This document shows positions 1-64,000 of a stretch of DNA of 64,000 bases, piece after piece (position 1 is the stretch's first letter; every line of letters begins with the position of its first letter). This stretch comes from Giardia intestinalis. Its lineage: Eukaryota. The position numbers and the translations under genes are program-made. The DNA is taken from the NCBI GenBank assembly GCA_000002435.2, contig CM018792.1. One strand, 5' to 3'. The notes beneath the pieces are model-generated. The model did no database searches. It was not told the DNA's origin and saw only the letters and a list, made by a program, of their open reading frames with translations.

Positions 1-1
1 T

Positions 2-211
2 CCACAGTATGTAACTCCACCTGTGAGCCACCAATCTACATATCCCATGTTTCCTTACTATAACGCTGCACCCCAGCAACAAGTACCGATCTCAAACGAG
101 ACAGCTGCGCTCATATCGACTGTATCTCATGTGATGGGCACGACATCTGTACGACCAAGCGTGCGTGACACGATTAAGGGTATCATGACGAATTACGGTC
201 TACAAAACTAA
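2..211 (+). CDS. 3' end of an upstream gene (partial CDS, C-terminal 69 codons, stop TAA 209-211); product unknown
   Basis: Open frame runs from the window edge to TAA at 209-211. The ORF track lists only 23-211. No recognisable motif. Confidence 0.35.
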   Translation, partial: PQYVTPPVSHQSTYPMFPYYNAAPQQQVPISNETAALISTVSHVMGTTSVRPSVRDTIKGIMTNYGLQN

Positions 212-280
212 GAACGTTGACATGAAAATCGAACATTACACGGAAGCTAGTCTAATAAGCCATAGGAACGGTATAAATCT

Positions 281-2650
281 TTAGTCCCACTTCACATCGT
301 CCATTGCAGCCCACAGATACGTAACAGAGTTATTTGAACTCTTAAGGTGTTTCTTCATATCGGTTATCACTGCAATCATTGGAATGTCGTATAGTAGCTC
401 ATACATATTTCCTCTGTCATCAGATAAGATGGCGTGTACATCACTACTAAATACAATCTGTCTTATCCTTCCATTAAAATCTAGCGAACAGTGCACTGAC
501 CCTGTACCAAATTCATAAATGGTAAGTGTAGACGCATTGTGCTTATGAAAAACTGTGGACACCAAGAAATAGGCACCCACTGGGTCAAAGTAGATAGTGT
601 GCTCGCCTTCGTCAAAGATCTTATGCGCAGATACAGACACTAACTTGCAATCCGGTAGAGTATAAAGCCCAACACCAACATCATGCACTATTACGGTATA
701 CATCGATGAAGGATGAACAGCAGCACACGAGAGGGTCATGGATGCCAAGGAGTACACTCCACATATACGAATATATGGTGGCTCTGCAGTTGTAGCGAGG
801 ACAGAAACGGACTTCTGGTAACGGGTAGAAAGCAAGAGATAGTCACCATATGCCACACCTCTGTCGCATGCCAAAAAAGAAGTCAATGCGTTGAATGTGC
901 ACTTTCTTGAGAAAAGGCTGTAAGCGGCCAGACTATCTAAAGCAGGAACAGAGAGCAGATGTAGTTCTTGGTCCGTTAGAAGGCAAATCCAAAGTGGCAT
1001 GTTTTCCTCCTGGTTCATCAGTACTGCATTCTGAGACAGATCCTTTTGAGTAGGCGCAAGAGGGCCAGCAACAAAACATCCAGCTTGGTAGCTGTTGCTA
1101 TCAAACGTAAGGCCCTTTTTACTGCATTTCCTTATATGCTTAAGCCTGAAGTAAGACTCCATAGATCTCGATTCATCCGGACGATGCATTAGTGCTTCTA
1201 AAAGAATTAGATGTGTGTCAGTAACAATAAAGGCGTAGTGTTGGTAGTAGGGATCTATAACAAAATCTAAGCAGGGACCGTGGAAACTTGGTTCAAGAAA
1301 GAAGGATCTGGGCACGTAGACGTGCAGCTTAGGACTAAAAGATGTCTGGAAACTAATAATTCTTAACGTGGTAGTGCCAGTTGTAACAAGACAAAGGTCT
1401 CGAAAGGGAATAATGAAGGCTGGGTGCGTGCAAAGTCCAAGGCAAGGTGCAATGGAACGTGATGCAATATCACCAAGAAATACTGCGCCTATCCTAAAGA
1501 CTACAAACACATTTGGATAGCTATTTATATCCAAGAAAGCAACTGCCAGAATAGCTCCGTTGACACGTGCATGCTGTCGGAGATCTAAGGTGGTGATAAG
1601 AGCAAGAGATGTACAATTATATATAGAAACATATCCTGATACGTGACCCACTACTAAGTAGTTGTTTTCTAGGTGAATGTAGCTGGCCAAAACGGTATCT
1701 CCCGCCAAGTCTTTGCGAGAAAGAATTGACCAATCAGAACCGTATAGGTAGAGCATGTCCTTGCACACACAGAGCACATGGTTTGAAAGCAAAACTCTCA
1801 CATCAAGGACTGTGCGCCCCCGGGTACCAGGTAATTGTCTGGAGGATGCCGATAATGTTTTATCACTTGTCAATTGTACCATAGAATTAGATTGATCACA
1901 TGGGATGGATGCTGATTGGACTGTTAAATGCTGTCTGTACCTAGCTTTGACAGATCTTAGCTCGAGATCTGTTAATAGAGGTAAATCCGTCCGCTCTACG
2001 TGCTCAGTGAATTGCGGAAAGACATCGCGCATTGCAATCCTACTTTGAGCAGCGCTTGAGGCGTGATTGAAAGGGCTTCGGGTAGTCCATATGTGAACAT
2101 AGTTGTCAATCTCCTGATCTTCTTGGACTTGTACTACCAAAAAATAGCTATATAACGTATCAGTCTGCACCACTCCTGCTGAAATAATAGTGCCCAGAGT
2201 CATTTGAGGGGCTAGTGGAAGGTCGTGAAACAGAGAAAGGATATTTTCTGAAAGCTTGTAGCTCCGAGCGAAATGCATCCCTATAATAAGCAGTATATCT
2301 CCACAAGCCCATAAGAGTGCAGTGTTCTTAACGGATATCTCCGCTAGCTTGGTATGAGTGTTCAAGTTCCAGCAAAAAATGGAACTTTCGTCAGCCGAAT
2401 AGATACGTCCAGATCCCGCAGCAATACATATAACGGATGAAGCATGTTCGCAAAGAGAGCCAAACACCCCGGTTTTGGAGCACCAGTAAATAACTTCTTT
2501 GCCGACTCGAAAATAGACCCGTCCTGCTTCTGCAACTGGAGATAGACGGGGTACGGATATGTCTGTCTCTGCATAGATTTCTGCATTGTGCATGTGCAGG
2601 TCTATTGGGAAAAGCGTGGGCACCGCGGGACCCACGCAACCTATCTGCAT
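281..2650 (-). CDS. hypothetical protein, ~790 aa, possibly beta-propeller-like; no recognisable catalytic motif
   Basis: ORF track gives 281..2779, but the first codon at 2777-2779 is TTG on the coding strand. The first in-frame ATG is at 2648-2650 (next at 2591-2593). Stop at 281-283. Long uninterrupted ORF, hydrophobic/aromatic-rich repeats. Confidence 0.5.
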   Translation of the reverse strand: MQIGCVGPAVPTLFPIDLHMHNAEIYAETDISVPRLSPVAEAGRVYFRVGKEVIYWCSKTGVFGSLCEHASSVICIAAGSGRIYSADESSIFCWNLNTHTKLAEISVKNTALLWACGDILLIIGMHFARSYKLSENILSLFHDLPLAPQMTLGTIISAGVVQTDTLYSYFLVVQVQEDQEIDNYVHIWTTRSPFNHASSAAQSRIAMRDVFPQFTEHVERTDLPLLTDLELRSVKARYRQHLTVQSASIPCDQSNSMVQLTSDKTLSASSRQLPGTRGRTVLDVRVLLSNHVLCVCKDMLYLYGSDWSILSRKDLAGDTVLASYIHLENNYLVVGHVSGYVSIYNCTSLALITTLDLRQHARVNGAILAVAFLDINSYPNVFVVFRIGAVFLGDIASRSIAPCLGLCTHPAFIIPFRDLCLVTTGTTTLRIISFQTSFSPKLHVYVPRSFFLEPSFHGPCLDFVIDPYYQHYAFIVTDTHLILLEALMHRPDESRSMESYFRLKHIRKCSKKGLTFDSNSYQAGCFVAGPLAPTQKDLSQNAVLMNQEENMPLWICLLTDQELHLLSVPALDSLAAYSLFSRKCTFNALTSFLACDRGVAYGDYLLLSTRYQKSVSVLATTAEPPYIRICGVYSLASMTLSCAAVHPSSMYTVIVHDVGVGLYTLPDCKLVSVSAHKIFDEGEHTIYFDPVGAYFLVSTVFHKHNASTLTIYEFGTGSVHCSLDFNGRIRQIVFSSDVHAILSDDRGNMYELLYDIPMIAVITDMKKHLKSSNNSVTYLWAAMDDVKWD

Positions 2651-2662
2651 GTGATAAAAATT
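2651..2662. promoter_or_regulatory. A/T-rich bidirectional initiator (CAT-gtgataaaaatt-ATG) shared by divergent genes 281-2650(-) and 2663-5956(+)
   Basis: Minus-strand start codon (cat at 2648-2650) and plus-strand ATG at 2663 are separated by 12 bp of gtgataaaaatt. This is the short A/T initiator typical of diplomonad genes. Confidence 0.5.
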
Positions 2663-5600
2663 ATGCGTCCCGCTGCCAATAGTACTGTCTATGATACATT
2701 CTACGATCCCGATTTGGTGATGCCACCACTCAAGAATCCCATGGCGACGACAGCAAAACAGCCCGGCGTTTATCCACAACTTACGTCCCGTGTAGCCACT
2801 CTGAGCACATACTCTGGCGATGCACTTTCTGCCAATCCGCGGCGAAGTTACTCTACCGACAGAAGCATGCAGTCGGCAGAGAACCTCATTGCCTCTCTTT
2901 ACGGGAAGAACAGAGCAGTACCCGAGCCGCGGAAGTTGAATGACAATACTTTTGTTGACACACTCCCGATTAATAAGCCCACAATTTCGACCTCTAACAC
3001 GAACTCAGTGTATGATAAGCTTATTAAAGATCCGGCAAAGCGGCAAACTAAGGCTTTGGCAAAGATCGATAAAGAGTCTCTGATGGATGAGATACAGACA
3101 CTTCGCAAGCAAAAGAACGCGCTTGAGGAGCTCACGCGTAAGCAGCAGACAAGAATTTCCCGCCTCGAGGAGCTTTTGAAGTCTAGAGACAAGGAGTTGC
3201 AGAATTTGACGCGAATGATAGCCACCGGCATTCCAGATCCAACCAAAGTGACGGATATGATGGCACTCAAGCAGAAGGAGACCGCTCCGACAATGGACTA
3301 CGTAAAGGGGCTAAAGCATAAGATGAAGGAATATTACGTTAGAAACCAAGAACTGCTCAGCTTTATCGACAGACTGAAGGACAGTATGAACTTTCAACGC
3401 ATGAGGCAGCTAGAGAAAAACCTCCTAATCTATTACGATAAATATAACCAGCTGCGAGTGAAAAATGGTTCCCTTAATCAACACTGCATCGAGCTTGAAG
3501 AGGAGCTTGGAGTGGTTCATGACAAGATGCTTCAAAGCTTACGAGCGAGCAAGAAGTACCAAGGAATGAGGCTATCTGGAGATGCTCAGGATGCTCGGGA
3601 TGACATTATTGCTAGCGTAAGCTCAAGCAAAGACGGAAAGTACACTGGTCCGAGTGCACATGCTTCTCTCATTAGTGGTTCGAAGCAGCGTGAACCAGCT
3701 GCAGAGCCAGATGGCAAGTTTGTCTCTGATATATTTGATGTTTCCAATGTCATGCCGAATGCCAGTGAATCAGGGAAGGCCATCCAGGATCAACTGAACA
3801 AACACTCCATGGCGCTTCAGACCTCGATGATTGCAAATCAGAAGAAGCCTGCCGAACGGGGCCACAGCAAGACGAAGAATGCGAACGAGAAAAACGACCC
3901 TATAGCAGAGCTTGCTGCACGGTTCTATGAGAGCAGGCTGGAGCGTGAACGTAAGCGCTTGGAGTGCTCCTTTATTCCTGATGTCCCTGCTCCCCTTGAA
4001 CAGGTGGAATATAAGCTTATTGAGGATGAGTTTGAAGAGTTTCTGAAGAACTATCGAATTGATAAGACTAGCGACCTTCTTGAAACACAAGGGAATCAGC
4101 AATCCGCGCCGAACCTAGGGAAGCCTACAGGAAACCAGGGAGGAGCTATGGTTCTTAGTAGGGATGCTGGTGCTAAGCAGGCCCAAACAAAGCCCGAAAA
4201 GCTTGCGCGCCGCTTGGTTACGGAGATAAAGCGCTCAGAAGTGGCCTCTGCAGTTTCGGCACAGGCTTCTAACTCACACGAGTCTACAAGTAAGACGTCT
4301 CCTAATGCTATGAAGCGGGAAGAAAACCCTTACTTTGTGCAGAGACGGCCATCTAAGGATACCTGTAGCGAGAAGCCAACCTCGGTATCTGGCAATAGGC
4401 CATATGAAGACACCGACAACGGCTCGACTATATGCGATTGGAACTCGTTTGTCGAACCAGAAATGGTTAGCCGCGTTGGTGTGACAATGACAGAAGTAAC
4501 ATCTGCTGGTGGTCCACGACCGCGGCCAAAGACTCCCTTAAGTGACACATCTGGGCTAGGAGGTGATTCAAAACCATCCAAAAATCCTAATAGCTTTTAT
4601 CCCAATCTGCCGTCACAAAGTGACAAGTCGGCACCTGCTCAATCAGTGCCAGAGGAGGATTCTGGTGTCAAGAATAAGAAACCAGCTGAACAGCTGTCTA
4701 ATTCCGATACTGACTTGCGTAATGAAAACGATCAGAAAAGCACAGATAGAACTGAGGAAGAACCAGCCCAAGAGCAACAGAAGACTATCTCATTTGATCC
4801 TCTCTTTGATCGCTCCCCCGATGAAGCTAAAACGATTAGCGATGCCGTTCCCCCTCCTGAGATAGCGTCTCTTAAGTCAAGTCCTCACGCAACAGATCAG
4901 ACGCAGGATCCTATTATTGTGCAAAGTGTGACGCCAAGAGAGCTCATTGACGAAGCACCAGCTGATGTGCCATCTCAGGCTTCAGTGCAAGATGAGGCCC
5001 AGTATCCTGAGGATGACGAGACGTTCTTGGCCAGTACAGCCAAGCACGTCATAATCCATGAAGAGAACGACGGTGTTATTAACGATTCTGTGAATATAAC
5101 GACGATGGATAGCAAGCCAACAGATACAAAGACTGAGGATATAAGCCTTGGAAATGCCACGTTTGACAGTGGGGTAGAAGAAAACTCGATTCTCACTAGG
5201 TTCCCTCTTACTAATGTGGCTCACGCCAAGCAGGACAACTGCTCTTTGCTTTCACAATCACATATTGACAAGGATGAGCAAAACTCTAACTTGCCGGACT
5301 TGTCCGGGAATCAGACACACGAGTCAAAGACTACGATTAAGGATTACTCTTCTCTAGTTTTAGATTCGCATATGTTCGACGATCCCAAGGCCGTGCAGGA
5401 GCCTTCTGGAGAGGGCACAAAAGACTATTCTTCCCTTCAATTGTATAGTGGGATGTTCGATGGCGGAAACCAGAAGAGCGTTACCGGACCAGACAGTGTC
5501 CGCGATTACTCCTCTCTACAACTTCACAGTGCCATGTTTGACGAGCCCCCTGCATCAAAGTCACACCCGCTCCAAAACAGTGGTGATTATTCATCTCTCC

Positions 5601-5956
5601 AACTATATAGTGGAATGTTCGACGCGCCAGACGAGGAGCCGGAGAAGCCGGTTCCACCCCCGCCACTCAAGGAACCTCACTATCCAGCCAATCCAAAGAT
5701 CAGGATCATCGAAAGCTCCGGTACAGAATCTACTGCGTTTACAATAGAGGGAACAGAACCATCCGCTTTTAAGGCCTACTCCCAAAGTACAACGGCTATG
5801 GAACCTTCAGCGCCGCGACAGGCCAATCCCTTCCAGAAGCTTCAGTTAGAAGATCAGGAAATCGCATTTAGCCACAATAATCCTATTGCTGAAGAGTCCA
5901 GTAGTATGAATAGCAGCGCATCCCACCCAAATCCACGTGATGGAGGGGAAGACTAG
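2663..5956 (+). CDS. large coiled-coil/low-complexity protein (~1097 aa) with a C-terminal 4 x 27-aa DYSSLQLYSGMFD repeat module
   Basis: ORF track 2588..5956 starts at GTG. The first ATG is at 2663, preceded by gataaaaatt. Heptad-like, K/E/Q-rich N-terminal half (..LMDEIQTLRKQKNALEELTRKQQTRISRLEELLKSRDKELQNL..). Stop TAG 5954-5956. Confidence 0.6.
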   Translation: MRPAANSTVYDTFYDPDLVMPPLKNPMATTAKQPGVYPQLTSRVATLSTYSGDALSANPRRSYSTDRSMQSAENLIASLYGKNRAVPEPRKLNDNTFVDTLPINKPTISTSNTNSVYDKLIKDPAKRQTKALAKIDKESLMDEIQTLRKQKNALEELTRKQQTRISRLEELLKSRDKELQNLTRMIATGIPDPTKVTDMMALKQKETAPTMDYVKGLKHKMKEYYVRNQELLSFIDRLKDSMNFQRMRQLEKNLLIYYDKYNQLRVKNGSLNQHCIELEEELGVVHDKMLQSLRASKKYQGMRLSGDAQDARDDIIASVSSSKDGKYTGPSAHASLISGSKQREPAAEPDGKFVSDIFDVSNVMPNASESGKAIQDQLNKHSMALQTSMIANQKKPAERGHSKTKNANEKNDPIAELAARFYESRLERERKRLECSFIPDVPAPLEQVEYKLIEDEFEEFLKNYRIDKTSDLLETQGNQQSAPNLGKPTGNQGGAMVLSRDAGAKQAQTKPEKLARRLVTEIKRSEVASAVSAQASNSHESTSKTSPNAMKREENPYFVQRRPSKDTCSEKPTSVSGNRPYEDTDNGSTICDWNSFVEPEMVSRVGVTMTEVTSAGGPRPRPKTPLSDTSGLGGDSKPSKNPNSFYPNLPSQSDKSAPAQSVPEEDSGVKNKKPAEQLSNSDTDLRNENDQKSTDRTEEEPAQEQQKTISFDPLFDRSPDEAKTISDAVPPPEIASLKSSPHATDQTQDPIIVQSVTPRELIDEAPADVPSQASVQDEAQYPEDDETFLASTAKHVIIHEENDGVINDSVNITTMDSKPTDTKTEDISLGNATFDSGVEENSILTRFPLTNVAHAKQDNCSLLSQSHIDKDEQNSNLPDLSGNQTHESKTTIKDYSSLVLDSHMFDDPKAVQEPSGEGTKDYSSLQLYSGMFDGGNQKSVTGPDSVRDYSSLQLHSAMFDEPPASKSHPLQNSGDYSSLQLYSGMFDAPDEEPEKPVPPPPLKEPHYPANPKIRIIESSGTESTAFTIEGTEPSAFKAYSQSTTAMEPSAPRQANPFQKLQLEDQEIAFSHNNPIAEESSSMNSSASHPNPRDGGED
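5342..5623 (+). repeat. in-frame tandem repeat, 4 copies of an 81-nt (27-aa) unit; core motif DYSSL(Q/V)L(Y/H/D)S(G/A/H)MFD
   Basis: Motif codons begin at 5342, 5423, 5504 and 5585, an exact 81-nt period. Copies differ mostly at synonymous/linker positions, so the motif is conserved at protein level. Confidence 0.8.
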
Positions 5957-5973
5957 CAACACCTGCCCTATAA

Positions 5974-7728
5974 CTAGTCTGCTTCCGGATGCTTCTCTGC
6001 CCACTCCTTCACAAAGTCTATCACCGCTTTATGTCCGCCTCTTTCGGCGTAGTAAATGCAAGTTTTTCCGTTTGAGTCCTTCATGTGGAACTCTTTTTCG
6101 ACGAGCCTCTTGACTGCATAGAAGCGGCCTGCAAAACAAGCGCTCATGAGGGCGGTTCTCCCGTCCTTCATTGCCATTCCCGCTTCGTAAGGAACCAAAA
6201 GGTCTACCAGAGTATCAGAGCCGCTCATAATCGCGAAGATAAGGGCAGTGGACCCGTCCTTTTTGGCCAAGCCCTTTTCGTGCATAAGAAGCATGGACGC
6301 AGCAGTGACTTTCCCACCGTTACAGGCTCTCATAAGCGCCGTGCCTCCGGGATTGTCCTGCATCCCGCCCTCGACTGAAAGAAGAAGCCTGATAGACGTG
6401 GCATCATCCATGTCAGCTGCGTACATTAAGGCCGTTTTACCCAAATTATTACCGATTCCAGCGTCAAGGGGAAGAAGTCTTTTGATCAGCTCGTAATCAC
6501 GAACTTTCACGGCCAAAATAAGTGCCGTTTCTCCCTTGTCTGTGACCGCACGACCATTTTTGGAATAACGAAGAGAGGCTATCATCTCGAGACGCCCTTT
6601 AGCAAGCTCAGTAACTGAGCCAATATTCTTCTCCGCTTCAAGCAAGAGCTCGTTCTGCTGATCCAGTTGCTTGTTAAGGGCGTCAATCTGAGCTTCGTAC
6701 GACGCTTTGTTAGCACTCATGGGACTTAAGGGAGCAGCAGGCTGTATGTTCTTGGTTGTCTCTGTAATCTTTGCTGCAAGTTCACTGGGGTTCATCGGCT
6801 TCTTAGTCACCACCGCTTTCGCAGGCTCCTCCGTTGCATCGCCAGTTTCCAGATTGTCCAGATTAGTGACCTCATTAACATCCTGATCGGGGAACATGTT
6901 GGCAAATCTGGGCAGATCGAGTAAATCTGCAGCGGATGGCCTGTCTTCAGGATTTAGACGCATCATCATGCCTATTGTATCTACGAATTCTTTGCTATAA
7001 TGCTTAGGTAAAGGTGCTCTACGTTCTGCAAGCACTAGCTTTTCTAGCTCCGGACGCGTCTTAGCAAGATACGGAACTAGCTTTGACGCCAAAAAGTGCA
7101 TAACACCCCCCAGACTCCAAATATCACATTTCTCATCATACGTTTTTCCCTGGAAGACCTCTGGCGCCATGTACATCGGAGATCCAACAAGGGTCATTGC
7201 TGAGTTATCAAAATCAATTTCACGTGCAAAGCCGAAATCGCAGAGTTTTATAACACCTTCATCTGTTAACATAATGTTTGCAGGCTTGAGGTCCCTATGC
7301 ACGACCTTTTTGCCGACAGCGAAACCCGGCTTTGCAGGCGAGTGGCAGTACTTGAGGGCACATAGAATTTGGCCCATGATACTCCAGAGTCTATCCTCCG
7401 GAATATATTCGCCCTTCTCTAACTTCTGGACATATGCATGCAAGTCTCCCCCGGAGCAGAACTCGGAGAACATGCGTATCTCCATAGCATCTTCGTCATG
7501 CGTTGCAGAAACACAGCGAACTATATTTGGGTGAGCAAGCATGCGGTGTATTTTCATCTCCTGAACCAAGAGCTGGCGTGTCTTCCCCTCGGGATTCGTA
7601 TAGGTCATCACTTTAACGGCGAAAATTTGCCCCGTAGCCTGATGCTGGACCTTGTAACACTTTCCATAAGCGCCCTGCCCTATAAGGGCCAGCGTGTTAT
7701 AGCCTGTTTGGCTAAATAGGTGTGCCAT
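5974..7728 (-). CDS. serine/threonine protein kinase of NEK type with C-terminal ankyrin repeats
   Basis: ATG verified (cat at 7726-7728). N-terminal kinase domain has a Gly-loop IGQGAYGKCYKV, AVKVM, HRDLKPANIML, DFGFAR and APE, so all catalytic residues are present. C-terminal half carries about 6 ankyrin repeats (GETALILAV.., GKTALMYAA.., GGTALMRAC.., GSTALIFAI.., GRTALMSAC..). This architecture is the expanded Giardia NEK family. Confidence 0.8.
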   Translation of the reverse strand: MAHLFSQTGYNTLALIGQGAYGKCYKVQHQATGQIFAVKVMTYTNPEGKTRQLLVQEMKIHRMLAHPNIVRCVSATHDEDAMEIRMFSEFCSGGDLHAYVQKLEKGEYIPEDRLWSIMGQILCALKYCHSPAKPGFAVGKKVVHRDLKPANIMLTDEGVIKLCDFGFAREIDFDNSAMTLVGSPMYMAPEVFQGKTYDEKCDIWSLGGVMHFLASKLVPYLAKTRPELEKLVLAERRAPLPKHYSKEFVDTIGMMMRLNPEDRPSAADLLDLPRFANMFPDQDVNEVTNLDNLETGDATEEPAKAVVTKKPMNPSELAAKITETTKNIQPAAPLSPMSANKASYEAQIDALNKQLDQQNELLLEAEKNIGSVTELAKGRLEMIASLRYSKNGRAVTDKGETALILAVKVRDYELIKRLLPLDAGIGNNLGKTALMYAADMDDATSIRLLLSVEGGMQDNPGGTALMRACNGGKVTAASMLLMHEKGLAKKDGSTALIFAIMSGSDTLVDLLVPYEAGMAMKDGRTALMSACFAGRFYAVKRLVEKEFHMKDSNGKTCIYYAERGGHKAVIDFVKEWAEKHPEAD

Positions 7729-7751
7729 TTCGGTTCACAATTTTTTAAAAT
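7729..7751. promoter_or_regulatory. 23-bp spacer between two same-strand kinase genes, holding an A/T-rich initiator for the downstream gene and a poly(A)-signal-like TGTGAAC for the upstream one
   Basis: Minus-strand reading: TGA(stop of 7752-8807)-TATGTGAATTTTAAAAAATTGTGAACCGAA-ATG(start of 5974-7728). Confidence 0.45.
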
Positions 7752-8807
7752 TCACATATCATTAGATCCTATTTTCTCATCGAAGGGACCATACATTACG
7801 CGCTGGAGGGGCGGGAGGTTGCGCTCGTAGCGATCTCGGTCCAGAATATTACAGGACTTATTACAATTAGCAAGGAAAGGGTCTTGAAGAGCATCTGCAG
7901 CTGTTATGCGGGCTTCAGGACTATATTGGAGAAACTTAGCGATAAACTGCTTTTCCTCGGGCCGTACTCCATGCCTTTCAAAAAGAGTATGCATATACGG
8001 CTGAGTAGGAGGGCTGTAGTCCTTGCCGCATAGATTGATGAACGACCCATGCCAATCCGTGACACCTGGGTCTGTATCATTGGGCAACCGGCCTAGAAGG
8101 TCGGCTATCTTTGCGGGTATTCTGGACTCTTCTGCTTGAATCACTGCCGTTTGGATTATCATTTCAAAGAATGTCAGCCCAATGCTCCACATGTCAGAGC
8201 TCTGTCCCACTTCGAGGGTGCTTCCAAAGACCTCTGGGGGCCTATAAATGGGGGTCCACCGAAAACCAGGTCCAGTGTATACTATTGATGGGCCACGGAA
8301 TCGGCCAGTGATCAGTGACAGTCCAAAATCCGTTATCTTAAAGACGGAAGATCCATTGTTGTCCTTTATAAGAATATTGTCTGGCTTTAGATCAAAGTGA
8401 CTTATGTGGTTACGATGAAGATATTCTAATCCCAGCAGGATTTGGTAGTAGGCAGTGCGTCTGTCTTCAGCAGTTAGGCTATGTCCTGAGTTAAGAATAG
8501 ATTTTAAACTGGTGTTACAGAGCTCTAGGGCGAAACAGAGACGTGCGCCGTGGAAAAAGATAGACTTGCAACTAAGAATGTTTGGGTGAGACAGCTCTCG
8601 GAAAGCCAGAATTTCCATGAATTTGTCTCCTGTAAGACCCATTTTGCTCTCTTTGCCCTCCTTAATGCGCTTTATTGCATACCATGTCTTCGTTTGTTTA
8701 TGTTGGCAGCGATAGACGTCTCCGTATGTTCCGCTCCCTATGAGAGTAACCAGATCGGTGTACTCTTTTGCGCCACTTTCGTCGGGCCGCAAGTCTGGAA
8801 AAATCAT
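7752..8807 (-). CDS. CMGC/CDK-like serine/threonine kinase with a divergent catalytic loop (HFD instead of HRD)
   Basis: ATG verified (cat 8805-8807). Motifs: GSGTYGDVYRC, AIKRIK, HFDLKPDNILI, DFGLS, a WTPIYRPPEV activation segment, and a C-terminal ...PEARITAADALQDPFL typical of CDK/CMGC C-lobes. No ankyrin tail. Confidence 0.7.
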   Translation of the reverse strand: MIFPDLRPDESGAKEYTDLVTLIGSGTYGDVYRCQHKQTKTWYAIKRIKEGKESKMGLTGDKFMEILAFRELSHPNILSCKSIFFHGARLCFALELCNTSLKSILNSGHSLTAEDRRTAYYQILLGLEYLHRNHISHFDLKPDNILIKDNNGSSVFKITDFGLSLITGRFRGPSIVYTGPGFRWTPIYRPPEVFGSTLEVGQSSDMWSIGLTFFEMIIQTAVIQAEESRIPAKIADLLGRLPNDTDPGVTDWHGSFINLCGKDYSPPTQPYMHTLFERHGVRPEEKQFIAKFLQYSPEARITAADALQDPFLANCNKSCNILDRDRYERNLPPLQRVMYGPFDEKIGSNDM

Positions 8808-9166
8808 AGAGAGCTTTTTGGTTTAGGGGATGTGCCTTTACTCTGTCTCGACGAGCCAATCCTGCTAGTCACGGTCGAGCAGGCCATATCTTTCATTCGC
8901 CTGCCACCCATCTCCCGTGCAGCGCTGTCCCTCCGGGCACACGACAGGGCGCCTCGTGTGCGACCAGGCCAGCGGGCTTCTCCCAGGGGCAGCCCTCGGA
9001 GTGGGAGTCTCAGAGAGGAGGCCGCCGGGGCACCCCCACCCGCTGCACGCAATCCGGTCCACACCACAGCCTCTCTACTGATACCCCTGTTCGTGGTGAG
9101 CGCGCTTGCAGTAACCTACCAGACCGGCAAGTGCGAGACGGTCGGTAGCACAGAGATCTGCACCCA

Positions 9167-11098
9167 GTGCAGGGCCGGGGCGTCCCGGTCGACGGCTTCT
9201 GCCGGCCCCCCGGCTCCATCCAGGCCGCGGCAGCCGGGTGCACCAAAGCGGGTGGGGCTGCCCTCGACAAGACGGCAGCCACCTGCGGGAAGTGCGGCGA
9301 CGGGTACTTCCTCTTCATGGGCGGGTGCTACAACAAGGATGCACACCCTGGCAGTGACATATGCACACAGGCTGAGGGAGGACTGTGCACTGAGTGTAAT
9401 ACAAAGAACGGCCTGTTCAAGAACCCGGCTGCAGCACCGAAGCCTGGTAATGAGTGCATTCTGTGCTGGGACACGGTGGGAGATGGCGCGACAAAGGGAG
9501 TAGAGAACTGCGCCACATGTACAGCACCGGGGAATGCAGGAGTAGCTACATGTGATACCTGTCAAGATGGATACTACAAGGACTCTCTGGTATGTATGCA
9601 GTGTGATCAGTCTTGTCTGACCTGCGATGGAAGTGGTCCGAATCAGTGCACCTCTTGTAAGGAGGGGAAGTACCTGAAAGGGACTGAGTGTGTAGACAAA
9701 GGTACGTGTAAGACTGACTACTACCCCGATGACACTAGCATGACCTGCGTTGCCTGTAGCACCATACAAGATTGCACAGCATGCACAATGGACCAGTCCA
9801 CGGGGAAGCCAAAGTGCACTAACTGCGGTAGTCAGAAGATCCCCAGGACGACCCTCGACGGGACCTCGACCTGTGTGGAAAATTCTTATGCTGGGTGTCA
9901 AGGCACAGACAAGGAGCTGTTCATGAAGGAGGACCAACCGGAGTGCCTGCTGTGTGGAGATGCTACAACGGGAACAGATCCGAAAGATAAAGGCGTCGCT
10001 AATTGTAGGACATGCACTAAAGCCAGCGCTACTGGAGCCGCACCGGTCTGTGAGACATGCAAGGAAGGATACATTAAGAATGGAAATGGTGCGGGCGCCA
10101 CGTGTGAGGCTTGTCATCAGAACTGTGCCACATGTTCTGAAGCTACGACAGAAAATAAGTGCCTGACCTGCAAAGAGGGGTTCTTCCTGGCCGGCACCGG
10201 CGAAGGAAAGTGCATCTCGTGCGAGAATGGTAATGATAGTGGCTACAGCGGGCTTGCAGGATGCCTCTCTTGCACAGCCCCAGCCGCCCCGGGCCCGGCC
10301 AGCTGCAACCGCTGCAAGATCGGCTACACGCTACAGGGAACAACGTGTGTGAAGACCTGCGAGGATGAGACTGCCTGTGGGGGGACCTCTGGGGCCTGTG
10401 ATGCCATAGTGATCGGTGCCAATGGAAAGGAGCTTCACTACTGTTCCTATTGTGGAGAGGCTAATAAGTATCCTATCAACGGTGTCTGTGTTAGTACTGG
10501 TAATGAAAATGGGAATACTTGTGCTAAAGGTGTATGTACACAGTGCACTACGGGATACTTTATGTACATGGGAGGCTGTTATAAGGTGACAGAGGTGCCG
10601 GGTAAGTCCATGTGCACAAAGGCAGGCGATGGTGTCTGCACAGAGGCGGCAGCCGGGTACTTCATCCCTCCCTCGCCCACCAAGGACAAGCAGTCCGTGT
10701 TGGCATGTAGTAACCCCCTTGGTGTCGAGCTGGCTGGTCAGAAGGCATACGTGGGGGTGGATGGCTGTTCACAGTGTACAGCCCCAACAGCTCCATCTGA
10801 TGCTGGCATGACCCCCGCTGTGTGTACCTCCTGTGACAGTGATAGGAAGCCCAACAAGGATGGCAGTGGGTGTGTGCTGTGCTCTGTGAGTGACTGCAAG
10901 AGCTGTGTGGTGGATGATGTGTGTGGGGAGTGTGTTGATGGATACAGTCTAGACAATGGTAAGTGTGTGTCTATGAGCACCAACAGGAGCGGGCTCAGCA
11001 CTGGTGCCATAGCAGGGATCTCCGTGGCTGTGGTCGTCGTCGTGGGGGGCCTCGTGGGCTTCCTCTGCTGGTGGTTCCTGTGTAGGGGGAAGGCGTGA
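9167..11098 (+). CDS. variant-specific surface protein (VSP); 5' end appears disrupted, so possibly a pseudogene
   Basis: Many CxxC motifs, two GGCY motifs (FLFMGGCY, YFMYMGGCY), a C-terminal TM helix (IAGISVAVVVVVGGLVGFLCWWFL) and the invariant CRGKA* tail. AGTGAAC follows 8 nt after the stop. The codon at 9167 is GTG, not ATG. A signal-peptide-like segment (SLLIPLFVVSALAVTYQTGKCE...) lies upstream at ~9072-9165 in another frame with no ATG. Confidence 0.75.
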   Translation: MQGRGVPVDGFCRPPGSIQAAAAGCTKAGGAALDKTAATCGKCGDGYFLFMGGCYNKDAHPGSDICTQAEGGLCTECNTKNGLFKNPAAAPKPGNECILCWDTVGDGATKGVENCATCTAPGNAGVATCDTCQDGYYKDSLVCMQCDQSCLTCDGSGPNQCTSCKEGKYLKGTECVDKGTCKTDYYPDDTSMTCVACSTIQDCTACTMDQSTGKPKCTNCGSQKIPRTTLDGTSTCVENSYAGCQGTDKELFMKEDQPECLLCGDATTGTDPKDKGVANCRTCTKASATGAAPVCETCKEGYIKNGNGAGATCEACHQNCATCSEATTENKCLTCKEGFFLAGTGEGKCISCENGNDSGYSGLAGCLSCTAPAAPGPASCNRCKIGYTLQGTTCVKTCEDETACGGTSGACDAIVIGANGKELHYCSYCGEANKYPINGVCVSTGNENGNTCAKGVCTQCTTGYFMYMGGCYKVTEVPGKSMCTKAGDGVCTEAAAGYFIPPSPTKDKQSVLACSNPLGVELAGQKAYVGVDGCSQCTAPTAPSDAGMTPAVCTSCDSDRKPNKDGSGCVLCSVSDCKSCVVDDVCGECVDGYSLDNGKCVSMSTNRSGLSTGAIAGISVAVVVVVGGLVGFLCWWFLCRGKA

Positions 11099-11105
11099 CT
11101 CAGGT

Positions 11106-11112
11106 AGTGAAC
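11106..11112 (+). promoter_or_regulatory. polyadenylation signal AGTGAAC (AGTRAAY consensus) 8 nt downstream of the VSP stop codon
   Basis: tga(11096-11098)ctcaggtAGTGAACgctc. This is the characteristic Giardia poly(A) signal just after a stop. Confidence 0.6.
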
Positions 11113-11310
11113 GCTCCGTTGGTTGTTAGTGCTCAGTGAGTGTTTGCTGTCCATCCACCCGGCGTTGCTGCGTGTAGCGAGCCGTGCTGTGGTAAAGCTT
11201 TCCGCGCCTTCTCGGAGTCAGCGGGTCTCATCTTAGTCCGTATCTATAGAGATAGCGAATAGATCTCCATTAGGAAACAACTCTTCTTTTCTCCAAAATA
11301 TATTCTCCAG

Positions 11311-13743
11311 ATGAGCAGAGCTTGGTTTGCAGCAGCTCACTCTGGAGATGTTTGCACACTTAGAAGCCTCATGGACACCTACATTAGGAGCAGAGATGAG
11401 AACGGAGAGACAGCGCTGTTAATAGCCATACGGGCAGGCCATTTGAATGCCATCCAGCTTCTGGCAGTACACGAACTTACAACAAAAAGTCTGGCGGGAG
11501 TATCACCTCTAGTTGCCAGCGTACATCAGCGACGAATGGATATGGTCCATATCTTGATACGTAATCCTCAGCTGCTAACAGTGCAAGACATGGATGAGGC
11601 GATTGCTGCAGCGCACCAGGAAGGCGCCTTTGAAGATATTCTGGTCCATACGCGTCGCATAGTGGCAATATTAAACGACGCGTCAAGTCTCTTGAGTACG
11701 CGAAGCCCAACAGCAACATCTTTAAACGGCAGCAAAGCAGGGTTCGAGGCCCAAGGACTTGGTGGGACCATGCATACTAATATGAATACGCTCTTCGGCA
11801 TCGGTCTAGACACCCCCCAATTTGATTTTGGAAAATCTAATAACCTCAAGCAATCTGATATTAATGAACCTAGTTCCTCTCTAAGAACTGCTGAAACAGT
11901 CAATGTAACTGGTGAAAGCGTTAACAACTGCTTAGATTTAGTATCCGGGGTCCCGCTGGACCTACAGGATATTGAGCTACCTGACATGTTGGACGCATCA
12001 CTTGCTCGAGAAGATCAAGTCCAAGAGGAGACCTCTACCTCTGAGCAAAATATTGATCTTGCAGAGTCATTACAAAATTCATCTAACACAAATTTGAATT
12101 CTCAACAGAGTCCCAGGCAAGACACTCCAACGAATTTGTCAAATATAGAGTTGGCAGAAAAGATTGAGGATCTAGACTTTTCTGATGATAAGGACCAAGG
12201 TCTTACAGTGCTCGACGTGGTAGATAGCTTTCAGGGCTCTGTTCAGTCTTCGTCTGTTTGCAAACAAACCCCTCTTCCAGAGAATAGTAGGTTTCTCAAC
12301 ATCACTCCGTGTGCCAGAACAGCAAATGGCAGCGAGATTCAGTCGACAGAGGCCCCTGCTATGTCTATTCGGGACTTTAGCCCCCGTTTTAGAAAGAATC
12401 CAGATGCCTTCCAACTACTCTCTGGAAAGGGCTCAACAAAGCTAAAGAATATGCTCCACACTCCAGCTCCAATGTGCACGACGTTGAGCCATGACTCCGG
12501 CGATAGTGCACACTGTCCCTGCTGTATTCAATATGTAGAGCAAATTTCTACTATGCAAACACTTATAGCTAATCTAGAAACGCGTATATCTGGGCTATAC
12601 GGAAAGATAAAGGAAACCACCGCGGATCGTGACAAGTGGAAAGAGCACGCCGAACGTGCCACCGAAGAAATCAGAGCGAAGAAGCAATACATTCATACAT
12701 TAGAAGAACGGATTGCCAAAATGGTCACTGAGTTGTCGAGAGATGCTCAGAAGCAATGTTCTGGCATGGACCCAAATAAGAACACGGACCTAATCAATAA
12801 CGCTATTATTGGGAATTTACACGGTGTATATGCATATATAAGCCAAGTAGGTCATGTGAATGCGTGCGGGCAAACAGCCCTCATGCTGGCCGCAAAGAAT
12901 AATCACCCAGAGGTAGTTGCAGTTCTAGCTCCCCTGGAGGCGAAAAGGTATTGTTGTCACGGGAAGACGGCCTTAATGTATGCATCTGAGGCCAATTCTG
13001 TTGAATGTGTTGAGATTTTACTGGACCTTGAAAAGTGCATGGCATCCCCAAGCACAGACTTGCTGGAATCGGCTTATGATTATGGAGAAGCTGCTTCTGT
13101 TTCTGGTCGTACAGCCCTTATGATAGCAGCAAAGGTTGATGCGATTCAGGTGGCAAAGCTTCTTGTGGAAGATGAAGCGGGGATGCAGATGACCAACGGC
13201 GTGACTGCTCTTATGATTGCTATCTCTAAAGGGCACGAGCAAATTGCACATATGTTGCTACTAAAAGAGAGTGGGCTAGAGACCAAAGAGGGGGACTTTG
13301 CCCTCAGACGTGCAGTGCACAAGAGGATGCGGGGAGTGATCAGCACCCTTATGTACGCAGAGGAGCGGCTGATGAACAGCGTGGGGTGGACACCAATGAT
13401 GATTTACACTATGCTTAGCGATTTGGACTCAGTCAAACAATATGCAGCGTCTGATTACGGGAAGAAAGACATAAATGGTTGCACTGCCTTGATGATCAGC
13501 GTCCGTCTTCGTTTGACGCCAATAACTAAATTTCTAGCGGCAAAGGAAAGCGGGATCATAGACCTACAAGGCCGCACAGCTTTGATCATCGCCGTTCAAC
13601 TAGAAAACATATCAGCTATCAAGGTGCTTGCACCTTTTGAGCGGAACATTAGATCACTGTCTGGCCTTGCGCCACTAGACTACATACCGCAAAAATCTCA
13701 GAACAAAAAGCGTATTAAAGAGATACTAACCAAAGCCTATTAG
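11311..13743 (+). CDS. ankyrin-repeat protein with a central coiled-coil (protein 21.1-like)
   Basis: ATG verified at 11311. N-terminal ankyrin repeats (GETALLIAIRAGHLNAIQLL..). A central acidic/coiled-coil region. A C-terminal block of at least 6 ankyrin repeats (GQTALMLAAKNNHPEVVAVL, GKTALMYASEANSVECVEILL, GRTALMIAAKVDAIQVAKLL, GVTALMIAISKGHEQIAHMLL, GCTALMISV.., GRTALIIAVQ..). Confidence 0.75.
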   Translation: MSRAWFAAAHSGDVCTLRSLMDTYIRSRDENGETALLIAIRAGHLNAIQLLAVHELTTKSLAGVSPLVASVHQRRMDMVHILIRNPQLLTVQDMDEAIAAAHQEGAFEDILVHTRRIVAILNDASSLLSTRSPTATSLNGSKAGFEAQGLGGTMHTNMNTLFGIGLDTPQFDFGKSNNLKQSDINEPSSSLRTAETVNVTGESVNNCLDLVSGVPLDLQDIELPDMLDASLAREDQVQEETSTSEQNIDLAESLQNSSNTNLNSQQSPRQDTPTNLSNIELAEKIEDLDFSDDKDQGLTVLDVVDSFQGSVQSSSVCKQTPLPENSRFLNITPCARTANGSEIQSTEAPAMSIRDFSPRFRKNPDAFQLLSGKGSTKLKNMLHTPAPMCTTLSHDSGDSAHCPCCIQYVEQISTMQTLIANLETRISGLYGKIKETTADRDKWKEHAERATEEIRAKKQYIHTLEERIAKMVTELSRDAQKQCSGMDPNKNTDLINNAIIGNLHGVYAYISQVGHVNACGQTALMLAAKNNHPEVVAVLAPLEAKRYCCHGKTALMYASEANSVECVEILLDLEKCMASPSTDLLESAYDYGEAASVSGRTALMIAAKVDAIQVAKLLVEDEAGMQMTNGVTALMIAISKGHEQIAHMLLLKESGLETKEGDFALRRAVHKRMRGVISTLMYAEERLMNSVGWTPMMIYTMLSDLDSVKQYAASDYGKKDINGCTALMISVRLRLTPITKFLAAKESGIIDLQGRTALIIAVQLENISAIKVLAPFERNIRSLSGLAPLDYIPQKSQNKKRIKEILTKAY

Positions 13744-13855
13744 TAGTATGCTATGGCACTTGCCAACAATCAGATGCTTTAGTTGCAAGAGTATCTTTGG
13801 CACCTCGACCTTTCTGGAAGTCTGAAATTTGTGCTTAAAATTAAAAAATTTGTCT

Positions 13856-14569
13856 ATGCAACTTTCCTACGAAGCGAAGAAGGCGACGAGACTCAACAAC
13901 ATTGCAGCAGAGAAGGCACATGCACAGCGAAGAGCAGATGCGCGGCGAGTTCGTGACACTGACGGGCCACCCGCCGCTTGTCCAACAAAGATTCGCAAGC
14001 TGCCCCCTTCTGATTTTCGCTTATTCTATGATCGAGGCGATCTACCCATTTCTGTTGAGCATACGGCGTCTGGGAATAAAATAATATGGAAGGCAGAGAT
14101 AGAGCAGCTTGACTTCCACCACTACTTACCTATATTTTTTGAAGGCCTTCGTGAAAAGGACCACCCATATGCCTTTCTTGCACGCGAAGGTGTCACAAAT
14201 CTACTAGAGCACGGAGGCTCCAAGGTTCTTCCCGTCATTCCGCAACTGATTCTTCCATTACACGCAGCCTTGGAGACTCGCGACCCCGAGGTCATATGTG
14301 TTGTTCTGAACGTCTTACAGCTACTAGTTATGTGCAACGAATATGCAGGCCCAGCTCTGGTGCCTTATTACCGCCAACTTTTACCAGTGATAAACATCTT
14401 CTTCAATAAGAATATCAATCTCGGAGACAAGATCTATTACGCGCAGCGCAAGCGCCAGAACTTGGGGGACCTAATTCAGGAAACTCTTGAGCTTATGGAG
14501 CGCAAGGGCGGCCCAGATGCCTTTCTAAACATAAAATACATGATACCGTGTTATCAATCCAGCGCATGA
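13856..14569 (+). CDS. PACRG: PACRG (parkin co-regulated gene protein), an axonemal doublet-microtubule inner-junction protein
   Basis: ORF track starts at TTG 13829. The first ATG is at 13856, preceded by cttaaaattaaaaaatttgtct. Near-collinear identity to metazoan PACRG across the whole protein: [106 protein letters not shown]. Confidence 0.85.
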
Positions 14570-14579
14570 GCACTACAAT

Positions 14580-15599
14580 TTAAGTGACGCCTTGGTTATC
14601 GGGCGTATTCTGGCTCATTGAGTAAATCGCGTACCGAAGGTTTAGTGACGTTTCCGTGAGGTCACCTAGTGTATTACGGACGCTGCGGAGCATTGTAGGA
14701 GTGACTGCCGGGATCTCTTGGTCCGGTGGGATACTTATTATGTCCGAAATTGTGCTATCGACAGCTGAAAGATTGGCTAAGAGTCTGGTTGTTTCTGATG
14801 CCCGCAAAGTTGACTCCCGAGTCTTATTGGATTGCACAGGCTGAGGAATACCAGCAGAAGCGTGGCAGTTCGTTGCTATTTCATCTGCGTCATGCTTATT
14901 ATGATAGTCTGAAAGCATTTCCAGGGCCACGCTCATATCCTTCGCCAGCCTAGTGGCCGTTGATGCAAGGATGCTACCTCGACGGCGGCTGCTGCCAACC
15001 TCCTCTACAACTGTGCGTTGCTTTTCGCCCAGGTCAGCCGTCAGCGCGTTGTATTGCTGATTTGCGATAAGACATAGTTCGCGATAACCTTCCGTAGCTG
15101 CCCAGATATCCTCTGTGTTCATCTGGGACGGTACCACAGATGTATTTGTGGCCAAAAGCCTCTCTACGACAGAGATAAACCACCGCACAGTCTTTAGGAG
15201 ATTCGTATGAGGGCATGTATCTAATACTACACGCCCAGTGCTATCTGTAAGGTGGAAGGGCAGGGATTGCTGAGGGCAGACGAGCTGAAAGTGGCGTCTG
15301 GGATCAGCCAGAGATGAAAATATGACAGTGAGTGCCAACTGATGCACCTGCGTTCCAATATAATAGTCTACCGAGCCAATTAGCCCGATGACTGTCTGTT
15401 TTGCTGCTCTTCTAGGAAGCTGAAGGCCGAGAAGCTTTGGTACAAATGTCGGGAACTCCGAGAGAAGGCCAAGAGCCTCCTGCAGCACATTGCTCACATC
15501 AATAGGTGAGTCTGCTCCCTGTGCAAGGTAGCGGATCTGTTTGGTAACCTCCTCATCTTGGCCCTTCAGTCCTTTTGCGTGTGACGCTGCATTGTGCAT
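14580..15599 (-). CDS. hypothetical protein (339 aa)
   Basis: ATG verified (cat 15597-15599). Its stop is 10 bp from the PACRG stop (convergent). No recognisable domain. Confidence 0.45.
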   Translation of the reverse strand: MHNAASHAKGLKGQDEEVTKQIRYLAQGADSPIDVSNVLQEALGLLSEFPTFVPKLLGLQLPRRAAKQTVIGLIGSVDYYIGTQVHQLALTVIFSSLADPRRHFQLVCPQQSLPFHLTDSTGRVVLDTCPHTNLLKTVRWFISVVERLLATNTSVVPSQMNTEDIWAATEGYRELCLIANQQYNALTADLGEKQRTVVEEVGSSRRRGSILASTATRLAKDMSVALEMLSDYHNKHDADEIATNCHASAGIPQPVQSNKTRESTLRASETTRLLANLSAVDSTISDIISIPPDQEIPAVTPTMLRSVRNTLGDLTETSLNLRYAIYSMSQNTPDNQGVT

Positions 15600-15656
15600 G
15601 CACTGATCTATATTTCATTTCCAAAAGGCATATTAAATACCATGTTGTGGTAAAAG

Positions 15657-17099
15657 ATGAGCAGCAGTGTAGCAGCAGACACCTTTGCAATGCTCGCGTC
15701 TGGGACCCTTTCTTCGAGTGTTAGTAGTCTGCTCACGAAGATTTCAAGCCACGTTAAAGACATATCACTGTCTTCAGTTCTTCAACACCTGCAGAAAGGC
15801 TTTCCGCAGATTCTTGATCTGTCCGCCGCTAAGTCAGATATGTCTGAGAAGAAGGTCCCAGCGCCAGGATCCCCTCTTCCAAAGATTTTGGGCACCCCCT
15901 CCAAACGCTCTGCAGCCATATCGTCTCAGAGGGCAGAGCTCGGGGAAGCTGAACAGGACCATCTTACAAATGCTATGCTGGCGTCTTTCTTTACACTGTA
16001 CAAGTACCCTGCATCTCCTGAAGTCACAGCCATCAAGCGAGCTCTCTCTACAATGGACACACTTGCATTTCTCACTAAAGCGTCTGCCGACTCATGTAGC
16101 GTGTTCTTACTAGCGCAAGTGATTCATTTGGTGCTTATGGATGTAATTGCTATCTACACAACCAAGGCGGCCACTGTCTCTTCAGAAAATAATCATCATA
16201 ATAAGTTACAGCTGGACACTGAGTACGAAGCCATCGAGCGAGGGATTGTTTCCAGCCTTCGCAGCTTTTCCTCTAAGAACAATCACGATGAAATTGTTAT
16301 TGTCCTCCTCAATGCTCTTCTGAGGCTACAGCTTTTGACGTCCAATTATTTATCTGCCTATAGATCGATTTTGAACTATCGAGTGATAGTATTCAGCATC
16401 TCACATCCACAGCTCATACGCTTTTATTTTTATTCTTCTCTAACCGTAGCTATAATTGGCCAGCATGCTCGAGCACTAAAACTAATTTCTAATGCCAACC
16501 AGTTGTTTGCAGATTATTCGCCCACAATGTCCATGAAGACGCAGCTTTCTGTTGATTTGGCCGCGTTCACAACTCTTTTCAAAACGCTCACATGCACAGA
16601 TTCAAGTGCACCACAGTCTTCTGCAAACGATTGCTGTGAAGCGATGCTGTGCAAAGTCTCGTTTCCAGACATATATAGAGTTCTCCTGTTCAAGCGCATG
16701 GCGCGCATAAAGACACAACTAGCATATATAGCCAAAATATTCAAACGAATAAGCCTGAGTGAGGTTTGTCGTCGAATAAATGCTTCTGAAGGCGAAGCTA
16801 AGGACTATCTCATATCGGGCGCGATGGAAAAGGCATTCAACGTTAGATTTGACGAGGACGAAGACGGAAATTGCATCGTGACTATTATCCAGCGCCAGGA
16901 GCAGTTACTATCTAGCAAGGCCAACTTCCGTACAGAGGCTCTCCAGCTGGTCGATAGGCTCAGCTTTATAAGAAGTAGTCTGACTCAGCAGGACGTTTTG
17001 CTATCGCGGCACGATGAAAAGCGTGACCAGGATAATAATACAGAAACATACCTGGACATGTTGGACCTTATGGACGCTGGCTTTAGTGACACTGATTAA
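15657..17099 (+). CDS. PCI-domain protein (26S proteasome lid / eIF3 / CSN-type subunit), identity tentative
   Basis: ATG verified at 15657, preceded by ggtaaaag. A helical-repeat body is followed by a winged-helix-like segment ...RISLSEVCRRINASEGEAKDYLISGAMEKAFNVRFDEDEDGNCIVTI.., matching the PCI WH pattern (I..E.A..L....EAE..L...I.DG.I.A.ID...G.V). Confidence 0.4.
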   Translation: MSSSVAADTFAMLASGTLSSSVSSLLTKISSHVKDISLSSVLQHLQKGFPQILDLSAAKSDMSEKKVPAPGSPLPKILGTPSKRSAAISSQRAELGEAEQDHLTNAMLASFFTLYKYPASPEVTAIKRALSTMDTLAFLTKASADSCSVFLLAQVIHLVLMDVIAIYTTKAATVSSENNHHNKLQLDTEYEAIERGIVSSLRSFSSKNNHDEIVIVLLNALLRLQLLTSNYLSAYRSILNYRVIVFSISHPQLIRFYFYSSLTVAIIGQHARALKLISNANQLFADYSPTMSMKTQLSVDLAAFTTLFKTLTCTDSSAPQSSANDCCEAMLCKVSFPDIYRVLLFKRMARIKTQLAYIAKIFKRISLSEVCRRINASEGEAKDYLISGAMEKAFNVRFDEDEDGNCIVTIIQRQEQLLSSKANFRTEALQLVDRLSFIRSSLTQQDVLLSRHDEKRDQDNNTETYLDMLDLMDAGFSDTD

Positions 17100-17216
17100 G
17101 CAGGTAATCTACCAAGACGAATGAACAATCTATTTGCCACATGTCTACTAGGCAAAGGAATACAGCACCCAGATGCAAGGTACTACATGTAAATCATCCT
17201 CGTCAATTACATTTAA

Positions 17217-18704
17217 ATGAACTCCGACACGGACCCAGGCCAGACTGTTTTAGACACGCTGAGGCACAAGTCACTCCTCCACGAGCAGGACAGAGGAGCA
17301 ATGAACTGGCTTCCACGGGATATGCATTTAACTGAGAAGACCTCTGGTTCTCGGTCACGGAGTAAGAGTTGGAAAAGGGGTTCACGGGTTCCGGAGCAAG
17401 AACAACGTCAGCGAGAAGATGAGGATAGCTCCGAAGCCGAAAACTTGGTCATTGGAGAGGCTCTTAAAGCTGAAAAGCGCGCCCATGGTTTTGGACAGGC
17501 AGATGCGTTGGATCCGGCACTTCTGGAGCTTGCCCAACAGCAAGCACACGAACTGACAGCAAAGGATTCCGGAAAAGCTGTCAACTTTAAGCTTCAGCAG
17601 GATCTTCCCGTCTTCGCTGAACTTCTTACATCAAAGTACAATGAGTTGCATGGAATAGACAATGCCTCCTCTCGTTCTAGACATTCTAGATTACTAGCCA
17701 GACACTCATCAATCTCTGCGTATAAGTGCATGCTAGCCATGCTTATTTCATACATCTTATTCATCTTTGCCCACGCATCGAGTGGGTTGTCGATCCGGCA
17801 CCCAGTGTTTTTGCGGATCACCGAATTAAAGAAGCAACTGGATGCGATGCAGCCGGAGGTGCACAGTATTCTGCAGCGAGCGCAAGTCCAGCCTAGGATG
17901 CGGTCTACTAGAGTCACAGACACTCCCGAGTCCTCTGGGAATGATACTGAGACCGATGGAATCAAGACTGTGGGGGCTCGTGAGCGCAGTTCTGCAACTA
18001 ATGAAGATTCTGCTTCTACTTCAATGGAGGACCTGGTGGTCTTCGGGTCGGACGAGTCTGACGCTTCGAGTGCATATGAGCTAGAAGACCTTGCAGCCGG
18101 TGGCAGACCTGTCAATAGACATAGTAAGCCAGGCATAAGTGTTCTTGACAACTTGGGCTTGGAGTTGGACCTGTCCGCTCAATCGCACCCCATATCAGGA
18201 GACAGGAGCGTGAGCGCCTATGAGCAGCGAGTTCAGCGGTCAGCCGAGCGTCGTGAAGCTCAGCGTCTAAAAGCTATCCAGGCTGCAGAGAACCGTAAGC
18301 TTAAGAAGCCGAAAGAGCAAGCTGGTGTCGATATCCGGTCTAAACAACTAGCTGATGCAATATTACAAAAGGAGGAAGCGACGAAAGAGATACGAAAGGC
18401 CATAGCTCAGAATCAGAAGGGGTATGAGCCAACATACTACGATCCTACACAGGATAAGATTGACCCTACAGATAGGGTCGGCTACCGGCCTGTGTCTATT
18501 AACATGAAGAAAGGCCAAGGAGATCTAAAGCGCCATAAGAGCAAACATGCCTCCACTAGCAGGACTCTTCTTCGGTACAAATATGAAAAGGCGGTGGAGA
18601 TCAACAAACGGACAGCAGTGCCAACCAGGGAGCAAAATGGTGCATATACAGGCGAAAGTAAGGGAATTCGCACAAATGTCACCCATTCCCGCAAGCTGAG
18701 CTAA
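17217..18704 (+). CDS. hypothetical charged, Ser/Arg/Glu-rich protein (495 aa)
   Basis: ATG verified at 17217 (acatttaaATG). Low-complexity acidic/basic stretches. No recognisable motif. Confidence 0.45.
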   Translation: MNSDTDPGQTVLDTLRHKSLLHEQDRGAMNWLPRDMHLTEKTSGSRSRSKSWKRGSRVPEQEQRQREDEDSSEAENLVIGEALKAEKRAHGFGQADALDPALLELAQQQAHELTAKDSGKAVNFKLQQDLPVFAELLTSKYNELHGIDNASSRSRHSRLLARHSSISAYKCMLAMLISYILFIFAHASSGLSIRHPVFLRITELKKQLDAMQPEVHSILQRAQVQPRMRSTRVTDTPESSGNDTETDGIKTVGARERSSATNEDSASTSMEDLVVFGSDESDASSAYELEDLAAGGRPVNRHSKPGISVLDNLGLELDLSAQSHPISGDRSVSAYEQRVQRSAERREAQRLKAIQAAENRKLKKPKEQAGVDIRSKQLADAILQKEEATKEIRKAIAQNQKGYEPTYYDPTQDKIDPTDRVGYRPVSINMKKGQGDLKRHKSKHASTSRTLLRYKYEKAVEINKRTAVPTREQNGAYTGESKGIRTNVTHSRKLS

Positions 18705-18776
18705 GTTGTGTAAACCTTATAGCAATGGCCATTACAGATCTTGGCTTACATTCAACCAAAACAAGCTGGCTATAAA

Positions 18777-19733
18777 ATGAAGGGGTACCGGCCAAGCTTC
18801 TTGTCGAATCCATGCATAGCCATCCTTTCAGCCTTTACCTTTATTGTGCCCACGTTGCTATTGATTCTCATGAGTATATTTAGGACCCAGCTGGCAGAGC
18901 TCGACAAGATGATAGCTGCATATATGCGTTATGCTCCAGATGATTCACTGCACCAAAAGCCCCTTCCATACAACACTGGTTTCATCTATTACTTAAACGT
19001 CTCTGAGAATGCCATTATAACCATTCCAATCATCTATGTCGGAGCAATGCTTGGTCTCTTTTGGACGGCAACAAGGACCAAAGCGCTTCTCCCGTACCTA
19101 TATGTCCTTGTTGCTGCGATAGTGTACATTGGCATGGCAAATCTGACGACTCTTGTACTCAAGATAGCTCTAAACAGACCTCGACCGCGGCAGATAGCGG
19201 AGTTTACCACGGTTAGCGGCCCTACTGTGACATTCATGCCTGTGTTCAGCAGGTACACCGGCCCCAATCCGGCAAATCTGAAGCTGTACTCCACTCCATC
19301 GGGTCACACAATGTTCATGGCTAGTGCATTATTCCCGCTTCCCATATTAACATATCTGCTGGCTCAAATGTATATCAAGGTTGTAGATAGCGAGCGTACT
19401 CCCAGCACAAGTGGCCAGGGACGGCTTAAGTACATGCTTTGGCTTGTATTCTTTTATCTCGGCGTTGCCATCACGGCTGTCTTCGCTATACTTATGCCCC
19501 CGACAATGGCGTACGCTAGGTACGCGGCGAGTGCACACTTCTTTACAGATACAGTTGTTTCGATCGTGCTAGCGTTCCTCCATTTGGTGCTGATTTTCCT
19601 ATCTCTTCCGGATCTTCGCTGTCTAGAAAAGGCTCCCAGTTCAACGAAATATGCAGAGAGCAATGATAACGACACAGCTCAAGCAGTCTCTTCAAGCGCG
19701 CTATCAACAACTATCAGTGCCCTGCCTCCCTAG
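18777..19733 (+). CDS. PAP2-superfamily (type 2 phosphatidic acid / lipid phosphate phosphatase) multi-pass membrane protein
   Basis: ORF track starts at TTG 18741. The first ATG is at 18777 (gctataaaATG). About 6 hydrophobic helices plus the three PAP2 signature motifs in order: KIALNRPRP (KxxxxxxRP), PSGH (YSTPSGHTMF), and SRxxxxxHxxxD-like ARYAASAHFFTD. Confidence 0.7.
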   Translation: MKGYRPSFLSNPCIAILSAFTFIVPTLLLILMSIFRTQLAELDKMIAAYMRYAPDDSLHQKPLPYNTGFIYYLNVSENAIITIPIIYVGAMLGLFWTATRTKALLPYLYVLVAAIVYIGMANLTTLVLKIALNRPRPRQIAEFTTVSGPTVTFMPVFSRYTGPNPANLKLYSTPSGHTMFMASALFPLPILTYLLAQMYIKVVDSERTPSTSGQGRLKYMLWLVFFYLGVAITAVFAILMPPTMAYARYAASAHFFTDTVVSIVLAFLHLVLIFLSLPDLRCLEKAPSSTKYAESNDNDTAQAVSSSALSTTISALPP

Positions 19734-19805
19734 CCACGGAAGCATATGATGCAACGATGGCAAGACCTTTAGTAAACCTCTGGCGTGTGCTGATTTTGTT
19801 TACAA

Positions 19806-20525
19806 CTAAACTGATAGGGGAAGATTTAAGTAGTAGCGTATAGGACCATCTGCCTGCGTGTCCACCAACAGCTGTCCCTTACTCTTCATATACTCAAGCT
19901 CCTGCTCGCATTGCTCCCTTGACCACTGACTTAGCTCCCTCAAATTATCAACGGTGGTGAAAGGCATTGCTACGTCGGTATCAAATAGGAAAGAGAGAAT
20001 TCTCAGAGAGTTTTCGCCCATATTGCTGTCACCCAAACTTATATATTTCTTCTCGTCACTACCAATCCTGTTTGGAAGTAATTCGTAGTCACTGGAAAGC
20101 TCCCTCAGACGTTTGAGGGATGCTACAATGTCTCTTAGCTCGATGGCGTGGGCGCTAGGTCTATCCTTGTTGAGGTAATTGTGGAGTACTTTCAGAGGCA
20201 TAATCCTCCCCGATGAGTGCCTGTGATAAGAGCAGAACTCAGCTATCTTAACGTCGAGTTGCGTCTGAAGTTGGTCGCTCGGTATCCCAGTTGCACCTGG
20301 AATACAGAAGACATCCGCCCTCAGCGATGTGCACAGGTTGTTCAGAGAATTCAACAGGGACCCCTTGTCTTCCGCGTTATGCACTTCACTCATGTGATCT
20401 CGGAGAAAATTAACGACCATGTCACAGCATTCGTCGCGCTTTCTGGAAAGTGTGTTGTAATAGTCACGGTTCAGGCTCTGCAGTTGTTCGCAGACGGCGT
20501 TGGAAAGCTTGATATCGTCAGCCAT
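19806..20525 (-). CDS. ESCRT-II subunit Vps22/EAP30 (SNF8)-like protein
   Basis: ATG verified (cat 20523-20525). The C-terminal winged helix ..LSQWSREQCEQELEYMKSKGQLLVDTQADGPIRYYLN resembles SNF8/Vps36 C-termini (..W..ERA...LE.L...GL.W.D.QA.GE..Y.). Length 239 aa, as in Vps22. Confidence 0.55.
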   Translation of the reverse strand: MADDIKLSNAVCEQLQSLNRDYYNTLSRKRDECCDMVVNFLRDHMSEVHNAEDKGSLLNSLNNLCTSLRADVFCIPGATGIPSDQLQTQLDVKIAEFCSYHRHSSGRIMPLKVLHNYLNKDRPSAHAIELRDIVASLKRLRELSSDYELLPNRIGSDEKKYISLGDSNMGENSLRILSFLFDTDVAMPFTTVDNLRELSQWSREQCEQELEYMKSKGQLLVDTQADGPIRYYLNLPLSV

Positions 20526-20544
20526 TATGATTTTTTATCTGATC
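20526..20544. promoter_or_regulatory. A/T-rich spacer between the divergent Vps22-like (-) and AAA ATPase (+) starts
   Basis: gcCATtATGattttttatctgatcATGgag. The minus-strand ATG is at 20523-20525. Plus-strand ATGs are at 20527 and 20545. Confidence 0.45.
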
Positions 20545-22953
20545 ATGGAGCCCGGAAGAAGGTACCCCGGCACACTCAAGACCGCTGCATTAACAACTGA
20601 AGAGGGGAGGCCGTTTCCTGGTTGTTTTGCTACCTGTCGTACCATCGTCGAAATTAGCAGCTATTTGGAGTTTATTAAGGAGTCAAAGCGTCTAGAAGGC
20701 AGGCGTGAAAGGACTGACCCTCCTTTGGTGGCCCAGCCTCCCACTTACATTAAGACAGAGAAAAAGCCTGAGCCCGTGGACATTAGGCCAGAAAGCGTCA
20801 AGAACGCTCAAGCGAATTCTGGAAAAAAGTCCAAGACAGACGCTGCCCAGGAGGACGTTGGATCGCACCCTACATTGAAAAACCAAAAGCAACCAGCCGA
20901 TAAGACACCAGAGAAAAAGCTTTCTCATAATTCCAAGCAAACTCGGACTGTGGAATCCTTCTGCATTACTCCGCATAACATTCTGTTTGAGCAACTAGGT
21001 GGCATAAAGGATATCGAGAAGGAGCTCACAGAAAGAGTGCTCTGGCCCATTCTACAAGCCGATCAATACAGGTATCTCGGAGTGACTTTTGGAACGGGGA
21101 TTCTCTTGCATGCCCCAACAGGCTCAGGAAAAACAGCAATCGTACACGCACTAATAAATAAAATTCACAAGGAGCTCGGTCGGCAAATCAGTTTCTACTG
21201 CATCAACTCCACTGAAATAATCATGAGTAGAACGGGCGAAACAGAGGAGCTCTTGCGAGAGATCTTCCTAGAAGCAAAAGAGAATGCACCTAGCGTCATA
21301 TTTTTAGACAATGTGGAGATTATCTCCACACGCGGTGAGAATGTTAGCAGAGAGATGGAGAAACGCATTGTTGCCCAGCTCTGCAGTTGTATGGACGAAG
21401 TCGCATCTCATGCAAGACCTGTCTTGGAGTCCCTTTCAAGGTCGAAGTCAAACTTCACCAGCAATGCGGCGCGTGGACAAATAAGCCAGTCTGAGCCTGT
21501 TACTTCGTCAACTATAGTGCTGAATGCGCGGCCTCAACCTCAACAACCCAATGGATCTGGTGGACGAGCTGAGAATCGACAAGGAGCTCCAAAGGAGAAA
21601 CCTGGATTAGTAGGTATTGAGTCGGCAAGCACTGGCCAATACCGTGCTGTGTCACAATTAGATCAAAATAAAATAGTCATAGTTATAGGCGCAACAAGCA
21701 AAATCAACGCAATTGATGAAAGCCTTCGCCGAGCAGGACGATTCGATAAGGATATTCCCATTCCAATACCGTCTAAGAGACAGAGGATCGATATCTTGCA
21801 AAAGCTACTGATAGGCTGCAAAATAGACCCCAACCTTGACATACAGCGCATTGCAGAGAACACTCCGGGCTATGTTGGTGCAGACCTTGCTGCACTGTGC
21901 AGAGAAGCGGGGCACAGGTGTGTTTGTCGAATCATGCAAAGCTCAAACATACTGGATGGAATGGCCAAGTCAATGATAACCCTCAACGACTTCCTCTTTG
22001 CTACACAGAGCCTCATCCCCACTGCCCTGCGTGAGGGCTTTGCAACCGTCCCAGACGTATCCTTGGACGATATAGGTGCACTGGACTTCCTCAAAGCAGA
22101 GCTTGACCGTTATCTCTTGCAACCGTTGAAGAATCCGGAGCGCTTTGAACGCTTGGGACTTAACCGCTTTAGCGGGATTATCATGTTTTCTGTACCGGGT
22201 CAAGGAAAAACGCTTATTTGCAAGGCTCTCAGCGCCAAGGCAGAGATTAACTTTATATCTGTTAAAGGGCCTGAGCTATTAAATATGTACTATGGCGAAT
22301 CTGAACGGGCAATAAGAAATGTGTTTGCCCGTGCGAGAGCAAGTGCGCCGTGTATCCTCTTTTTAGATGAGTTTGACTCTCTGGCCAAACGGCGTGGTTC
22401 TGGTGGATCAAGCAGCGACGTGAGTGACAAGGTGGTGAATACTCTACTGACTGAGTTGGACGGGCTACACAACAACTTGTCCGGAGAGCACTCTCTCAAT
22501 GCTAAAAATGCCCAGGATCAGATCTTCATTATTGCTGCGACAAACAGAATTGATATCATTGACCCAGGACTACTACGACCAGGACGCTTCGACAAAATCA
22601 TATATATTCCCCTTCCCAACCTAGAAGACCGCGTCAACATCCTTTATACCATAATAACTAGACGACAGATTTCCCTAGACAAGAGCCTACAAAATCCACA
22701 AGATCTCAGAGAGTTCTTAACGGAATATTTGGCAAAGCAGACAAAGGGATGCACTGGAGCAGACCTGGAGGGCCTTGTTAGGCGCGCAGCCATGGCAGTA
22801 ATAGCAGAGTCCCAGACCGGTACAGAAATCTGCAAAAGGCACTTTATGACAGCCTTGTCACAAACAAAAGCCTCTGTCAACGAGGAAGACAGGATCAAGT
22901 ACGATATGATGGCGGCGCATTACTCCAAGCTATGCATATCGGAAAATAAGTGA
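20545..22953 (+). CDS. type II AAA+ ATPase with two AAA domains (CDC48/NVL/PEX-like); D1 Walker B is degenerate and a long low-complexity insert follows D1
   Basis: ORF track starts at TTG 20500. In-frame ATGs are at 20527 and 20545. D1 has Walker A HAPTGSGKT and Walker B VIFLDNVE (no DE pair). D2 has Walker A VPGQGKT, Walker B ILFLDEFD, then SRH ..AATNRIDIIDPGLLRPGRFD. The N-terminal ~170 aa are Lys-rich and NLS-like. Confidence 0.8.
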   Translation: MEPGRRYPGTLKTAALTTEEGRPFPGCFATCRTIVEISSYLEFIKESKRLEGRRERTDPPLVAQPPTYIKTEKKPEPVDIRPESVKNAQANSGKKSKTDAAQEDVGSHPTLKNQKQPADKTPEKKLSHNSKQTRTVESFCITPHNILFEQLGGIKDIEKELTERVLWPILQADQYRYLGVTFGTGILLHAPTGSGKTAIVHALINKIHKELGRQISFYCINSTEIIMSRTGETEELLREIFLEAKENAPSVIFLDNVEIISTRGENVSREMEKRIVAQLCSCMDEVASHARPVLESLSRSKSNFTSNAARGQISQSEPVTSSTIVLNARPQPQQPNGSGGRAENRQGAPKEKPGLVGIESASTGQYRAVSQLDQNKIVIVIGATSKINAIDESLRRAGRFDKDIPIPIPSKRQRIDILQKLLIGCKIDPNLDIQRIAENTPGYVGADLAALCREAGHRCVCRIMQSSNILDGMAKSMITLNDFLFATQSLIPTALREGFATVPDVSLDDIGALDFLKAELDRYLLQPLKNPERFERLGLNRFSGIIMFSVPGQGKTLICKALSAKAEINFISVKGPELLNMYYGESERAIRNVFARARASAPCILFLDEFDSLAKRRGSGGSSSDVSDKVVNTLLTELDGLHNNLSGEHSLNAKNAQDQIFIIAATNRIDIIDPGLLRPGRFDKIIYIPLPNLEDRVNILYTIITRRQISLDKSLQNPQDLREFLTEYLAKQTKGCTGADLEGLVRRAAMAVIAESQTGTEICKRHFMTALSQTKASVNEEDRIKYDMMAAHYSKLCISENK

Positions 22954-22968
22954 GGTGACGGCTAAACC

Positions 22969-25900
22969 TCAATGCTGACTCCTACTTCCGACTGAGAGTC
23001 TTGCTTCTGTCTGAGCGTCGCTAGTTCTGAATGCTAGAGCAGCAGACTTTCGAATGCTCCCAGAACGATGCACTCCAGTAAACGCATCAGAGATCTGTGG
23101 CGCCTCCTTGCTTCCTGACTGTTTAGTTTCTTCACTGATGAACATGTCTGTTATATTTGTAATGCTGATGTTGACAGGCTCCTCAGCCTGCTGAGTAGAT
23201 GCGCAAATAGACTTTAGTGGCTTAGTTGGTAGACGACCGCATATCTTGGCAGATGCTCCCGGAGTAAGGGAAGCATTGCCAGATTTGGCTAGCTCAACTG
23301 AACTGCTCAGTAATGTGACACTCTTGCTGAGTTCATCTAGTCGTGAATCATCGATTTGCGAGTGTATCTTAGCTTGTACTGAGAGCTTTCCGCTTGTGTT
23401 ACTATCATAGCTGTGAACAGTCTTGGAGCCCAGATGTATTCCAGAAACGTGTAGCTGCGCGCAGCTATCCCGGGGAGAATATGAGTCACAAGTACTACTG
23501 TAAAGAGGTGGATACCGCGCCTTGTTATTCTGTAAAGATGGTGTTGGTATAATTGGCTTACCCATAACAGTGCTTCCGGCAATGATAGAGCTGACATGTG
23601 CTTGCTTATTATACCGTTCATACTCTGGAATGTACAGTCTAGAATTAGAGTCAGCCTTACCCAATTGACTCCCCTGAATTCCGGATAAGAGCAGGCGGGG
23701 TGATGATGCTGGAATAGTCAGATCTGTGGGTGGCTTCCCTTGAGGAACTGAATTTACCAGGCTACTATCTGTTGATCTGGTGCAGTCTCGAAGTTGAGAC
23801 GAGTCCCCGTCACCGGTAAGTGCGGTGTCTGGAACAACTGAATCAGTACAAACGTAAGTGGCCTGAGGAGTATGGGCGCTCATGCTTAAGTCAGTAACTA
23901 GGGATGGGTTTTCCTTCATAGGCTGGTGGATGGGAAGGCCGCTTTGAGAATGCTTACTGATACCAGAACCAGGTACGTACACACGTGCTTGTCGGTATCT
24001 ATTAAATAGATCTGCTTCTAATAATAGTTTTGCTTGGAATCGCCTTTCATATTTTTCTCGTAATTCGCGCGCGTTTTGATAGAGTCGTATAAAGATATCA
24101 CGAGGATCATCGGGAATAACCCAGTTTAGTTTGTGATAAAGTGGGCACTTCCGTACGTAGTGCGTTATGACACTCTGCACAGCGTCTGATGCCCGCTTGG
24201 CTCTGATCATATGTTGCTTGCTACTATAGTCTTTTTGCGACAAGTGCAGCTGCCGTCGTAGAAAATTATCAGTTTCCTCGGAGAGGCTCACGATTTGTGC
24301 TTTTCCTTCCTTTGATAGCATGGAAATCTCCATAGACATGCCAAGGAAATTGGTAGCGTTGGGGCCAACCACGTGTGGAGTTCTCGCGGCAAAGGCAACT
24401 GGAATGTTCATGATATTGTACTGGTAGTTGATGGGGTGCCTAGTATTTTGCTGGGGGATGGACAGTAGGCCCAATCGTTCTTGGAGTTCTTTGGCTCTTT
24501 CTTTGTTCTTAATTAGTAATTGGCGGTATTTCTGATTGACCTTTTTGCCAACAAAGCCCATGATTGGCAAGTGTTCAGCATAGCGTGAACGATTGCCTGT
24601 AATCAGCGTTGTGACGGCTGCGTTGGCTACATCAGGGGCTAGTACTGGATGCAATCTGGAAACATCACCGTCACGGTTGGAACAAGCTTCCCGGGAAACT
24701 TTCGATGCAGAAGGATTAGTGCTTGTGTCTAAGTGATCTAAGCACAAGTCTGAGCCGGGTAAAAAGTCCAAGCGAATAGCCTCACCTTCTGTTCCTGATT
24801 GTGATGGAAGGCGTCCTAGAGAGCGGACGCCTGGCGCAGAAGATGCCCTGGAGGAGCGCGTGATTTCCTGACCACATGTAGAACAGATAGCAACATCAGA
24901 GATTCTCGCTCCCTCGGGGCACTGAGTCTCTTCGCTAATTGGTGCCTCATAGGATAGCCTTGCAGCATGTTCTGCTTGGCGCAGAATATAAAGTTGCTGC
25001 TTAAGCATAGAGAGCTCATCCAGTTTCTCCTGTTCCAGTATGAGCTTGTCTTTAATGAACTTAAGGGTTTCAGGAGGGATGCTGGTCTCCAAGTCCTGCC
25101 ACTCTGAGTCAGTAAAAATTCCGAGCACCTGATTCTCTAATGTAGGAAGGTCTTGATCAACTCCATCTGAGATGTGAGCTGGATCTTTGATTGTGTCGTA
25201 TTTGTCAAAAGAATCCTCTCTTTTAGAAGAACTTTGGATCCTAGTAAATAAGATCTGCACGATTGCATCATAATTAATATGTGTCAATGCGTTCAAAAGT
25301 TGCATGATGGGGTTTTCTGCTTGATCTTTTGATGGACTGGAAGTCAAGGATTCCGATGGGATAACAGCAGTACTTTGCTGGTCCTTTAATAGTTTTGCTA
25401 TCTCATAGATCAGCTGCTGCTGGTCAGAAGGAAGCGCTTCAAGAAAGCGCTTCAGATCTGCTGTATTTGTAGATAAGTCTGCGGAGCTAACACCGGTAAC
25501 ACCTTCTATACTTCTGGCGAAAATTTGTGACGCAAATAGGATATTTGATAGTTCATCCAAGCATTTATCTTCTTCAACCAAGTCATCAACTAAGGGCTTA
25601 TTTCTTATGTCACTGTTTCTACTGAGCTGGCTGCAAAGGTCCATAAGGTAGTTCATAATGGGAGACGCATGCTCAAACACTGCCTTTAGATCACCCCAGG
25701 TAATTTGTTTTGCAAGAATGGCCTCAAGAAACAATGTCAGTTTGTCGTCCTTGGACAAGGCCTTAAGGCTATCGGTGAGTTCATGTGTATCGAGGGTTGT
25801 AGGACAGGAATGCTTGTGCTCTAGTCTGTCAGCACAGTTGATTAGCTTGATGTCGAAAAGTTGGGGATCATGTCCCAGCATTTTCAAAATCATCCTTATG

Positions 25901-28900
25901 TCTCTCAAGGCTTCTGCGACGTCTACTTTTACGTTCTGCTTAATACTAGTACAAATCCTGTCTAATTCTACATAATCTGAATGAATGGGTGAGTACGACT
26001 TGATGGAGAGAGAGCCAAATGTTCCTCGCTGCATTGTCTGGTCGCCATCATACAATAATGGCGCACCAGGATTTGTAGTTATCCTTACATTGCTTTTCAG
26101 ATATATGTCTTTAAGAGTAAATGTGGACTGTCCTACCTCGGTGGAATGGCTGGTTAACATGCTAGCTGTTAAATCTGTATCCCTTTCTCCATTATCGGCA
26201 GATACGACAGGCACGGTCCCTATATTATTTTTCCTAATGATGTTTGCGTTGATCAATGCGCTATAAAAGTTGGTAATTCTGTCGTCAAGCGTAAGCTGCT
26301 TAGCATTCCCAATGTAAGAACTGCCTATAAACGTATCCCCGGTCTCTGTTATAACGACTTTAGTTAGCCCATTCACAGCCTCCAGATCCACTCCGGAGTC
26401 ATTGCACAACTTCGTATCCGAAAGGGTGAGCTTATTGTTGTGCAAAAGAGCCTCTATTCCTTGGCGTAAGACAGCCGACTGCATAGTGTGAATTATGCAC
26501 GGTCTCTCTCTCCGAGGAGTCCCATCTTGCGTTTGTGTCTGCGGTTGCGGTTCCAAAGACCCAAGAGAATCACCAGGCAGAGAAGGCTGTGAAGTTGCCT
26601 TTCCCTTACTTCGTGAGCGGCCCATCACATACTCTTTGTCAGAGGCTGACGAAATGTAGAGTGGCTTGTTTGGTAGTATGTCACGTACAGTCTCAGTAGC
26701 ATTGGCGACCACCCGCAACATACCAGATTGGTAGAGCTTCCTACTGGTATCAGCGTTGGGTCGGCCGTCCTGCTGTCTGCTCTCGAGCTCCATGCGTTCA
26801 GAAGTAAGGCGCAGAGGCTCTGAATCGTGTTCCGACAAGACGGTATCCGTTTCATGATTCGTCTTTTGCATTGGACGGTCACTTTCGATAGAATCGTCCA
26901 CAGCTTCATGACCCTGTCTGTTTGTCATGTACACATTTGCTGGAGTTCCTTGATCAGACTTCACCAGTAGGTGAAGCCCACCATTCAATATAGCTGGATT
27001 AATGGTCGAATTGTCGAAAAGAAGCTGGGTGATTATCGATCGGATATTCTGTTTCTTTTGGTTATCCATTTCAAGGAGTGAGGCTAGCGCTTCAGAAGAC
27101 AGCTCAGACGGGTCGATGTGTACATACTCATGGTATAAACGAAGCTTTATTTCATCTTTAGCTATATCTTTGTGACCACCACCTACATCTCCTCCAACAC
27201 TATGATCAGATCCCTTTGAACGCGGCTTTTCAGTTAGAGATAATAGGCTCTTTGGGATGTCAGTATACTCACCATTATCCGTCTGTCTAATGGTGCTAGA
27301 GCAATGAGTCAATGGTGATGATTCCAATGAATGACTCAGTGAGTCCTTTAACTGCTTTGCTTTCTGACTTGATAAGCTGACCTCCTTATCCTTAGAATCA
27401 TTATCTAGCTCCTCCAAGTCAGAGTCCAGGCCATCAAAGTCATTGCGACGACTATCACTGCATGACTCGCTGAACCACATGTATTCTGAACACGTACCAT
27501 CCATGCTGACTTCATCTCTGAACTTCTTATTGACAAAGTCCTCTACGCAGCTGACGGTATGTTCCAAGATACGATAGTCTATACTATGCAGGAAATCTCC
27601 GTGCGTCAGGATGCTTGGGCGCGTAGATACGGACCCTATTATGGTATACACGTCCTCTGGAGCAAGAGTTTTATTTGCAACAAGGCGATAGTCCACTCTA
27701 GGAATAAGCGTCTTATCGTTGTCAACCTCCTCTCTAAATTCATCGAATCTTTCCTTGGTAAGAACAAAAGCAGTGATACGCTTTCGGGCTCGCTCTTTCT
27801 TAAGGTGCTTCTTCATGAGCTTTTGCTTTAGCAGATGAAGCTCCTCTTTCTTGTCTTGCTTCATCTGTACCTTATCTGGTTGATCGGTCCCTGTCGTCAA
27901 GTCCTCGTGTGGTTGGATGCGATGCAGGTCCTTTTGGGAAATATGAATATTGGCGTCCATATACGCTTGCTCCTTAATCTCTGCGATTGTATTTTCCAAT
28001 GTAGCGTAAGAATCACGCAGCTTGGAATTCTCTTCTTGCAGTGCTTCTATTTGCATACGTAAGTTGCTAATTTCAGACTGCATCGGATTGTCTAGAAGTA
28101 TCGAGGGATCATGTGACGCTGCTTCCGTCGCGTCCATCACGTCTACTGCGTCAAATGGCTCTGTGGTTGGCCTTCGATCTAGTACGTCTTTCTTCATTAC
28201 CTTACTAAGAACATTCTGTTTTTCTTTTGATTGTTCGCCTCGCTGGTTATGGTGGGACGCGGTACCACGCCTGTTGGCTGTCAGGGCATCTTTAGATTGC
28301 TCTGTGGTAGTCTTACGCTTTTCATCCTTACTGTTCCTCTTACTTTTCTTTTTCTCTTTGGTGGACCGTGTAGATTTAGCGGAGGTGTTTATACTAGAGA
28401 TACTTATGTTATCGCTGTTGCTGCAGCTGTCAATGCCAATATCTGCAACAGAGGACATCCGCTTATGAGTTCTGTGGCTGCCTTCTCTGCTCTGCAGTGG
28501 TTGTGAGCTTGAGGTAGCTCTACTTGTATCCTCACTCTTAGGCAATGGGCAATTACCGCTGAGGATATTCTCCAGTTCATCTTCCAATTTGCGCTGACTG
28601 GAAGTACTTACTGGCAAAGAGAGATCTTTCTGAGAAAGCCGCTTAGTGAGCTCAGCGACTGCTGCTTTGCTAGACCTTGCCTGGTCGCTGGATTGGCTCA
28701 ATCGTGACTGGAGCCTGGATAGTTCCTCTTTAAGCGCCTCCTCCTTGGCCTGAAACATGGACAGTTCAATGTTCTTCGATTCCTCGTAGTTGTGGAGGAT
28801 ATTATCATAGTCTGCCAGCTTTTGCTTCAGTGTCTCTATCTCTTCATAAAGGACAGGAAGCAGGTCGACCTGCTGATTCTTTGCGTAGATCTGAATTTCA

Positions 28901-29715
28901 AGCTGCGTTATTCTGTTTCTGAGTTCAGCACACTTAGTTCGTTCATCATCGAGAAGCCTTGTGAGAATGGCCTTCCGATCTTCTATTCCGCTGGTACCAC
29001 CCGTAAGCAAGCCAATTGTGCCCCATTTTGACGGAGTAATGTACGGGTTGAAGTCTGGCTCATATTCAGTGGTGTACTTATGCTTTTGCCAGAGTTGCTC
29101 TCGTAGACGAGTTAGCTCACTCAACGCATTAGCTTGCTCCGTAGCAAACCTGTCTGTAGCGATAGTATAGTCTTGCTGGACCTGTTCAATCTGCAGACGC
29201 AATTGATACACAAGGCTCTCTAGCTCGGTAACGCGACTTGTGGGCAAAGGCTCCTGCTTCTGAGATGCGTCGAAAAGAGCCTGGGTGGACGCATGCACTA
29301 TAGAATATATTTGGGAGTACAGAGAATTGCTAGCAGCATCTATATGGTCTTCAAAAATCGGAAGAACGCTTTTGGGTACAAGATGATCAGTCTTAGTGTT
29401 GCATTTTAGCTGCTCTTCAAATAACACATACATCTTTCGATTGGCAATTCGGTCTTTTAGCCGTCCAAAAACCTTGTCGGTGAGGACTTTGACCTTCTCA
29501 AAGAGTCCACTTTCTATCTCCTTCGCCAAATGACACTGCTTAGATGTAAGCCTAGAATCAGACGAAATTAAAGATAGGGTCTGTAGGGCTGCAGATGCCT
29601 GGAGACTAAGTGAGGACTCCATGGTTTCGACCACGCTCCGCGAGCGGCCCGTGAACGGCAGATGTACATCGCTGGGCTGAGGATCTGGAACGCGATCAAG
29701 AACGGTAGATTCCAT
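22969..29715 (-). CDS. giant coiled-coil protein (~2248 aa), hypothetical
   Basis: ORF-track first codon is TTG. The ATG is one codon in (cat 29713-29715). Extensive heptad/coiled-coil segments and Ser/Lys-rich low complexity. Stop at 22969-22971, 15 bp from the AAA ATPase stop. Confidence 0.6.
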   Translation of the reverse strand: MESTVLDRVPDPQPSDVHLPFTGRSRSVVETMESSLSLQASAALQTLSLISSDSRLTSKQCHLAKEIESGLFEKVKVLTDKVFGRLKDRIANRKMYVLFEEQLKCNTKTDHLVPKSVLPIFEDHIDAASNSLYSQIYSIVHASTQALFDASQKQEPLPTSRVTELESLVYQLRLQIEQVQQDYTIATDRFATEQANALSELTRLREQLWQKHKYTTEYEPDFNPYITPSKWGTIGLLTGGTSGIEDRKAILTRLLDDERTKCAELRNRITQLEIQIYAKNQQVDLLPVLYEEIETLKQKLADYDNILHNYEESKNIELSMFQAKEEALKEELSRLQSRLSQSSDQARSSKAAVAELTKRLSQKDLSLPVSTSSQRKLEDELENILSGNCPLPKSEDTSRATSSSQPLQSREGSHRTHKRMSSVADIGIDSCSNSDNISISSINTSAKSTRSTKEKKKSKRNSKDEKRKTTTEQSKDALTANRRGTASHHNQRGEQSKEKQNVLSKVMKKDVLDRRPTTEPFDAVDVMDATEAASHDPSILLDNPMQSEISNLRMQIEALQEENSKLRDSYATLENTIAEIKEQAYMDANIHISQKDLHRIQPHEDLTTGTDQPDKVQMKQDKKEELHLLKQKLMKKHLKKERARKRITAFVLTKERFDEFREEVDNDKTLIPRVDYRLVANKTLAPEDVYTIIGSVSTRPSILTHGDFLHSIDYRILEHTVSCVEDFVNKKFRDEVSMDGTCSEYMWFSESCSDSRRNDFDGLDSDLEELDNDSKDKEVSLSSQKAKQLKDSLSHSLESSPLTHCSSTIRQTDNGEYTDIPKSLLSLTEKPRSKGSDHSVGGDVGGGHKDIAKDEIKLRLYHEYVHIDPSELSSEALASLLEMDNQKKQNIRSIITQLLFDNSTINPAILNGGLHLLVKSDQGTPANVYMTNRQGHEAVDDSIESDRPMQKTNHETDTVLSEHDSEPLRLTSERMELESRQQDGRPNADTSRKLYQSGMLRVVANATETVRDILPNKPLYISSASDKEYVMGRSRSKGKATSQPSLPGDSLGSLEPQPQTQTQDGTPRRERPCIIHTMQSAVLRQGIEALLHNNKLTLSDTKLCNDSGVDLEAVNGLTKVVITETGDTFIGSSYIGNAKQLTLDDRITNFYSALINANIIRKNNIGTVPVVSADNGERDTDLTASMLTSHSTEVGQSTFTLKDIYLKSNVRITTNPGAPLLYDGDQTMQRGTFGSLSIKSYSPIHSDYVELDRICTSIKQNVKVDVAEALRDIRMILKMLGHDPQLFDIKLINCADRLEHKHSCPTTLDTHELTDSLKALSKDDKLTLFLEAILAKQITWGDLKAVFEHASPIMNYLMDLCSQLSRNSDIRNKPLVDDLVEEDKCLDELSNILFASQIFARSIEGVTGVSSADLSTNTADLKRFLEALPSDQQQLIYEIAKLLKDQQSTAVIPSESLTSSPSKDQAENPIMQLLNALTHINYDAIVQILFTRIQSSSKREDSFDKYDTIKDPAHISDGVDQDLPTLENQVLGIFTDSEWQDLETSIPPETLKFIKDKLILEQEKLDELSMLKQQLYILRQAEHAARLSYEAPISEETQCPEGARISDVAICSTCGQEITRSSRASSAPGVRSLGRLPSQSGTEGEAIRLDFLPGSDLCLDHLDTSTNPSASKVSREACSNRDGDVSRLHPVLAPDVANAAVTTLITGNRSRYAEHLPIMGFVGKKVNQKYRQLLIKNKERAKELQERLGLLSIPQQNTRHPINYQYNIMNIPVAFAARTPHVVGPNATNFLGMSMEISMLSKEGKAQIVSLSEETDNFLRRQLHLSQKDYSSKQHMIRAKRASDAVQSVITHYVRKCPLYHKLNWVIPDDPRDIFIRLYQNARELREKYERRFQAKLLLEADLFNRYRQARVYVPGSGISKHSQSGLPIHQPMKENPSLVTDLSMSAHTPQATYVCTDSVVPDTALTGDGDSSQLRDCTRSTDSSLVNSVPQGKPPTDLTIPASSPRLLLSGIQGSQLGKADSNSRLYIPEYERYNKQAHVSSIIAGSTVMGKPIIPTPSLQNNKARYPPLYSSTCDSYSPRDSCAQLHVSGIHLGSKTVHSYDSNTSGKLSVQAKIHSQIDDSRLDELSKSVTLLSSSVELAKSGNASLTPGASAKICGRLPTKPLKSICASTQQAEEPVNISITNITDMFISEETKQSGSKEAPQISDAFTGVHRSGSIRKSAALAFRTSDAQTEARLSVGSRSQH

Positions 29716-29823
29716 CAATCTTGTTTGCGCGGCTATAGAATTTAATCCAAAGAAAAGTTTATAATCCTAAGGGCTCTAAAAGGTTGTCTAAAAGGCTTCA
29801 CCCCACAACGAACTCTGATGTGA

Positions 29824-32616
29824 CTACGTGCTCATCCGCTGCTGTCTTCTTTCCTGCTCTTTTGCAGCTCGACGAAGCTGCTTGCGACGAAGCTTTGCAA
29901 AGACGATCATTTCAGCCCTCACCTTACGCAGCATTATTGCGCCCAGGGCTATGTTGACTAGCACCAAGCAGCCCCCTAGTGTAAAAGTGATCACGTAGAC
30001 AATTGAGTAATTTGTGGATTGGATGCTCGTCATGGTCACAAATGCAGAACGATAGGACGGATCTGTCTGGTCACGTGTTCCTGTTCCATTGTATGACACG
30101 TCTGTTCCATTGAGAGGCTGAACTCGAAACCCTATGATCTGCTGGGACCGATTCTTCCATATAGCGCCTAACATTTTCTCACACAGAGCGGTAGCAGACA
30201 GAGTTGCGTCGATATCGGGGTCTGATGAGCTTCCTAATATGTAATTCGAGCACGAAAAGCAGTACTCTGTGGTGTTTAGGGAGAAGTTACCGATTTTAGA
30301 AAGCATGCCTGTTCTTACAGATAGATTCTTAGCATCGAATACCTCAACGGTCATATTCTTTGCGTAGATATCATACGAGAAAGTATCATCCTTTAGTATA
30401 TCCTCAGATGAAGGCAAGTAACGTATACTGCAGGTCGGTGAAACTGTGCTGGTCAACGTTATGCAGATTTCGCTACCTGCCACCGAGGCCACAGTGTAGT
30501 TGAAGCAGGAAGCCTCTATATTGTCCAGAAAGTATTTGGCCACTCCACTTTGAGCTGTCTCCCCTGTTCGCCAAAAGTTGAGGAGCAGACTACCACGAAG
30601 AACGCTAGAATTGATGCTCAGTGCGGTATAGAATCGCCTGAGAGCTTGCATCTGCAAAGTCTTCTCCTTGATGGTGCTTGTTTGGGACACATCTGGATAT
30701 ATAACACCGTTGAGATTGTAATACGATCCGTTAGGGTAGAAAAATAACCTGGTATTAGAAGATACTGAAAAGCGTGATATATTATACTCAAGTAGAAGCC
30801 GCTCATTTGTTACTACGTTGAGAAGCAGCATCATGACATTGACATAGTTTGTACCAGCAGGAGAGTCACACTTCCCTTCTGCAATTGCAGTTGCATTGGG
30901 GGTTAAGTCCACGAACACCATGTCAGGATTGACGTAGGCAAGAACGTGTGAGTAGCACGAGTGCATAAAGGGTGTGGACATGAAATTGAGATCAACGTTA
31001 ATCGTGACTTCAATTTCGTCCATAATAGACGTTATAGTGAAATTTCCGTGGGTCCAGGGATCCAAGAGGTAACTCTGGATGGCCGCCATGGCTGTTACAT
31101 TCTCTGCGTCTCCTAATACATAACAGTATAGGCCTGCATCAGGGTTAAAGAAGGAGGTATCCAGAGGCAGGACCTCGCTCTTGTAGTTAGATATCAGTGT
31201 GAGGGAGATAGTATGTACGGGATAATTAGAGAGAAATGGGCAAGTTCCTGTCGATTGCAGAGAGGCACAAACAGCACACACAGTGCCTTGCTCTTCCGCA
31301 TTTAGTTTGAATTGAGGATTGATGATCTGAAGCGTTGATCCAGACTCCATAAAACACTTAGAATAATCCACAGTTACGGTCTTCATGATGCTGACAGTTG
31401 CTATGGCTGAGAAGGTTGGCGTCGTCAAGGCAACGGTAGCGGCCTCTCCTGTGCGCAGTGCTTTCTTGCAATTAATCATATCATCTGCAGGGCACGTGAT
31501 GCAGATCGTAGTAGTGTTGGTATAGTTGTAGTTGAAAATTATAGACCTTATGGTTTTCTTGTACGTACTGACATTTAGCTCTAGAAGGAGGGAGGAGGGT
31601 AAACCGATCGAGCAGAGAGTGTTGCCTGTAGGTGAGAGGGTTAGACAGGCCTGTCCACTTTGGTACTCTATGTATAGCTGAGTCCCTAGATGCCAACAGT
31701 TCTCTGATCTTTGTCTGTTCACGGACAGCTGACTTTGCGTGCAGACCCCAGTTATTTCCTGGCACAAGTATCCTGCATCACAGTCATCGTTGTTGGTGCA
31801 TTTATACTTGCAAACACCGTTGAAGTTCTGTTGGCCAGAAGGACATGGATTGGTGCGCAATGTAGAGCTCTCAACTCTATCGTAGCAAAATCCATCAATT
31901 GCGACTTGATTCTGCTTTGAGCATGCGCCAGTAGCTTTGTCTGGAAGGTCCCTACAACCCCCATCTGGCGCGCACCTGTCGACTGACGCGCAAGATACAT
32001 CGTTGCACAAATAGGCACACGTTCCAATAGTGGAGCAGAGCTGTCTGCCCTCACAATTGGAATCGTCCATGCAATATTGCTGGCAGCTCCCGTTCATGCA
32101 CTTAAGCTGGACCTTCAATCCGCTTGAGCCAGAGTCAGCCTCCTTACATACCTCAGAGCTTGCGCAGACCTCGAAACAGTAGTTGCTAATGCACATCATT
32201 GGTTGCTGGCAGTCGGAGCACGTCTTCCGATACAGGCCATCTGGCGCACACAGTTCCCCCGGATTTGGCGTTCCTTTGCAGGGCCAGAAGCACTTCTTAG
32301 TTGTTAGGTTGCATTGCTTAAGGGTCTGCACTTGAGACCACTGACAGTCCGAGTCCTCCGAACACTCTATCCTACATACGTTTCCCATGCATGTCTCGCC
32401 ATTGCTCATATCACAATCAATGTCAAAGAGACACTTGGAGTAGCAGTAGGTTGAACAGATAAACGCATCGGCAGGCCTTCCCCAGCTCTTCTCGCAGTCT
32501 GCCGTCGTCGTGCACTTGGCCACGCATCTTCCACTTAGACAATACATCTCATTTGGACATTGGTCAGTGCAGACGATCACCCCAAGTGCGGTCGGTATTA
32601 GAAGAGAAAATAGCAT
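29824..32616 (-). CDS. high-cysteine EGF-like type I membrane protein (HCMP-like)
   Basis: ORF-track start is GTG. The first ATG is at 32614-32616, giving MLFSLLIPTALGVIVC.., a signal peptide. About 300 aa of Cys-rich EGF-like modules. A long ectodomain dense in N-x-S/T sequons. A single TM (FTLGGCLVLVNIALGAIML) and a short basic cytoplasmic tail. Confidence 0.7.
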   Translation of the reverse strand: MLFSLLIPTALGVIVCTDQCPNEMYCLSGRCVAKCTTTADCEKSWGRPADAFICSTYCYSKCLFDIDCDMSNGETCMGNVCRIECSEDSDCQWSQVQTLKQCNLTTKKCFWPCKGTPNPGELCAPDGLYRKTCSDCQQPMMCISNYCFEVCASSEVCKEADSGSSGLKVQLKCMNGSCQQYCMDDSNCEGRQLCSTIGTCAYLCNDVSCASVDRCAPDGGCRDLPDKATGACSKQNQVAIDGFCYDRVESSTLRTNPCPSGQQNFNGVCKYKCTNNDDCDAGYLCQEITGVCTQSQLSVNRQRSENCWHLGTQLYIEYQSGQACLTLSPTGNTLCSIGLPSSLLLELNVSTYKKTIRSIIFNYNYTNTTTICITCPADDMINCKKALRTGEAATVALTTPTFSAIATVSIMKTVTVDYSKCFMESGSTLQIINPQFKLNAEEQGTVCAVCASLQSTGTCPFLSNYPVHTISLTLISNYKSEVLPLDTSFFNPDAGLYCYVLGDAENVTAMAAIQSYLLDPWTHGNFTITSIMDEIEVTINVDLNFMSTPFMHSCYSHVLAYVNPDMVFVDLTPNATAIAEGKCDSPAGTNYVNVMMLLLNVVTNERLLLEYNISRFSVSSNTRLFFYPNGSYYNLNGVIYPDVSQTSTIKEKTLQMQALRRFYTALSINSSVLRGSLLLNFWRTGETAQSGVAKYFLDNIEASCFNYTVASVAGSEICITLTSTVSPTCSIRYLPSSEDILKDDTFSYDIYAKNMTVEVFDAKNLSVRTGMLSKIGNFSLNTTEYCFSCSNYILGSSSDPDIDATLSATALCEKMLGAIWKNRSQQIIGFRVQPLNGTDVSYNGTGTRDQTDPSYRSAFVTMTSIQSTNYSIVYVITFTLGGCLVLVNIALGAIMLRKVRAEMIVFAKLRRKQLRRAAKEQERRQQRMST

Positions 32617-32653
32617 TTTTTGGAAATGCACATGACCTAAGTTACCAGCAAGA

Positions 32654-34498
32654 TCACGGCAAGCCTTCCAATTGCCGTGTTAGTTCTTCGCTACGAGAAT
32701 CCAGTGCATTGATCTTTTCACGGATCTTCAGCATGCGCTCGCCCCGCTCCTTTTCGGAGTCTTGTCCATCTCTACCAAGTCTCATTCCCAGCAGCGACTT
32801 AAGTTGTTGTTGCATGTGTTTGCGCTTATTCACTAGAATCTTTAATTGTATTTCTAAGTCCTGTCTTTTTATGGAGGGTGTAGGCATCTGTTCTTCTTGG
32901 TATATATCCTTGTGGTGTATTGCTTCTGTTCCTGGATGTATCCGCTCAGCACGTGGTGCAGATTCATGCTGCTTGGCATTGGCTGCTCTTCTCTTGATTG
33001 TGCTCTTTTTACCGCGCCCTTTAGTGGCCTGTCGCATAGAGGTGCTTACCAGGGGTCCAAGATCCTCTTCTGTCAGCGGTTGTGAGCTTGAGACTGCCCT
33101 CTGTTTGTATTTCGGGTTCTCTTTAACGACCTCCCATCCATTCACGTGCTGTACTTTGAGGTTAAGACTTGCTGAGGTTGCTAGCTCCTGTTTGAGCGCA
33201 TCTTCTTCCTGCTTTTCTCTTAAATGCTTTCTTCTTTGCACGGCTATTTCCTGCTCTATGCTTTTGTCCTTTATAATGGGGGTACTGGACATAAATAAAT
33301 ATTTTCTGGGTGCAGTCTTTTGCTTGTGTTGCTGAAGAGAAGCCATTGCACTCATTGTTCTGGGATGCTTAGCAGAAGCAACGCCTCCTTTATTAGTGAG
33401 TATGAATGGAGAGTGTATCTTCTTGGCTGTTCGGGCAGAGCTGGGCCTGTCATCGACTTGCTTCCTAAACAAGGTCTTACTAGATGGACGAGCTGACACG
33501 CTAGGTGAGCGGTCAAGCTCCCGGTGAGCATTATATTGTCGGACTAAACTATTACCAAGCCTAGGATCGATATCAGTCCCAGGCCTACGACGCTCATCGT
33601 GCTTTCCAGTATTGGGGACAGAAGTAGCACCGGGATGAAGTTGGCTGTGCTTTCCTGACGTGCTAGAAGTAAGCACGTCGCTTAAGCTTTGCATGTACCT
33701 ATTTGCATCCTGATTTATGATGATCTTGGTAAGCTCTTGGGTACGGTCGCCTCTCTGGAAGTCCTTAGCTACCCGTGCATTTCCTGCTGAATCGTTACTC
33801 TTAAAATATAAAACACCATCTATGTATCTTCTGTAATCCTCAACGGAATCCACAATTCCTAACCTCATTAAGATCTTATTTCTTAACGCCTCTCTAAGAT
33901 CAACCACTTCTTTTAGATATATTTGTAATTCTTCGTTGAGAGTGTGTTCCATCTTTTCAGCGTTACTTAGCCTCTCACCCAGCTGTTTTACGCGCTCTGA
34001 ACAGTCACTTTTCTGAATCCTTAGCTCCTCTTTGTCACGTTGGCATAGCTGCACGAACTCAGTAAATTTCTTCTCATGCTCTTCTTTAGCTTTCCCGTGT
34101 GCTGCAATAGACTCTTTTAGCGCTTGCAGAGCGTTGAAATTCTGGACGCTGCTCTGCAAAAAGTACCTAATAGCTTCGCTTATTTGTGCATAGCGTGCAT
34201 GATATTTTTCTTTCAGCTCATTTTGTATATTGTTGGCATGGCTTTGCGTTTCTTGGCAAATCGTCTCGAGGCGGCCCGACTGTGCACTGCATGCGTCTAG
34301 TGTGCTTTTCAAATAGGTCCAGTGATCCTTTAGCATAGCATTCTGAACAGAGGCATTCATGTAGCCCGGTTGTGCTTCATGAGCTGGGTAGGCCTGAGTA
34401 GAACCTGATCTATTGAAGGTACCCGTGTAGTCCGCAGTATTGGATATATGGCTACATAGGAAGGCAGAAGGGAGCTCTCTGGTGCCGCTATTGGACAT
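32654..34498 (-). CDS. coiled-coil protein (~614 aa), hypothetical
   Basis: ORF-track start is TTG. The first ATG is at 34496-34498. A central coiled-coil and a basic Ser/Pro-rich C-terminal half. Confidence 0.5.
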   Translation of the reverse strand: MSNSGTRELPSAFLCSHISNTADYTGTFNRSGSTQAYPAHEAQPGYMNASVQNAMLKDHWTYLKSTLDACSAQSGRLETICQETQSHANNIQNELKEKYHARYAQISEAIRYFLQSSVQNFNALQALKESIAAHGKAKEEHEKKFTEFVQLCQRDKEELRIQKSDCSERVKQLGERLSNAEKMEHTLNEELQIYLKEVVDLREALRNKILMRLGIVDSVEDYRRYIDGVLYFKSNDSAGNARVAKDFQRGDRTQELTKIIINQDANRYMQSLSDVLTSSTSGKHSQLHPGATSVPNTGKHDERRRPGTDIDPRLGNSLVRQYNAHRELDRSPSVSARPSSKTLFRKQVDDRPSSARTAKKIHSPFILTNKGGVASAKHPRTMSAMASLQQHKQKTAPRKYLFMSSTPIIKDKSIEQEIAVQRRKHLREKQEEDALKQELATSASLNLKVQHVNGWEVVKENPKYKQRAVSSSQPLTEEDLGPLVSTSMRQATKGRGKKSTIKRRAANAKQHESAPRAERIHPGTEAIHHKDIYQEEQMPTPSIKRQDLEIQLKILVNKRKHMQQQLKSLLGMRLGRDGQDSEKERGERMLKIREKINALDSRSEELTRQLEGLP

Positions 34499-34536
34499 GC
34501 GGAAGCCTTCCAAATTTAAATCGCAGCCAAGGAGCC
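34499..34536. promoter_or_regulatory. 38-bp bidirectional initiator region containing aaatttaaat between divergent starts
   Basis: cat(34496-98)...ccaaatttaaatcgcagccaaggagcc...ATG(34537). Confidence 0.4.
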
Positions 34537-35076
34537 ATGGACGACGCCTGTCTTGTCTTTAAAACGGCATTCGACTGGTTGGCAGTTATCATAGCTGATC
34601 GCCTACTCCTGAAAGACGGCCTTGGACCCAAGTTTGCACCGTTTCTTGCAGAAAGAATAACCATTGAAAAGGTCCTAGAGCTGGCGGACTATCCCTTCCC
34701 ACGCCAACAGGCCGTGATAAGCAACGTCATCCATCGCACATTCCGCGAATATAACGTGAACCTCAATCACTATCTAATTTACAGAGACTTAATGTCCTCT
34801 GTTGGCGAAGGGAGTACTTCGAGCCATGTTGTGGACAGCTCCATGCTTAAGAAAAGCTTAGAGCATCACAAGATTGCTGGGACAACAGATTGTCTTCCAA
34901 TCTATTATATTTATAAGGAACTGATTGAAAATACGCCTCTTGCTGGCTCGCACTTTTACTACTACAAGAGAATACACTTTTACTTCAGCTTGTTAGTCGC
35001 TCTCTTAACTTCATTAGTCGTTAGTATTATTTGGGGCGGCGAACTGGTGTCCATCCTGGCCAGTTTGAGACTCTAA
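34537..35076 (+). CDS. small hypothetical protein (179 aa) with a C-terminal hydrophobic (tail-anchor-like) segment
   Basis: ATG verified at 34537. C-terminus FYFSLLVALLTSLVVSIIWGGELVSILASLRL. No recognisable domain. Confidence 0.4.
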   Translation: MDDACLVFKTAFDWLAVIIADRLLLKDGLGPKFAPFLAERITIEKVLELADYPFPRQQAVISNVIHRTFREYNVNLNHYLIYRDLMSSVGEGSTSSHVVDSSMLKKSLEHHKIAGTTDCLPIYYIYKELIENTPLAGSHFYYYKRIHFYFSLLVALLTSLVVSIIWGGELVSILASLRL

Positions 35077-35328
35077 TCCGAAACTTCAAAAAGATATTCA
35101 AAGGACTATATAACGGTAGCCTAATGTTATAAAACTATCTACAAATATTCTGGTACAATGGAGTGAATGCAGTAGCTATCTGCCTAGTCAACCTTTTAAG
35201 GCTGTCCTTGATCCTTGTGGCCTTGCAATGTAAAATATAGGTTACTACGGATTAATATGAATCAATACGAAGTTTGAATAGAATAGATTGCTTCACCAGC
35301 GTGCTACTGGACTGGATGCTTTTTCTCT

Positions 35329-38300
35329 TTACAGAGGTTTCAAGGGTGTCTTAGGCTGAAGCGACTCGGGAGGCTGTGCAAGCCGTCGTGATGCATTGGC
35401 AGAGGCACCCCTCGCTATGACAGACTTCGGTAAGGACCGCACAGACTGTACACCTGGGGTTACGGTGCTTGAGACAAGGAGCGGCGTGTCTGCCGGTTTT
35501 GTGCTTGTAGGGTTGATCCTTAACTGCGCAGAACAGGTGGCTAGCGTTTTGAGTTTGTTCACTGCTTGCTGCTTCATAACACTTGAAGAAAAGGAGCCCC
35601 TCATGTGTTCCCATCCGTCTTTGTGTAGGTTAATGCTATGAAGATGACCAGAATCGTCCACCATTCTATCATTAAATATCAGCGGATTGCCCCTACTATC
35701 TCTAAGGGCAGAGAGGGATGGTATAGAGCCTCTGGCCGCAGATGCCCTTAGTAAAGACTTTTCGGTCACGTCATTCAAATAGCATTTGCTCTCTATTGAA
35801 GGAATAGCATCCAGATCCTCCACTTTCATGCGGGGTGAAAGTGAAGCAGGCTCGTCTGACACACTCTTTGATCTATTTCTACAGATAGTCACAGCTTTGA
35901 AGGACGTGACGGATCCTGCACGGTTGTTAGAAGCAATAGATGGCAGTTTTTCGAGGCTAGTTGAAACGACTTTTACGGTTAACAAGGGCTGAGTGTCCGA
36001 TGAGGTTCTCTTGGCGCTATCATACGCTTGCGAATTGTCGTAGCTTTTAACGAGAAATGCGTCGTCTCTCTTCTTAATTAGATCTGTGAGTGATGATAGC
36101 AGTCTTCTATGCGCCGTTTCATTAGAGAGAGAAGCTCCCAATTTGGATTCATGCAATTCGGATTGATTGGGTAGGTTTTGCCTGCTGTCGTTAATCTCCT
36201 CACAAACAGAACACTCTGAGACAGCATCGGAATCCGGACATATATATGGAATTTGGGGTGCTTCTAATATAGAAAGTTCGGGGCTGACACAAACGTGATC
36301 ACCGTTTGCTGCATCCACTCTAGGAGCTAGTGTATCATGTGCCACAGCAGATGAGCTCTTTGCATCTAGAGTTGGCGCAGGCGTCGATTCTATTTGGGAG
36401 TTCAGAGAGTTGATGATATCAGGATTCCGAAGCATCGCCCCCGACTCCATAACCACCGCCATAATATTAATGTCCTTAGGGTCACCACCGATCCCTGACA
36501 TATATTCCACTGCTTTCCTGTACCGAACCGGTGCTGTATCGGTGTCGTAGATAAGAAGCGTCGGCTTTTGAATAGTTGATCCTATCTTATCAGGGTTTAG
36601 GAGTGAGGTATTGGCCATCCGAGTCAGTTGTTCTTCCAGTTCTGCAGCTTCTTCTGCAGACACATCTAATTTTCCTGTTTTGATGTCTATTGCGTGGAAA
36701 CCTTTTCGTGTGCGTCCACCCACGCTTTTTGCTCTTCGTTCCGCAAGATATATGTCTTCCTCTCTCTTCTCAGAGAATAGCGCAATGCGCTGCAGACATG
36801 GTGGCTCGAGTCCTGAGATTTCGTTAGATGGTCCTTTATCTGAGAGAGCGCCTCCTTCAATAGTGGCCCACGGAGACATTTGGGCACGATGTACACCACC
36901 AAAGAGTATACAGGAGCTCGATCGCTTCATTCCTGGCCTCGGTTCTGTGAATGCAGAATCTTCTGCGGTAATATCCCGTGCCCCATCAACAATGCTGCAA
37001 CTGTCGATAGAATGGGGAGCAGTTTGACGTGCAGAAAGGCAAGTGCTATCAGCAGAGAATGAAGGAGCCGTATTTGTGGGAGTAAGCGATGGTAGTTGGT
37101 GAAGTGGTTCGGTTGAAAATACGTTCCCAAGAGGCATGTCCTTGTAGTTATGAACCATTCTGTGGCGGTAAGAATTAGGATTGTCATCAGTGAAATAATC
37201 TACTCGAGGTTGATGCCCAGATAGCAAACTAAGGTCTGTTTGAACCACGACTGAGTGTCCACTACGGGGAGTGATGGCTGGATCATATATGCTGACTTTT
37301 TGCAACATGTAAGTATAGTGGGTGTCGGTCTGCTGCTTTGCACTTCCAGCTCGACTAGTTACGCGGCTAGAGTTTTTACTAGACCCTCGACTACTTAGTA
37401 GCGAACAGGTTGTATCTGAGACATCGCTGATAACTCTATTATGTGTACTATATTGTGCATATTCACCATAGAACGTGATGTTTCCCGCTGAGGAAATGAA
37501 CCCAACAACGTCTCCGAACGAATCAAAAAGATAAAGTCTTCCAGAGACATTTGTGGGCCTCTGTTGGTTACTTCTTGACGGAAAAGAACGCAAAGTTGAT
37601 GAGGCACACAAGTCGTCAGGGGGAATTTGGAGCTCGAGAGAGGTGACACTAGGCCTCAAATCGCACGGTATAATGTACGAAGTAGCGGGATTCTTAATTA
37701 TATGTGCTGGAAGATGGTCTGTACTACATAGCAGATCCTTGAATGGATGTGGATCGTCTAGTGAAAGAGATTGGACAGTTAGTCCTTCAACTGGGTTGAT
37801 AGGTAGTGATGCAGAGCGCTGTAGTATGTGGGGCTGTGTTTGCAGAGAACTGTCACCAGGGATAGATGAACTAGTAACTTTTAATAGTGGCTGTGATATT
37901 GCGGTTGTATCTGCCACAGTCTCCGCTGGTGTACACTGCAAATGTGGAGGGCTTGTTTCTACTGCAGTTGCATCTTGTAAAGAGATAAGACACGCAGCTA
38001 CTTCTTGTCTCAACCTATCCATCGTCGCAGTAGCAGAAGTTGATGGAGAATCGGCGCCCTTAAGCACTGCTCCCAAAAGTTCTGTAAACGTATTCTTAAC
38101 AACCAGTTGAAGCTCAGCAAGGTCGGCTGTGTTGGCCATACTTTTGCCAATAAGTCCCATGGCTGTATCAACAGCGCTAGCAATAGTATCGGTTGCTTGC
38201 ATTTTATAACGCATTCTGTGGGCCTCCCTCTCCGATAACTTAGCGAGATACGCTTTCCGTTTCTCTCCTAACTTTTTTCTTGTCGTCTCAGCCAAATTGT

Positions 38301-40740
38301 ACAATCTACTAAACACATCGTCTGGTCTGTCAAGGCCCATTGTACGTGAGTTATAATGTATTTGGAAGCCGCTCGTATTCTTTCTAGTTCTAAGAATAGA
38401 ATCAGCAGCATACGATGCTCTATTGACATGTGGGTTATACCCGTCTGCCTCCAGATCGTCTCCAATGCTCCCACGTCTGTCATCATCCGCCCCATTATGA
38501 ACACCAATAGATACATCTCTGTAGTTATGGAGCGCTGCCTTGGCAGCCTTAGCTGCCTTCTGTATCGTTGCCAAATCGACGACCTCTTCTCTATGGGCGT
38601 CGAGTAGCCCTTCAAGCTCCTTTTCTTCTAAAAGACTTACTACTGATTGTCGCAAGGTATCAATCTTCTCCTTTGCGGAAAGAACTACTGCAGAAGTAGG
38701 ACCATTGAGTGAGGCAACGCGATGCTTATTCAAATCAATAGCGGCTTGAAGAACACCTCTAGCTTTCGCCACTAGTGTGCGGCTAAATGCCATAGCTGGA
38801 TCAATGCTTCTAAGCAATTCTTCTTCCTCAGGTGATAACTCCTTATATTCGTTACTGGCACCTGTAGTCAGCTTGGACGACTCTTTAGAAAGGGTCGTGT
38901 CTGGCCCGCATCCAATACTCTTAGTTGTGGTAGTTTTTGCAGGACCTTTGTGGATAGATGAACCCGTTTGCGCAAGTATTGAGTCGTCAAGTGGTACTTT
39001 CTCAGATGCACGTTCCTTCTGAAGGGCTGACTCGGCTTCTGATAGTCTTGAAGCCGCTTGCTCCAGCTGCTTACGCAATCGATCAATTTCGCTTGCTTGC
39101 TCCTTTATTTGTGTAGTAAGATGGGCATTTTCCGAGCGTGCTTTTAGCTCCGCCTCAGTATCCTGATGGAGACGCGCACTAGGTGAGTCTTCTCTTCTAT
39201 CCTTTGGAATATATTGTGGAGACCAGGGGGCAGTTTGAGAGGCCTCAGTCTTTGTTTCACTCATGGATCCCAATTTGAGTTGCTCAATTTCTTTCTCTTT
39301 AGCAGCCAACGCTTTTAACAGCTTGTCAACTTGGTTCTTTAACTTCTCCGTCTCAGCAGAGTCTTTCTTAGAGATCTTAGCATCGCCAGAACCGCTGTTC
39401 TGAAGCTTTTCCGAGTTATAAGATGACTTAAGCTTATTTGCTAGAGCAACAGTACGCTGCTCAGCCTCATCTATGCCCTTTGTGTACCTCTTCTGTAAGT
39501 TTTCCATCTCCTTCATCTTTGCGTCATAGTTGGCATGCATCTCTGCAAGAAGCCTGTCAAGCTCATCTGATTCTTTCTTCAGCATTCTCAATTGGCGGTG
39601 GCGGTCGTCTGTGGCATCTAGGACTCCAGTTAAGCGCTTTATCTCCGCTTCCATGAACTCATTCTTCGCATTTAGTTGAGCTATTAGCTGGCGTTTCTCT
39701 TCTATTTTACGTTCTAACAGTTTAACATCATCTTCTAGTTCTCGCAAGAGGCGCCGTTGCTTTAAGCTCAAAAGCTGCTTTTCAGTTCCTGTGTCCTCCT
39801 CGTCCTCGTCTAACCCTTCATCAAATTCCTCCGACCAGGCCCCTCGCTTGCTTTGCTTAATATCCATATAATCTGGCTTGTACTGAACATTGGTGGAATC
39901 GGGGGCCAGTCGGCCACGCCAGTGAAGCTGCTCTTTGAGAGTTATGATCCGTTGGATGAGTACTTTGCGATCTATCGCATTAAGTGTAGCCGACTGAGAA
40001 ACACCTAGCTCAAATTCGGCGAGCTGATTCTTCAACTGGTCTACCAACCGTCTCAAGTCGTCCAGCTCATCAAGCATTGTTTGCTTTCGAAGCATGTCAG
40101 ACTCTAGCGTTCGCGCCACAGCTACCTCAATTTCGTGATACAGCTGAGGAAGAACCAGACTATAAATGGATGATTCTGCTTCGTCGAGAAAAGGCAGAAA
40201 GATAGGCAGCGTACTCTTCGGATTCAAATGGTCATATTTTGAGTTGCAATCTAAGATATCTTCGAACATGACAAAAAGCTTCCTTTCCTCGATGTTAGTT
40301 TTCAATTTCTTGAACACAACAGACGCAGACTTATAGACTATCTTCTTAGTGCTTAGAATGAGATTTGAAATTTCACGCCTACTAGCGGGGTCGATCATAC
40401 TGTACAGGGAACCTGTTAGCGTTGCTTCATCCAGGCCACTGCTAAAGAGTTTCGTATCTAGAACAAAATCTGTGAGGAAAGCATTGTCTGCTTGCTTGCT
40501 TTGAAGAAGCTGAGTCCCATGAAGTGTGGTCGCCGTAGTGTTAGATATATTTGACTGCTCCATGGGAGCGTCACGAGACTTCTGATCCTCCCTTCGGGGC
40601 TTAGACTCTGCAGTACTGTCTTCACAAAGTACGAGCGGAGACTCTACACTGCTTATACCAATGAGATCTCCAGTGTGTTCAGTTGCTGGCCTGCCAACGC
40701 TAGACTCAGGAGAGGCAGGCCCTTCCACGGCATCATGCAT
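35329..40740 (-). CDS. giant coiled-coil protein (~1803 aa), hypothetical
   Basis: ORF-track start is GTG. The first ATG is at 40738-40740 (MHDAVEGPAS..). Long coiled-coil N-terminal third (..LEQAASRLSEAESALQKERASEK..) and a Ser/Thr/Pro-rich C-terminal half. Confidence 0.6.
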   Translation of the reverse strand: MHDAVEGPASPESSVGRPATEHTGDLIGISSVESPLVLCEDSTAESKPRREDQKSRDAPMEQSNISNTTATTLHGTQLLQSKQADNAFLTDFVLDTKLFSSGLDEATLTGSLYSMIDPASRREISNLILSTKKIVYKSASVVFKKLKTNIEERKLFVMFEDILDCNSKYDHLNPKSTLPIFLPFLDEAESSIYSLVLPQLYHEIEVAVARTLESDMLRKQTMLDELDDLRRLVDQLKNQLAEFELGVSQSATLNAIDRKVLIQRIITLKEQLHWRGRLAPDSTNVQYKPDYMDIKQSKRGAWSEEFDEGLDEDEEDTGTEKQLLSLKQRRLLRELEDDVKLLERKIEEKRQLIAQLNAKNEFMEAEIKRLTGVLDATDDRHRQLRMLKKESDELDRLLAEMHANYDAKMKEMENLQKRYTKGIDEAEQRTVALANKLKSSYNSEKLQNSGSGDAKISKKDSAETEKLKNQVDKLLKALAAKEKEIEQLKLGSMSETKTEASQTAPWSPQYIPKDRREDSPSARLHQDTEAELKARSENAHLTTQIKEQASEIDRLRKQLEQAASRLSEAESALQKERASEKVPLDDSILAQTGSSIHKGPAKTTTTKSIGCGPDTTLSKESSKLTTGASNEYKELSPEEEELLRSIDPAMAFSRTLVAKARGVLQAAIDLNKHRVASLNGPTSAVVLSAKEKIDTLRQSVVSLLEEKELEGLLDAHREEVVDLATIQKAAKAAKAALHNYRDVSIGVHNGADDDRRGSIGDDLEADGYNPHVNRASYAADSILRTRKNTSGFQIHYNSRTMGLDRPDDVFSRLYNLAETTRKKLGEKRKAYLAKLSEREAHRMRYKMQATDTIASAVDTAMGLIGKSMANTADLAELQLVVKNTFTELLGAVLKGADSPSTSATATMDRLRQEVAACLISLQDATAVETSPPHLQCTPAETVADTTAISQPLLKVTSSSIPGDSSLQTQPHILQRSASLPINPVEGLTVQSLSLDDPHPFKDLLCSTDHLPAHIIKNPATSYIIPCDLRPSVTSLELQIPPDDLCASSTLRSFPSRSNQQRPTNVSGRLYLFDSFGDVVGFISSAGNITFYGEYAQYSTHNRVISDVSDTTCSLLSSRGSSKNSSRVTSRAGSAKQQTDTHYTYMLQKVSIYDPAITPRSGHSVVVQTDLSLLSGHQPRVDYFTDDNPNSYRHRMVHNYKDMPLGNVFSTEPLHQLPSLTPTNTAPSFSADSTCLSARQTAPHSIDSCSIVDGARDITAEDSAFTEPRPGMKRSSSCILFGGVHRAQMSPWATIEGGALSDKGPSNEISGLEPPCLQRIALFSEKREEDIYLAERRAKSVGGRTRKGFHAIDIKTGKLDVSAEEAAELEEQLTRMANTSLLNPDKIGSTIQKPTLLIYDTDTAPVRYRKAVEYMSGIGGDPKDINIMAVVMESGAMLRNPDIINSLNSQIESTPAPTLDAKSSSAVAHDTLAPRVDAANGDHVCVSPELSILEAPQIPYICPDSDAVSECSVCEEINDSRQNLPNQSELHESKLGASLSNETAHRRLLSSLTDLIKKRDDAFLVKSYDNSQAYDSAKRTSSDTQPLLTVKVVSTSLEKLPSIASNNRAGSVTSFKAVTICRNRSKSVSDEPASLSPRMKVEDLDAIPSIESKCYLNDVTEKSLLRASAARGSIPSLSALRDSRGNPLIFNDRMVDDSGHLHSINLHKDGWEHMRGSFSSSVMKQQAVNKLKTLATCSAQLRINPTSTKPADTPLLVSSTVTPGVQSVRSLPKSVIARGASANASRRLAQPPESLQPKTPLKPL

Positions 40741-40843
40741 CCAAAATTTACACTTTAGTGTGAATTGCGAGAATGCAAAGGATAGAGGACAGTAGCAAAG
40801 TCGATAGGGGACGGAAATACGGATACATGAATGCGCCAGTGCG

Positions 40844-41860
40844 TCATGCACACTTGGTCTCGCCGTCTGCTGTCACCATGAAGTCACGACCCTCTTTGCA
40901 ACACATTCTTGCCGTCACATAGGGCTCCAGCATGAGGGGGTGAACCTCTATCAGCGTGTCACCTGCGCGGCGCTTAGGATACGCATATGCCTGGCGAAAG
41001 TTCACGAGGCAGTTGGGAACATCAGCAGCAAGCTCCCGAATAACCTCACGCTTCTCTTCGTTTCGCTCCTGAAGCTTCTTAATCCTGCAGTACTCTCGAT
41101 CAATCCGCTCTAGCTCCCTGAGGCTCTGCTGGTCGTGGCAACTCGCTGCAGGGACTGCTGGCCGGAACATGGTACGCGTCACGCTAGTCCTGTAGGGGTT
41201 GCAGTTAGTGTCAACTGGGCCCTCCACAATCAGGGGGCGGGGAATGTCTGGCGCTGTGGACGCACGAGTGAGGTTGAGCTTTTCTATCAGGAGTTGCTCA
41301 GGCGTTCTATTATACCTCTCATCTTGGCACTGGCAGAGTCCGTTGCAGCATCCAGTACAGTAGCAGGAGCGTTTGCACCCGCATGGCTTTGGTTTATCGG
41401 AGTTGAGGATCTCGCAGGTCTTACAACGGGTCGATGCGCCGTGTGGACACGCATCCGTGAACTCTGTCTTCCCGAAACTGGACCTGGAGATGGGGGGAAG
41501 GTCTTCAATAATGCGAGTCCCTGGTGGTGTTACCTCTAAGGGATACTGACACTGTGGACATGGGTGGTCCACGCTAAATGGGCTCTTTAAATTGTTGAGC
41601 CGTAGCTTGTTCTGGGTTGTAGTTCCTGGAGGGTGATAGATGGTCCTTGCAGATTGGTTGTTCGGCTGATCAGCAGCGTGCTGCTTGTTAGAAACCTTTT
41701 GCTGGCGACCTTGGGGATGGGTGGCCAGATGCTTATTAAAATTAAAACAGTAGCATCCCAGCCTGGGATAGATCCAGCACTTCTTGCAGTTACATGCTCC
41801 TTCGCAAAATCTGTAGCCGGGCTCCTTCAGCCGGCAATCAAGGGCAGGGTTGTAAGGCAT
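40844..41860 (-). CDS. cysteine-rich cytoplasmic protein, paralog A of a 4-gene tandem family (unknown function)
   Basis: ORF-track start is TTG. The first ATG is at 41858-41860 (MPYNPALDC..), preceded by aaaaataaaaATG. No signal peptide. Modules: CNCKKCWIYPRLGCYC, DHPCPQC, PCGCKRSCYCTGCCNGLCQCQ, and RQAYAYP near the C-terminus. Confidence 0.55.
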   Translation of the reverse strand: MPYNPALDCRLKEPGYRFCEGACNCKKCWIYPRLGCYCFNFNKHLATHPQGRQQKVSNKQHAADQPNNQSARTIYHPPGTTTQNKLRLNNLKSPFSVDHPCPQCQYPLEVTPPGTRIIEDLPPISRSSFGKTEFTDACPHGASTRCKTCEILNSDKPKPCGCKRSCYCTGCCNGLCQCQDERYNRTPEQLLIEKLNLTRASTAPDIPRPLIVEGPVDTNCNPYRTSVTRTMFRPAVPAASCHDQQSLRELERIDREYCRIKKLQERNEEKREVIRELAADVPNCLVNFRQAYAYPKRRAGDTLIEVHPLMLEPYVTARMCCKEGRDFMVTADGETKCA

Positions 41861-41956
41861 TTTTATTTTTAGCGGACTCCTAAGGCGGTAGCGGATAGTC
41901 AATGACTTCCCTGTTTACTGATAACGGTGAGAACACGCATTCCTTGCCCGTTATTA

Positions 41957-42817
41957 TCAATAATTTGCAGTAGCCACTCCGCTCCAATTCCGTATACTCG
42001 TGACCCGCCTGTTATTCTGGAGCATGGCGAGCTCCTTTCTACAATCTGGCTTATTAGTGAAGCTGTTGTGCCCGTATTCGAGTGGATTGCCGACGGAGAT
42101 TTCTTGTACACTGCGGGGCCGAATTAGTGAGTGGAAGTCCCGACGGTTGCCCACGGGCCCACTCCTCTGTCCATACGTATACACGTTGTCTGTTCCATTC
42201 TTCAATCTGCTTTCCATCCCTGCGTGAGCCCACGACTTCTCGTACGTGGCAGCCTGGCGAGCTCGTTCTATATCTCTGTTGCGGGACTCCCAATCGAAAA
42301 ATGCTGGAGTGCGATCCATGGACGTGAGGAAAACCTCATTAGTCTCCTGCTGGGCCCCTGTGCATCCCGCTCTGTCTGTTCCCGGAAGCTGACTCTCTTC
42401 GGGAACCCAGGGCGGATAAGGAATCGTGGCAAGGTCCATCAGACCAGAGGATGCGTGGCCACAGCATGTTTGATTCTTTGGGTGTGGAACGCACGAAAAG
42501 CGGCCCTCTATATCTAGATTGTGCGGGAACTTATAGATATATCTGTTGGGTACGGGCACTGCACAGGTTGGCCTGAGAGGCTTTATATGGCAAATGTTGG
42601 TGTGAGGATCGATCCCTTGGCACGGAAGCGCATACGGATTGAGACTATTGTAGCTGAATGTGCCGTCTCTAGGTGGTGCATTGACTTCGCCGTGATGACA
42701 TATCCCAACACACTGGCAGACTCTTTTATAGTGGTGCGCGCGATTGCAGCACGTATAACAGTCGCACTGGCCATGCTCTTCGCAGGCGGAGGAGCTGCAG
42801 TTAGGTTTTGGCCACAT
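41957..42817 (-). CDS. cysteine-rich cytoplasmic protein, paralog B of the tandem family
   Basis: ATG verified (cat 42815-42817), preceded by gggttaaaattaaATG. Modules: CDCYTCCNRAHHYKRVCQC, NQTCCGH, NPY; ends ..ANY*. Confidence 0.55.
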   Translation of the reverse strand: MWPKPNCSSSACEEHGQCDCYTCCNRAHHYKRVCQCVGICHHGEVNAPPRDGTFSYNSLNPYALPCQGIDPHTNICHIKPLRPTCAVPVPNRYIYKFPHNLDIEGRFSCVPHPKNQTCCGHASSGLMDLATIPYPPWVPEESQLPGTDRAGCTGAQQETNEVFLTSMDRTPAFFDWESRNRDIERARQAATYEKSWAHAGMESRLKNGTDNVYTYGQRSGPVGNRRDFHSLIRPRSVQEISVGNPLEYGHNSFTNKPDCRKELAMLQNNRRVTSIRNWSGVATANY

Positions 42818-42901
42818 TTAATTTTAACCCGGCCTGCGCGGGCTTCTGAGACAAAACAACCGGAGTTCATTCAGTTGACTAAAAGTTATGTGTGTCTGTT
42901 A

Positions 42902-43474
42902 TCAGCATCTCTGAAAGTCCATAGCAGGAGACGGCTGTCTCCGATTGAAGTCGGGACCACAGTGCGCCTTTATCTGTTTTGTTCGCCAGTCGTCCCAGTA
43001 AAAGCCGGTGCATCGCCCGCAGACGTACTTCTTTCCAAAGAGATCTCCTGGCTGGTAGCAGCAAGGGATAGCGTCTTCTGCTGTCCCGGCCTTGCTGCTA
43101 TGATCATTGAAAGGCAATAGATCCGAAGGTCTCAGTGCCTCATGGAACGTTGTGCATCCGTTGTTCAACCTCCACTCTTGACAGGCAAGTCCTCGGAGGG
43201 CCTCTTTATTAGCCTCACTCCTTTCTCTGTGGGCATAAGCGCGCTGTTTGTAACTGGTATAGTCGCCAAGCGTTTTGGTGTAGTTAAACGTGTTTACAGA
43301 CAGGTGTGGATCAAGCATGGCCATTGAGAAGATATCTGTTTGACAAGGCCTTGTTACTGCGTATATTGGGCAGCTCCCTCGGTGTGTGCGCAGATTCATT
43401 TTTGAAAACAGATGACCAATACTGCTGAAAGTACGCCCGGAACCGACTATGGGGTATAGTGAAATATACAGCAT
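42902..43474 (-). CDS. cysteine-rich protein, weaker member C of the tandem family (the real start may be the internal ATG at 43397-43399)
   Basis: ATG at 43472-43474 verified but lacks an A/T-rich leader. The internal M26 has tgttttcaaaaATG. Contains KQRAYAHRE and a C-terminal PCCYQPGDLFGKKYVCGRC module. Confidence 0.4.
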   Translation of the reverse strand: MLYISLYPIVGSGRTFSSIGHLFSKMNLRTHRGSCPIYAVTRPCQTDIFSMAMLDPHLSVNTFNYTKTLGDYTSYKQRAYAHRERSEANKEALRGLACQEWRLNNGCTTFHEALRPSDLLPFNDHSSKAGTAEDAIPCCYQPGDLFGKKYVCGRCTGFYWDDWRTKQIKAHCGPDFNRRQPSPAMDFQRC

Positions 43475-43719
43475 GAGATTCTAGCATGCCAACTGAACCC
43501 TTTTATAGGATTTCCTTACAGACTAGAAGATATAAGGGTAGACCGTAAGACTTAGACTGCTGCTGTATGCCAATTCAATCCAGGGCTCGTCTACTCATAT
43601 AACCATTTTGCTGTAAGGCTTCGTTTGCTCTCAGATTGACGTCCTCTCATCCGGAAAGTTTGATGACGACAATTTCCAAATTGATAGATTGTTCAGTACA
43701 ATTCAAGAGAACATTTACA

Positions 43720-44646
43720 TTAATAGTTTCCTTTCCACGTTCTGTGAAAGTGTGCTGCTGGCTTGGAACCTGTGAGCGACCAATCGAGCATGTGCTGCCT
43801 TTGGGTGTTCTTGGCTTGAAGCGCGTGCACATATGCCTGATCACGTTTCGAGTCAACAAGATCGCACGTTTGGGATGTGTAAGACACGTTTGCAATGTCC
43901 GTTGATTTATAGGGATTGTATAGATGGATTCTTCCAGATCTTAGATGAGGGCTAAGCGAGGTATATAAAGCTTGAGTCGGAACATCATACCAGCTGTCTC
44001 CGCGGGAGGTTTGAAGAATGGGTGGTTCATTTGGATTGACAACGTAACGGGTAGTTGTCTTCAGAGGACAGGTAGTATAATACTTCTCTTGCTTGCGTGC
44101 ATTCGCTGATTCCGTGAAAGTAATGGCCTTTTGTGGAAGACTGCATACATAAACGGGACGTGAAGCTTGTGCATTTAATGTACCTCTTGCACATCTGGGA
44201 TTTCTTCGCATTGTTTGTGCAAATCCTTGTCTTGTATTAGGACGCCTGCCGTGCGCCTCTGCACAGGCCTCGCAACAGGGGTGGTCTGGATCGAAGACCT
44301 CGCCGCAGCATCCCAGTGCGCCCTCCCCGAAGGCACGGGGGCCAGGCCTGGGGCTGCACTGGGAGAAGCTGCGCGGCGGGCAGCCCGGGTCGATGCACGG
44401 ACGGCCGTTCTCGATGGGGTCGATGGCCTGCCACTCGGGGTCGAGGGCGCGGCGGGCCATGCGGCGGCGCTCAAAGGCGAGGTACTGGTTGACGTCGTCC
44501 TGGGTGACATTGTTGTTCGGGGGGCAGTGGCACCCGTGCCTCTCCCAGTTGGGACACTCGCAGCACTTGCAGGGATTCAGCGTGGTGACCCCGCAGTATC
44601 TAGGGCCGTCCTCCTGCCTGTGGAGCGCGGGTCTGGCGGAAAACAT
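43720..44646 (-). CDS. cysteine-rich cytoplasmic protein, paralog D of the tandem family; its N-terminal half is encoded by a GC-rich island
   Basis: ATG verified (cat 44644-44646; cttaaaaATG). Modules: CKCCECPNWERHGCHC, DHPCCEAC, NPY, RDQAYVHAL; ends ..GNY*. Confidence 0.55.
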   Translation of the reverse strand: MFSARPALHRQEDGPRYCGVTTLNPCKCCECPNWERHGCHCPPNNNVTQDDVNQYLAFERRRMARRALDPEWQAIDPIENGRPCIDPGCPPRSFSQCSPRPGPRAFGEGALGCCGEVFDPDHPCCEACAEAHGRRPNTRQGFAQTMRRNPRCARGTLNAQASRPVYVCSLPQKAITFTESANARKQEKYYTTCPLKTTTRYVVNPNEPPILQTSRGDSWYDVPTQALYTSLSPHLRSGRIHLYNPYKSTDIANVSYTSQTCDLVDSKRDQAYVHALQAKNTQRQHMLDWSLTGSKPAAHFHRTWKGNY

Positions 44647-44700
44647 TTTTAAGTTGCCCAGAGCGCCGGCCCCAGCTTCACAGGAGGGAGACGTGGGGGA

Positions 44701-45633
44701 CTACTCTTTAGGCATATCAGTCAGAAGAGAATGCAGCGTTTCTGCTGCAGCCAACTGCTGATGGATACTACTAACAGCTCTGCTCACTGTACTTTCAGAA
44801 TCAACACCATTGACCCCTGTCTTGCGTTGTTCTAATATAATTTGCTCAAGGGAGTGTTGAAGGTTTTGCAGATAATGATGTATAGCCTTTGTCTGTTGAT
44901 CAATCTTGCTTGTGTTGGTAGCAATTGTATCTTCAAATTTATTCACCCGGTCTAGTGCGGACTGCAGCCGTGGTTTTTGAGCCTGCTCCTGCTTAAGTTG
45001 CAATTCGAGGTCTTCAATACGAGCCTGCAGTTCAGCAATCTGAGTTGATTGCTCGTTAAGTCTTGTCTGTATCTTCCTTAGAAGTTTGTTAGCAATGGCT
45101 GATCGGGACAGTAATCTTTGTGTCCTCTTCTGTTCTGTATTTATTGAGTGAACGATGTTATCTATAAGCTCATGTCGATAATCCATCTCCTTCTTGACAT
45201 CTTCAAGCAGCTTGTTCTTTATCCCCTCTATCCGTCCGTCCCTATCATTTAAAAGCTTGTGGACAATCGGTTCTACTTTTTCGCGATCGAAAACCATGGT
45301 TTGTTGGTTGGGGCTGATCAAGTCAGAGATAGATAATGGTCTTTGCAGCTCAGAACGCTGGTTGAGATCTTGATCCCTTGTGGGGGATGCATGGTAGATA
45401 GTGCGGCTTGGATGTCTTGCCCCAATGTCCTGCAGGCTTCTGCGAACGGCACTTAGATGCCCAAATGCCGGTGACTGTATTCTAGGTATGAGAGTGGAAG
45501 GAACTTGAGAAGTGTCTTTCACGGGACTTCTGGTCGTTTGAAGAGGTGTATTAGTACATCCACAACTAGTGTACCGGACGTGGTGAGGTTGGCGCGGATC
45601 CTGTGTGCCAATAACACTCTTAGCACGATACAT
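44701..45633 (-). CDS. coiled-coil protein (~310 aa), hypothetical
   Basis: ORF track 44701..45753 overlaps the divergent helicase gene. In-frame ATGs are at 45664-45666 and 45631-45633; the latter leaves a 25-bp A/T spacer. Heptad-rich (..LQARIEDLELQLKQEQAQKPRLQSALDRVNKFEDT..). Confidence 0.45.
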   Translation of the reverse strand: MYRAKSVIGTQDPRQPHHVRYTSCGCTNTPLQTTRSPVKDTSQVPSTLIPRIQSPAFGHLSAVRRSLQDIGARHPSRTIYHASPTRDQDLNQRSELQRPLSISDLISPNQQTMVFDREKVEPIVHKLLNDRDGRIEGIKNKLLEDVKKEMDYRHELIDNIVHSINTEQKRTQRLLSRSAIANKLLRKIQTRLNEQSTQIAELQARIEDLELQLKQEQAQKPRLQSALDRVNKFEDTIATNTSKIDQQTKAIHHYLQNLQHSLEQIILEQRKTGVNGVDSESTVSRAVSSIHQQLAAAETLHSLLTDMPKE

Positions 45634-45658
45634 GACGCTCGGAAATATAAAAGCACCT
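45634..45658. promoter_or_regulatory. A/T-rich bidirectional initiator (gacgctcggaaatataaaagcacct) between the divergent coiled-coil gene and the DEAD-box helicase gene
   Basis: CATG at 45631-45634 and ATG at 45659. The helicase ORF-track start at 45605 is GTG. Confidence 0.4.
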
Positions 45659-47458
45659 ATGTTCATTCGCAACCGTCCCTCGCCACTGCCACTAAACACA
45701 CCTGAACCACAGCTTCGCAGAGCCTTGCCAACAGAGAGTGACGCAAAGAGCACTTCATTGAATGGTCTCCTTCAGGAGCTCCACAATGCAGATAGGAGAG
45801 ACAGTACCCCACACGGTGATAGCGCCTCGACCCAGATAGGGCACTCTAGCTTTGAATATCTGGATCTGAAAAGGACCGCACAACTACGAGCACAGGCATC
45901 TCAGACTCGTCTTGCCGAGAGGCTGACAGCGTCAATCTCCGCGGCCGAGGAAGCCCATCCTCTGGGACACAGTTCCATGCCCCTTCCTTCCATGCCGGAT
46001 AGGTCAGATGAATTGAACTCCGACGATTTCCACATTTCTGACTTCTTTGATGAAGCTTCATCCAAGCACAAACACACCGTTGTTAAAGCGGCAATATCCT
46101 CATGGAACCAGCTTCCTGGATTTACTACAGACCTCTTTCAGGGGATGATACGCTCAGAATATACGCAGTTGACTCCTGTGCAGACAGTGGTCCCCATGTT
46201 GCTTGTTCATGGCTATAATGTTATCTGCTCGGCTCCAACAGGGTCAGGGAAAACCCTTGCATTCCTCGTCCCACTTATAATTCACATGCAGCGGGTAAGA
46301 CTCATGTGGCCTGATGACCCCAATTTGCAAAGTACCTGTTATGCGTTGGTGCTGACGCCGACCCGCGAGCTTGCGATGCAAATACACTCTGTCTTGCTCG
46401 AGATTATTAGCCAATCTAGCATCACTCTGACAACATCTCTCCTAATAGGCGGCTACACACCCACTGAGATGCATCCCAATGTCATCGTCGGTGTGCCAGG
46501 AAAGGTGGAACACTTTGTTCTGGGATATAACTCTCACAAGTACTCCTTGAGGAAGTGCTCGTATATCGTCCTGGATGAGCTGGACGAGCTCTTAGACGCT
46601 GGGTTTATAGAGCAGGTGTCTACGATACTAAAGGTATGTGCACGTGATAAGCAGATCGTCGGCACGACAGCCACACTCAGCAAGCAGGCCCATAAAGTAG
46701 TAGAAGATGCTGGGCTGATTAATAGAGACTGCTTGAGAAAAACCTTTAAGTGCGCAATGGCTGGAAGTGTTTTGCAGCCAAACGTGCGGATTGCACAGAT
46801 ATTCGTGGAGTTTAGCTCTTCGTTATTGGGGAACCAGACTAGTCTATCAGTGGCAACGACCAATCCACTACTTCCGGATCCGTCCACTTATCTTTCAAAG
46901 CAAGAGATCTTGGCGAGTATCCTTCAGGTCCACTATAGTACACGGCCGACCAGCCAAACGATTATCTTCCTGGCATCTAAAGAGAATGTGGACAGCCTAC
47001 TAGAGTACCTGCTGAGGTCTAAAGCTAAAGACTCTTATTCTGCTTTATATCACTGTGAAGTAGCGGCGTTCCATAGTGGTCAGGAACAACAAAAGCGTAC
47101 CACAGTTATATCGCGTTTCCGGGCCAATCAAATACAAATACTGATCACTACTAGTGGGGGTGGCAGAGGCCTTGACTTTCCTTCTGTCTGCCTGATTATT
47201 AACTACGACATTCCCCGATGCGCTGAGTACTATGTTCACCAGATCGGCCGAACTGCACGCGGAATGGCCACAGGTACAGCACTCACCCTTGTTGATTTGA
47301 ACGATGATGTAAAGTATTTGGCAGAACTGGCTGTGCGTGTGGCAGGCGTGCGGAAGCGACTGAGCAAAGATGCGACTTATAAAACTAATGGTATGCCCCT
47401 CCCTCCTTCCTTTAATCAAGAACATAACACACTAAGACTGACCCTTTGCATCAGATGA
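45659..47458 (+). CDS. DEAD-box-type ATP-dependent RNA helicase (motif II variant DELD)
   Basis: In-frame ATGs at 45632 and 45659; aatataaaag precedes 45659. Motifs: Q (LTPVQ), I (APTGSGKTLAF), Ia (TPTRELA), II (VLDELDEL), III (TATLS), V (ILITTSGGGRGLDF) and VI (HQIGRTARG). Confidence 0.8.
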   Translation: MFIRNRPSPLPLNTPEPQLRRALPTESDAKSTSLNGLLQELHNADRRDSTPHGDSASTQIGHSSFEYLDLKRTAQLRAQASQTRLAERLTASISAAEEAHPLGHSSMPLPSMPDRSDELNSDDFHISDFFDEASSKHKHTVVKAAISSWNQLPGFTTDLFQGMIRSEYTQLTPVQTVVPMLLVHGYNVICSAPTGSGKTLAFLVPLIIHMQRVRLMWPDDPNLQSTCYALVLTPTRELAMQIHSVLLEIISQSSITLTTSLLIGGYTPTEMHPNVIVGVPGKVEHFVLGYNSHKYSLRKCSYIVLDELDELLDAGFIEQVSTILKVCARDKQIVGTTATLSKQAHKVVEDAGLINRDCLRKTFKCAMAGSVLQPNVRIAQIFVEFSSSLLGNQTSLSVATTNPLLPDPSTYLSKQEILASILQVHYSTRPTSQTIIFLASKENVDSLLEYLLRSKAKDSYSALYHCEVAAFHSGQEQQKRTTVISRFRANQIQILITTSGGGRGLDFPSVCLIINYDIPRCAEYYVHQIGRTARGMATGTALTLVDLNDDVKYLAELAVRVAGVRKRLSKDATYKTNGMPLPPSFNQEHNTLRLTLCIR

Positions 47459-50203
47459 TCCCAGGTGGTAATCAGCGATAACATTCGCTACACGCCCTAT
47501 TTTCTCACGAAGTAGATCAATCGTTGTGCCAATGAGCTTCAACGAAGTTTCTTTTTTATGAAGATTTTCGTTATCCAACCAGAGCTTCTGAACCTGTTCG
47601 AAGCAACGAAGAGAGTCGGCGAGAAGGCCATGCTTTATAACAGGATCACAGGTCGGAAGCTGGGAAAGAAGTTTAGCTGTTTCAAAAATGCATGTCTGCA
47701 TTGAATCGCGATCATCGAATGTCAAAAATTTCATAATCTCATCTTTGGAAAACTCCTTTCGCTTGAAGTGGTATTCTTGAAGTAGTCGTGCACGAGAGTC
47801 CGCCTCATACGTTTTGCAGACAGCCCTCCATGCCTCAATTGCTCGACTGCAATGCGCAGCGACTGTACTAATGAGGACAGAATCTTTATCTGGCAGAGGA
47901 TCTATCTGCTTAAGTTGTAATTGCGCAGCGTACTCCATGTCTTCAGTAAGCCTCTTGAGGTACGGGTTACATGCGATATCTCTGCTCACAATGTGATAGA
48001 TCGCAGTCCTGGCTTCTGCCACCTCCACCTGCAAAGAAGCAATAAGCTTGCTGTAGTGGTCTAAGGAAAGTTCAGGGATGACCTTTTCAAGGGTTGTACA
48101 GCGTCTGGTATGTAGCTTAATTAGAGGAGTATAGCTGACCTTCTCTGCCTCTTCTGAGGTAGCGCTGTTAGTCAAAAAATCAAGTCGTGCCTCTTCATAG
48201 TAGGCATAAATCTGATGTAAAGTTGAGATATCTAAAAGAATTTGGCAGTGATCGGTCACAAATCCATCAAGAATGAAGTATCGTGATGCAGCTATGAACT
48301 GTCGGTATGAGTCATAGAACAATGTTCGTACAAGCGGCTCTGCAAGGAAAAGATTCTGAAGCTTTGGTGTTGTGACCTTCTCGCCACTCTTCTCATCAGT
48401 TTCACTCTCAGGATCAACGTCTCCTTTGGTTTGCAGTCCCAGCTTGCGAAGCTGTCGTTTTGCTGCTGCTTCCAGAGTTGCCTCCAGGTCAGGTGCGAGC
48501 AGCAAATCATAGAGTTCCCTGACAGAGGAGACACACTCATCCTGCGATATCTGGCAAACGGCCTTGATTTGCTTATGTGCTAGCTCCTTATCATCGTTGC
48601 TCAGATCTTCTGATGATGTGTACTGAATTTTCATTTGCTCTCTACGAGCCTCCAAGAGCAGTTCTCGGCGTTGGTAGCTATTAGATAATATCTGAGAATA
48701 AAGGCGAGCACGTTCCGTGCGGATTTGGGCTAGCACTTCTCGAGCCGTGTCAAGGCTAAGGATGCTCCGAATCACGGCTACAGACTCCACCTTTTGCCTA
48801 GCTCTAAACTGCAAGTATGCTACATCATCTTCTGGCATATTTTCATTTGCGGGTAAATCCTTTACATACTGTGCTCTCTCCTTTGGCCCGTATTCAAAGA
48901 GGACTTCCTCTGCAACATCAATCAATGTAAAACTGGGCCTGAAAATGTTATTTGTCGTATAGTATTTCTGCAATGTGAGACAGTTTATTATGAAATCTTG
49001 CGGGTCGAAGTCTGGATTGAGAGCTCGCTGCTTATACTGTCTCGAGATGGTCATACCACAATACTCAGCAGATTGGCACGGGCTATCCTCTCCGTAAACC
49101 TGTGCTAAAAAGTATATTGTATAGGTATTCAAACTAGAAATCATCTTACTGCTGCAGACAGGAAGGATGAAGGAGAGCTTGTCGGAACAGCTCCGTTGAA
49201 AGAAAGGATGAGCACTGTTTGGAAGGTACAGCATGTGGGTATGCAGCTCCTTCCCGTCGCCATCGTTCAAAGGTTCTGTAATCAGAAATGGATCATCGTA
49301 ATCAAAGAGGCACATAGCTGACTCTGCACTCTTTAGTATATTGAGTGCCAGCTTGCGATTCTCTCTGTTAGCCCATATTACGCCTAAGTAATTCAATGCT
49401 AGGACGTAGAATGGCAGAAGCTGAATCTGTATCGTGGTTGTCATGGCAGGAGCACCAGCGCAATCCCCGACGCAGGACAGCTTAAGAAGTGTTTCCTCCA
49501 TTCCAAATTTGGGAGGCTTTGCATGCTTAACGTCGTCGCTTTCCTCTACTGCACTTGTTACCTCTGTAATAAAGGCAGCATCAGGCTCCGTTGTGTTCTG
49601 CGTAAGTGCATCAAGATCCATGCTACCCAGGCCATCCACTAAAGTAGTCGCGTATGCAGCTGATGGGTCAGTAGGGTCTAGCTCCGGATGGGAGGATTCG
49701 TCTGTGTCCTTAAGATTGGCCATTAGCTTTTCATGAGTACATGCTGCTTGATGTGTTTCGGGGTGTAGGACGTTAGCTAGCTTCAAGTAGTCGTTATAAC
49801 TGTCCGCAAAGAAGGACCAAAATTGAGTAAATCGCTTCTCTGTTTTTACCGGTGGCTGGAACGACAAGAAAGACGGCGCCCCAGAGAATAGCGAGTGGAT
49901 ATTCAAGGATTTAATAATATCGGCATTTTGGAAGCGAGCCACAAAATAGACGACAGCGGTGAATAGAAAGTCTATTGCAGCGGTAGGCTCATCTGTCTCT
50001 GCGGCGATTTTTCCTCGAAGAGCGTAGAGCACGGCTTGGAGGTCGAGTGTATACTCACTTTCATTTATTCCTAGTTGCTCCAAAAGGGCTTCTAACCAAC
50101 GCACAGCCTCATATTTCGGCTTATACGGATCACTTTCTGGCCCTACCTCATCTATTAGGGAAGCAATCCTATCCAAGCTCTCTCTCAGTTGATCAGATGC
50201 CAT
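47432..50203 (-). CDS. KIF1-binding protein (KBP/KIFBP)-like TPR-type protein
   Basis: Upstream ATG at 50288-50290 would overlap the neighbouring gene. The ATG at 50201-50203 (MASDQ..) sits in the palindromic catttttaaaatg and puts PYKPKY ~26 residues from the N-terminus, as in metazoan KBP (PYKSKY). Shared motifs recalled from metazoan KBP: IYFLAQVY and ILDGFVTDH. The stop at 47432 overlaps the helicase 3' end by 27 bp. Confidence 0.5.
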   Translation of the reverse strand: MASDQLRESLDRIASLIDEVGPESDPYKPKYEAVRWLEALLEQLGINESEYTLDLQAVLYALRGKIAAETDEPTAAIDFLFTAVVYFVARFQNADIIKSLNIHSLFSGAPSFLSFQPPVKTEKRFTQFWSFFADSYNDYLKLANVLHPETHQAACTHEKLMANLKDTDESSHPELDPTDPSAAYATTLVDGLGSMDLDALTQNTTEPDAAFITEVTSAVEESDDVKHAKPPKFGMEETLLKLSCVGDCAGAPAMTTTIQIQLLPFYVLALNYLGVIWANRENRKLALNILKSAESAMCLFDYDDPFLITEPLNDGDGKELHTHMLYLPNSAHPFFQRSCSDKLSFILPVCSSKMISSLNTYTIYFLAQVYGEDSPCQSAEYCGMTISRQYKQRALNPDFDPQDFIINCLTLQKYYTTNNIFRPSFTLIDVAEEVLFEYGPKERAQYVKDLPANENMPEDDVAYLQFRARQKVESVAVIRSILSLDTAREVLAQIRTERARLYSQILSNSYQRRELLLEARREQMKIQYTSSEDLSNDDKELAHKQIKAVCQISQDECVSSVRELYDLLLAPDLEATLEAAAKRQLRKLGLQTKGDVDPESETDEKSGEKVTTPKLQNLFLAEPLVRTLFYDSYRQFIAASRYFILDGFVTDHCQILLDISTLHQIYAYYEEARLDFLTNSATSEEAEKVSYTPLIKLHTRRCTTLEKVIPELSLDHYSKLIASLQVEVAEARTAIYHIVSRDIACNPYLKRLTEDMEYAAQLQLKQIDPLPDKDSVLISTVAAHCSRAIEAWRAVCKTYEADSRARLLQEYHFKRKEFSKDEIMKFLTFDDRDSMQTCIFETAKLLSQLPTCDPVIKHGLLADSLRCFEQVQKLWLDNENLHKKETSLKLIGTTIDLLREKIGRVANVIADYHLGSSDAKGQS

Positions 50204-50210
50204 TTTTAAA
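50204..50210. promoter_or_regulatory. 7-bp A/T core (ttttaaa) of a near-palindromic bidirectional initiator CAT-TTTTAAA-ATG serving the KBP-like (-) and acid phosphatase (+) genes
   Basis: cat 50201-50203 / atg 50211-50213. Confidence 0.5.
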
Positions 50211-51398
50211 ATGCTCCTCCTACTTTGCTTCTCCCTCTGCGTCGCCACTGTATTTTCTGACGAAAAGGCTCGTTTGCTAAAGGTGTTCATTTATACCCGC
50301 CACGGGGCTCGATCCCCATACACTGCCTTTCCACGAGACAATGTATCATGGTACTGCGACGAAATCACGGCGGATTCGGTTGCCTATGCTTCTGAAGGGA
50401 TAATGCAAGAGATCGGGAAGGGTTTTCTGCATTTATACGACAAGTCAAACGTCCTTCCTGGAACCTGCTACCAAGGCCAACTAACAAGCGTTGGCTTAGC
50501 CGAACAATACCTGCTTGGAACTAAATATCGGTATAAGTACATCCATGCGCTCCGCTTTGCACCAAAAGAGTTCGATCCTAGCTTTTTCCGTTTGCGCTCC
50601 ACAGACATTACCCGGACCAGGCAGTCTTTAGCATCTCAGCTGCTAGGCTGGTATGGGGACTCTATTTCTCACAAGCATCTTCACCCAGTAATTAACATTC
50701 AAGAAAAAGACACCGATCCTCTCGCAGATCAAAGCTGGTGCATCGCCTTCTCATCAGTTAAGAAACGCCTCCAGGTTACCAATTTAGACCTTATCGCCGT
50801 CCACAGTGATCGGCTTCATGAGCTGCAAAACATACTTGGATATGGAGGAGACGAGGGAGATGACGAGTACGACTTGTGGTATACCATTTGGGATAACTTG
50901 ATAACCAGAACATGGCTTGGGATGTCTTTGCCTCAGAACGTCACATATGCAGATGTCGTCACCGGGAACAATGTTGCAGATATTTTCACTGCACTCCTTT
51001 ACTGCAATAAGGACCCCAGCGTCTCCATGTTTATGAAGCGGGCTAGAATAGGTCCTTACATTGCAGAATTGATGGGCTTACTCACCGCGGAAGACGGCCC
51101 TAGAGCTGAGAAGATTCACATCACTGCTTGCCATGACACAACCATCATGCCTCTCATGGCCACCTTTGCAGAGTCCAACTGGGACTGCAACTGGCCTCCT
51201 TATGCATCTCATATTGAGCTAGAGATTTGGGAGCACGGGTCCGAAAAGTATGTGAGGCTCTACTATATGGGCAAACGTGTTTTACCTGCTGGATGCACTG
51301 ATAGTCGCATATGTCTTCTTGACGACTTCATTAGTAAGATTCGCGAGGTGTCCGTGCCATATGAGGATTGGAATAGCATTTGTACGGTCGAGAAGTGA
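50211..51398 (+). CDS. histidine acid phosphatase (branch 2 histidine phosphatase), secreted or lumenal
   Basis: ATG verified. N-terminal signal peptide MLLLLCFSLCVATVFS. Catalytic RHGxRxP motif (YTRHGARSP). Downstream HD motif (ACHDTT). Confidence 0.8.
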   Translation: MLLLLCFSLCVATVFSDEKARLLKVFIYTRHGARSPYTAFPRDNVSWYCDEITADSVAYASEGIMQEIGKGFLHLYDKSNVLPGTCYQGQLTSVGLAEQYLLGTKYRYKYIHALRFAPKEFDPSFFRLRSTDITRTRQSLASQLLGWYGDSISHKHLHPVINIQEKDTDPLADQSWCIAFSSVKKRLQVTNLDLIAVHSDRLHELQNILGYGGDEGDDEYDLWYTIWDNLITRTWLGMSLPQNVTYADVVTGNNVADIFTALLYCNKDPSVSMFMKRARIGPYIAELMGLLTAEDGPRAEKIHITACHDTTIMPLMATFAESNWDCNWPPYASHIELEIWEHGSEKYVRLYYMGKRVLPAGCTDSRICLLDDFISKIREVSVPYEDWNSICTVEK

Positions 51399-51401
51399 AC
51401 T
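51395..51401 (+). promoter_or_regulatory. polyadenylation signal AGTGAAC overlapping the acid phosphatase stop codon
   Basis: gagaAGTGAACtag. TGA at 51396-51398 is embedded in AGTGAAC. The convergent XRN gene's stop (cta 51400-51402) begins 1 bp later. Confidence 0.55.
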
Positions 51402-54108
51402 AGAAACCCAGCGCCCGCGCTCGCTCCACAACCCCTGTCGCCGATGTAGGAGAAGACAAGGGTACAGACCCGGCGGCTCCACCCCTCTCATCCTTCTCAG
51501 TATTCATGCCTATTAGAGAGTTGTACTGCCGCTCACGGGCGCCGATTCCTCCTTTCCAGACAGAGTCTGTGACAACCTTGCGCATGATGGCAGAATTCCT
51601 GTAACATGTAGCATTCAGCCACTGTGCTGGTATACGCGGACTTATAAAGCGCAAAGCTATGGTTTGGTTAGTTATAGCTGATAAGTCTTCGAGATTATAA
51701 AGTGTTTTAACAGCACAAGGATCTAGCTGTCCGCGAGCATCAACTGCATCTTGCTCCAGCTCTTTACAGAACTGTACTAGGTAGTTATTATTGTGTGCGA
51801 CCGCTAATATATGTGCAACGCTACTTCCATATTTAAAGAAGTCTGTTTGGCTAACAGTATAGTAACCCGCCAAAAGATTGAGCTGCCTGTTGGGTTTTTG
51901 AATATAGAATCTTTTGCGTTCCCTTTCTCCGAGCTTTTCTACCTTATCTAATACCACAACTGAGCTGAAGGACGAGGGAATGGGCTGATCATCTAATATG
52001 GCCTTAAATAGAGCAAATCCGGGATGATCCTTGTGGATCAAAATTATTGGGTCCGAGAGCCGATTTCTTTGTTGCTCTAGAGGTGTGAGCTGATCATAAC
52101 TTTTTTGTGCCGCAGAAATCAACTCAGAGGAGTTTATGAACGGAAGTAAAAGGACCCCCTTCCAAAGGGCCGTCTTCTCACTGAGATCGCATTTAATGAG
52201 CGAGGGATAGAACTTATTAAGAATAGAGGCAGGATCTGTCATCAGACATCTCATAACAGGTGGGAGAAGTGCTGCGCTTGCAGGAGGCATAACAGCTAGA
52301 AGCTGCTCATAAGGATTGAAGGGCCGATTTGACACTGTATGCTGTTTCCAGGTACGGGTATACGTCTGAGATGCCGATGCCAGATCAGCCAGTAGAGGAG
52401 AATGGTGGTAAGGGTAATACCAGCCCCAATCTTCCACCTTAGGCAGAAAGTAGTACCGAAAGACCCAAATTAACCCATCTATATAATGATAGCACATCGT
52501 CTGAATGCGCTTTCTTAACTCTGCCTTGAAGGTATCCGATTCTTGGTTAGTTTCTGGGAAGTCATCCATAAGCCCGATTCCCAGATAATAACGCTGTGCA
52601 TAGCCAGGCTTCTCAAGTTCATACTTTATCAATATATGCTTAACCGCAACGACCGTCGGAGGGAGAGGCTTATCGTGCAAATTACAGTAGTCATCTATTG
52701 CATCTTTAATCATTCTTTTGTCATCCCTCTTGAAAAACTGGAAGTACTCTCTAATAGCACGTTCTCCAGGGGTTTCGTCCTTAGTGTCTGGTGCCTCACT
52801 TATTTGCGAGTGTCGCGCATTGAGTTTTCCACTGGCTCGAGCCCTAAATATTCGTGCTTCTTGCTCTGCCAGTTCTTTTAGGAAAATGTGAAGGTCTTCC
52901 ATATTAACGTCTGACCCGGTCGTCAAGAATCCTATCTTTCTTGATCTTTTAAGTTGCTTGTAGAAGTATATCATTCTGATCACTGCGTCCTCTCGAATGT
53001 CGAGACACTGAATGTGGGGCAAGAAATCATTACCAACAAGAAAGGTAAGAAACACAAAATCGTCGATGGCCCGTTCAAATATGACATCTGCCGCATCAAA
53101 TTCGCGTTGTAAGTACTCCCGAAGCCTGCTAACATGTAGGAATTGAAAGGGGCTGCGGAACGCCACTGGCCGTAGAGACGACCCGGGGTAGAAGGGACAG
53201 TCTATCCCTCCTTGGTCTTCATGACGTGTAGTGAAAGGATCCACCGTCCCTGTTCTATACTCACTGGAAACCCGCAGATGCCCACAACGCGTGCAGGTGC
53301 GCTTAAGATTATCCGTATCCACCACATCTCGAAGAATAAGGAAATTGGGTTCATGAGTACCTAAGGCAAGCATTATCAAGTCTGCGTCAAGGCCGTATAT
53401 GCAATGCACAGTGCATGGGTCATATCCAGGTTGGGACCGCTGGATCCTGACAAAGCTCATTATTTTGTGCTCCCCCTCCCCAGGAGACCATGCATCTGCA
53501 TAGAGAACCGTAAGGTGGCGCCATAACTTGCTGTTTGCCTGTCTATTTGCAACATAGTACTTTAGTGCCACCGAGAGGCGAGACATGAAGGGAGTTCCTG
53601 GTGTAATGGCGTTGGAATCAAGGACATTCTCTGTAGAAGTATCCATGGCATTGCCTTCTTCAAAGCTTAGCTTTTTCAAGCTGGGCTCTGCGTCGCCAAG
53701 ATTCATATTCATGAGCCTTCGCTCTTGGGCGCGCTGTTTAATCTGCCGCTCATACGCCGCCATAAAACGCCTGCTCCGCTGTTGGTTGAGCTTTGCACGA
53801 GGAGCAGGCCCGTCGACGGCAAGGTATAGAAGACGCCGCGGTCTACAGATCGAAACGACCCTATCTATGACTTGGAAGATCTCCTCGAACACTTCTGCTT
53901 CTGTTTCTGGCTGAGGTCGCCCCTCGGGGTGGAAACATGGGTGGATGAGCCCATTTGTATCGAAGTAAAGATTATCTATTGCAAAGCCAAGAGGAAGCGC
54001 GCCGCCATCTATGTTGGCTTCGTATGTGTCTGGGAGTGCTTCAATGACATTGTCTATAACGCTACCGTAACGCTGCACTATCCACCTGAAGAACGATGGA
54101 ACGCCCAT
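51400..54108 (-). CDS. 5'-3' exoribonuclease of the XRN family (Xrn2/Rat1-like)
   Basis: ATG verified (cat 54106-54108). N-terminus MGVPSFFRWIVQRY.. and ..LYLAVDGPAPRAKLNQQRSRRF.. are the XRN catalytic-domain signatures, with acidic active-site residues in place. 902 aa. Confidence 0.85.
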   Translation of the reverse strand: MGVPSFFRWIVQRYGSVIDNVIEALPDTYEANIDGGALPLGFAIDNLYFDTNGLIHPCFHPEGRPQPETEAEVFEEIFQVIDRVVSICRPRRLLYLAVDGPAPRAKLNQQRSRRFMAAYERQIKQRAQERRLMNMNLGDAEPSLKKLSFEEGNAMDTSTENVLDSNAITPGTPFMSRLSVALKYYVANRQANSKLWRHLTVLYADAWSPGEGEHKIMSFVRIQRSQPGYDPCTVHCIYGLDADLIMLALGTHEPNFLILRDVVDTDNLKRTCTRCGHLRVSSEYRTGTVDPFTTRHEDQGGIDCPFYPGSSLRPVAFRSPFQFLHVSRLREYLQREFDAADVIFERAIDDFVFLTFLVGNDFLPHIQCLDIREDAVIRMIYFYKQLKRSRKIGFLTTGSDVNMEDLHIFLKELAEQEARIFRARASGKLNARHSQISEAPDTKDETPGERAIREYFQFFKRDDKRMIKDAIDDYCNLHDKPLPPTVVAVKHILIKYELEKPGYAQRYYLGIGLMDDFPETNQESDTFKAELRKRIQTMCYHYIDGLIWVFRYYFLPKVEDWGWYYPYHHSPLLADLASASQTYTRTWKQHTVSNRPFNPYEQLLAVMPPASAALLPPVMRCLMTDPASILNKFYPSLIKCDLSEKTALWKGVLLLPFINSSELISAAQKSYDQLTPLEQQRNRLSDPIILIHKDHPGFALFKAILDDQPIPSSFSSVVVLDKVEKLGERERKRFYIQKPNRQLNLLAGYYTVSQTDFFKYGSSVAHILAVAHNNNYLVQFCKELEQDAVDARGQLDPCAVKTLYNLEDLSAITNQTIALRFISPRIPAQWLNATCYRNSAIMRKVVTDSVWKGGIGARERQYNSLIGMNTEKDERGGAAGSVPLSSPTSATGVVERARALGF

Positions 54109-54181
54109 TTTTCGGCATCAGCCGATTGGTTTGGACATCTACAGGCACATTTACTGGTAAAGCAAAGAGTTGCGACTACCT

Positions 54182-55588
54182 CTAATCCTTGCGTGTTCTA
54201 GCTCTGGGTGCCCGTTCTTTCGGCCCATCCTTCTCAGCATAGCGACGCTCCGGTGCATGGCCTTCGAGCTCTGCACGCTCTCGTTCTTCCATCTTTCGTG
54301 CACGGGCCTCTCGTGTTCGATCAACCAGCCGTTGATGATCTTCCTCATAGATCCTGTCTGCCTCCTCTTGTGACATGAAGCTTACTGTCTGCGGGAGTGG
54401 GATGAGAAGGTCATTGAACGTGGGCGCATACTTCTCGCGGAGCCTATCATACACATCATACCACCACTTCACATCAGGCCATACCTGGAGGCTAGCATCC
54501 CTCTTTGTTTTCTCTAGGGTTACCCACGGCTTCTCGGTCACATAGTGAACAACATAGACTTTTCGCTCAGGTGTCTCGCCATCATATGTACGATTGGGAT
54601 ATCTAAGAGGGAAGTACCCCTTTTCAAACTTGTGCTTCAACCAAGGGACGCAGTTGTATTGACGCGATACGTTTGTCCACTTTGTCCTAGGATCCTGTAC
54701 CACTTTCTGCTTAACATCTGTTCCTTCTTTACCATCCTTCTTGGCCGTGTCCTCTTGCTGCGTTGAGTCCTGCTCCTTGTTGAGGTACTCATAACGGTTG
54801 CTTTTTGAATCATACTTAAAGTCGTGGGAGTAGAGCCATGTAAATATCTGCTCGTCAGGGCCTGCATTGAGGCGCCTCCTGACTGGTATGTCAGAGTTAA
54901 TGTCTAGATCTTTTGGTGTCTCGTAATAAGTTCCATTCTGCCTTATCTTTTCCCTGATATGTAGCTTAGCTATTTGGAACATATCGTCGTCGGGCTGGAC
55001 GCAGAAGAAGGCGCCGGAGATTCCGTACGAGTTAAGAAGGCTAAGTAAGATCGTTCTCCGCGCCAAACGTGTTCCTGTTTCTAACCCCTCTTTGCGGTAT
55101 GTCACTAGTGTACCAAACGGTGTTTTTAGGTCGAAAATGTGGTCTATATTATGTAGTACTAGCATATCACTATCCATAAACAAGGCCTTTTCGTAGGGCT
55201 TGAGCTTCAATAGGTAGAGCTTGGTGAAGCACTTGGGAAGCCAGTTGCTGTACAGCTTCTGGAAACGAGGCCACACCTCGAGAGAGACGCGAAACTCCAA
55301 CGGGGTCACGATTATGATAGCATCAAAGACCTGCTTGCAGAGAGAGATGCATCCCTGGACCTTCTTGTCCGGAGAGTAATTCAACGTGTCACTCAGAAAC
55401 AGGACAAGATCGACTGTGGTGTTTGTTTCACGAAGCGAGTGGGCCAGAACTGCTGCAGCAATCAAATAGGCCTCGTCATCGAAGGCAAGAGTTGCAATAC
55501 AACAGGACTTCTCTGTGGAGATGGCAGAGGTGCTTATGGTCCAGTCATAGATGGCGGCCCTACAGGCGTCGGACGCCGCGGTCGTCAT
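54182..55588 (-). CDS. glycosyltransferase family 8, glycogenin-like, with a charged C-terminal extension
   Basis: ATG verified (cat 55586-55588). ..ATLAFDDEAYLIAAAVLAHSL.., the DxD motif FMDSDMLVLHNIDHIF, and ..VVHYVTEKPW.. match glycogenin GT8 signatures. C-terminal ~80 aa are Glu/Arg-rich. Confidence 0.65.
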   Translation of the reverse strand: MTTAASDACRAAIYDWTISTSAISTEKSCCIATLAFDDEAYLIAAAVLAHSLRETNTTVDLVLFLSDTLNYSPDKKVQGCISLCKQVFDAIIIVTPLEFRVSLEVWPRFQKLYSNWLPKCFTKLYLLKLKPYEKALFMDSDMLVLHNIDHIFDLKTPFGTLVTYRKEGLETGTRLARRTILLSLLNSYGISGAFFCVQPDDDMFQIAKLHIREKIRQNGTYYETPKDLDINSDIPVRRRLNAGPDEQIFTWLYSHDFKYDSKSNRYEYLNKEQDSTQQEDTAKKDGKEGTDVKQKVVQDPRTKWTNVSRQYNCVPWLKHKFEKGYFPLRYPNRTYDGETPERKVYVVHYVTEKPWVTLEKTKRDASLQVWPDVKWWYDVYDRLREKYAPTFNDLLIPLPQTVSFMSQEEADRIYEEDHQRLVDRTREARARKMEERERAELEGHAPERRYAEKDGPKERAPRARTRKD

Positions 55589-55685
55589 GAGAAAATTAGT
55601 TTTAATAAATGCAATTCAATTTAAGCTTAGTGTCCATATCAAAATGCAATCTTGACAAAACAGAATAAATCACAATCCTTAATCG

Positions 55686-58600
55686 CTACAAAAAAGCCAT
55701 CCAACCCCCGAACATACAGCTCAGGCGCGATGAGTCCGCTGCTTGGGCAAGGGCTGCATTGACTATCTCTTCTGCCCGCTGAGTCTCCAACATCTCTTTA
55801 ACCTGACGAACATATCCCAGAGAAGCCCGAACAATGGCAAGAGGGTAAAAGACATTAATGAATGCCGGTGCATTTTCTTGAATTAGTGAGACCATCTTCA
55901 CAAGTTCCCAATAGAAGCACCCGTGGATCCCTGTTGGGCCAAGAAGCTGTGCGATCAGTGCTGTCAGGCGGAAAGGCACTAACTCAGCATACGATAGCAG
56001 CTTTGGGTACTCAAACACTGCCTCAAAGTCTATAAAGTGCACAGACCCGTCGTCTGTGTCTATAAGGATGTTGCACGAATGTCTATCTCCAAGCCCCGTT
56101 ACGATGCATACTGCACACCAGTGCGCAAGAGTTGTGGCAAACATTCGCTGATTCTTTTGCGAAAGTGCTATAAACCTACATGGGTGGGTCTTAGACAAGG
56201 CCATCTCCATATGGGACAGTGCAGTGACGGATGCCATAAAAAGATCAAAAGTGGGGAAGCATCCGTCTTCGTTGGGCTCCTGCTCATTTATGAATTCTGC
56301 TGCTTTGGTTTTGGCACCCATGAACACAGGAGTCAACAACTCATCAATTGGCACGACATTGCCGTCGATATGCTCGATAATACTGACCTGATTCTTTGGA
56401 ATATTGATTAGTACAGCTACAAAGTATGGCTTAAAGAAGGTGTTAACACTACATTTCGCCAGCTCCTCCGTGAACTGCATAACGGCATAGTCTGCCACTG
56501 TATCCTCTCCACACTTTAAGATGAGCCTTGTTCCGTGATCATTCTTAGTTCGCGACATTCTGAATAAAAGAGGTGCTCTTTTGCTAGAAAAATGTCTCAC
56601 CATTGTAACGTAACTCGCTGCGTATCTACTGCTATAGTATTCATAATAGTGCTCCAGTACGCTGACACACTCGGTATGATTATCAATCTGGTGTGGAGAT
56701 CGTTTATCCGTAGTCATGCTATACTCAAACTCCCTAAGGGAAGAGATTGCTTCCAAGGTGGGAATTAGGAAAAAGGATCCTGAGATTATATGGGGTAAGA
56801 GACACTCCTTAGATGTGTTCAGGCTTTTCTTTGCATACTCCAGTTGCATGTATTTTAACACATTCGTCATTGTGGTTGAGAAGATGATGTACCGTGTGTA
56901 CGCCGGGTTGTATACCTCATGGGCTTCTAGTACTGCAAAGATTCTTTTTATGAGGGAGTTAAAGACTGGATGGCGTAGGGCTTCTTCTTCCAAGCTATAG
57001 TCCCTATTCATATGCACCCCGAACTGGCGGATTGCAATGTCAAAGTGAGCGGAATATGGTATCAGCTTCTTAGCAATTACGTTAAGAATGTGGTTTTTCA
57101 TCACATCTACGGACATAGACGAGTATTCTACAGCAATGAGATTAATCTTAGTATCGCAAAGACGGATCACCATGCTACAAATATTATGGAACTGATTCTG
57201 AAGCAAGATAGCCGGGGAGCCCTCTATTATCTCTGTAAGCTTTTCATTTGCCTCTGTGATCAGTGTATCAAGGCCTAGTGCTAGTAAGAAATTCAGCACG
57301 TGAGCTTCTACACCTGGAATGCCCTTTTGTTCGTCTGATGCAGCACCAGCACCTGAGCCAATTGTACCCTCTATCAACTCTATAATTGTACCAGCCACTT
57401 TTTGATGTTTGTCCATGCAAAGACAAAAGTCAGTTGCTGGAGCAAAATATAATAGAGAGCTTGTTAAGAAAGAGACCGATACTTTGTTCTTTTCATTGCT
57501 GTCCATTAGGAGCTGTGCATTGTAAGCCAGGAGTTTTGTAAGGGAGCACACAACGAGCATCCATGCAGACAGGGCGGTTACCAGGCATTTCTGATAGAAT
57601 CTAGACCAACAATCTGCTTTGCTAAACGAGTCTGGGCCGCCTAACGGTCTTCTGAATAACATACGATGAATAATTGCTAAAATAAAGGTATATGTCGCAA
57701 GTGCGCTGTACATGTTACCAACAAAACTGCACCGCGTGCTCATAGAGACTATGGATGAGTTTTTTCCTTCTATGCCGTCAAGGTCTACCATCAGTTCTCC
57801 AAACATGGCCTCAATTATGAAGCTCTGCGTATCCTCAGCAAAGTCGAATAAATTATTATCAATGAATTCGTGAACTAGCAATCTCACAGATAAGTCGGTG
57901 TAGCGGCACTCCCGGTATCGAGCACATGCCAAGTTCAGTATCTGCTTATACAGAAATTGGCAATTATGCTGGAATAAAAGTGATTTGTGCCTACGCAGTT
58001 GCGCTATGAAGTGAGCATGTGTGTTGGCAGGAAATTGGTCCAGTGCCAAGAGCATTTGATCGAAAAAGTCTTGCTCTCTCAGGAACTGCGTTAGCTCTGT
58101 CCACATTGATACCCTAAGTAACATATTACTATACTGATGCAAAAGATTTCTGATAGTTACTATAGATGTTGCAGTCGTCCCGCAAGAAGTGTGCGACTCT
58201 GGAACTCCATTAATCACATTGTTGTGCAGCCGCCATTGAGGTATGGAAAAGGAGTCGTGTAGAGGATAGCTGGATACTGCTGCATACAGAGATCCCAGCA
58301 AGGTATAGCTTATGCCGTAGAACCGGTCGACAAGCTGAGCGTTACTTGATGTGTCGTTGATGTCCTGGTTGTAGATAAGTTTCTGTTGCTCTGCTGACCC
58401 AGCTATCAATTTGTTGATTACCCCAGTGCGTAGAACCATAACTGCATTTTTTCTTTCGGTAGCGATAGTGGACAAATGGTCTGTAGCACCTTCTGCCAAT
58501 AAGGTAAGAATAGAGAAAAAGGCATCAGGCCTAAATACCTTCAAGAAGCAGATGGAAAACACTGTTGCGTATGAGCGTGAAATGTATTGCAGAATATCCA

Positions 58601-61600
58601 CAAATACCCCCTTATAGGTAACTTCGTTGGCTGCCCAATACACACCAGCTATCATAATGGCTCTGAGAGGATTGCCGACTAACATTGAGTGTCCCGACAA
58701 AAACGTTAGATAGTCCACACTAGGCTTCTGGGCTGTTTTTGGAGCTGTACGTGTTAATGACATGCTGTCTTCAAATGAAGAGTCTAATCTGCTCATGTAA
58801 AGAGTTCTATCCACCTCTGGCGATAGCTCAGCGACAAGTGTCTGCCAAGAGGATGCTGCCTCCTGCTCTTCAAAATACTTGCGAAAATGTGTCTTTATGA
58901 GGAAGGAGCTGATTACGTCTAACTCTATGGCCTCGTCTGAAATCCTTATTTGATGCAATAATTCCATTGAGTTCTTGGAGAATCTATACGGTTGGAAGGC
59001 GACTAACTCAATGATCTGTTTCATAGCGACGAACCTTCGCAAGTCTAACACATCTCCAATCAAAGTGTCTCGCATAGATGGCTCGTCCTGTTCTAGCTCA
59101 GCTAAACAGTCTTTTTCATTGCTATTAGTTAATCTATCAGAAGACGGAATGGTACTGTAAAGAGTTTCCACAGAAGTAACGTAAAGCGAACTTATAAAAT
59201 GGGACTCAATATGCTCAACAAGTTTGCAATGATCTGTTATCAGTGCCGCAAAAAACAATGCAAGGAATCTGCCGATGCCATCAATTAGAAGGCTGAGATC
59301 AGAATATTCTAACAGTAATGACAGCAGTGCATCGTAAAAGGCTGCCCCGATGGCCTGGGACACATTTATATATGGCTCAACAATAGCCCACAGATCAGAC
59401 ACATGAGCCATGTGCTTTTGTGCTTCAGGTGCCAATTTTATGTTCTTTTGCGTCACACCTTTCTGCAACAATTTAAGAAACAAATCAATAAAGATAGCAA
59501 AAAATGAGCTTGCGTTGGTGATTACAAGGGATGTGTTCAGTAGGTGCCTCTTTTCTGTGTCCCTTATAACTATTGGCAAAAGTTCGACAAATGACTGCAT
59601 CCTTTGATAGATCTTGCTAGAAATATAGACGGTCTTTTGGTCCTCGCCTAGCGTGGAGAAGTATTCGTTGAGTTCTGTGATGCACGATGCAGCATAAAGG
59701 TCGCCTCCTTCAATAACACGAGTAATAAAGTCAGTGAAATACCCACATGAACCCCTTGTGACTTTACCTTCTGGTCCCTTTTGGCTGTCTCTTGGCCCAT
59801 TACTAGGATTCAGAGTCCGATAGTCTAAAAGTGTGCCATAGGTCTTTAAAACTTGTTCGGCAGATTGCTTAAGCTTTGTATTTTCAATCCTTCCTTGGTA
59901 GGCTTTAATATACAAGAGTAGATGCGCTAACGGGGTCCCTCCACCTCTAATCTGTAGCATGCCTCGCTGGTCAAAGAGGTTAGCTCCATGGGGCAAAAGA
60001 GTTATTAGGAGAGATAGATAGGACCTCACAAACAGCCCATTGAGGACGTGTATGACCAGGGGAATCAAGACTCGCCACAAAAATTCGCATGGTGTATGTG
60101 AAGCATCAACGAGCAGTTCAAGTAAGGCAAGCACAGCAGCAGGATCATCCACGTCATGAAGTTGGGAATCCACAGACGAATATAATTGAGTGTGCCGCAT
60201 TTCATTCTCCTTTCGGTAGATAGAAACCAGAAGCCTGGCTACGCGTTTTGTTTCCTCTGATATCCTCCGTCCATCGATAATCAGCTCGATCAGTTGAGTC
60301 AGGGTCTCGCCACTATGCTCCAAGAGCAATCTAATATATCCTAGCCAATATATAGTAAAGATACTGTTGTTTTGATCAGTGTCAATAACCTCTTCCAACG
60401 TTAGGAACATATCGACGGCAAGCTGTGTATAAAGAAAGCCTGGGACCAGAGTGGATACAGCGTAAAAGAAGATCCCAAAATAGTCAAGTAATGACTCTAG
60501 GATAACGGGGGTATGGATACCATATATTATCACCTGCAAATACATGACCTTTAGCCTGTTCCACAAAGCAACCACATCTGGAGCTTTAGGCTCGTCATCA
60601 ATATATGCCTCCCTGTAGCATATGGAGCCCAGCAAAGGCTTCATGTGACAAAGTGATGTTATTCTGAAGAGAAAGCCAGTATAGTTGGAGAGATTAGCAA
60701 AGATGCTAATCGGCATCTCTGCTGGCGCGGATCCCTTCTTCTTGCTGCTCACAAGGGTGTGGAGTAACTGAACTCTATGTAGTACGTCCCTGCTGAACGA
60801 GAAAAGGGCTGTCATAAGGATAAATATGACCGATAGTAGTCTAAATATGTGTGCAGTCGCTCCATTATACGATTCAATCCCTTCGGAAAAGAGCTTATGC
60901 GGCTTGACATTAGCGAAAATGGGCAATGCTACTAATTCCTTTATTGCCTTGATGGAAGACGTCACTAGCTCAACTTTCTTTAAGGTTTTTGCACCCGCTA
61001 ATGCCTCAGTATCGGCATAAAGAACGGTTAAAAATAGAATTGCAACAACTAATGCATCATGCAAGGTGGCATCTGATAAAGAGAGGTCTTTCGGTGATGC
61101 ATGGTACGCTAGCGCCGACGCTATAGTGCTGTCGACGCAAGATAAGATGGCTAGGGCACCTGTTACGGTAACAAAGTCTTCTACAGATAGTCGGGGATAG
61201 CTCATCATAACCGGTGTCCTGCTTTCAACACACAATAGGGCCAACTCTTTTGACAGTGCCGTGCGTGATAGTGGTAGATACAAGTTTATAATTAGGGACG
61301 GCAGGTAGGCAGACGAAAATAGACAGAATGCAACACTAGTCTGCTTGCATATTTGCTCCATACATAGTTCGCTGATGGTAGTTGTAATGAGATGGTATTT
61401 CTCACCACAAACTTGAACCAGGAAATACTGAAAGAATATATACGCAAGCATATAACGAGACGTCTGCGCTGACTGATTGAGCGTCGCCACTGTGTGGCAG
61501 CTGTCTGCAATACGGCATATAAGTTTATAGTAGGACTGTACGCGAGGATTGGTATCGTATAACTGAGAAATTTGCTTTAGATATAGCGAGACAAAATCAG

Positions 61601-63644
61601 ACGGCACAGAGGCCCCAGGAATAAACGAAGCGATTGCAAATGGAAGCAGTGAAATCAGAAATTCCTCAGTTGCAGTTGCGGGTAAAAATGAGCGCAAAAG
61701 GTCTTTGTGCTCCTCGCTAAAATCGATAACCATGTAACCATCGTGGCTAGCAGAGAAAATAGTATCTAATGAAAATAAAAATGCAAAGCAGGAGGCAAAT
61801 AGCTTACTCGTCATGCTCGACTCATGCTGTTGAAGACCAACCATATTACTTAGGTGCAGGTGTCGGCGAAACAATAAGAGCAATAATTGAGTGGCAAGGG
61901 GAACCATTGTATATGTTTCCGATATTGAAGAAGAGTCCTGAGTGTAGCATTCTTCTGAATTGACGGGGATTGGTGCAGATGATTTATCTTCTAGACAGTG
62001 CAAAACATAAAGTAATTGGATGCCGGAAAGAATTGTGTGCAATAACCTTACGCTGAGTAATTCTGAGCACAGCTCATCCATTAGTACTGCCGAAGTGCCC
62101 ACTGGATTTGAAAGGAACTCCGTCAAGACTTGCATCAGCCTGCAATAAGCATTGACAGCCTGCCTAAGAAGGGCATGCTGCGAAGTGTCCATCCGTGCGT
62201 CTCTTAGCATCAAGTGCAGATGCTTAGAGTGATGCTTGCTTGCATGTGTTATGTGAGCTATGATATCAGTTACATGTGTATTATTTTGAGAAACGGCACT
62301 TGGCACAGGAGAGGGATCAGATTTGAGGGATCGCCATGTGTAATCTAGAGCATGCACACATACAGCTAGATAGCAAGTCACATTAAGTGAAGATAAAGCA
62401 GCAAGGCCACTAGCTTCTGCACAAAGAGAGATATTGTGCTGTAAGGACGAAGGAGACGAGCTGTAGGAACTGACAAGTTCGGCACACACTCTGCCATAAT
62501 CCGCATGCAGCCAATCATCAAAGTAGGCAAACACAACGTGAATAAGTACGAAACGCTTGTATGCCTTCATATAAATTCTATTCGTAAATGCAGACAGTTT
62601 TCTCAGTGTATCGTGGGCATACAATGTATCTAGTATACTCTTAGATACTTCAGACACGCTGCCGAGCCGTTGCCCCTCCACCTGGTTAGGCAGACCAAGG
62701 CCCGCTGCCAAGTGGCAAAAGTGCGAGCCCCTGTTTGCAACCAGAGCAGCCAGGCTGTCCGGGGCGATACATGCAGAAAAAAGCCCCACCAATACCGTTG
62801 CGTTACGTAGCTCCGCCGCAGCCACACCGTTAATCCTGTCGGTTACGGCCTGCACATCAGAAAGCCTGCACATCAGAGAGTCGGCGTCGGCCAACTTGCG
62901 CGCCCGCCTGCATGTGAGAAGCACCTGGAAAGTGTCGCTCGCTGTAAGAAGCCTGGGGAAGGCCGCCGGGTCAGCGGGGGGCAGCCACGGATTGGCCGAC
63001 GAAGCGGCTCGATGGGCTGCGAACGCGCATGCGTCAGCCCGCAGAATCTCCAGCAGCGGAAGGCAAGCGCTGAAAGGCTCTCCGCAGCCCTTGCCAAAGC
63101 CCAGCAGCATGCACAGCAGCGCTGTACCACACGCATAAACGCTCAGAAACGGAGCTGCGTCAGTGCCCAGGGGAGCGGTCAAGACGTCCCGCACAGTGCC
63201 TACGCCCCCGATGACACAGAGCTCCGCAAGGGCTGCTCCGAATGTGGTGGCGTCGAGTAAATGCGCGCACACAAGGCACAGCAGCAGCCTTGTTGTAGGC
63301 CAGTTGAGGACGCATTCGCTGCTCTCCGGCTGGAGGTCCAGAATCCAGAGGACGTACGGCTGCTCCACCCCGAGCTGTAGGTCTGACAGCAGGACGATCC
63401 GCTCCAGCCTCTCGGGCCCCTCCCCCGCTGTGCGTATTGCAAGGCTCGCTGCGAAGGCACACGAGACAGGGCTGCGCCGTGCATCCTCGAGCAGGCCGTC
63501 ACTCAGCGCCAGCAGCTCCGCATCCTGCACGACGCCGCCGGTGGCGTGGTAGTTCGCCATCAGGGAGCGCAACGAAGACGCAAGCATGAGCCCTTCTCGG
63601 CAGCCTCTTCGGTTGTCCGCCTGTCCGGGAATTATTCTTGCCAA
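55686..63644 (-). CDS. PIKK-family giant protein kinase (ATM/ATR/TOR-type: helical N-region, PI3K-like kinase domain at ~55980-56900, FATC at 55686-55790); N-terminal boundary uncertain
   Basis: C-terminal catalytic core ..LILKCGEDTVADYAVMQF.. / ..IVTGLGDRHSCNILID..GSVHFIDFEAVFE.. and a FATC-like end ..LSCMFGGWMAFL*. The ORF-track start at 63644 is TTG. In-frame ATGs at 63587, 63560 and ~62612. The first ~1 kb (62640-63644) is GC-rich and open in several frames. Confidence 0.75.
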   Translation of the reverse strand: MARIIPGQADNRRGCREGLMLASSLRSLMANYHATGGVVQDAELLALSDGLLEDARRSPVSCAFAASLAIRTAGEGPERLERIVLLSDLQLGVEQPYVLWILDLQPESSECVLNWPTTRLLLCLVCAHLLDATTFGAALAELCVIGGVGTVRDVLTAPLGTDAAPFLSVYACGTALLCMLLGFGKGCGEPFSACLPLLEILRADACAFAAHRAASSANPWLPPADPAAFPRLLTASDTFQVLLTCRRARKLADADSLMCRLSDVQAVTDRINGVAAAELRNATVLVGLFSACIAPDSLAALVANRGSHFCHLAAGLGLPNQVEGQRLGSVSEVSKSILDTLYAHDTLRKLSAFTNRIYMKAYKRFVLIHVVFAYFDDWLHADYGRVCAELVSSYSSSPSSLQHNISLCAEASGLAALSSLNVTCYLAVCVHALDYTWRSLKSDPSPVPSAVSQNNTHVTDIIAHITHASKHHSKHLHLMLRDARMDTSQHALLRQAVNAYCRLMQVLTEFLSNPVGTSAVLMDELCSELLSVRLLHTILSGIQLLYVLHCLEDKSSAPIPVNSEECYTQDSSSISETYTMVPLATQLLLLLFRRHLHLSNMVGLQQHESSMTSKLFASCFAFLFSLDTIFSASHDGYMVIDFSEEHKDLLRSFLPATATEEFLISLLPFAIASFIPGASVPSDFVSLYLKQISQLYDTNPRVQSYYKLICRIADSCHTVATLNQSAQTSRYMLAYIFFQYFLVQVCGEKYHLITTTISELCMEQICKQTSVAFCLFSSAYLPSLIINLYLPLSRTALSKELALLCVESRTPVMMSYPRLSVEDFVTVTGALAILSCVDSTIASALAYHASPKDLSLSDATLHDALVVAILFLTVLYADTEALAGAKTLKKVELVTSSIKAIKELVALPIFANVKPHKLFSEGIESYNGATAHIFRLLSVIFILMTALFSFSRDVLHRVQLLHTLVSSKKKGSAPAEMPISIFANLSNYTGFLFRITSLCHMKPLLGSICYREAYIDDEPKAPDVVALWNRLKVMYLQVIIYGIHTPVILESLLDYFGIFFYAVSTLVPGFLYTQLAVDMFLTLEEVIDTDQNNSIFTIYWLGYIRLLLEHSGETLTQLIELIIDGRRISEETKRVARLLVSIYRKENEMRHTQLYSSVDSQLHDVDDPAAVLALLELLVDASHTPCEFLWRVLIPLVIHVLNGLFVRSYLSLLITLLPHGANLFDQRGMLQIRGGGTPLAHLLLYIKAYQGRIENTKLKQSAEQVLKTYGTLLDYRTLNPSNGPRDSQKGPEGKVTRGSCGYFTDFITRVIEGGDLYAASCITELNEYFSTLGEDQKTVYISSKIYQRMQSFVELLPIVIRDTEKRHLLNTSLVITNASSFFAIFIDLFLKLLQKGVTQKNIKLAPEAQKHMAHVSDLWAIVEPYINVSQAIGAAFYDALLSLLLEYSDLSLLIDGIGRFLALFFAALITDHCKLVEHIESHFISSLYVTSVETLYSTIPSSDRLTNSNEKDCLAELEQDEPSMRDTLIGDVLDLRRFVAMKQIIELVAFQPYRFSKNSMELLHQIRISDEAIELDVISSFLIKTHFRKYFEEQEAASSWQTLVAELSPEVDRTLYMSRLDSSFEDSMSLTRTAPKTAQKPSVDYLTFLSGHSMLVGNPLRAIMIAGVYWAANEVTYKGVFVDILQYISRSYATVFSICFLKVFRPDAFFSILTLLAEGATDHLSTIATERKNAVMVLRTGVINKLIAGSAEQQKLIYNQDINDTSSNAQLVDRFYGISYTLLGSLYAAVSSYPLHDSFSIPQWRLHNNVINGVPESHTSCGTTATSIVTIRNLLHQYSNMLLRVSMWTELTQFLREQDFFDQMLLALDQFPANTHAHFIAQLRRHKSLLFQHNCQFLYKQILNLACARYRECRYTDLSVRLLVHEFIDNNLFDFAEDTQSFIIEAMFGELMVDLDGIEGKNSSIVSMSTRCSFVGNMYSALATYTFILAIIHRMLFRRPLGGPDSFSKADCWSRFYQKCLVTALSAWMLVVCSLTKLLAYNAQLLMDSNEKNKVSVSFLTSSLLYFAPATDFCLCMDKHQKVAGTIIELIEGTIGSGAGAASDEQKGIPGVEAHVLNFLLALGLDTLITEANEKLTEIIEGSPAILLQNQFHNICSMVIRLCDTKINLIAVEYSSMSVDVMKNHILNVIAKKLIPYSAHFDIAIRQFGVHMNRDYSLEEEALRHPVFNSLIKRIFAVLEAHEVYNPAYTRYIIFSTTMTNVLKYMQLEYAKKSLNTSKECLLPHIISGSFFLIPTLEAISSLREFEYSMTTDKRSPHQIDNHTECVSVLEHYYEYYSSRYAASYVTMVRHFSSKRAPLLFRMSRTKNDHGTRLILKCGEDTVADYAVMQFTEELAKCSVNTFFKPYFVAVLINIPKNQVSIIEHIDGNVVPIDELLTPVFMGAKTKAAEFINEQEPNEDGCFPTFDLFMASVTALSHMEMALSKTHPCRFIALSQKNQRMFATTLAHWCAVCIVTGLGDRHSCNILIDTDDGSVHFIDFEAVFEYPKLLSYAELVPFRLTALIAQLLGPTGIHGCFYWELVKMVSLIQENAPAFINVFYPLAIVRASLGYVRQVKEMLETQRAEEIVNAALAQAADSSRLSCMFGGWMAFL

Positions 63645-64000
63645 ATTGCATACGATTGCATTTTGAGATTTCGTCTCCTTCCTTGGTGGACTGGAGCTTC
63701 AGCGTAGCGTCGTGTCTCCCAGGCCCGTCCACGCAGTGGCAGGCTACAGAGCCCGTTTGGCTGTCGCACAATGCACTGGTCTACCGGGCACGCTGGGCAG
63801 CATCTTAGCGCCTCCGACGACGAGGAGCCACTGGCCCCTGGACTGCACCACTACGTCACCTATCGGGCACGCGCATGCTTCTTTCCGGGCCCCGTCCATC
63901 CAGCTGCCAGCCCCGGAGGCGGAGCAAGTCGGGAGACACCCCTCTGGCGAGAGCACGACGGACAGCAAGGGCCGGCAGCCTTGCCACGGTTGCCCTCCTC

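Follow-up and report, generated by a model that had tools for sequence, protein, structure and literature searches.

The question raised by this locus is whether a VSP gene that both the 2007 annotation and Adam et al. (2010) list as 'complete', with 593 aa counted from the first ATG, is able to specify a secreted VSP at all. The gene lies within a window of 64,000 nucleotides—the whole stretch of DNA that we analysed—from Giardia intestinalis WB, of assemblage AI. Its CRGKA-tailed open reading frame (9167-11098) is 100% identical from codon 51 onward to XP_001707790.1, which protein matches VSP69/GL50803_33783 (Adam et al., 2010, BMC Genomics 11:424; Additional file 1), this being the sole catalogue entry to fit 593 aa, 60.7 kDa, 71 Cys, and 26 CXXC. 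The same authors assigned VSP69 to chromosome 4 and to clade I, with the remark "No Inr" and with no linear-array flag. The gene is indeed solitary, outside of any head-to-tail VSP array (the arrangement to which pseudo-VSPs tend, but which is no requirement for them), and has the following neighbours:

7752-8807, minus strand: kinase gene
11311-13743, plus strand: 21.1 ankyrin gene

The VSP69 protein of 2007 is present in only the old 2007-derived 'eukprot' source and is absent from the current NCBI/UniProt set; and in our list of homologue hits the same holds for all the WB VSPs annotated without a leader, whereas the leader-bearing ones are present in the current sources.

The body of the gene and its 3' end comprise these features:

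9146..9148, plus strand: TAG closing the body frame upstream, as read in the sequence
9167..11098, plus strand: open VSP body, with a GTG start, 643 codons, 75 Cys, 27 CXXC, and the Pfam VSP domain
9317..9319, plus strand: first ATG of the body frame, codon 51, the M of FLFMGGCY; the start annotated in 2007, giving the 593-aa product
11003..11095, plus strand: membrane anchor GAIAGISVAVVVVVGGLVGFLCWWFL plus the CRGKA tail (11081-11095), a conserved C-terminus
11096..11111, plus strand: TGA, then ACTCAGGTAGTGAA with AGTGAA (11106-11111), in the sequence a polyadenylation signal of the Giardia type

From the GTG at 9167 to the TGA at 11096-11098 the frame is free of stop codons and ends in ...FLCWWFLCRGKA, which result bears out the claim of an earlier note that the body lies in a single frame. 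The Cys-rich body, with the many CXXC motifs that are a trait of the family, matches PF03302 (VSP) with E = 2.4e-53 and 181.9 bits (cut-off 31.4), and the hydrophobic anchor is followed, as in other VSPs, by CRGKA (...GAIAGISVAVVVVVGGLVGFLCWWFLCRGKA* at 11003-11098). In Giardia, the polyadenylation signal AGTRAA lies no more than a few bases from the stop codon, a further VSP trait that is present here as TGA ctcaggt AGTGAA. The same note had located the first true ATG some 50 codons into the body, and had seen no signal peptide there; this, too, we confirmed, as the product from the ATG at 9317 begins with MGGCYNKD... and has none, while the 60 nt before that ATG contain just 33% A+T and lack the initiator consensus.

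The region where a VSP start would be expected, for its part, consists of the following elements:

8838..9068, plus strand: GC-rich 5' flank, with 66-72% GC from ~8900, common to other start-less VSP copies (blastn, GC profile)
9069..9074, plus strand: GCC TCT replacing the ATG in the alignment with intact relatives; the PyAATGTT initiator is also missing
9069..9110, plus strand: signal-peptide remnant ASLLIPLFVVSALA in the leader-frame translation, matching the MFQLIPLFVASAL leaders of the WB VSPs P0011, P0012, and P0017

Positions 9069-9179 encode the leader-like peptide ASLLIPLFVVSALAVTYQTGKCETVGSTEICTQCRAG in a frame different from that of the body, the intact WB paralogues having MFQLIPLFVASAL...KCETVGSTEICTQC(R/K)AGGVPVDGFC. 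From the start position on, the leader region is identical to an intact P15 VSP at 111 of 147 positions (76%), which degree of identity indicates a genuine homology and not a chance resemblance. A canonical leader upstream, in another frame and with no ATG in that frame, had been proposed, and both the translation and the scan for ATGs uphold it. The further proposal that TCT occupies the place of the ATG stood in part: the ATG of the relatives falls at two sites one codon apart, so that the proposal is right for leaders of the MLLI type (on TCT, 9072-9074) and wrong for those of the MFQLIPLF type (on GCC, 9069-9071), the latter being also where a gapless DNA alignment places the ATG of the P15 gene. 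At that codon WB and three DH copies have GCC where the intact P15 gene has its ATG (gCAATGTT); the second codon is TCT in WB, TTT in the loci L001, L018, and L020, and ATT in L017. The aligned start site of WB reads CAGCCTC and so departs from the PyAATGTT initiator described by Adam et al. (2010), which element is reported to be needed for efficient expression and without which VSPs have been proposed to be nonfunctional cassettes or remnants (PMC2996952).

Nor did we find a rescue of the missing start. The motif YAATGTT is absent from the plus strand between 7272 and 12754; on the plus strand of 8808-9320 an ATG occurs just twice, at 8830, which belongs to neither frame, and at 9317, and the leader frame has none. 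The 5' flank (8838..9068) contains neither a leader-frame ATG nor an AT-rich initiator, the 60 nt that precede 9069 having an AT content of 0.28, compared with 0.65 ahead of the neighbouring 21.1 gene. We rejected a start at an upstream ATG, since the sole one available in the leader frame (the nearest, at 8700) lies inside the oppositely oriented kinase gene, and we likewise rejected a rescue by splicing, in that the CTRAC..CAG motif is absent from 8500-9500. As to the annotated 749-aa ORF of DH contig 182, WB and the other copies have ACG in place of its start ATG. By homology and hydrophobicity, then, the ATG-initiated signal peptide of 14-17 aa that is a trait of the VSP family is lacking; and a VSP with no proper signal peptide and no rescue by another start codon is what Xu et al. 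(2020) classify as a psiVSP.

This start-less state is older than the WB lineage. The DH and ENA syntenic genes of AII isolates run in one continuous frame through ...TTAFLLIPLF, without an ATG and with an in-frame TGA ~29 codons upstream, and the same start-less 5' end recurs at three further AII loci; the blastn homology to two DH loci (L017 and L018) begins at 8898-8900, with an extra short shared block from ~8838. Because the AII gene is start-less and yet in one frame, the loss of the start codon would predate the frameshift of WB and be independent of it; and because the condition is shared with AII, it is no artefact of the WB assembly. The order of events set out below would follow from such comparisons.

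Two lesions beyond those listed in the earlier note came to light in the same region:

9103..9113, plus strand: site of a 27-nt in-frame deletion, with ~nine codons (A-C-Q-x-D-G-D/N-H...) lost after the leader, from the alignment with P15 (L019), L020, and the N-termini of paralogues
9117..9119, plus strand: TAC (Tyr) for a conserved TGC (Cys), specific to WB; TGC in all the relatives aligned

The exact position of the 27-nt deletion is ambiguous between short direct repeats, the gap with respect to P15 being 27-30 nt; L020 retains the segment that WB has lost.

The body has had a history different from that of its flanks:

9400..11000, plus strand: body segment divergent from the AII syntenic gene, at 45-76% identity per 100 nt versus 98-100% in the flanks

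Between WB and DH the identity amounts to 98-100% in the flanks and to only 45-76% in the VSP body, with a dS inside the gene from 0.27 to more than 0.75, or saturated; since the two bodies are not orthologous, we gave up testing for constraint by dN/dS between the two. Within WB, VSP69 has a twin in a VSP array, VSP68/GL50803_15123 (P0121), to which it is identical over 524 aa, and it holds exact blocks of 23-58 aa in common with intact and leaderless VSPs, those shared with the intact VSP P0002 measuring 23-54 aa. A divergent body in near-identical flanks, together with such a twin, indicates that the locus exchanges sequence with paralogues; and on these identities the body is a replacement, acquired by recombination or gene conversion after the AI/AII split. 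Of the earlier suggestion of a silent cassette or donor, it is this exchange with other VSPs that was substantiated, through the contrast of body with flanks, the twin, and the shared blocks.

Whether selection maintains such an exchange is another matter. The start-less module might serve to park VSP bodies that are traded with expressible VSPs, as a silent donor or acceptor that enlarges the antigen repertoire, and we regard this explanation as possible, if rather unlikely. The replacement of the body between fixed flanks, the 524-aa twin inside a VSP array, the blocks shared with P0002, and the same start-less 5' module on different bodies at at least four AII loci would all accord with it, and such a role has been proposed in the literature for VSPs without an initiator element and for pseudo-VSPs. 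Against it, the data support a receipt or sharing of sequence by the locus and give no direction of transfer; the published work describes antigenic switching in Giardia as occurring without DNA rearrangement, by post-transcriptional or epigenetic means; neutral gene conversion in a large family would produce the same pattern with no need of selection; and decay is still in progress in WB, as evidenced by the Tyr codon and the frameshift.

That frameshift could be placed precisely:

9177..9180, plus strand: G4 run, a 1-nt deletion (-1 frameshift) between the leader and the body frames, from alignments

Six related sequences—four AII syntenic contigs, one DH paralogue, and the intact P15 gene—have G5 here, indicating a 1-nt deletion in WB; sequence by sequence, we read G5 in L001-L004, L017, P15 (L019), and L020, and GGAGG in L018. 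In 533 aligned bases between WB and the four AII syntenic contigs, G4 versus G5 is the single indel. The prediction that the two frames would meet around 9165-9185 by way of a 1-nt indel was accordingly correct, and the alignment with intact and related VSPs that had been recommended for locating the shift pinned it to this run. The G4 of WB rests on the assembly of the window and on what the 593-aa length in the Sanger-based annotations of 2007 and 2010 implies. The WB-identical short-read contigs end at 8953-9012 or at 11054-11378, and therefore none spans the run; exact-protein look-ups with the 643-aa and the 593-aa products gave no match, a homologue search with the N-terminal 298 aa recovered no WB-type fragments, and a metagenome scan for the frame junction, with either G4 or G5 allowed, returned 0 matches.

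It is accordingly to be weighed whether the assembly or the base calling went wrong in a GC-rich homopolymer, the true WB sequence being G5 in one frame as in AII, and we deem this improbable. The site is a G run within a tract of 66-72% GC, the related sequences have G5, the region is lost from the short-read assemblies, and the PacBio draft contained homopolymer frameshifts, corrected only with the backing of 10 or more Illumina reads (Xu et al., 2020), all of which would favour such an error; conversely, a G5 would put the first ATG of the joined frame at 8700, for a predicted product of ~799 aa, and the WB-only change of Cys to Tyr 60 nt upstream bespeaks an independent decay in the lineage. 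Since the gene would have no ATG even with G5, as in AII, an error of this kind leaves the verdict of pseudogene unaffected.

That VSP69 might be expressed by unconventional means—as the leaderless 593 aa from the ATG at 9317, from a non-AUG start, or through splicing to an upstream exon—is scarcely credible: the open frame, the membrane anchor, the CRGKA tail, and the polyadenylation signal are all intact and the catalogues did count a 'complete' VSP of 593 aa, but that product has no signal peptide, the A+T-poor stretch before its ATG contains no initiator consensus, the branch-point/3' splice-site motif of Giardia is absent where it would be needed, the pseudo-VSPs of G. muris are essentially untranscribed (Xu et al., 2020, Microb Genom; PMC7641422), and GL50803_33783 goes unmentioned in the literature searched, in which the texts of the papers named neither this gene nor GL50803_15123 and the searchable supplements (of proteomics, VSP-switching, and RNA-seq papers) yielded no gene-level match, only numeric coincidences.

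VSP69 is thus, very probably, a genuine pseudo-VSP, descended from a normal VSP whose 5' end decayed stepwise and whose body was overwritten by members of the family; the earlier verdict of a pseudogene is upheld by the missing ATG and PyAATGTT, the 1-nt and the 27-nt deletions, the exchange of Cys for Tyr, and the start-less state in AII. The ancestor would have been an ordinary VSP gene with 5' flank, leader, Cys-rich body, membrane anchor, CRGKA tail, and polyadenylation signal. Before the AI/AII split it would have lost the ATG with its PyAATGTT context (now GCC TCT) and the 27 nt after the leader; later, in the WB (AI) lineage, the conserved Cys codon would have become TAC and the G5 run G4, which last change would have left the leader remnant and the body in separate frames. 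With these 5' lesions a secreted VSP cannot be made, the only ATG-initiated product being the 593 aa from 9317 with no signal peptide, and we infer that VSP69 is not expressed. An open frame of 643 codons in a gene so long without a start might suggest constraint; the body, however, would be a recent arrival by recombination or gene conversion, in its details unrelated to the AII body at the same locus, and with ~1-2% divergence an ORF could plausibly remain free of stops. The body would then owe its open frame to its youth at the locus, where family members have overwritten it, and not to expression.

VSPs without a signal peptide have been re-annotated, giving 208 pseudo-VSPs versus 133 VSPs (PMC7000408; PMC7641422), and VSP69 would fall within the class so re-annotated by Xu et al. 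(2020), with which the absence of its 2007 protein from the current NCBI/UniProt set is consistent. The gene is already catalogued and the class already described, with ~200 pseudo-VSPs known in the genome, so that the case is real but ordinary. The annotation of the locus ought to read pseudo-VSP, in place of the 593-aa 'VSP' given in the 2007 gene set, and beyond that its significance is small. It does furnish a clean and dated example of the death of a VSP, in which the loss of the start preceded the AI/AII split while the frameshift and the loss of Cys followed later in WB, and of a dead body still open to overwriting by the family, being in this respect consistent with the published idea of pseudo-VSPs as a recombination reservoir, of which it is no proof.

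The start-less 5' module itself occurs at no fewer than five loci in genomes of AI and AII, where the VSP bodies attached to it are unrelated; in L020 it also adjoins an unrelated flank, the homology starting only ~11 nt upstream. That this module—GCC for ATG, usually with the 27-nt deletion—is a conserved and mobile 'off' module strikes us as very doubtful; were it true, gene conversion would move it about, and antigen genes could be retired and re-activated at the DNA level, beside the post-transcriptional switching.

Comparison with known systems places VSP69 close to the psiVSPs of WB (Xu, Jex & Svard, 2020, Sci Data 7:38) and of G. muris, which likewise have the CRGKA tail, lack a proper signal peptide or start codon, and exchange segments with other VSPs. 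Most psiVSPs, however, belong to head-to-tail arrays and have an abrupt beginning within the coding sequence, whereas VSP69 is solitary between the kinase and the 21.1 ankyrin genes and has preserved ~230 nt of its 5' flank together with a leader remnant that can still be recognised, by virtue of which its individual lesions are readable. Its twin VSP68 is, like VSP69, a clade I 'No Inr' entry in Adam et al. (2010), where the out-of-frame leader, the missing ATG, the 27-nt deletion, and the G-run frameshift of VSP69 are undescribed. The intact VSPs of the MFQLIPLF and MLLI types (among them P0011, P0012, P0017, and P0002 of WB, and gene P0030 of P15 ACVC01000123) share the architecture of VSP69, with 55-68% full-length identity and a nearly identical N-terminal block, KCETVGSTEICTQC(R/K)AGGVPVDGFCRP...GYFLFMGGCY; unlike VSP69, they show CAATGTT at the start, carry nine additional codons behind the leader, have the conserved Cys, and read through in a single frame.

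In Trypanosoma brucei, the donation of VSG sequence into an expression site, with the formation of mosaic VSGs, is demonstrated and drives switching, whereas the switching of Giardia is described without DNA change and a donation from the VSP69 locus would be hypothetical. The resemblance lies rather in the archive itself: the VSG pseudogenes of T. brucei, like the pseudo-VSPs, form an extensive stock of defective genes for surface antigens, segments of which recombine with those of other family members.

The gene, which lies in a window of Giardia intestinalis WB DNA (assemblage AI), comprises the following elements:

9069–9179, plus strand: translation of a leader-like peptide, ASLLIPLFVVSALAVTYQTGKCETVGSTEICTQCRAG, in a frame other than that of the body
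9146–9148, plus strand: TAG closing the body frame upstream
9167 to 11096–11098, plus strand: VSP body ORF from GTG to TGA (643 codons, 75 Cys, 27 CXXC)
9317–9319, plus strand: first body-frame ATG, the M of FLFMGGCY

The body ORF matches the Pfam VSP family (PF03302, E = 2.4e-53) and ends in a hydrophobic anchor followed by CRGKA, with ctcaggtAGTGAA directly 3' of the stop codon. With the frame-repaired protein as query, the search for homologues returned XP_001707790.1 ('VSP [Giardia lamblia ATCC 50803]', 593 aa), which is 100% identical and whose N-terminus is an internal Met of the body frame, this product of the old annotation having no signal peptide. Four VSPs of 593 aa appear in Additional file 1 of Adam et al. 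(2010; PMC2996952). One of them, VSP69 (GL50803_33783), is a clade I gene on chromosome 4, scored 'No' for Inr, outside the linear arrays and catalogued at 60.7 kDa with 71 Cys and 26 CXXC; for the window's 593-aa product we computed 60.66 kDa, 71 Cys and 26 CXXC, values that VSP69 alone of the four fits. The 90% cluster of XP_001707790.1 includes a twin, XP_001707761.1 (P0121), identical in its first 524 residues, which fits VSP68 (GL50803_15123; linear array, 60.4 kDa).

Past 9179 the leader frame is nonsense, ending at a stop at 9501–9503. From the start of the minus-strand kinase gene (8807) to 9320 the plus strand holds just two ATGs, at 8830 and 9317, the former belonging to neither the leader nor the body frame; this inventory and the translations therefore bear out the earlier note, which had described a body open from a GTG at 9167, an internal ATG in FLFMGGCY and a leader without an in-frame ATG. 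Intact relatives begin M(F)QLIPLFVASALMAACQQDGNH..TC..KCETVGSTEICTQC(R/K)AGGVPVDGFCRP..., and the ATG of the intact P15 gene (gCAATGTTGTTGATA...) aligns to a GCC codon, at 9069–9071 in WB, that three DH copies share. The placement of TCT at the start site thus holds for MLLI-type leaders, which would set the ATG one codon further, on TCT 9072–9074 (TTT in most AII copies, ATT in DH contig 182), but not for the P15 alignment. Neither candidate codon is an ATG, the PyAATGTT initiator consensus is absent, the region upstream of the gene is GC-rich, not AT-rich, and no intron signals able to rescue the gene were found. Two further ORFs probably owe their existence to GC-rich codon bias: one of 333 aa, ATG-initiated and antisense to the body (9116–10117, minus strand), the other of 317 aa in the leader frame (8550–9503, plus strand) and overlapping the kinase gene start.

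Look-up of the flanking kinase led to the syntenic locus of isolate DH (assemblage AII, GCA_000498715.1) and to three ENA contigs that carry it. Over a 533-base alignment exactly one indel separates WB from these four contigs, GGCC-GGGGCG versus GGCCGGGGGCG, and the five-G run also occurs in a DH paralogue (L017), in the intact P15 gene (L019) and in a further AII paralogue (L020). The suspected 1-nt indel where the frames meet is thereby placed at the G run 9177–9180, from which one G would have been lost. The AII genes of the locus read in a single frame from leader to CRGKA (...HTTAFLLIPLFAVSTIAVTCQADKC...), yet they also lack an ATG, an in-frame TGA lying about 29 codons upstream. In addition, 27 nt (about nine codons) just past the leader, flanked by short direct repeats, are missing in WB and the DH copies compared with intact genes and are retained in L020, while WB alone has TAC at 9117–9119, a conserved TGC in the others. 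From this distribution across WB, AII and intact genes we infer that the start loss and the 27-nt deletion would be older than the AI/AII split, and that the Cys-to-Tyr change and the frameshift would have come later, in WB specifically.

Because ATG and initiator element are absent, the upstream region is GC-rich and the frame is broken, the gene would be incapable of yielding a secreted VSP; the missing start and initiator, the frameshift, and the start loss in the assemblies of other isolates argue for the pseudogene that the earlier note had proposed. An assembly error at the G run, in a region of 66–72% GC, seems to us an improbable source of the frameshift: the Sanger-based 2007/2010 annotations give 593 aa, and with five Gs the first ATG in frame would be expected to fall at 8700, for a product of about 799 aa. 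According to Xu et al. (2020; PMC7000408), homopolymer frameshifts in the PacBio draft were corrected solely where Illumina support existed; short-read contigs identical to the window all end at 8953–9012 or 11054–11378, and the frame junction had zero matches in the metagenome scan. Public short-read (Logan) assemblies with 100% identity never span the VSP between those end points, and the contigs likely break off because the 5' module is GC-rich, the 3' end is shared and a twin copy exists. Such an error would leave the pseudogene reading unchanged, since independent assemblies of other isolates also lack the start codon.

At L017:745–2994 (DH contig AHGT01000182.1) one start-less module copy carries ATT as its second codon; in its GC-rich flank, 60 codons upstream, an ATG opens an annotated 749-aa 'VSP' (P0020) whose non-VSP N-terminal extension is probably an annotation artefact, because ACG occupies that position in WB (8851–8853) and the other DH copies. 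A segment of about 35 nt (tgctagtcacggtcgagcaggccatatctttcatt, 8860–8897) in the 5' flank of WB and the syntenic DH locus is missing from the other two DH module copies (L017 and L018). At L020:1462–1530 (ENA ERZ28528424 NODE_39), on the contig that also carries the syntenic locus, some 35–40 kb away, the AII VSP P0019 reads ...CYTT-AFLLIPLFVASALMAACQQDGNH, GCC TTT CTA replacing ATG; its upstream flank is unrelated and AT-richer, module homology starts just about 11 nt before the GCC, and the start-codon site looks like a gene-conversion tract boundary. Many 'partial' VSPs of other isolates (P0013, P0053, P0055, P0059, P0068–P0071 and others of assemblage B, and P0044) start VNDPAGVSIDSLCRP, cut at the AGGVP(V/I)DGFCRP motif, the site of the WB frameshift. 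P0044 runs out of frame (LPDRQVRDGR.LRDLH.VQGRG) and is in the VSP frame again from PQAAAAGC, and so carries a frameshift of independent origin; breakpoints seem to recur in the GC-rich N-terminal block.

Per 100 nt, WB and DH are 98–100% identical in both flanks, 82–97% over 8800–9399 and 45–76% over 9400–10999 except for one bin of 88%, with synonymous divergence within the gene from 0.27 to saturation; conserved flanks, divergent body and high synonymous divergence together indicate that the body was replaced after the two lineages separated. The WB body equals that of VSP68 over 524 aa, a near-identity that indicates recent duplication or conversion; the identical stretch is encoded by 9317–10888, and P0121 (chromosome 4 linear array) differs solely in the last approximately 70 of 593 residues. 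The WB body also has exact blocks of 23–58 aa in common with intact VSPs (P0002) and, likewise, with leaderless-annotated ones (P0006, P0057). Together with 170–230 nt of GC-rich flank, the start-less 5' module also stands in DH at L018 (the head of a VSP array) and L017 (contig 182), joined to bodies just about 60% identical to each other.

The gene is a catalogued member of a well-described class; what is new here is the precise definition of the lesions and of their ages relative to one another. VSPs without an initiator element were proposed to be non-functional, as recombination cassettes or discarded remains (Adam et al., 2010), and those without a signal peptide were re-annotated as 208 pseudo-VSPs alongside 133 VSPs (Xu et al., 2020; PMC7000408). 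Among the homologue matches listed, leaderless-annotated WB VSPs, this gene included, are absent from current NCBI/UniProt sources and leader-bearing ones are present, which fits the demotion of the gene. Pseudo-VSPs of G. muris show essentially no transcription and share in sequence exchange with intact VSPs (Xu et al., 2020; PMC7641422). As to the silent cassette or donor also envisaged in the earlier note, evolutionary exchange is evident in the mosaic body, but a donor role in the trypanosome style is not supported, because switching in Giardia is described as post-transcriptional and without DNA rearrangement (PMC2996952 and a further source); segmental exchange of the pattern seen here has been described before in both VSPs and pseudo-VSPs of Giardia (PMC2996952; PMC7641422).

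Follow-up and report, generated by a model that had tools for sequence, protein, structure and literature searches.

Known systems

More than 1000 orphan "hypothetical" genes are present in Giardia, and homologs in other organisms are lacking for many proteins of its basal bodies and axonemes (PMC4931700). Table 1 of that paper contains 49 hypothetical proteins of these sites that were tagged with C-terminal GFP in the GiardiaDB project, such as GL50803_15193, _6254, and _6709; a GFP signal at the basal body may reflect docking and not structural membership (PMC4931700). Other described systems beside which a Cys-rich Giardia protein can be set are the VSP/high-cysteine membrane proteins (PF03302), the metallothioneins, the tesmin/TSO1-like CXC proteins (PF03638), and the filamentous microtubule inner proteins (MIPs) and extended axonemal MAPs of cilia. 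The nine Cys of the CXC domain are spaced as C-x-C-x4-C-x3-Y-C-x-C-x6-C-x3-C-x-C-x2-C, and known MIPs do not typically contain Cys clusters.

The window analysed here is a stretch of 64,000 nucleotides from chromosome 4 of Giardia intestinalis WB. An earlier note, made from its sequence, had described four adjacent genes in it (A, B, C, and D) as a tandem array of divergent Cys-rich paralogs with no recognisable function. The four are not demonstrably copies of one gene, so the locus is treated here as a putative orphan cytoskeletal cluster and no new gene family is proposed.

Locus, gene products and expression

The coordinates given in the earlier note for the four minus-strand ORFs matched the sequence exactly (Table 1), and all four are annotated as hypothetical genes. 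Its statement that they lack a signal peptide also held, as no hydrophobic segment was present in A to D (maximum Kyte-Doolittle 19-residue window <0.9). The products are basic (pI 8.3-8.9), alike in Pro content, and contain 3.8-5.3% Tyr. Cys made up 5.3-8.0% of their residues, versus a median of 1.7% in 24 other long ORFs of the window. The true start of C is M26 at 43399, which gives 165 aa: an A-rich initiator precedes this ATG, and assemblage B does not conserve the 25 codons before it. A true VSP is encoded at 9167-11098 of the same window (PF03302, E 2.4e-53).

Table 1. Features of the A to D cluster and its flank, in window coordinates.
Feature	Coordinates	Strand	Details
Gene A, GL50803_15446	40844..41860	-	338 aa, 27 Cys
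A N-terminal Cys module, residues 9-38	41747..41836	-	CRLKEPGYRFCEGACNCKKCWIYPRLGCYC; 7 Cys
A central cluster, residues 146-178	41327..41425	-	CKTCEILNSDKPKPCGCKRSCYCTGCCNGLCQC; 10 Cys
A predicted long helix, residues 244-279	41024..41131	-	AF2 secondary structure, low confidence
Gene B, GL50803_15445	41957..42817	-	286 aa, 17 Cys
B N-terminal Cys module, residues 7-36	42710..42799	-	CSSSACEEHGQCDCYTCCNRAHHYKRVCQC; looser variant
B conserved core, residues 56-124	42446..42652	-	includes SLNPY and YIYKFPHNLDIEGRFSC; ~85% identical to G. muris
Gene C, GL50803_19834	42902..43399	-	165 aa from true start M26, 10 Cys; ORF (190 aa) extends to 43474
Gene D, GL50803_11604	43720..44646	-	308 aa, 19 Cys
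D N-terminal Cys module, residues 26-41	44524..44571	-	CKCCECPNWERHGCHC
D/D2 duplicated tract	44251..44699	-	449 bp; 53 bp upstream and codons 1-132 of D
Upstream coiled-coil ORF	44701..45753	-	edge of conserved block; Cys 0.86%, not Cys-rich

Published mass spectrometry recovered peptides of all four proteins: 18, 9, and 16 for A, B, and D (60%, 50%, and 71% coverage, respectively; PMC11527388 supplement) and 2 for C. Purifying selection acts on A, B, and C (dN/dS 0.04-0.10), the individual values being 0.045 for A versus assemblage B, 0.043 for B, and 0.104 for C. C-terminal GFP placed A at the basal bodies and cytoplasmic axonemes (PMC4931700 Table 1), and GFP-tagged B was at the basal bodies and all cytoplasmic axonemes (GiardiaDB, cited in PMC11527388 S1 Table). 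For these two genes, the absence of a recognisable function is out of date.

Conservation and taxonomic range

A, B, C, and D were all present in assemblages B and E. The orthologs of A and B in G. muris are GMRT_11092 (49-60% identity) and GMRT_11091, respectively, and that of D lies at L001:8134-9114 (43% identity). The coiled-coil ORF matched L001:7548-8141 (BLASTP E 2e-9), the gene immediately upstream of D in G. muris, and had no Pfam match. A block of the coiled-coil gene, D, B, and A is thus conserved in G. muris, with D-B-A in the same order and on the same strand, and synteny breaks immediately downstream of A; adjacency alone is no proof of common descent. The syntenic locus of G. 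muris (20 kb) contained no homolog of C, its D and B being separated by 22 bp, and C is specific to G. intestinalis at this locus. In the synteny comparison that had been proposed, three of the genes were kept and C was missing. C is probably a later insertion in the G. intestinalis lineage, either unrelated to the others or diverged beyond recognition.

No homolog outside Giardia was obtained for A with an exhaustive HMMER search of its profile against 1.84e9 representative proteins, or for A, D, and B in word-indexed searches of 5.8e9 proteins. Zero Pfam families were matched at E up to 10 by the whole proteins A to D or by the isolated N-terminal modules of A, B, and D. Whole-protein and module profiles matched no PDB chain, and the central cluster of A searched alone had no match in Pfam or PDB profiles. 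The earlier judgement that no described family fits is upheld, the four being Giardia-only proteins with neither a Pfam domain nor a relative of solved structure.

Cysteine modules and shared motifs

The regex C.C.{1,2}C.{7,11}C.C, which was set post hoc with the data already seen, had exactly 3 matches when the stop-free stretches of all six frames of the window (29,045 aa) were scanned, one at the N-terminus of each of A, B, and D, and composition-matched shuffles gave p ~2e-4 to 6.5e-4 per protein for its occurrence within the first 50 residues. The modules of A and D have the spacing C-x-C-x2-C-x7-C-x-C, with identical Cys steps (2, 3, 8, 2). All 7 Cys of the A module were invariant in G. 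muris. The D module is kept there as CRCCECPNWAVHGCHC; C28, C29, C31, C39, and C41 were invariant, and the first Cys (C26) was Tyr in isolate P15. The final C-x-C of the B module was lost in G. muris. The N-terminal strings read earlier were correct and their pattern is restricted to A, B, and D, but not every Cys in them is conserved. Over the whole proteins, 22/27 Cys in A, 13/17 in B, and 11-12/19 in D were shared with the G. muris ortholog.

The other motifs said to be common to the genes fared less well. DHPCPQC of A is deleted in G. muris A, DHPCCEAC of D corresponds to DTSDGCKPPC, NPY of D corresponds to DPL, and the QAY motif is unconserved in the orthologs of A, C, or D. The sharing of the DHPC, QAY, and D-NPY motifs is therefore due to chance or of recent origin.

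The Cys of the A module and of the A central cluster (10/10) are invariant to G. muris and the last Cys of the B module is not, a pattern that would be compatible with metal sites but gives no geometry. The AlphaFold models of A and D were too poor (AF2 mean pLDDT 37.8 and 36.7, respectively), and therefore no knuckle geometry can be claimed; the sole beta-hairpin predicted, with low confidence, was at A 27-39. The Cys clusters are probable metal-binding knuckles.

Two identities suggested by Cys clusters of this kind were weighed. The string CNCKKC...GCYCF of A is superficially like the start of a CXC domain, and this likeness had prompted the hint of a tesmin/TSO1-like zinc module; on that identity, the genes would encode nuclear DNA-binding proteins. 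Neither the whole proteins nor the module searched alone matched PF03638 at E up to 10, the full nine-Cys spacing and its first half, written as tolerant regexes, matched 0/4 of A to D, no PDB chain was matched, and published GFP showed A and B to be non-nuclear. The CXC identity is refuted by the sequence tests (Pfam profile, Cys spacing, and PDB) and is given almost no credence. Cytosolic metal-buffering or redox proteins of a metallothionein-like type, above all A, with an incidental cytoskeletal GFP signal, would suit the 10 invariant Cys in the 33 residues of A 146-178 (CxC, CC, and CxxC spacing) and the fact that cysteine is the main low-molecular-weight thiol of Giardia. This is considered very unlikely, since no metallothionein or other Pfam family was matched at E up to 10 by whole proteins or isolated modules, the proteins (165-338 aa, 5-8% Cys, many aromatics) are unlike metallothioneins, which are small (under about 100 aa), have a very high Cys fraction, and contain few aromatics, the sequences include helices and long conserved regions outside the Cys clusters, and A and B have a discrete cytoskeletal localisation.

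Relationship between the four genes

Pairwise Smith-Waterman (SW) comparison with shuffles placed only the pair of A and D above chance (z 3.8, 0/300), and A-B, A-C, B-C, B-D, and C-D gave z -0.8 to 1.7. The ortholog matrix agreed, with a mean z of -0.3 to 0.6 for the same five pairs. The N-terminal modules of A and D showed z 3-5.9 in six cross-species ortholog pairs (SW), and the B module was not above shuffles against the N-termini of A or D (z up to 2.3, SW). Profile-profile comparison by hhalign gave E 0.18 for A with D, 0.35 for A with B, and 0.25 for D with B, and cross-family HMM matches were at noise level (E 0.3-0.9) when 513 ORF stretches served as the empirical background. An N-terminal Cys module was absent from C, and neither SW, HMM, nor the ortholog matrix linked C significantly to any of the other three. 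Four-way paralogy was not borne out by the shuffle and profile alignments that the earlier note had called for: they upheld the N-terminal module of A and D, which these two appear to share weakly but reproducibly, and nothing for the other pairs.

These values (hhalign E 0.18-0.35, mean SW z ~0 for A-B, B-C, and B-D, and noise-level HMM matches), the loss of several motifs in G. muris, and a lineage-specific C without the module all speak for A to D as unrelated neighbours with a coincidental Cys richness and N-terminal pattern and no common function. That reading is taken to be somewhat unlikely, because the Cys content of four adjacent genes is 3-5 times the local median, the pattern is limited within the window to three N-termini, the A and D modules stand above shuffles across orthologs, and the published localisations of A and B overlap. 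The D-B-A adjacency also survives in G. muris despite the synteny break just downstream of A, and the basic pI and Pro content are similar throughout.

The D2 gene and its conversion tract

Links of B to the other genes, and of the D head to a B-like body, appeared only through D2 (GL50803_15605), which is outside the window, on the same chromosome at a distance of about 130 kb (coordinates from PMC11527388 supplement). The D/D2 tract was 98.9% identical to the D2 locus over 449 bp in blastn (L005). The heads of D and D2 differed at 2/132 aa within each assemblage and at 17-19/132 between assemblages. The B core was homologous to D2 residues around 219-239 in a collinear alignment (hhalign E 0.0015; HMM B to D2 i-E 8.5e-6; SW z up to 9.2), and in SW the B module aligned not with the N-terminal modules but with residues 108-132 of D/D2, their second Cys cluster. 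The helix at A 244-279 had a weak likeness to the D2 C-terminal helix (hhalign A-D2 E 0.027; HMM D2 to A i-E 5e-4 at Z=1) that was not significant in SW shuffles.

The first 132 aa of D2 are a gene-converted copy of D, with the remainder collinear with B, and the two heads show concerted evolution. The tract is a clean case of two loci at which a coding 5' end and its promoter have evolved in concert. The cluster is not the outcome of a simple four-copy tandem duplication; kinship of A and D is limited to the N-terminal module, B is related to the D2 body, and the D2 head was converted from the D head.

Proposed role

The reading to which we lean makes A, B, D, and D2, and with less certainty C, accessory or structural parts of the microtubule cytoskeleton, built from non-secreted, basic proteins that are rich in Pro and Cys and restricted to the genus Giardia. 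Their sites would be the basal bodies, cytoplasmic axonemes, and median body. Metal, most probably Zn2+, would be bound by the conserved Cys clusters, above all by the C-x-C-x2-C-x7-C-x-C knuckle that A and D have in common and by the cluster of 10 Cys in A. These would form small rigid nodes within otherwise extended chains, which conserved short linear motifs and a C-terminal helix would dock onto microtubule-based structures. We infer metal binding, direct microtubule association, and a localisation of C and D equal to that of A and B; no localisation for C, D, or D2 was found in the literature searched. A counterpoint is that the likeness of the N-terminal modules was at noise level (E 0.3-2.8) in HMM scoring against the ORF background; the caveat on docking applies to the basal-body GFP signals as well. 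A pull-down of Mlf, which was connected with protein-quality-control foci, also enriched B and D2 (PMC11527388), and the two could simply be aggregation-prone.

An unlikely extension of this reading is that A, B, D, D2, and perhaps a degenerate C form an unnamed Giardia-specific modular family, in which a new Cys5-7 metal knuckle anchors the chains to axonemes and basal bodies. Its members may be, for example, lineage-specific microtubule inner proteins or cross-linkers, and gene conversion may have moved modules from locus to locus, the D head on the B-like D2 body being one instance.

As a putative cytoskeletal set, the cluster is small and testable, consisting of three adjacent genes conserved to G. 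muris and a distant chimeric partner, D2. All members have invariant Cys clusters, and two (A and B) are already localised. Should the Cys modules prove to be metal knuckles on which targeting depends, they would offer a handle on how the long cytoplasmic axonemes are built. Current understanding is not overturned by the cluster.

Comparison with known systems

The literature searched contained no description of the conserved Cys clusters, the A/B/D adjacency, or the mosaic links to GL50803_15605. The VSP/high-cysteine membrane proteins are likewise Giardia-specific and Cys-rich; VSP identity of A to D was rejected, as there was no PF03302 match, signal peptide, TM, or CRGKA tail, and CxxC motifs, frequent in that group, were few (1-4 per protein). 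Metallothioneins resemble A 146-178 in its dense CxC/CC/CxxC cluster, and this identity was also rejected for the much larger, aromatic-rich A to D with their conserved non-Cys regions. The tesmin/TSO1 CXC proteins share a short intracellular Cys-rich module with C-x-C pairs, but have 9 Cys versus 5-7 in the modules of A, B, and D, and a different spacing.

Filamentous MIPs and axonemal MAPs are, like A to D, basic, Pro-rich, and largely non-globular, with short conserved motifs and a helix, and an axonemal and basal-body localisation is common to them and to A and B; no relation of A to D to them was found in Pfam or PDB, and a luminal or lattice position is only putative. The GFP-tagged class of PMC4931700 is defined by localisation and not by sequence, and no localisation is recorded there for C and D. 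A is included in it and B has an equivalent GiardiaDB entry, and the members of this class are likewise Giardia-restricted proteins without Pfam domains, located at the basal bodies together with either the cytoplasmic axonemes or the median body.

Gene identity and coding evidence

The window was placed on chromosome 4 of Giardia intestinalis assemblage A (isolate WB), at ~1.90-1.97 Mb. Gene IDs for the four neighbouring minus-strand Cys-rich genes under study (A, B, C and D) were obtained by exact-sequence look-up, and the chromosomal coordinates were taken from the PMC11527388 supplement. The features are collected in the table below.

Coordinates and descriptions of the genes and tracts in the window and at related loci
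Feature	Location	Strand	Description
A, GL50803_15446	40844-41860	-	Hypothetical; 338 aa, 27 Cys
B, GL50803_15445	41957-42817	-	Hypothetical; 286 aa, 17 Cys
C, GL50803_19834	42902-43474	-	Hypothetical; ORF 190 aa, 10 Cys
D, GL50803_11604	43720-44646	-	Hypothetical; 308 aa, 19 Cys
D/D2 tract	44251-44699; D2 locus (L005) 3382-3830		449 bp, 98.9% identical to D2 5' end
D2 ortholog	D2 locus (L005) 3357-4583		Outside the window
G. muris ortholog of D	G. muris locus (L001) 8134-9114	as in window	Order as in window
G. muris ortholog of B	GMRT_11091	as in window	Order as in window
G. muris ortholog of A	GMRT_11092	as in window	Order as in window
Assemblage B ortholog of D	Assemblage B locus (L002) 7018-8016		From GCA_001543975.1
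Variant-specific surface protein (VSP)	9167-11098	+	643-aa ORF, 11.7% Cys; PF03302, E 2.4e-53
Cys-rich ORF	29824-32631	-	935 aa, 6.6% Cys; no Pfam match
KIF1-binding protein homolog	47432-50290	-	Pfam KBP_C, E 1.5e-15

All four are genuine genes. Trophozoite proteomics (PMC11527388 supplement) recovered 18 peptides for A (60% coverage), 9 for B (50%), 16 for D (71%) and 2 for C (23%), and between assemblages A and B, where dS was saturated, dN/dS came to 0.045 (A), 0.043 (B) and 0.104 (C). Judged from the sequence, the true start of C is M26 at 43399, giving 165 aa as annotated, and the 190-aa ORF is too long, since an A-rich initiator like that before the start codons of A, B and D precedes the M26 ATG and the 25 codons upstream were without conservation in assemblage B.

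The four proteins were all basic (pI 8.3-8.9) and Pro-rich. Cys made up 5.3-8.0% of their residues; among 24 other long ORFs of the window the median was 1.7%, and only one VSP and one membrane protein exceeded 5%. The 935-aa ORF had a signal-like segment at its N-terminus, a first third rich in Cys, numerous N-x-S/T sites, and a C-terminal TM segment with a basic tail; it resembles the high-cysteine type I membrane proteins of Giardia and would be unrelated to A-D. The KIF1-binding protein homolog places a kinesin regulator three genes from the cluster.

N-terminal module and relationships among the four genes

The earlier note had described A-D as a tandem array of four divergent intracellular Cys-rich paralogs, with an N-terminal Cys pattern (the module) in A, B and D and further common motifs. 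The cluster of cytosolic Cys-rich proteins and the module were found to be real and non-random, but the other motifs did not hold in orthologs. The N-terminal strings that it quoted were correct, and the stated lack of a signal peptide was borne out, as no hydrophobic stretch fit for a signal peptide or TM segment was found in A-D.

The stop-free stretches of all six frames of the window, 29,045 aa in total, held exactly three matches to a loose regular expression for the module, namely the N-termini of A, B and D; a match within the first 50 residues had p ~2e-4 to 6.5e-4 per protein in composition-matched shuffles, for a pattern defined post hoc. Cys spacing was identical in A and D (C-x-C-x2-C-x7-C-x-C, Gly preceding the last pair), while B had x10 in place of x7. 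The modules of A and D were kept in G. muris, the terminal C-x-C of B was gone there, and the first Cys of the D module was Tyr in isolate P15. Cys residues invariant to G. muris numbered 22 of 27 in A, 13 of 17 in B and 11-12 of 19 in D. As common motifs, DHPC, QAY and NPY failed the ortholog test: DHPCPQC of A lay inside a segment deleted in G. muris, where DHPCCEAC of D became DTSDGCKPPC and its NPY became DPL, and QAY was unconserved in the orthologs of A (QSNAP), D (TLGHV) and C (RHAHAH, assemblage B).

A, B, C and D are not demonstrably four paralogs, and that part of the earlier note is borne out only partly. In Smith-Waterman (SW) comparison with shuffles, the pair of A and D alone scored above chance (z 3.8, 0/300), and the five remaining pairs gave z -0.8 to 1.7. 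Profile-profile comparison of ortholog alignments gave E 0.18 for A and D, 0.35 for A and B, and 0.25 for D and B. Cross-family matches of the family HMMs (E 0.3-2.8) were within the noise of a background of 513 stop-free stretches drawn from the same genomes. The N-terminal likeness of A and D was nevertheless reproducible (z 3.0-5.9 in six cross-species pairs of A, D and D2, an out-of-window gene). Compared with A or D, the B N-terminus did not rise above chance (z up to 2.3), and C had no consistent match among the A, B and D families (mean z <=0.6). A reading of C as a degenerate A N-terminus (C9/C19 ... YPRLGCYCFNFNKHL vs C10/C19 ... DPHLSVNTFNYTKTL) was rejected as too weak: SW z lay between 1.4 and 3.0, and the HMM i-E was 0.006 at Z=1. 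That the four are unrelated neighbours without a common function is considered rather unlikely.

D2 and mosaic links

The D-family profile search brought up a true paralog, D2 (GL50803_15605), ~130 kb from D on the same chromosome. The near-identical D/D2 tract comprised 53 bp upstream of D (its entire upstream intergenic region) and D codons 1-132. The 132-aa heads of D and D2 had 2 differences within assemblage A and 2 within B, against 17-19 between assemblages, and this near-identity within and divergence between assemblages indicates that the promoter and coding 5' end are under ongoing gene conversion. Past codon 132, the similarity of D and D2 was at best marginal: a SW z of 5 was confined to the WB pair, the HMM value was 2e-4 and hhalign gave 0.15.

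The residual ~250 residues of D2 were collinear with B (hhalign E 0.0015 over 149 columns, B HMM i-E 8.5e-6, SW z up to 9.1-9.2), with the common blocks YIYKFPHNLDIEGRFSC vs SYVFKTPHNDETNGRFVC and a C-terminal ...RN..D..RR....RL..G helix. D2 looks chimeric, with a D-like head (residues 1-132) and a B-collinear body. A combined B and D2 profile gave nothing above background against the D C-terminal half or A, and B and D had no detectable direct relationship. The relationships are thus mosaic: A weakly resembles the D head, the D head matches the D2 head, and the D2 body resembles B.

Synteny

All four genes were found in assemblages B and E. Orthologs of D, B and A were present in G. muris, where a coiled-coil gene preceded D as in the window (E 2e-9), the D-B gap was 22 bp, and synteny was broken downstream of A. 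No C was found in the 20-kb syntenic G. muris locus, which makes C young or inserted between two old genes. Since the D-B-A order is common to G. muris and C is missing there, D-B-A is an old block, with C added later in the G. intestinalis lineage.

The assemblage B D ortholog in GCA_001543975.1 contained two frameshifts bracketing roughly the D/D2 tract, and ~145 codons of its annotated 332-aa product (QR46_1695) were out of frame. A second assemblage B assembly encoded an intact 307-aa D protein (P0057), and the frameshifted copy is probably a repeat collapse in assembly, not a pseudogene.

Searches against known families and structures

Pfam searches at E up to 10 gave no match for A-D or the isolated modules, CXC and metallothionein profiles included; the same scan recognised the VSP, DEAD helicase and KBP genes of the window. 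PDB sequence and profile searches gave no accepted match; their one notable hit, of the B N-terminus to an A20 zinc finger (E ~1), was dismissed as noise. Exhaustive HMMER with the A-family profile against 1.84 billion representative proteins returned Giardia orthologs only. A itself and the D and B profiles, when run in word-indexed searches, likewise matched Giardia only. The hint of a tesmin/TSO1 module was not upheld, as the CXC spacing was missing from A-D, and tesmin-like DNA binding is regarded as extremely improbable. Metallothionein-like buffering is very unlikely.

AlphaFold2 mean pLDDT was 37.8 for A (3 sequences) and 36.7 for D (7 sequences), too low for fold comparison; going by these models, both chains would be largely non-globular, each with a single long C-terminal helix. 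The I-TASSER assignment of B as 'hemocyanin' (PMC4670223) was set aside as an artefact typical of non-globular protein.

Localisation and proposed role

No function was derivable from the A-D sequences alone. The earlier description of genes with no recognisable function is supported only in part: all four are annotated orphan genes, and A and B have published cytoskeletal localisation. Table 1 of PMC4931700 lists A-GFP at the median body and the cytoplasmic posteriolateral axonemes as well as at all basal bodies, and GiardiaDB, as cited in PMC11527388 S1, places B-GFP on all cytoplasmic axonemes in addition to basal bodies. B and D2 were mildly enriched in the GiMlf pull-down (PMC11527388). 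B was also among genes down-regulated in axenic growth, with GL50803_29796 and _14921 (PMC4670223), both of which adjoin B in the GiMlf interactor table (PMC11527388); the three may be co-regulated. The ventral-disc proteome study, supplements included, lists none of A-D.

The best-supported reading, held as modestly probable, is that A-D may serve the microtubule cytoskeleton as accessory or structural proteins specific to Giardia, and that their Cys clusters would form small metal knuckles, probably binding Zn. It draws on the localisation of A and B, the basic, Pro-rich, extended chains, the invariant Cys clusters and the lineage restriction; that the proteins bind metal and touch microtubules directly, and that C and D share this role, are our inferences. 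The localisation of A and B was shown by others; newly brought out here are the missing C in G. muris, the module of A and D, the homology of B and D2, and the D/D2 conversion tract.
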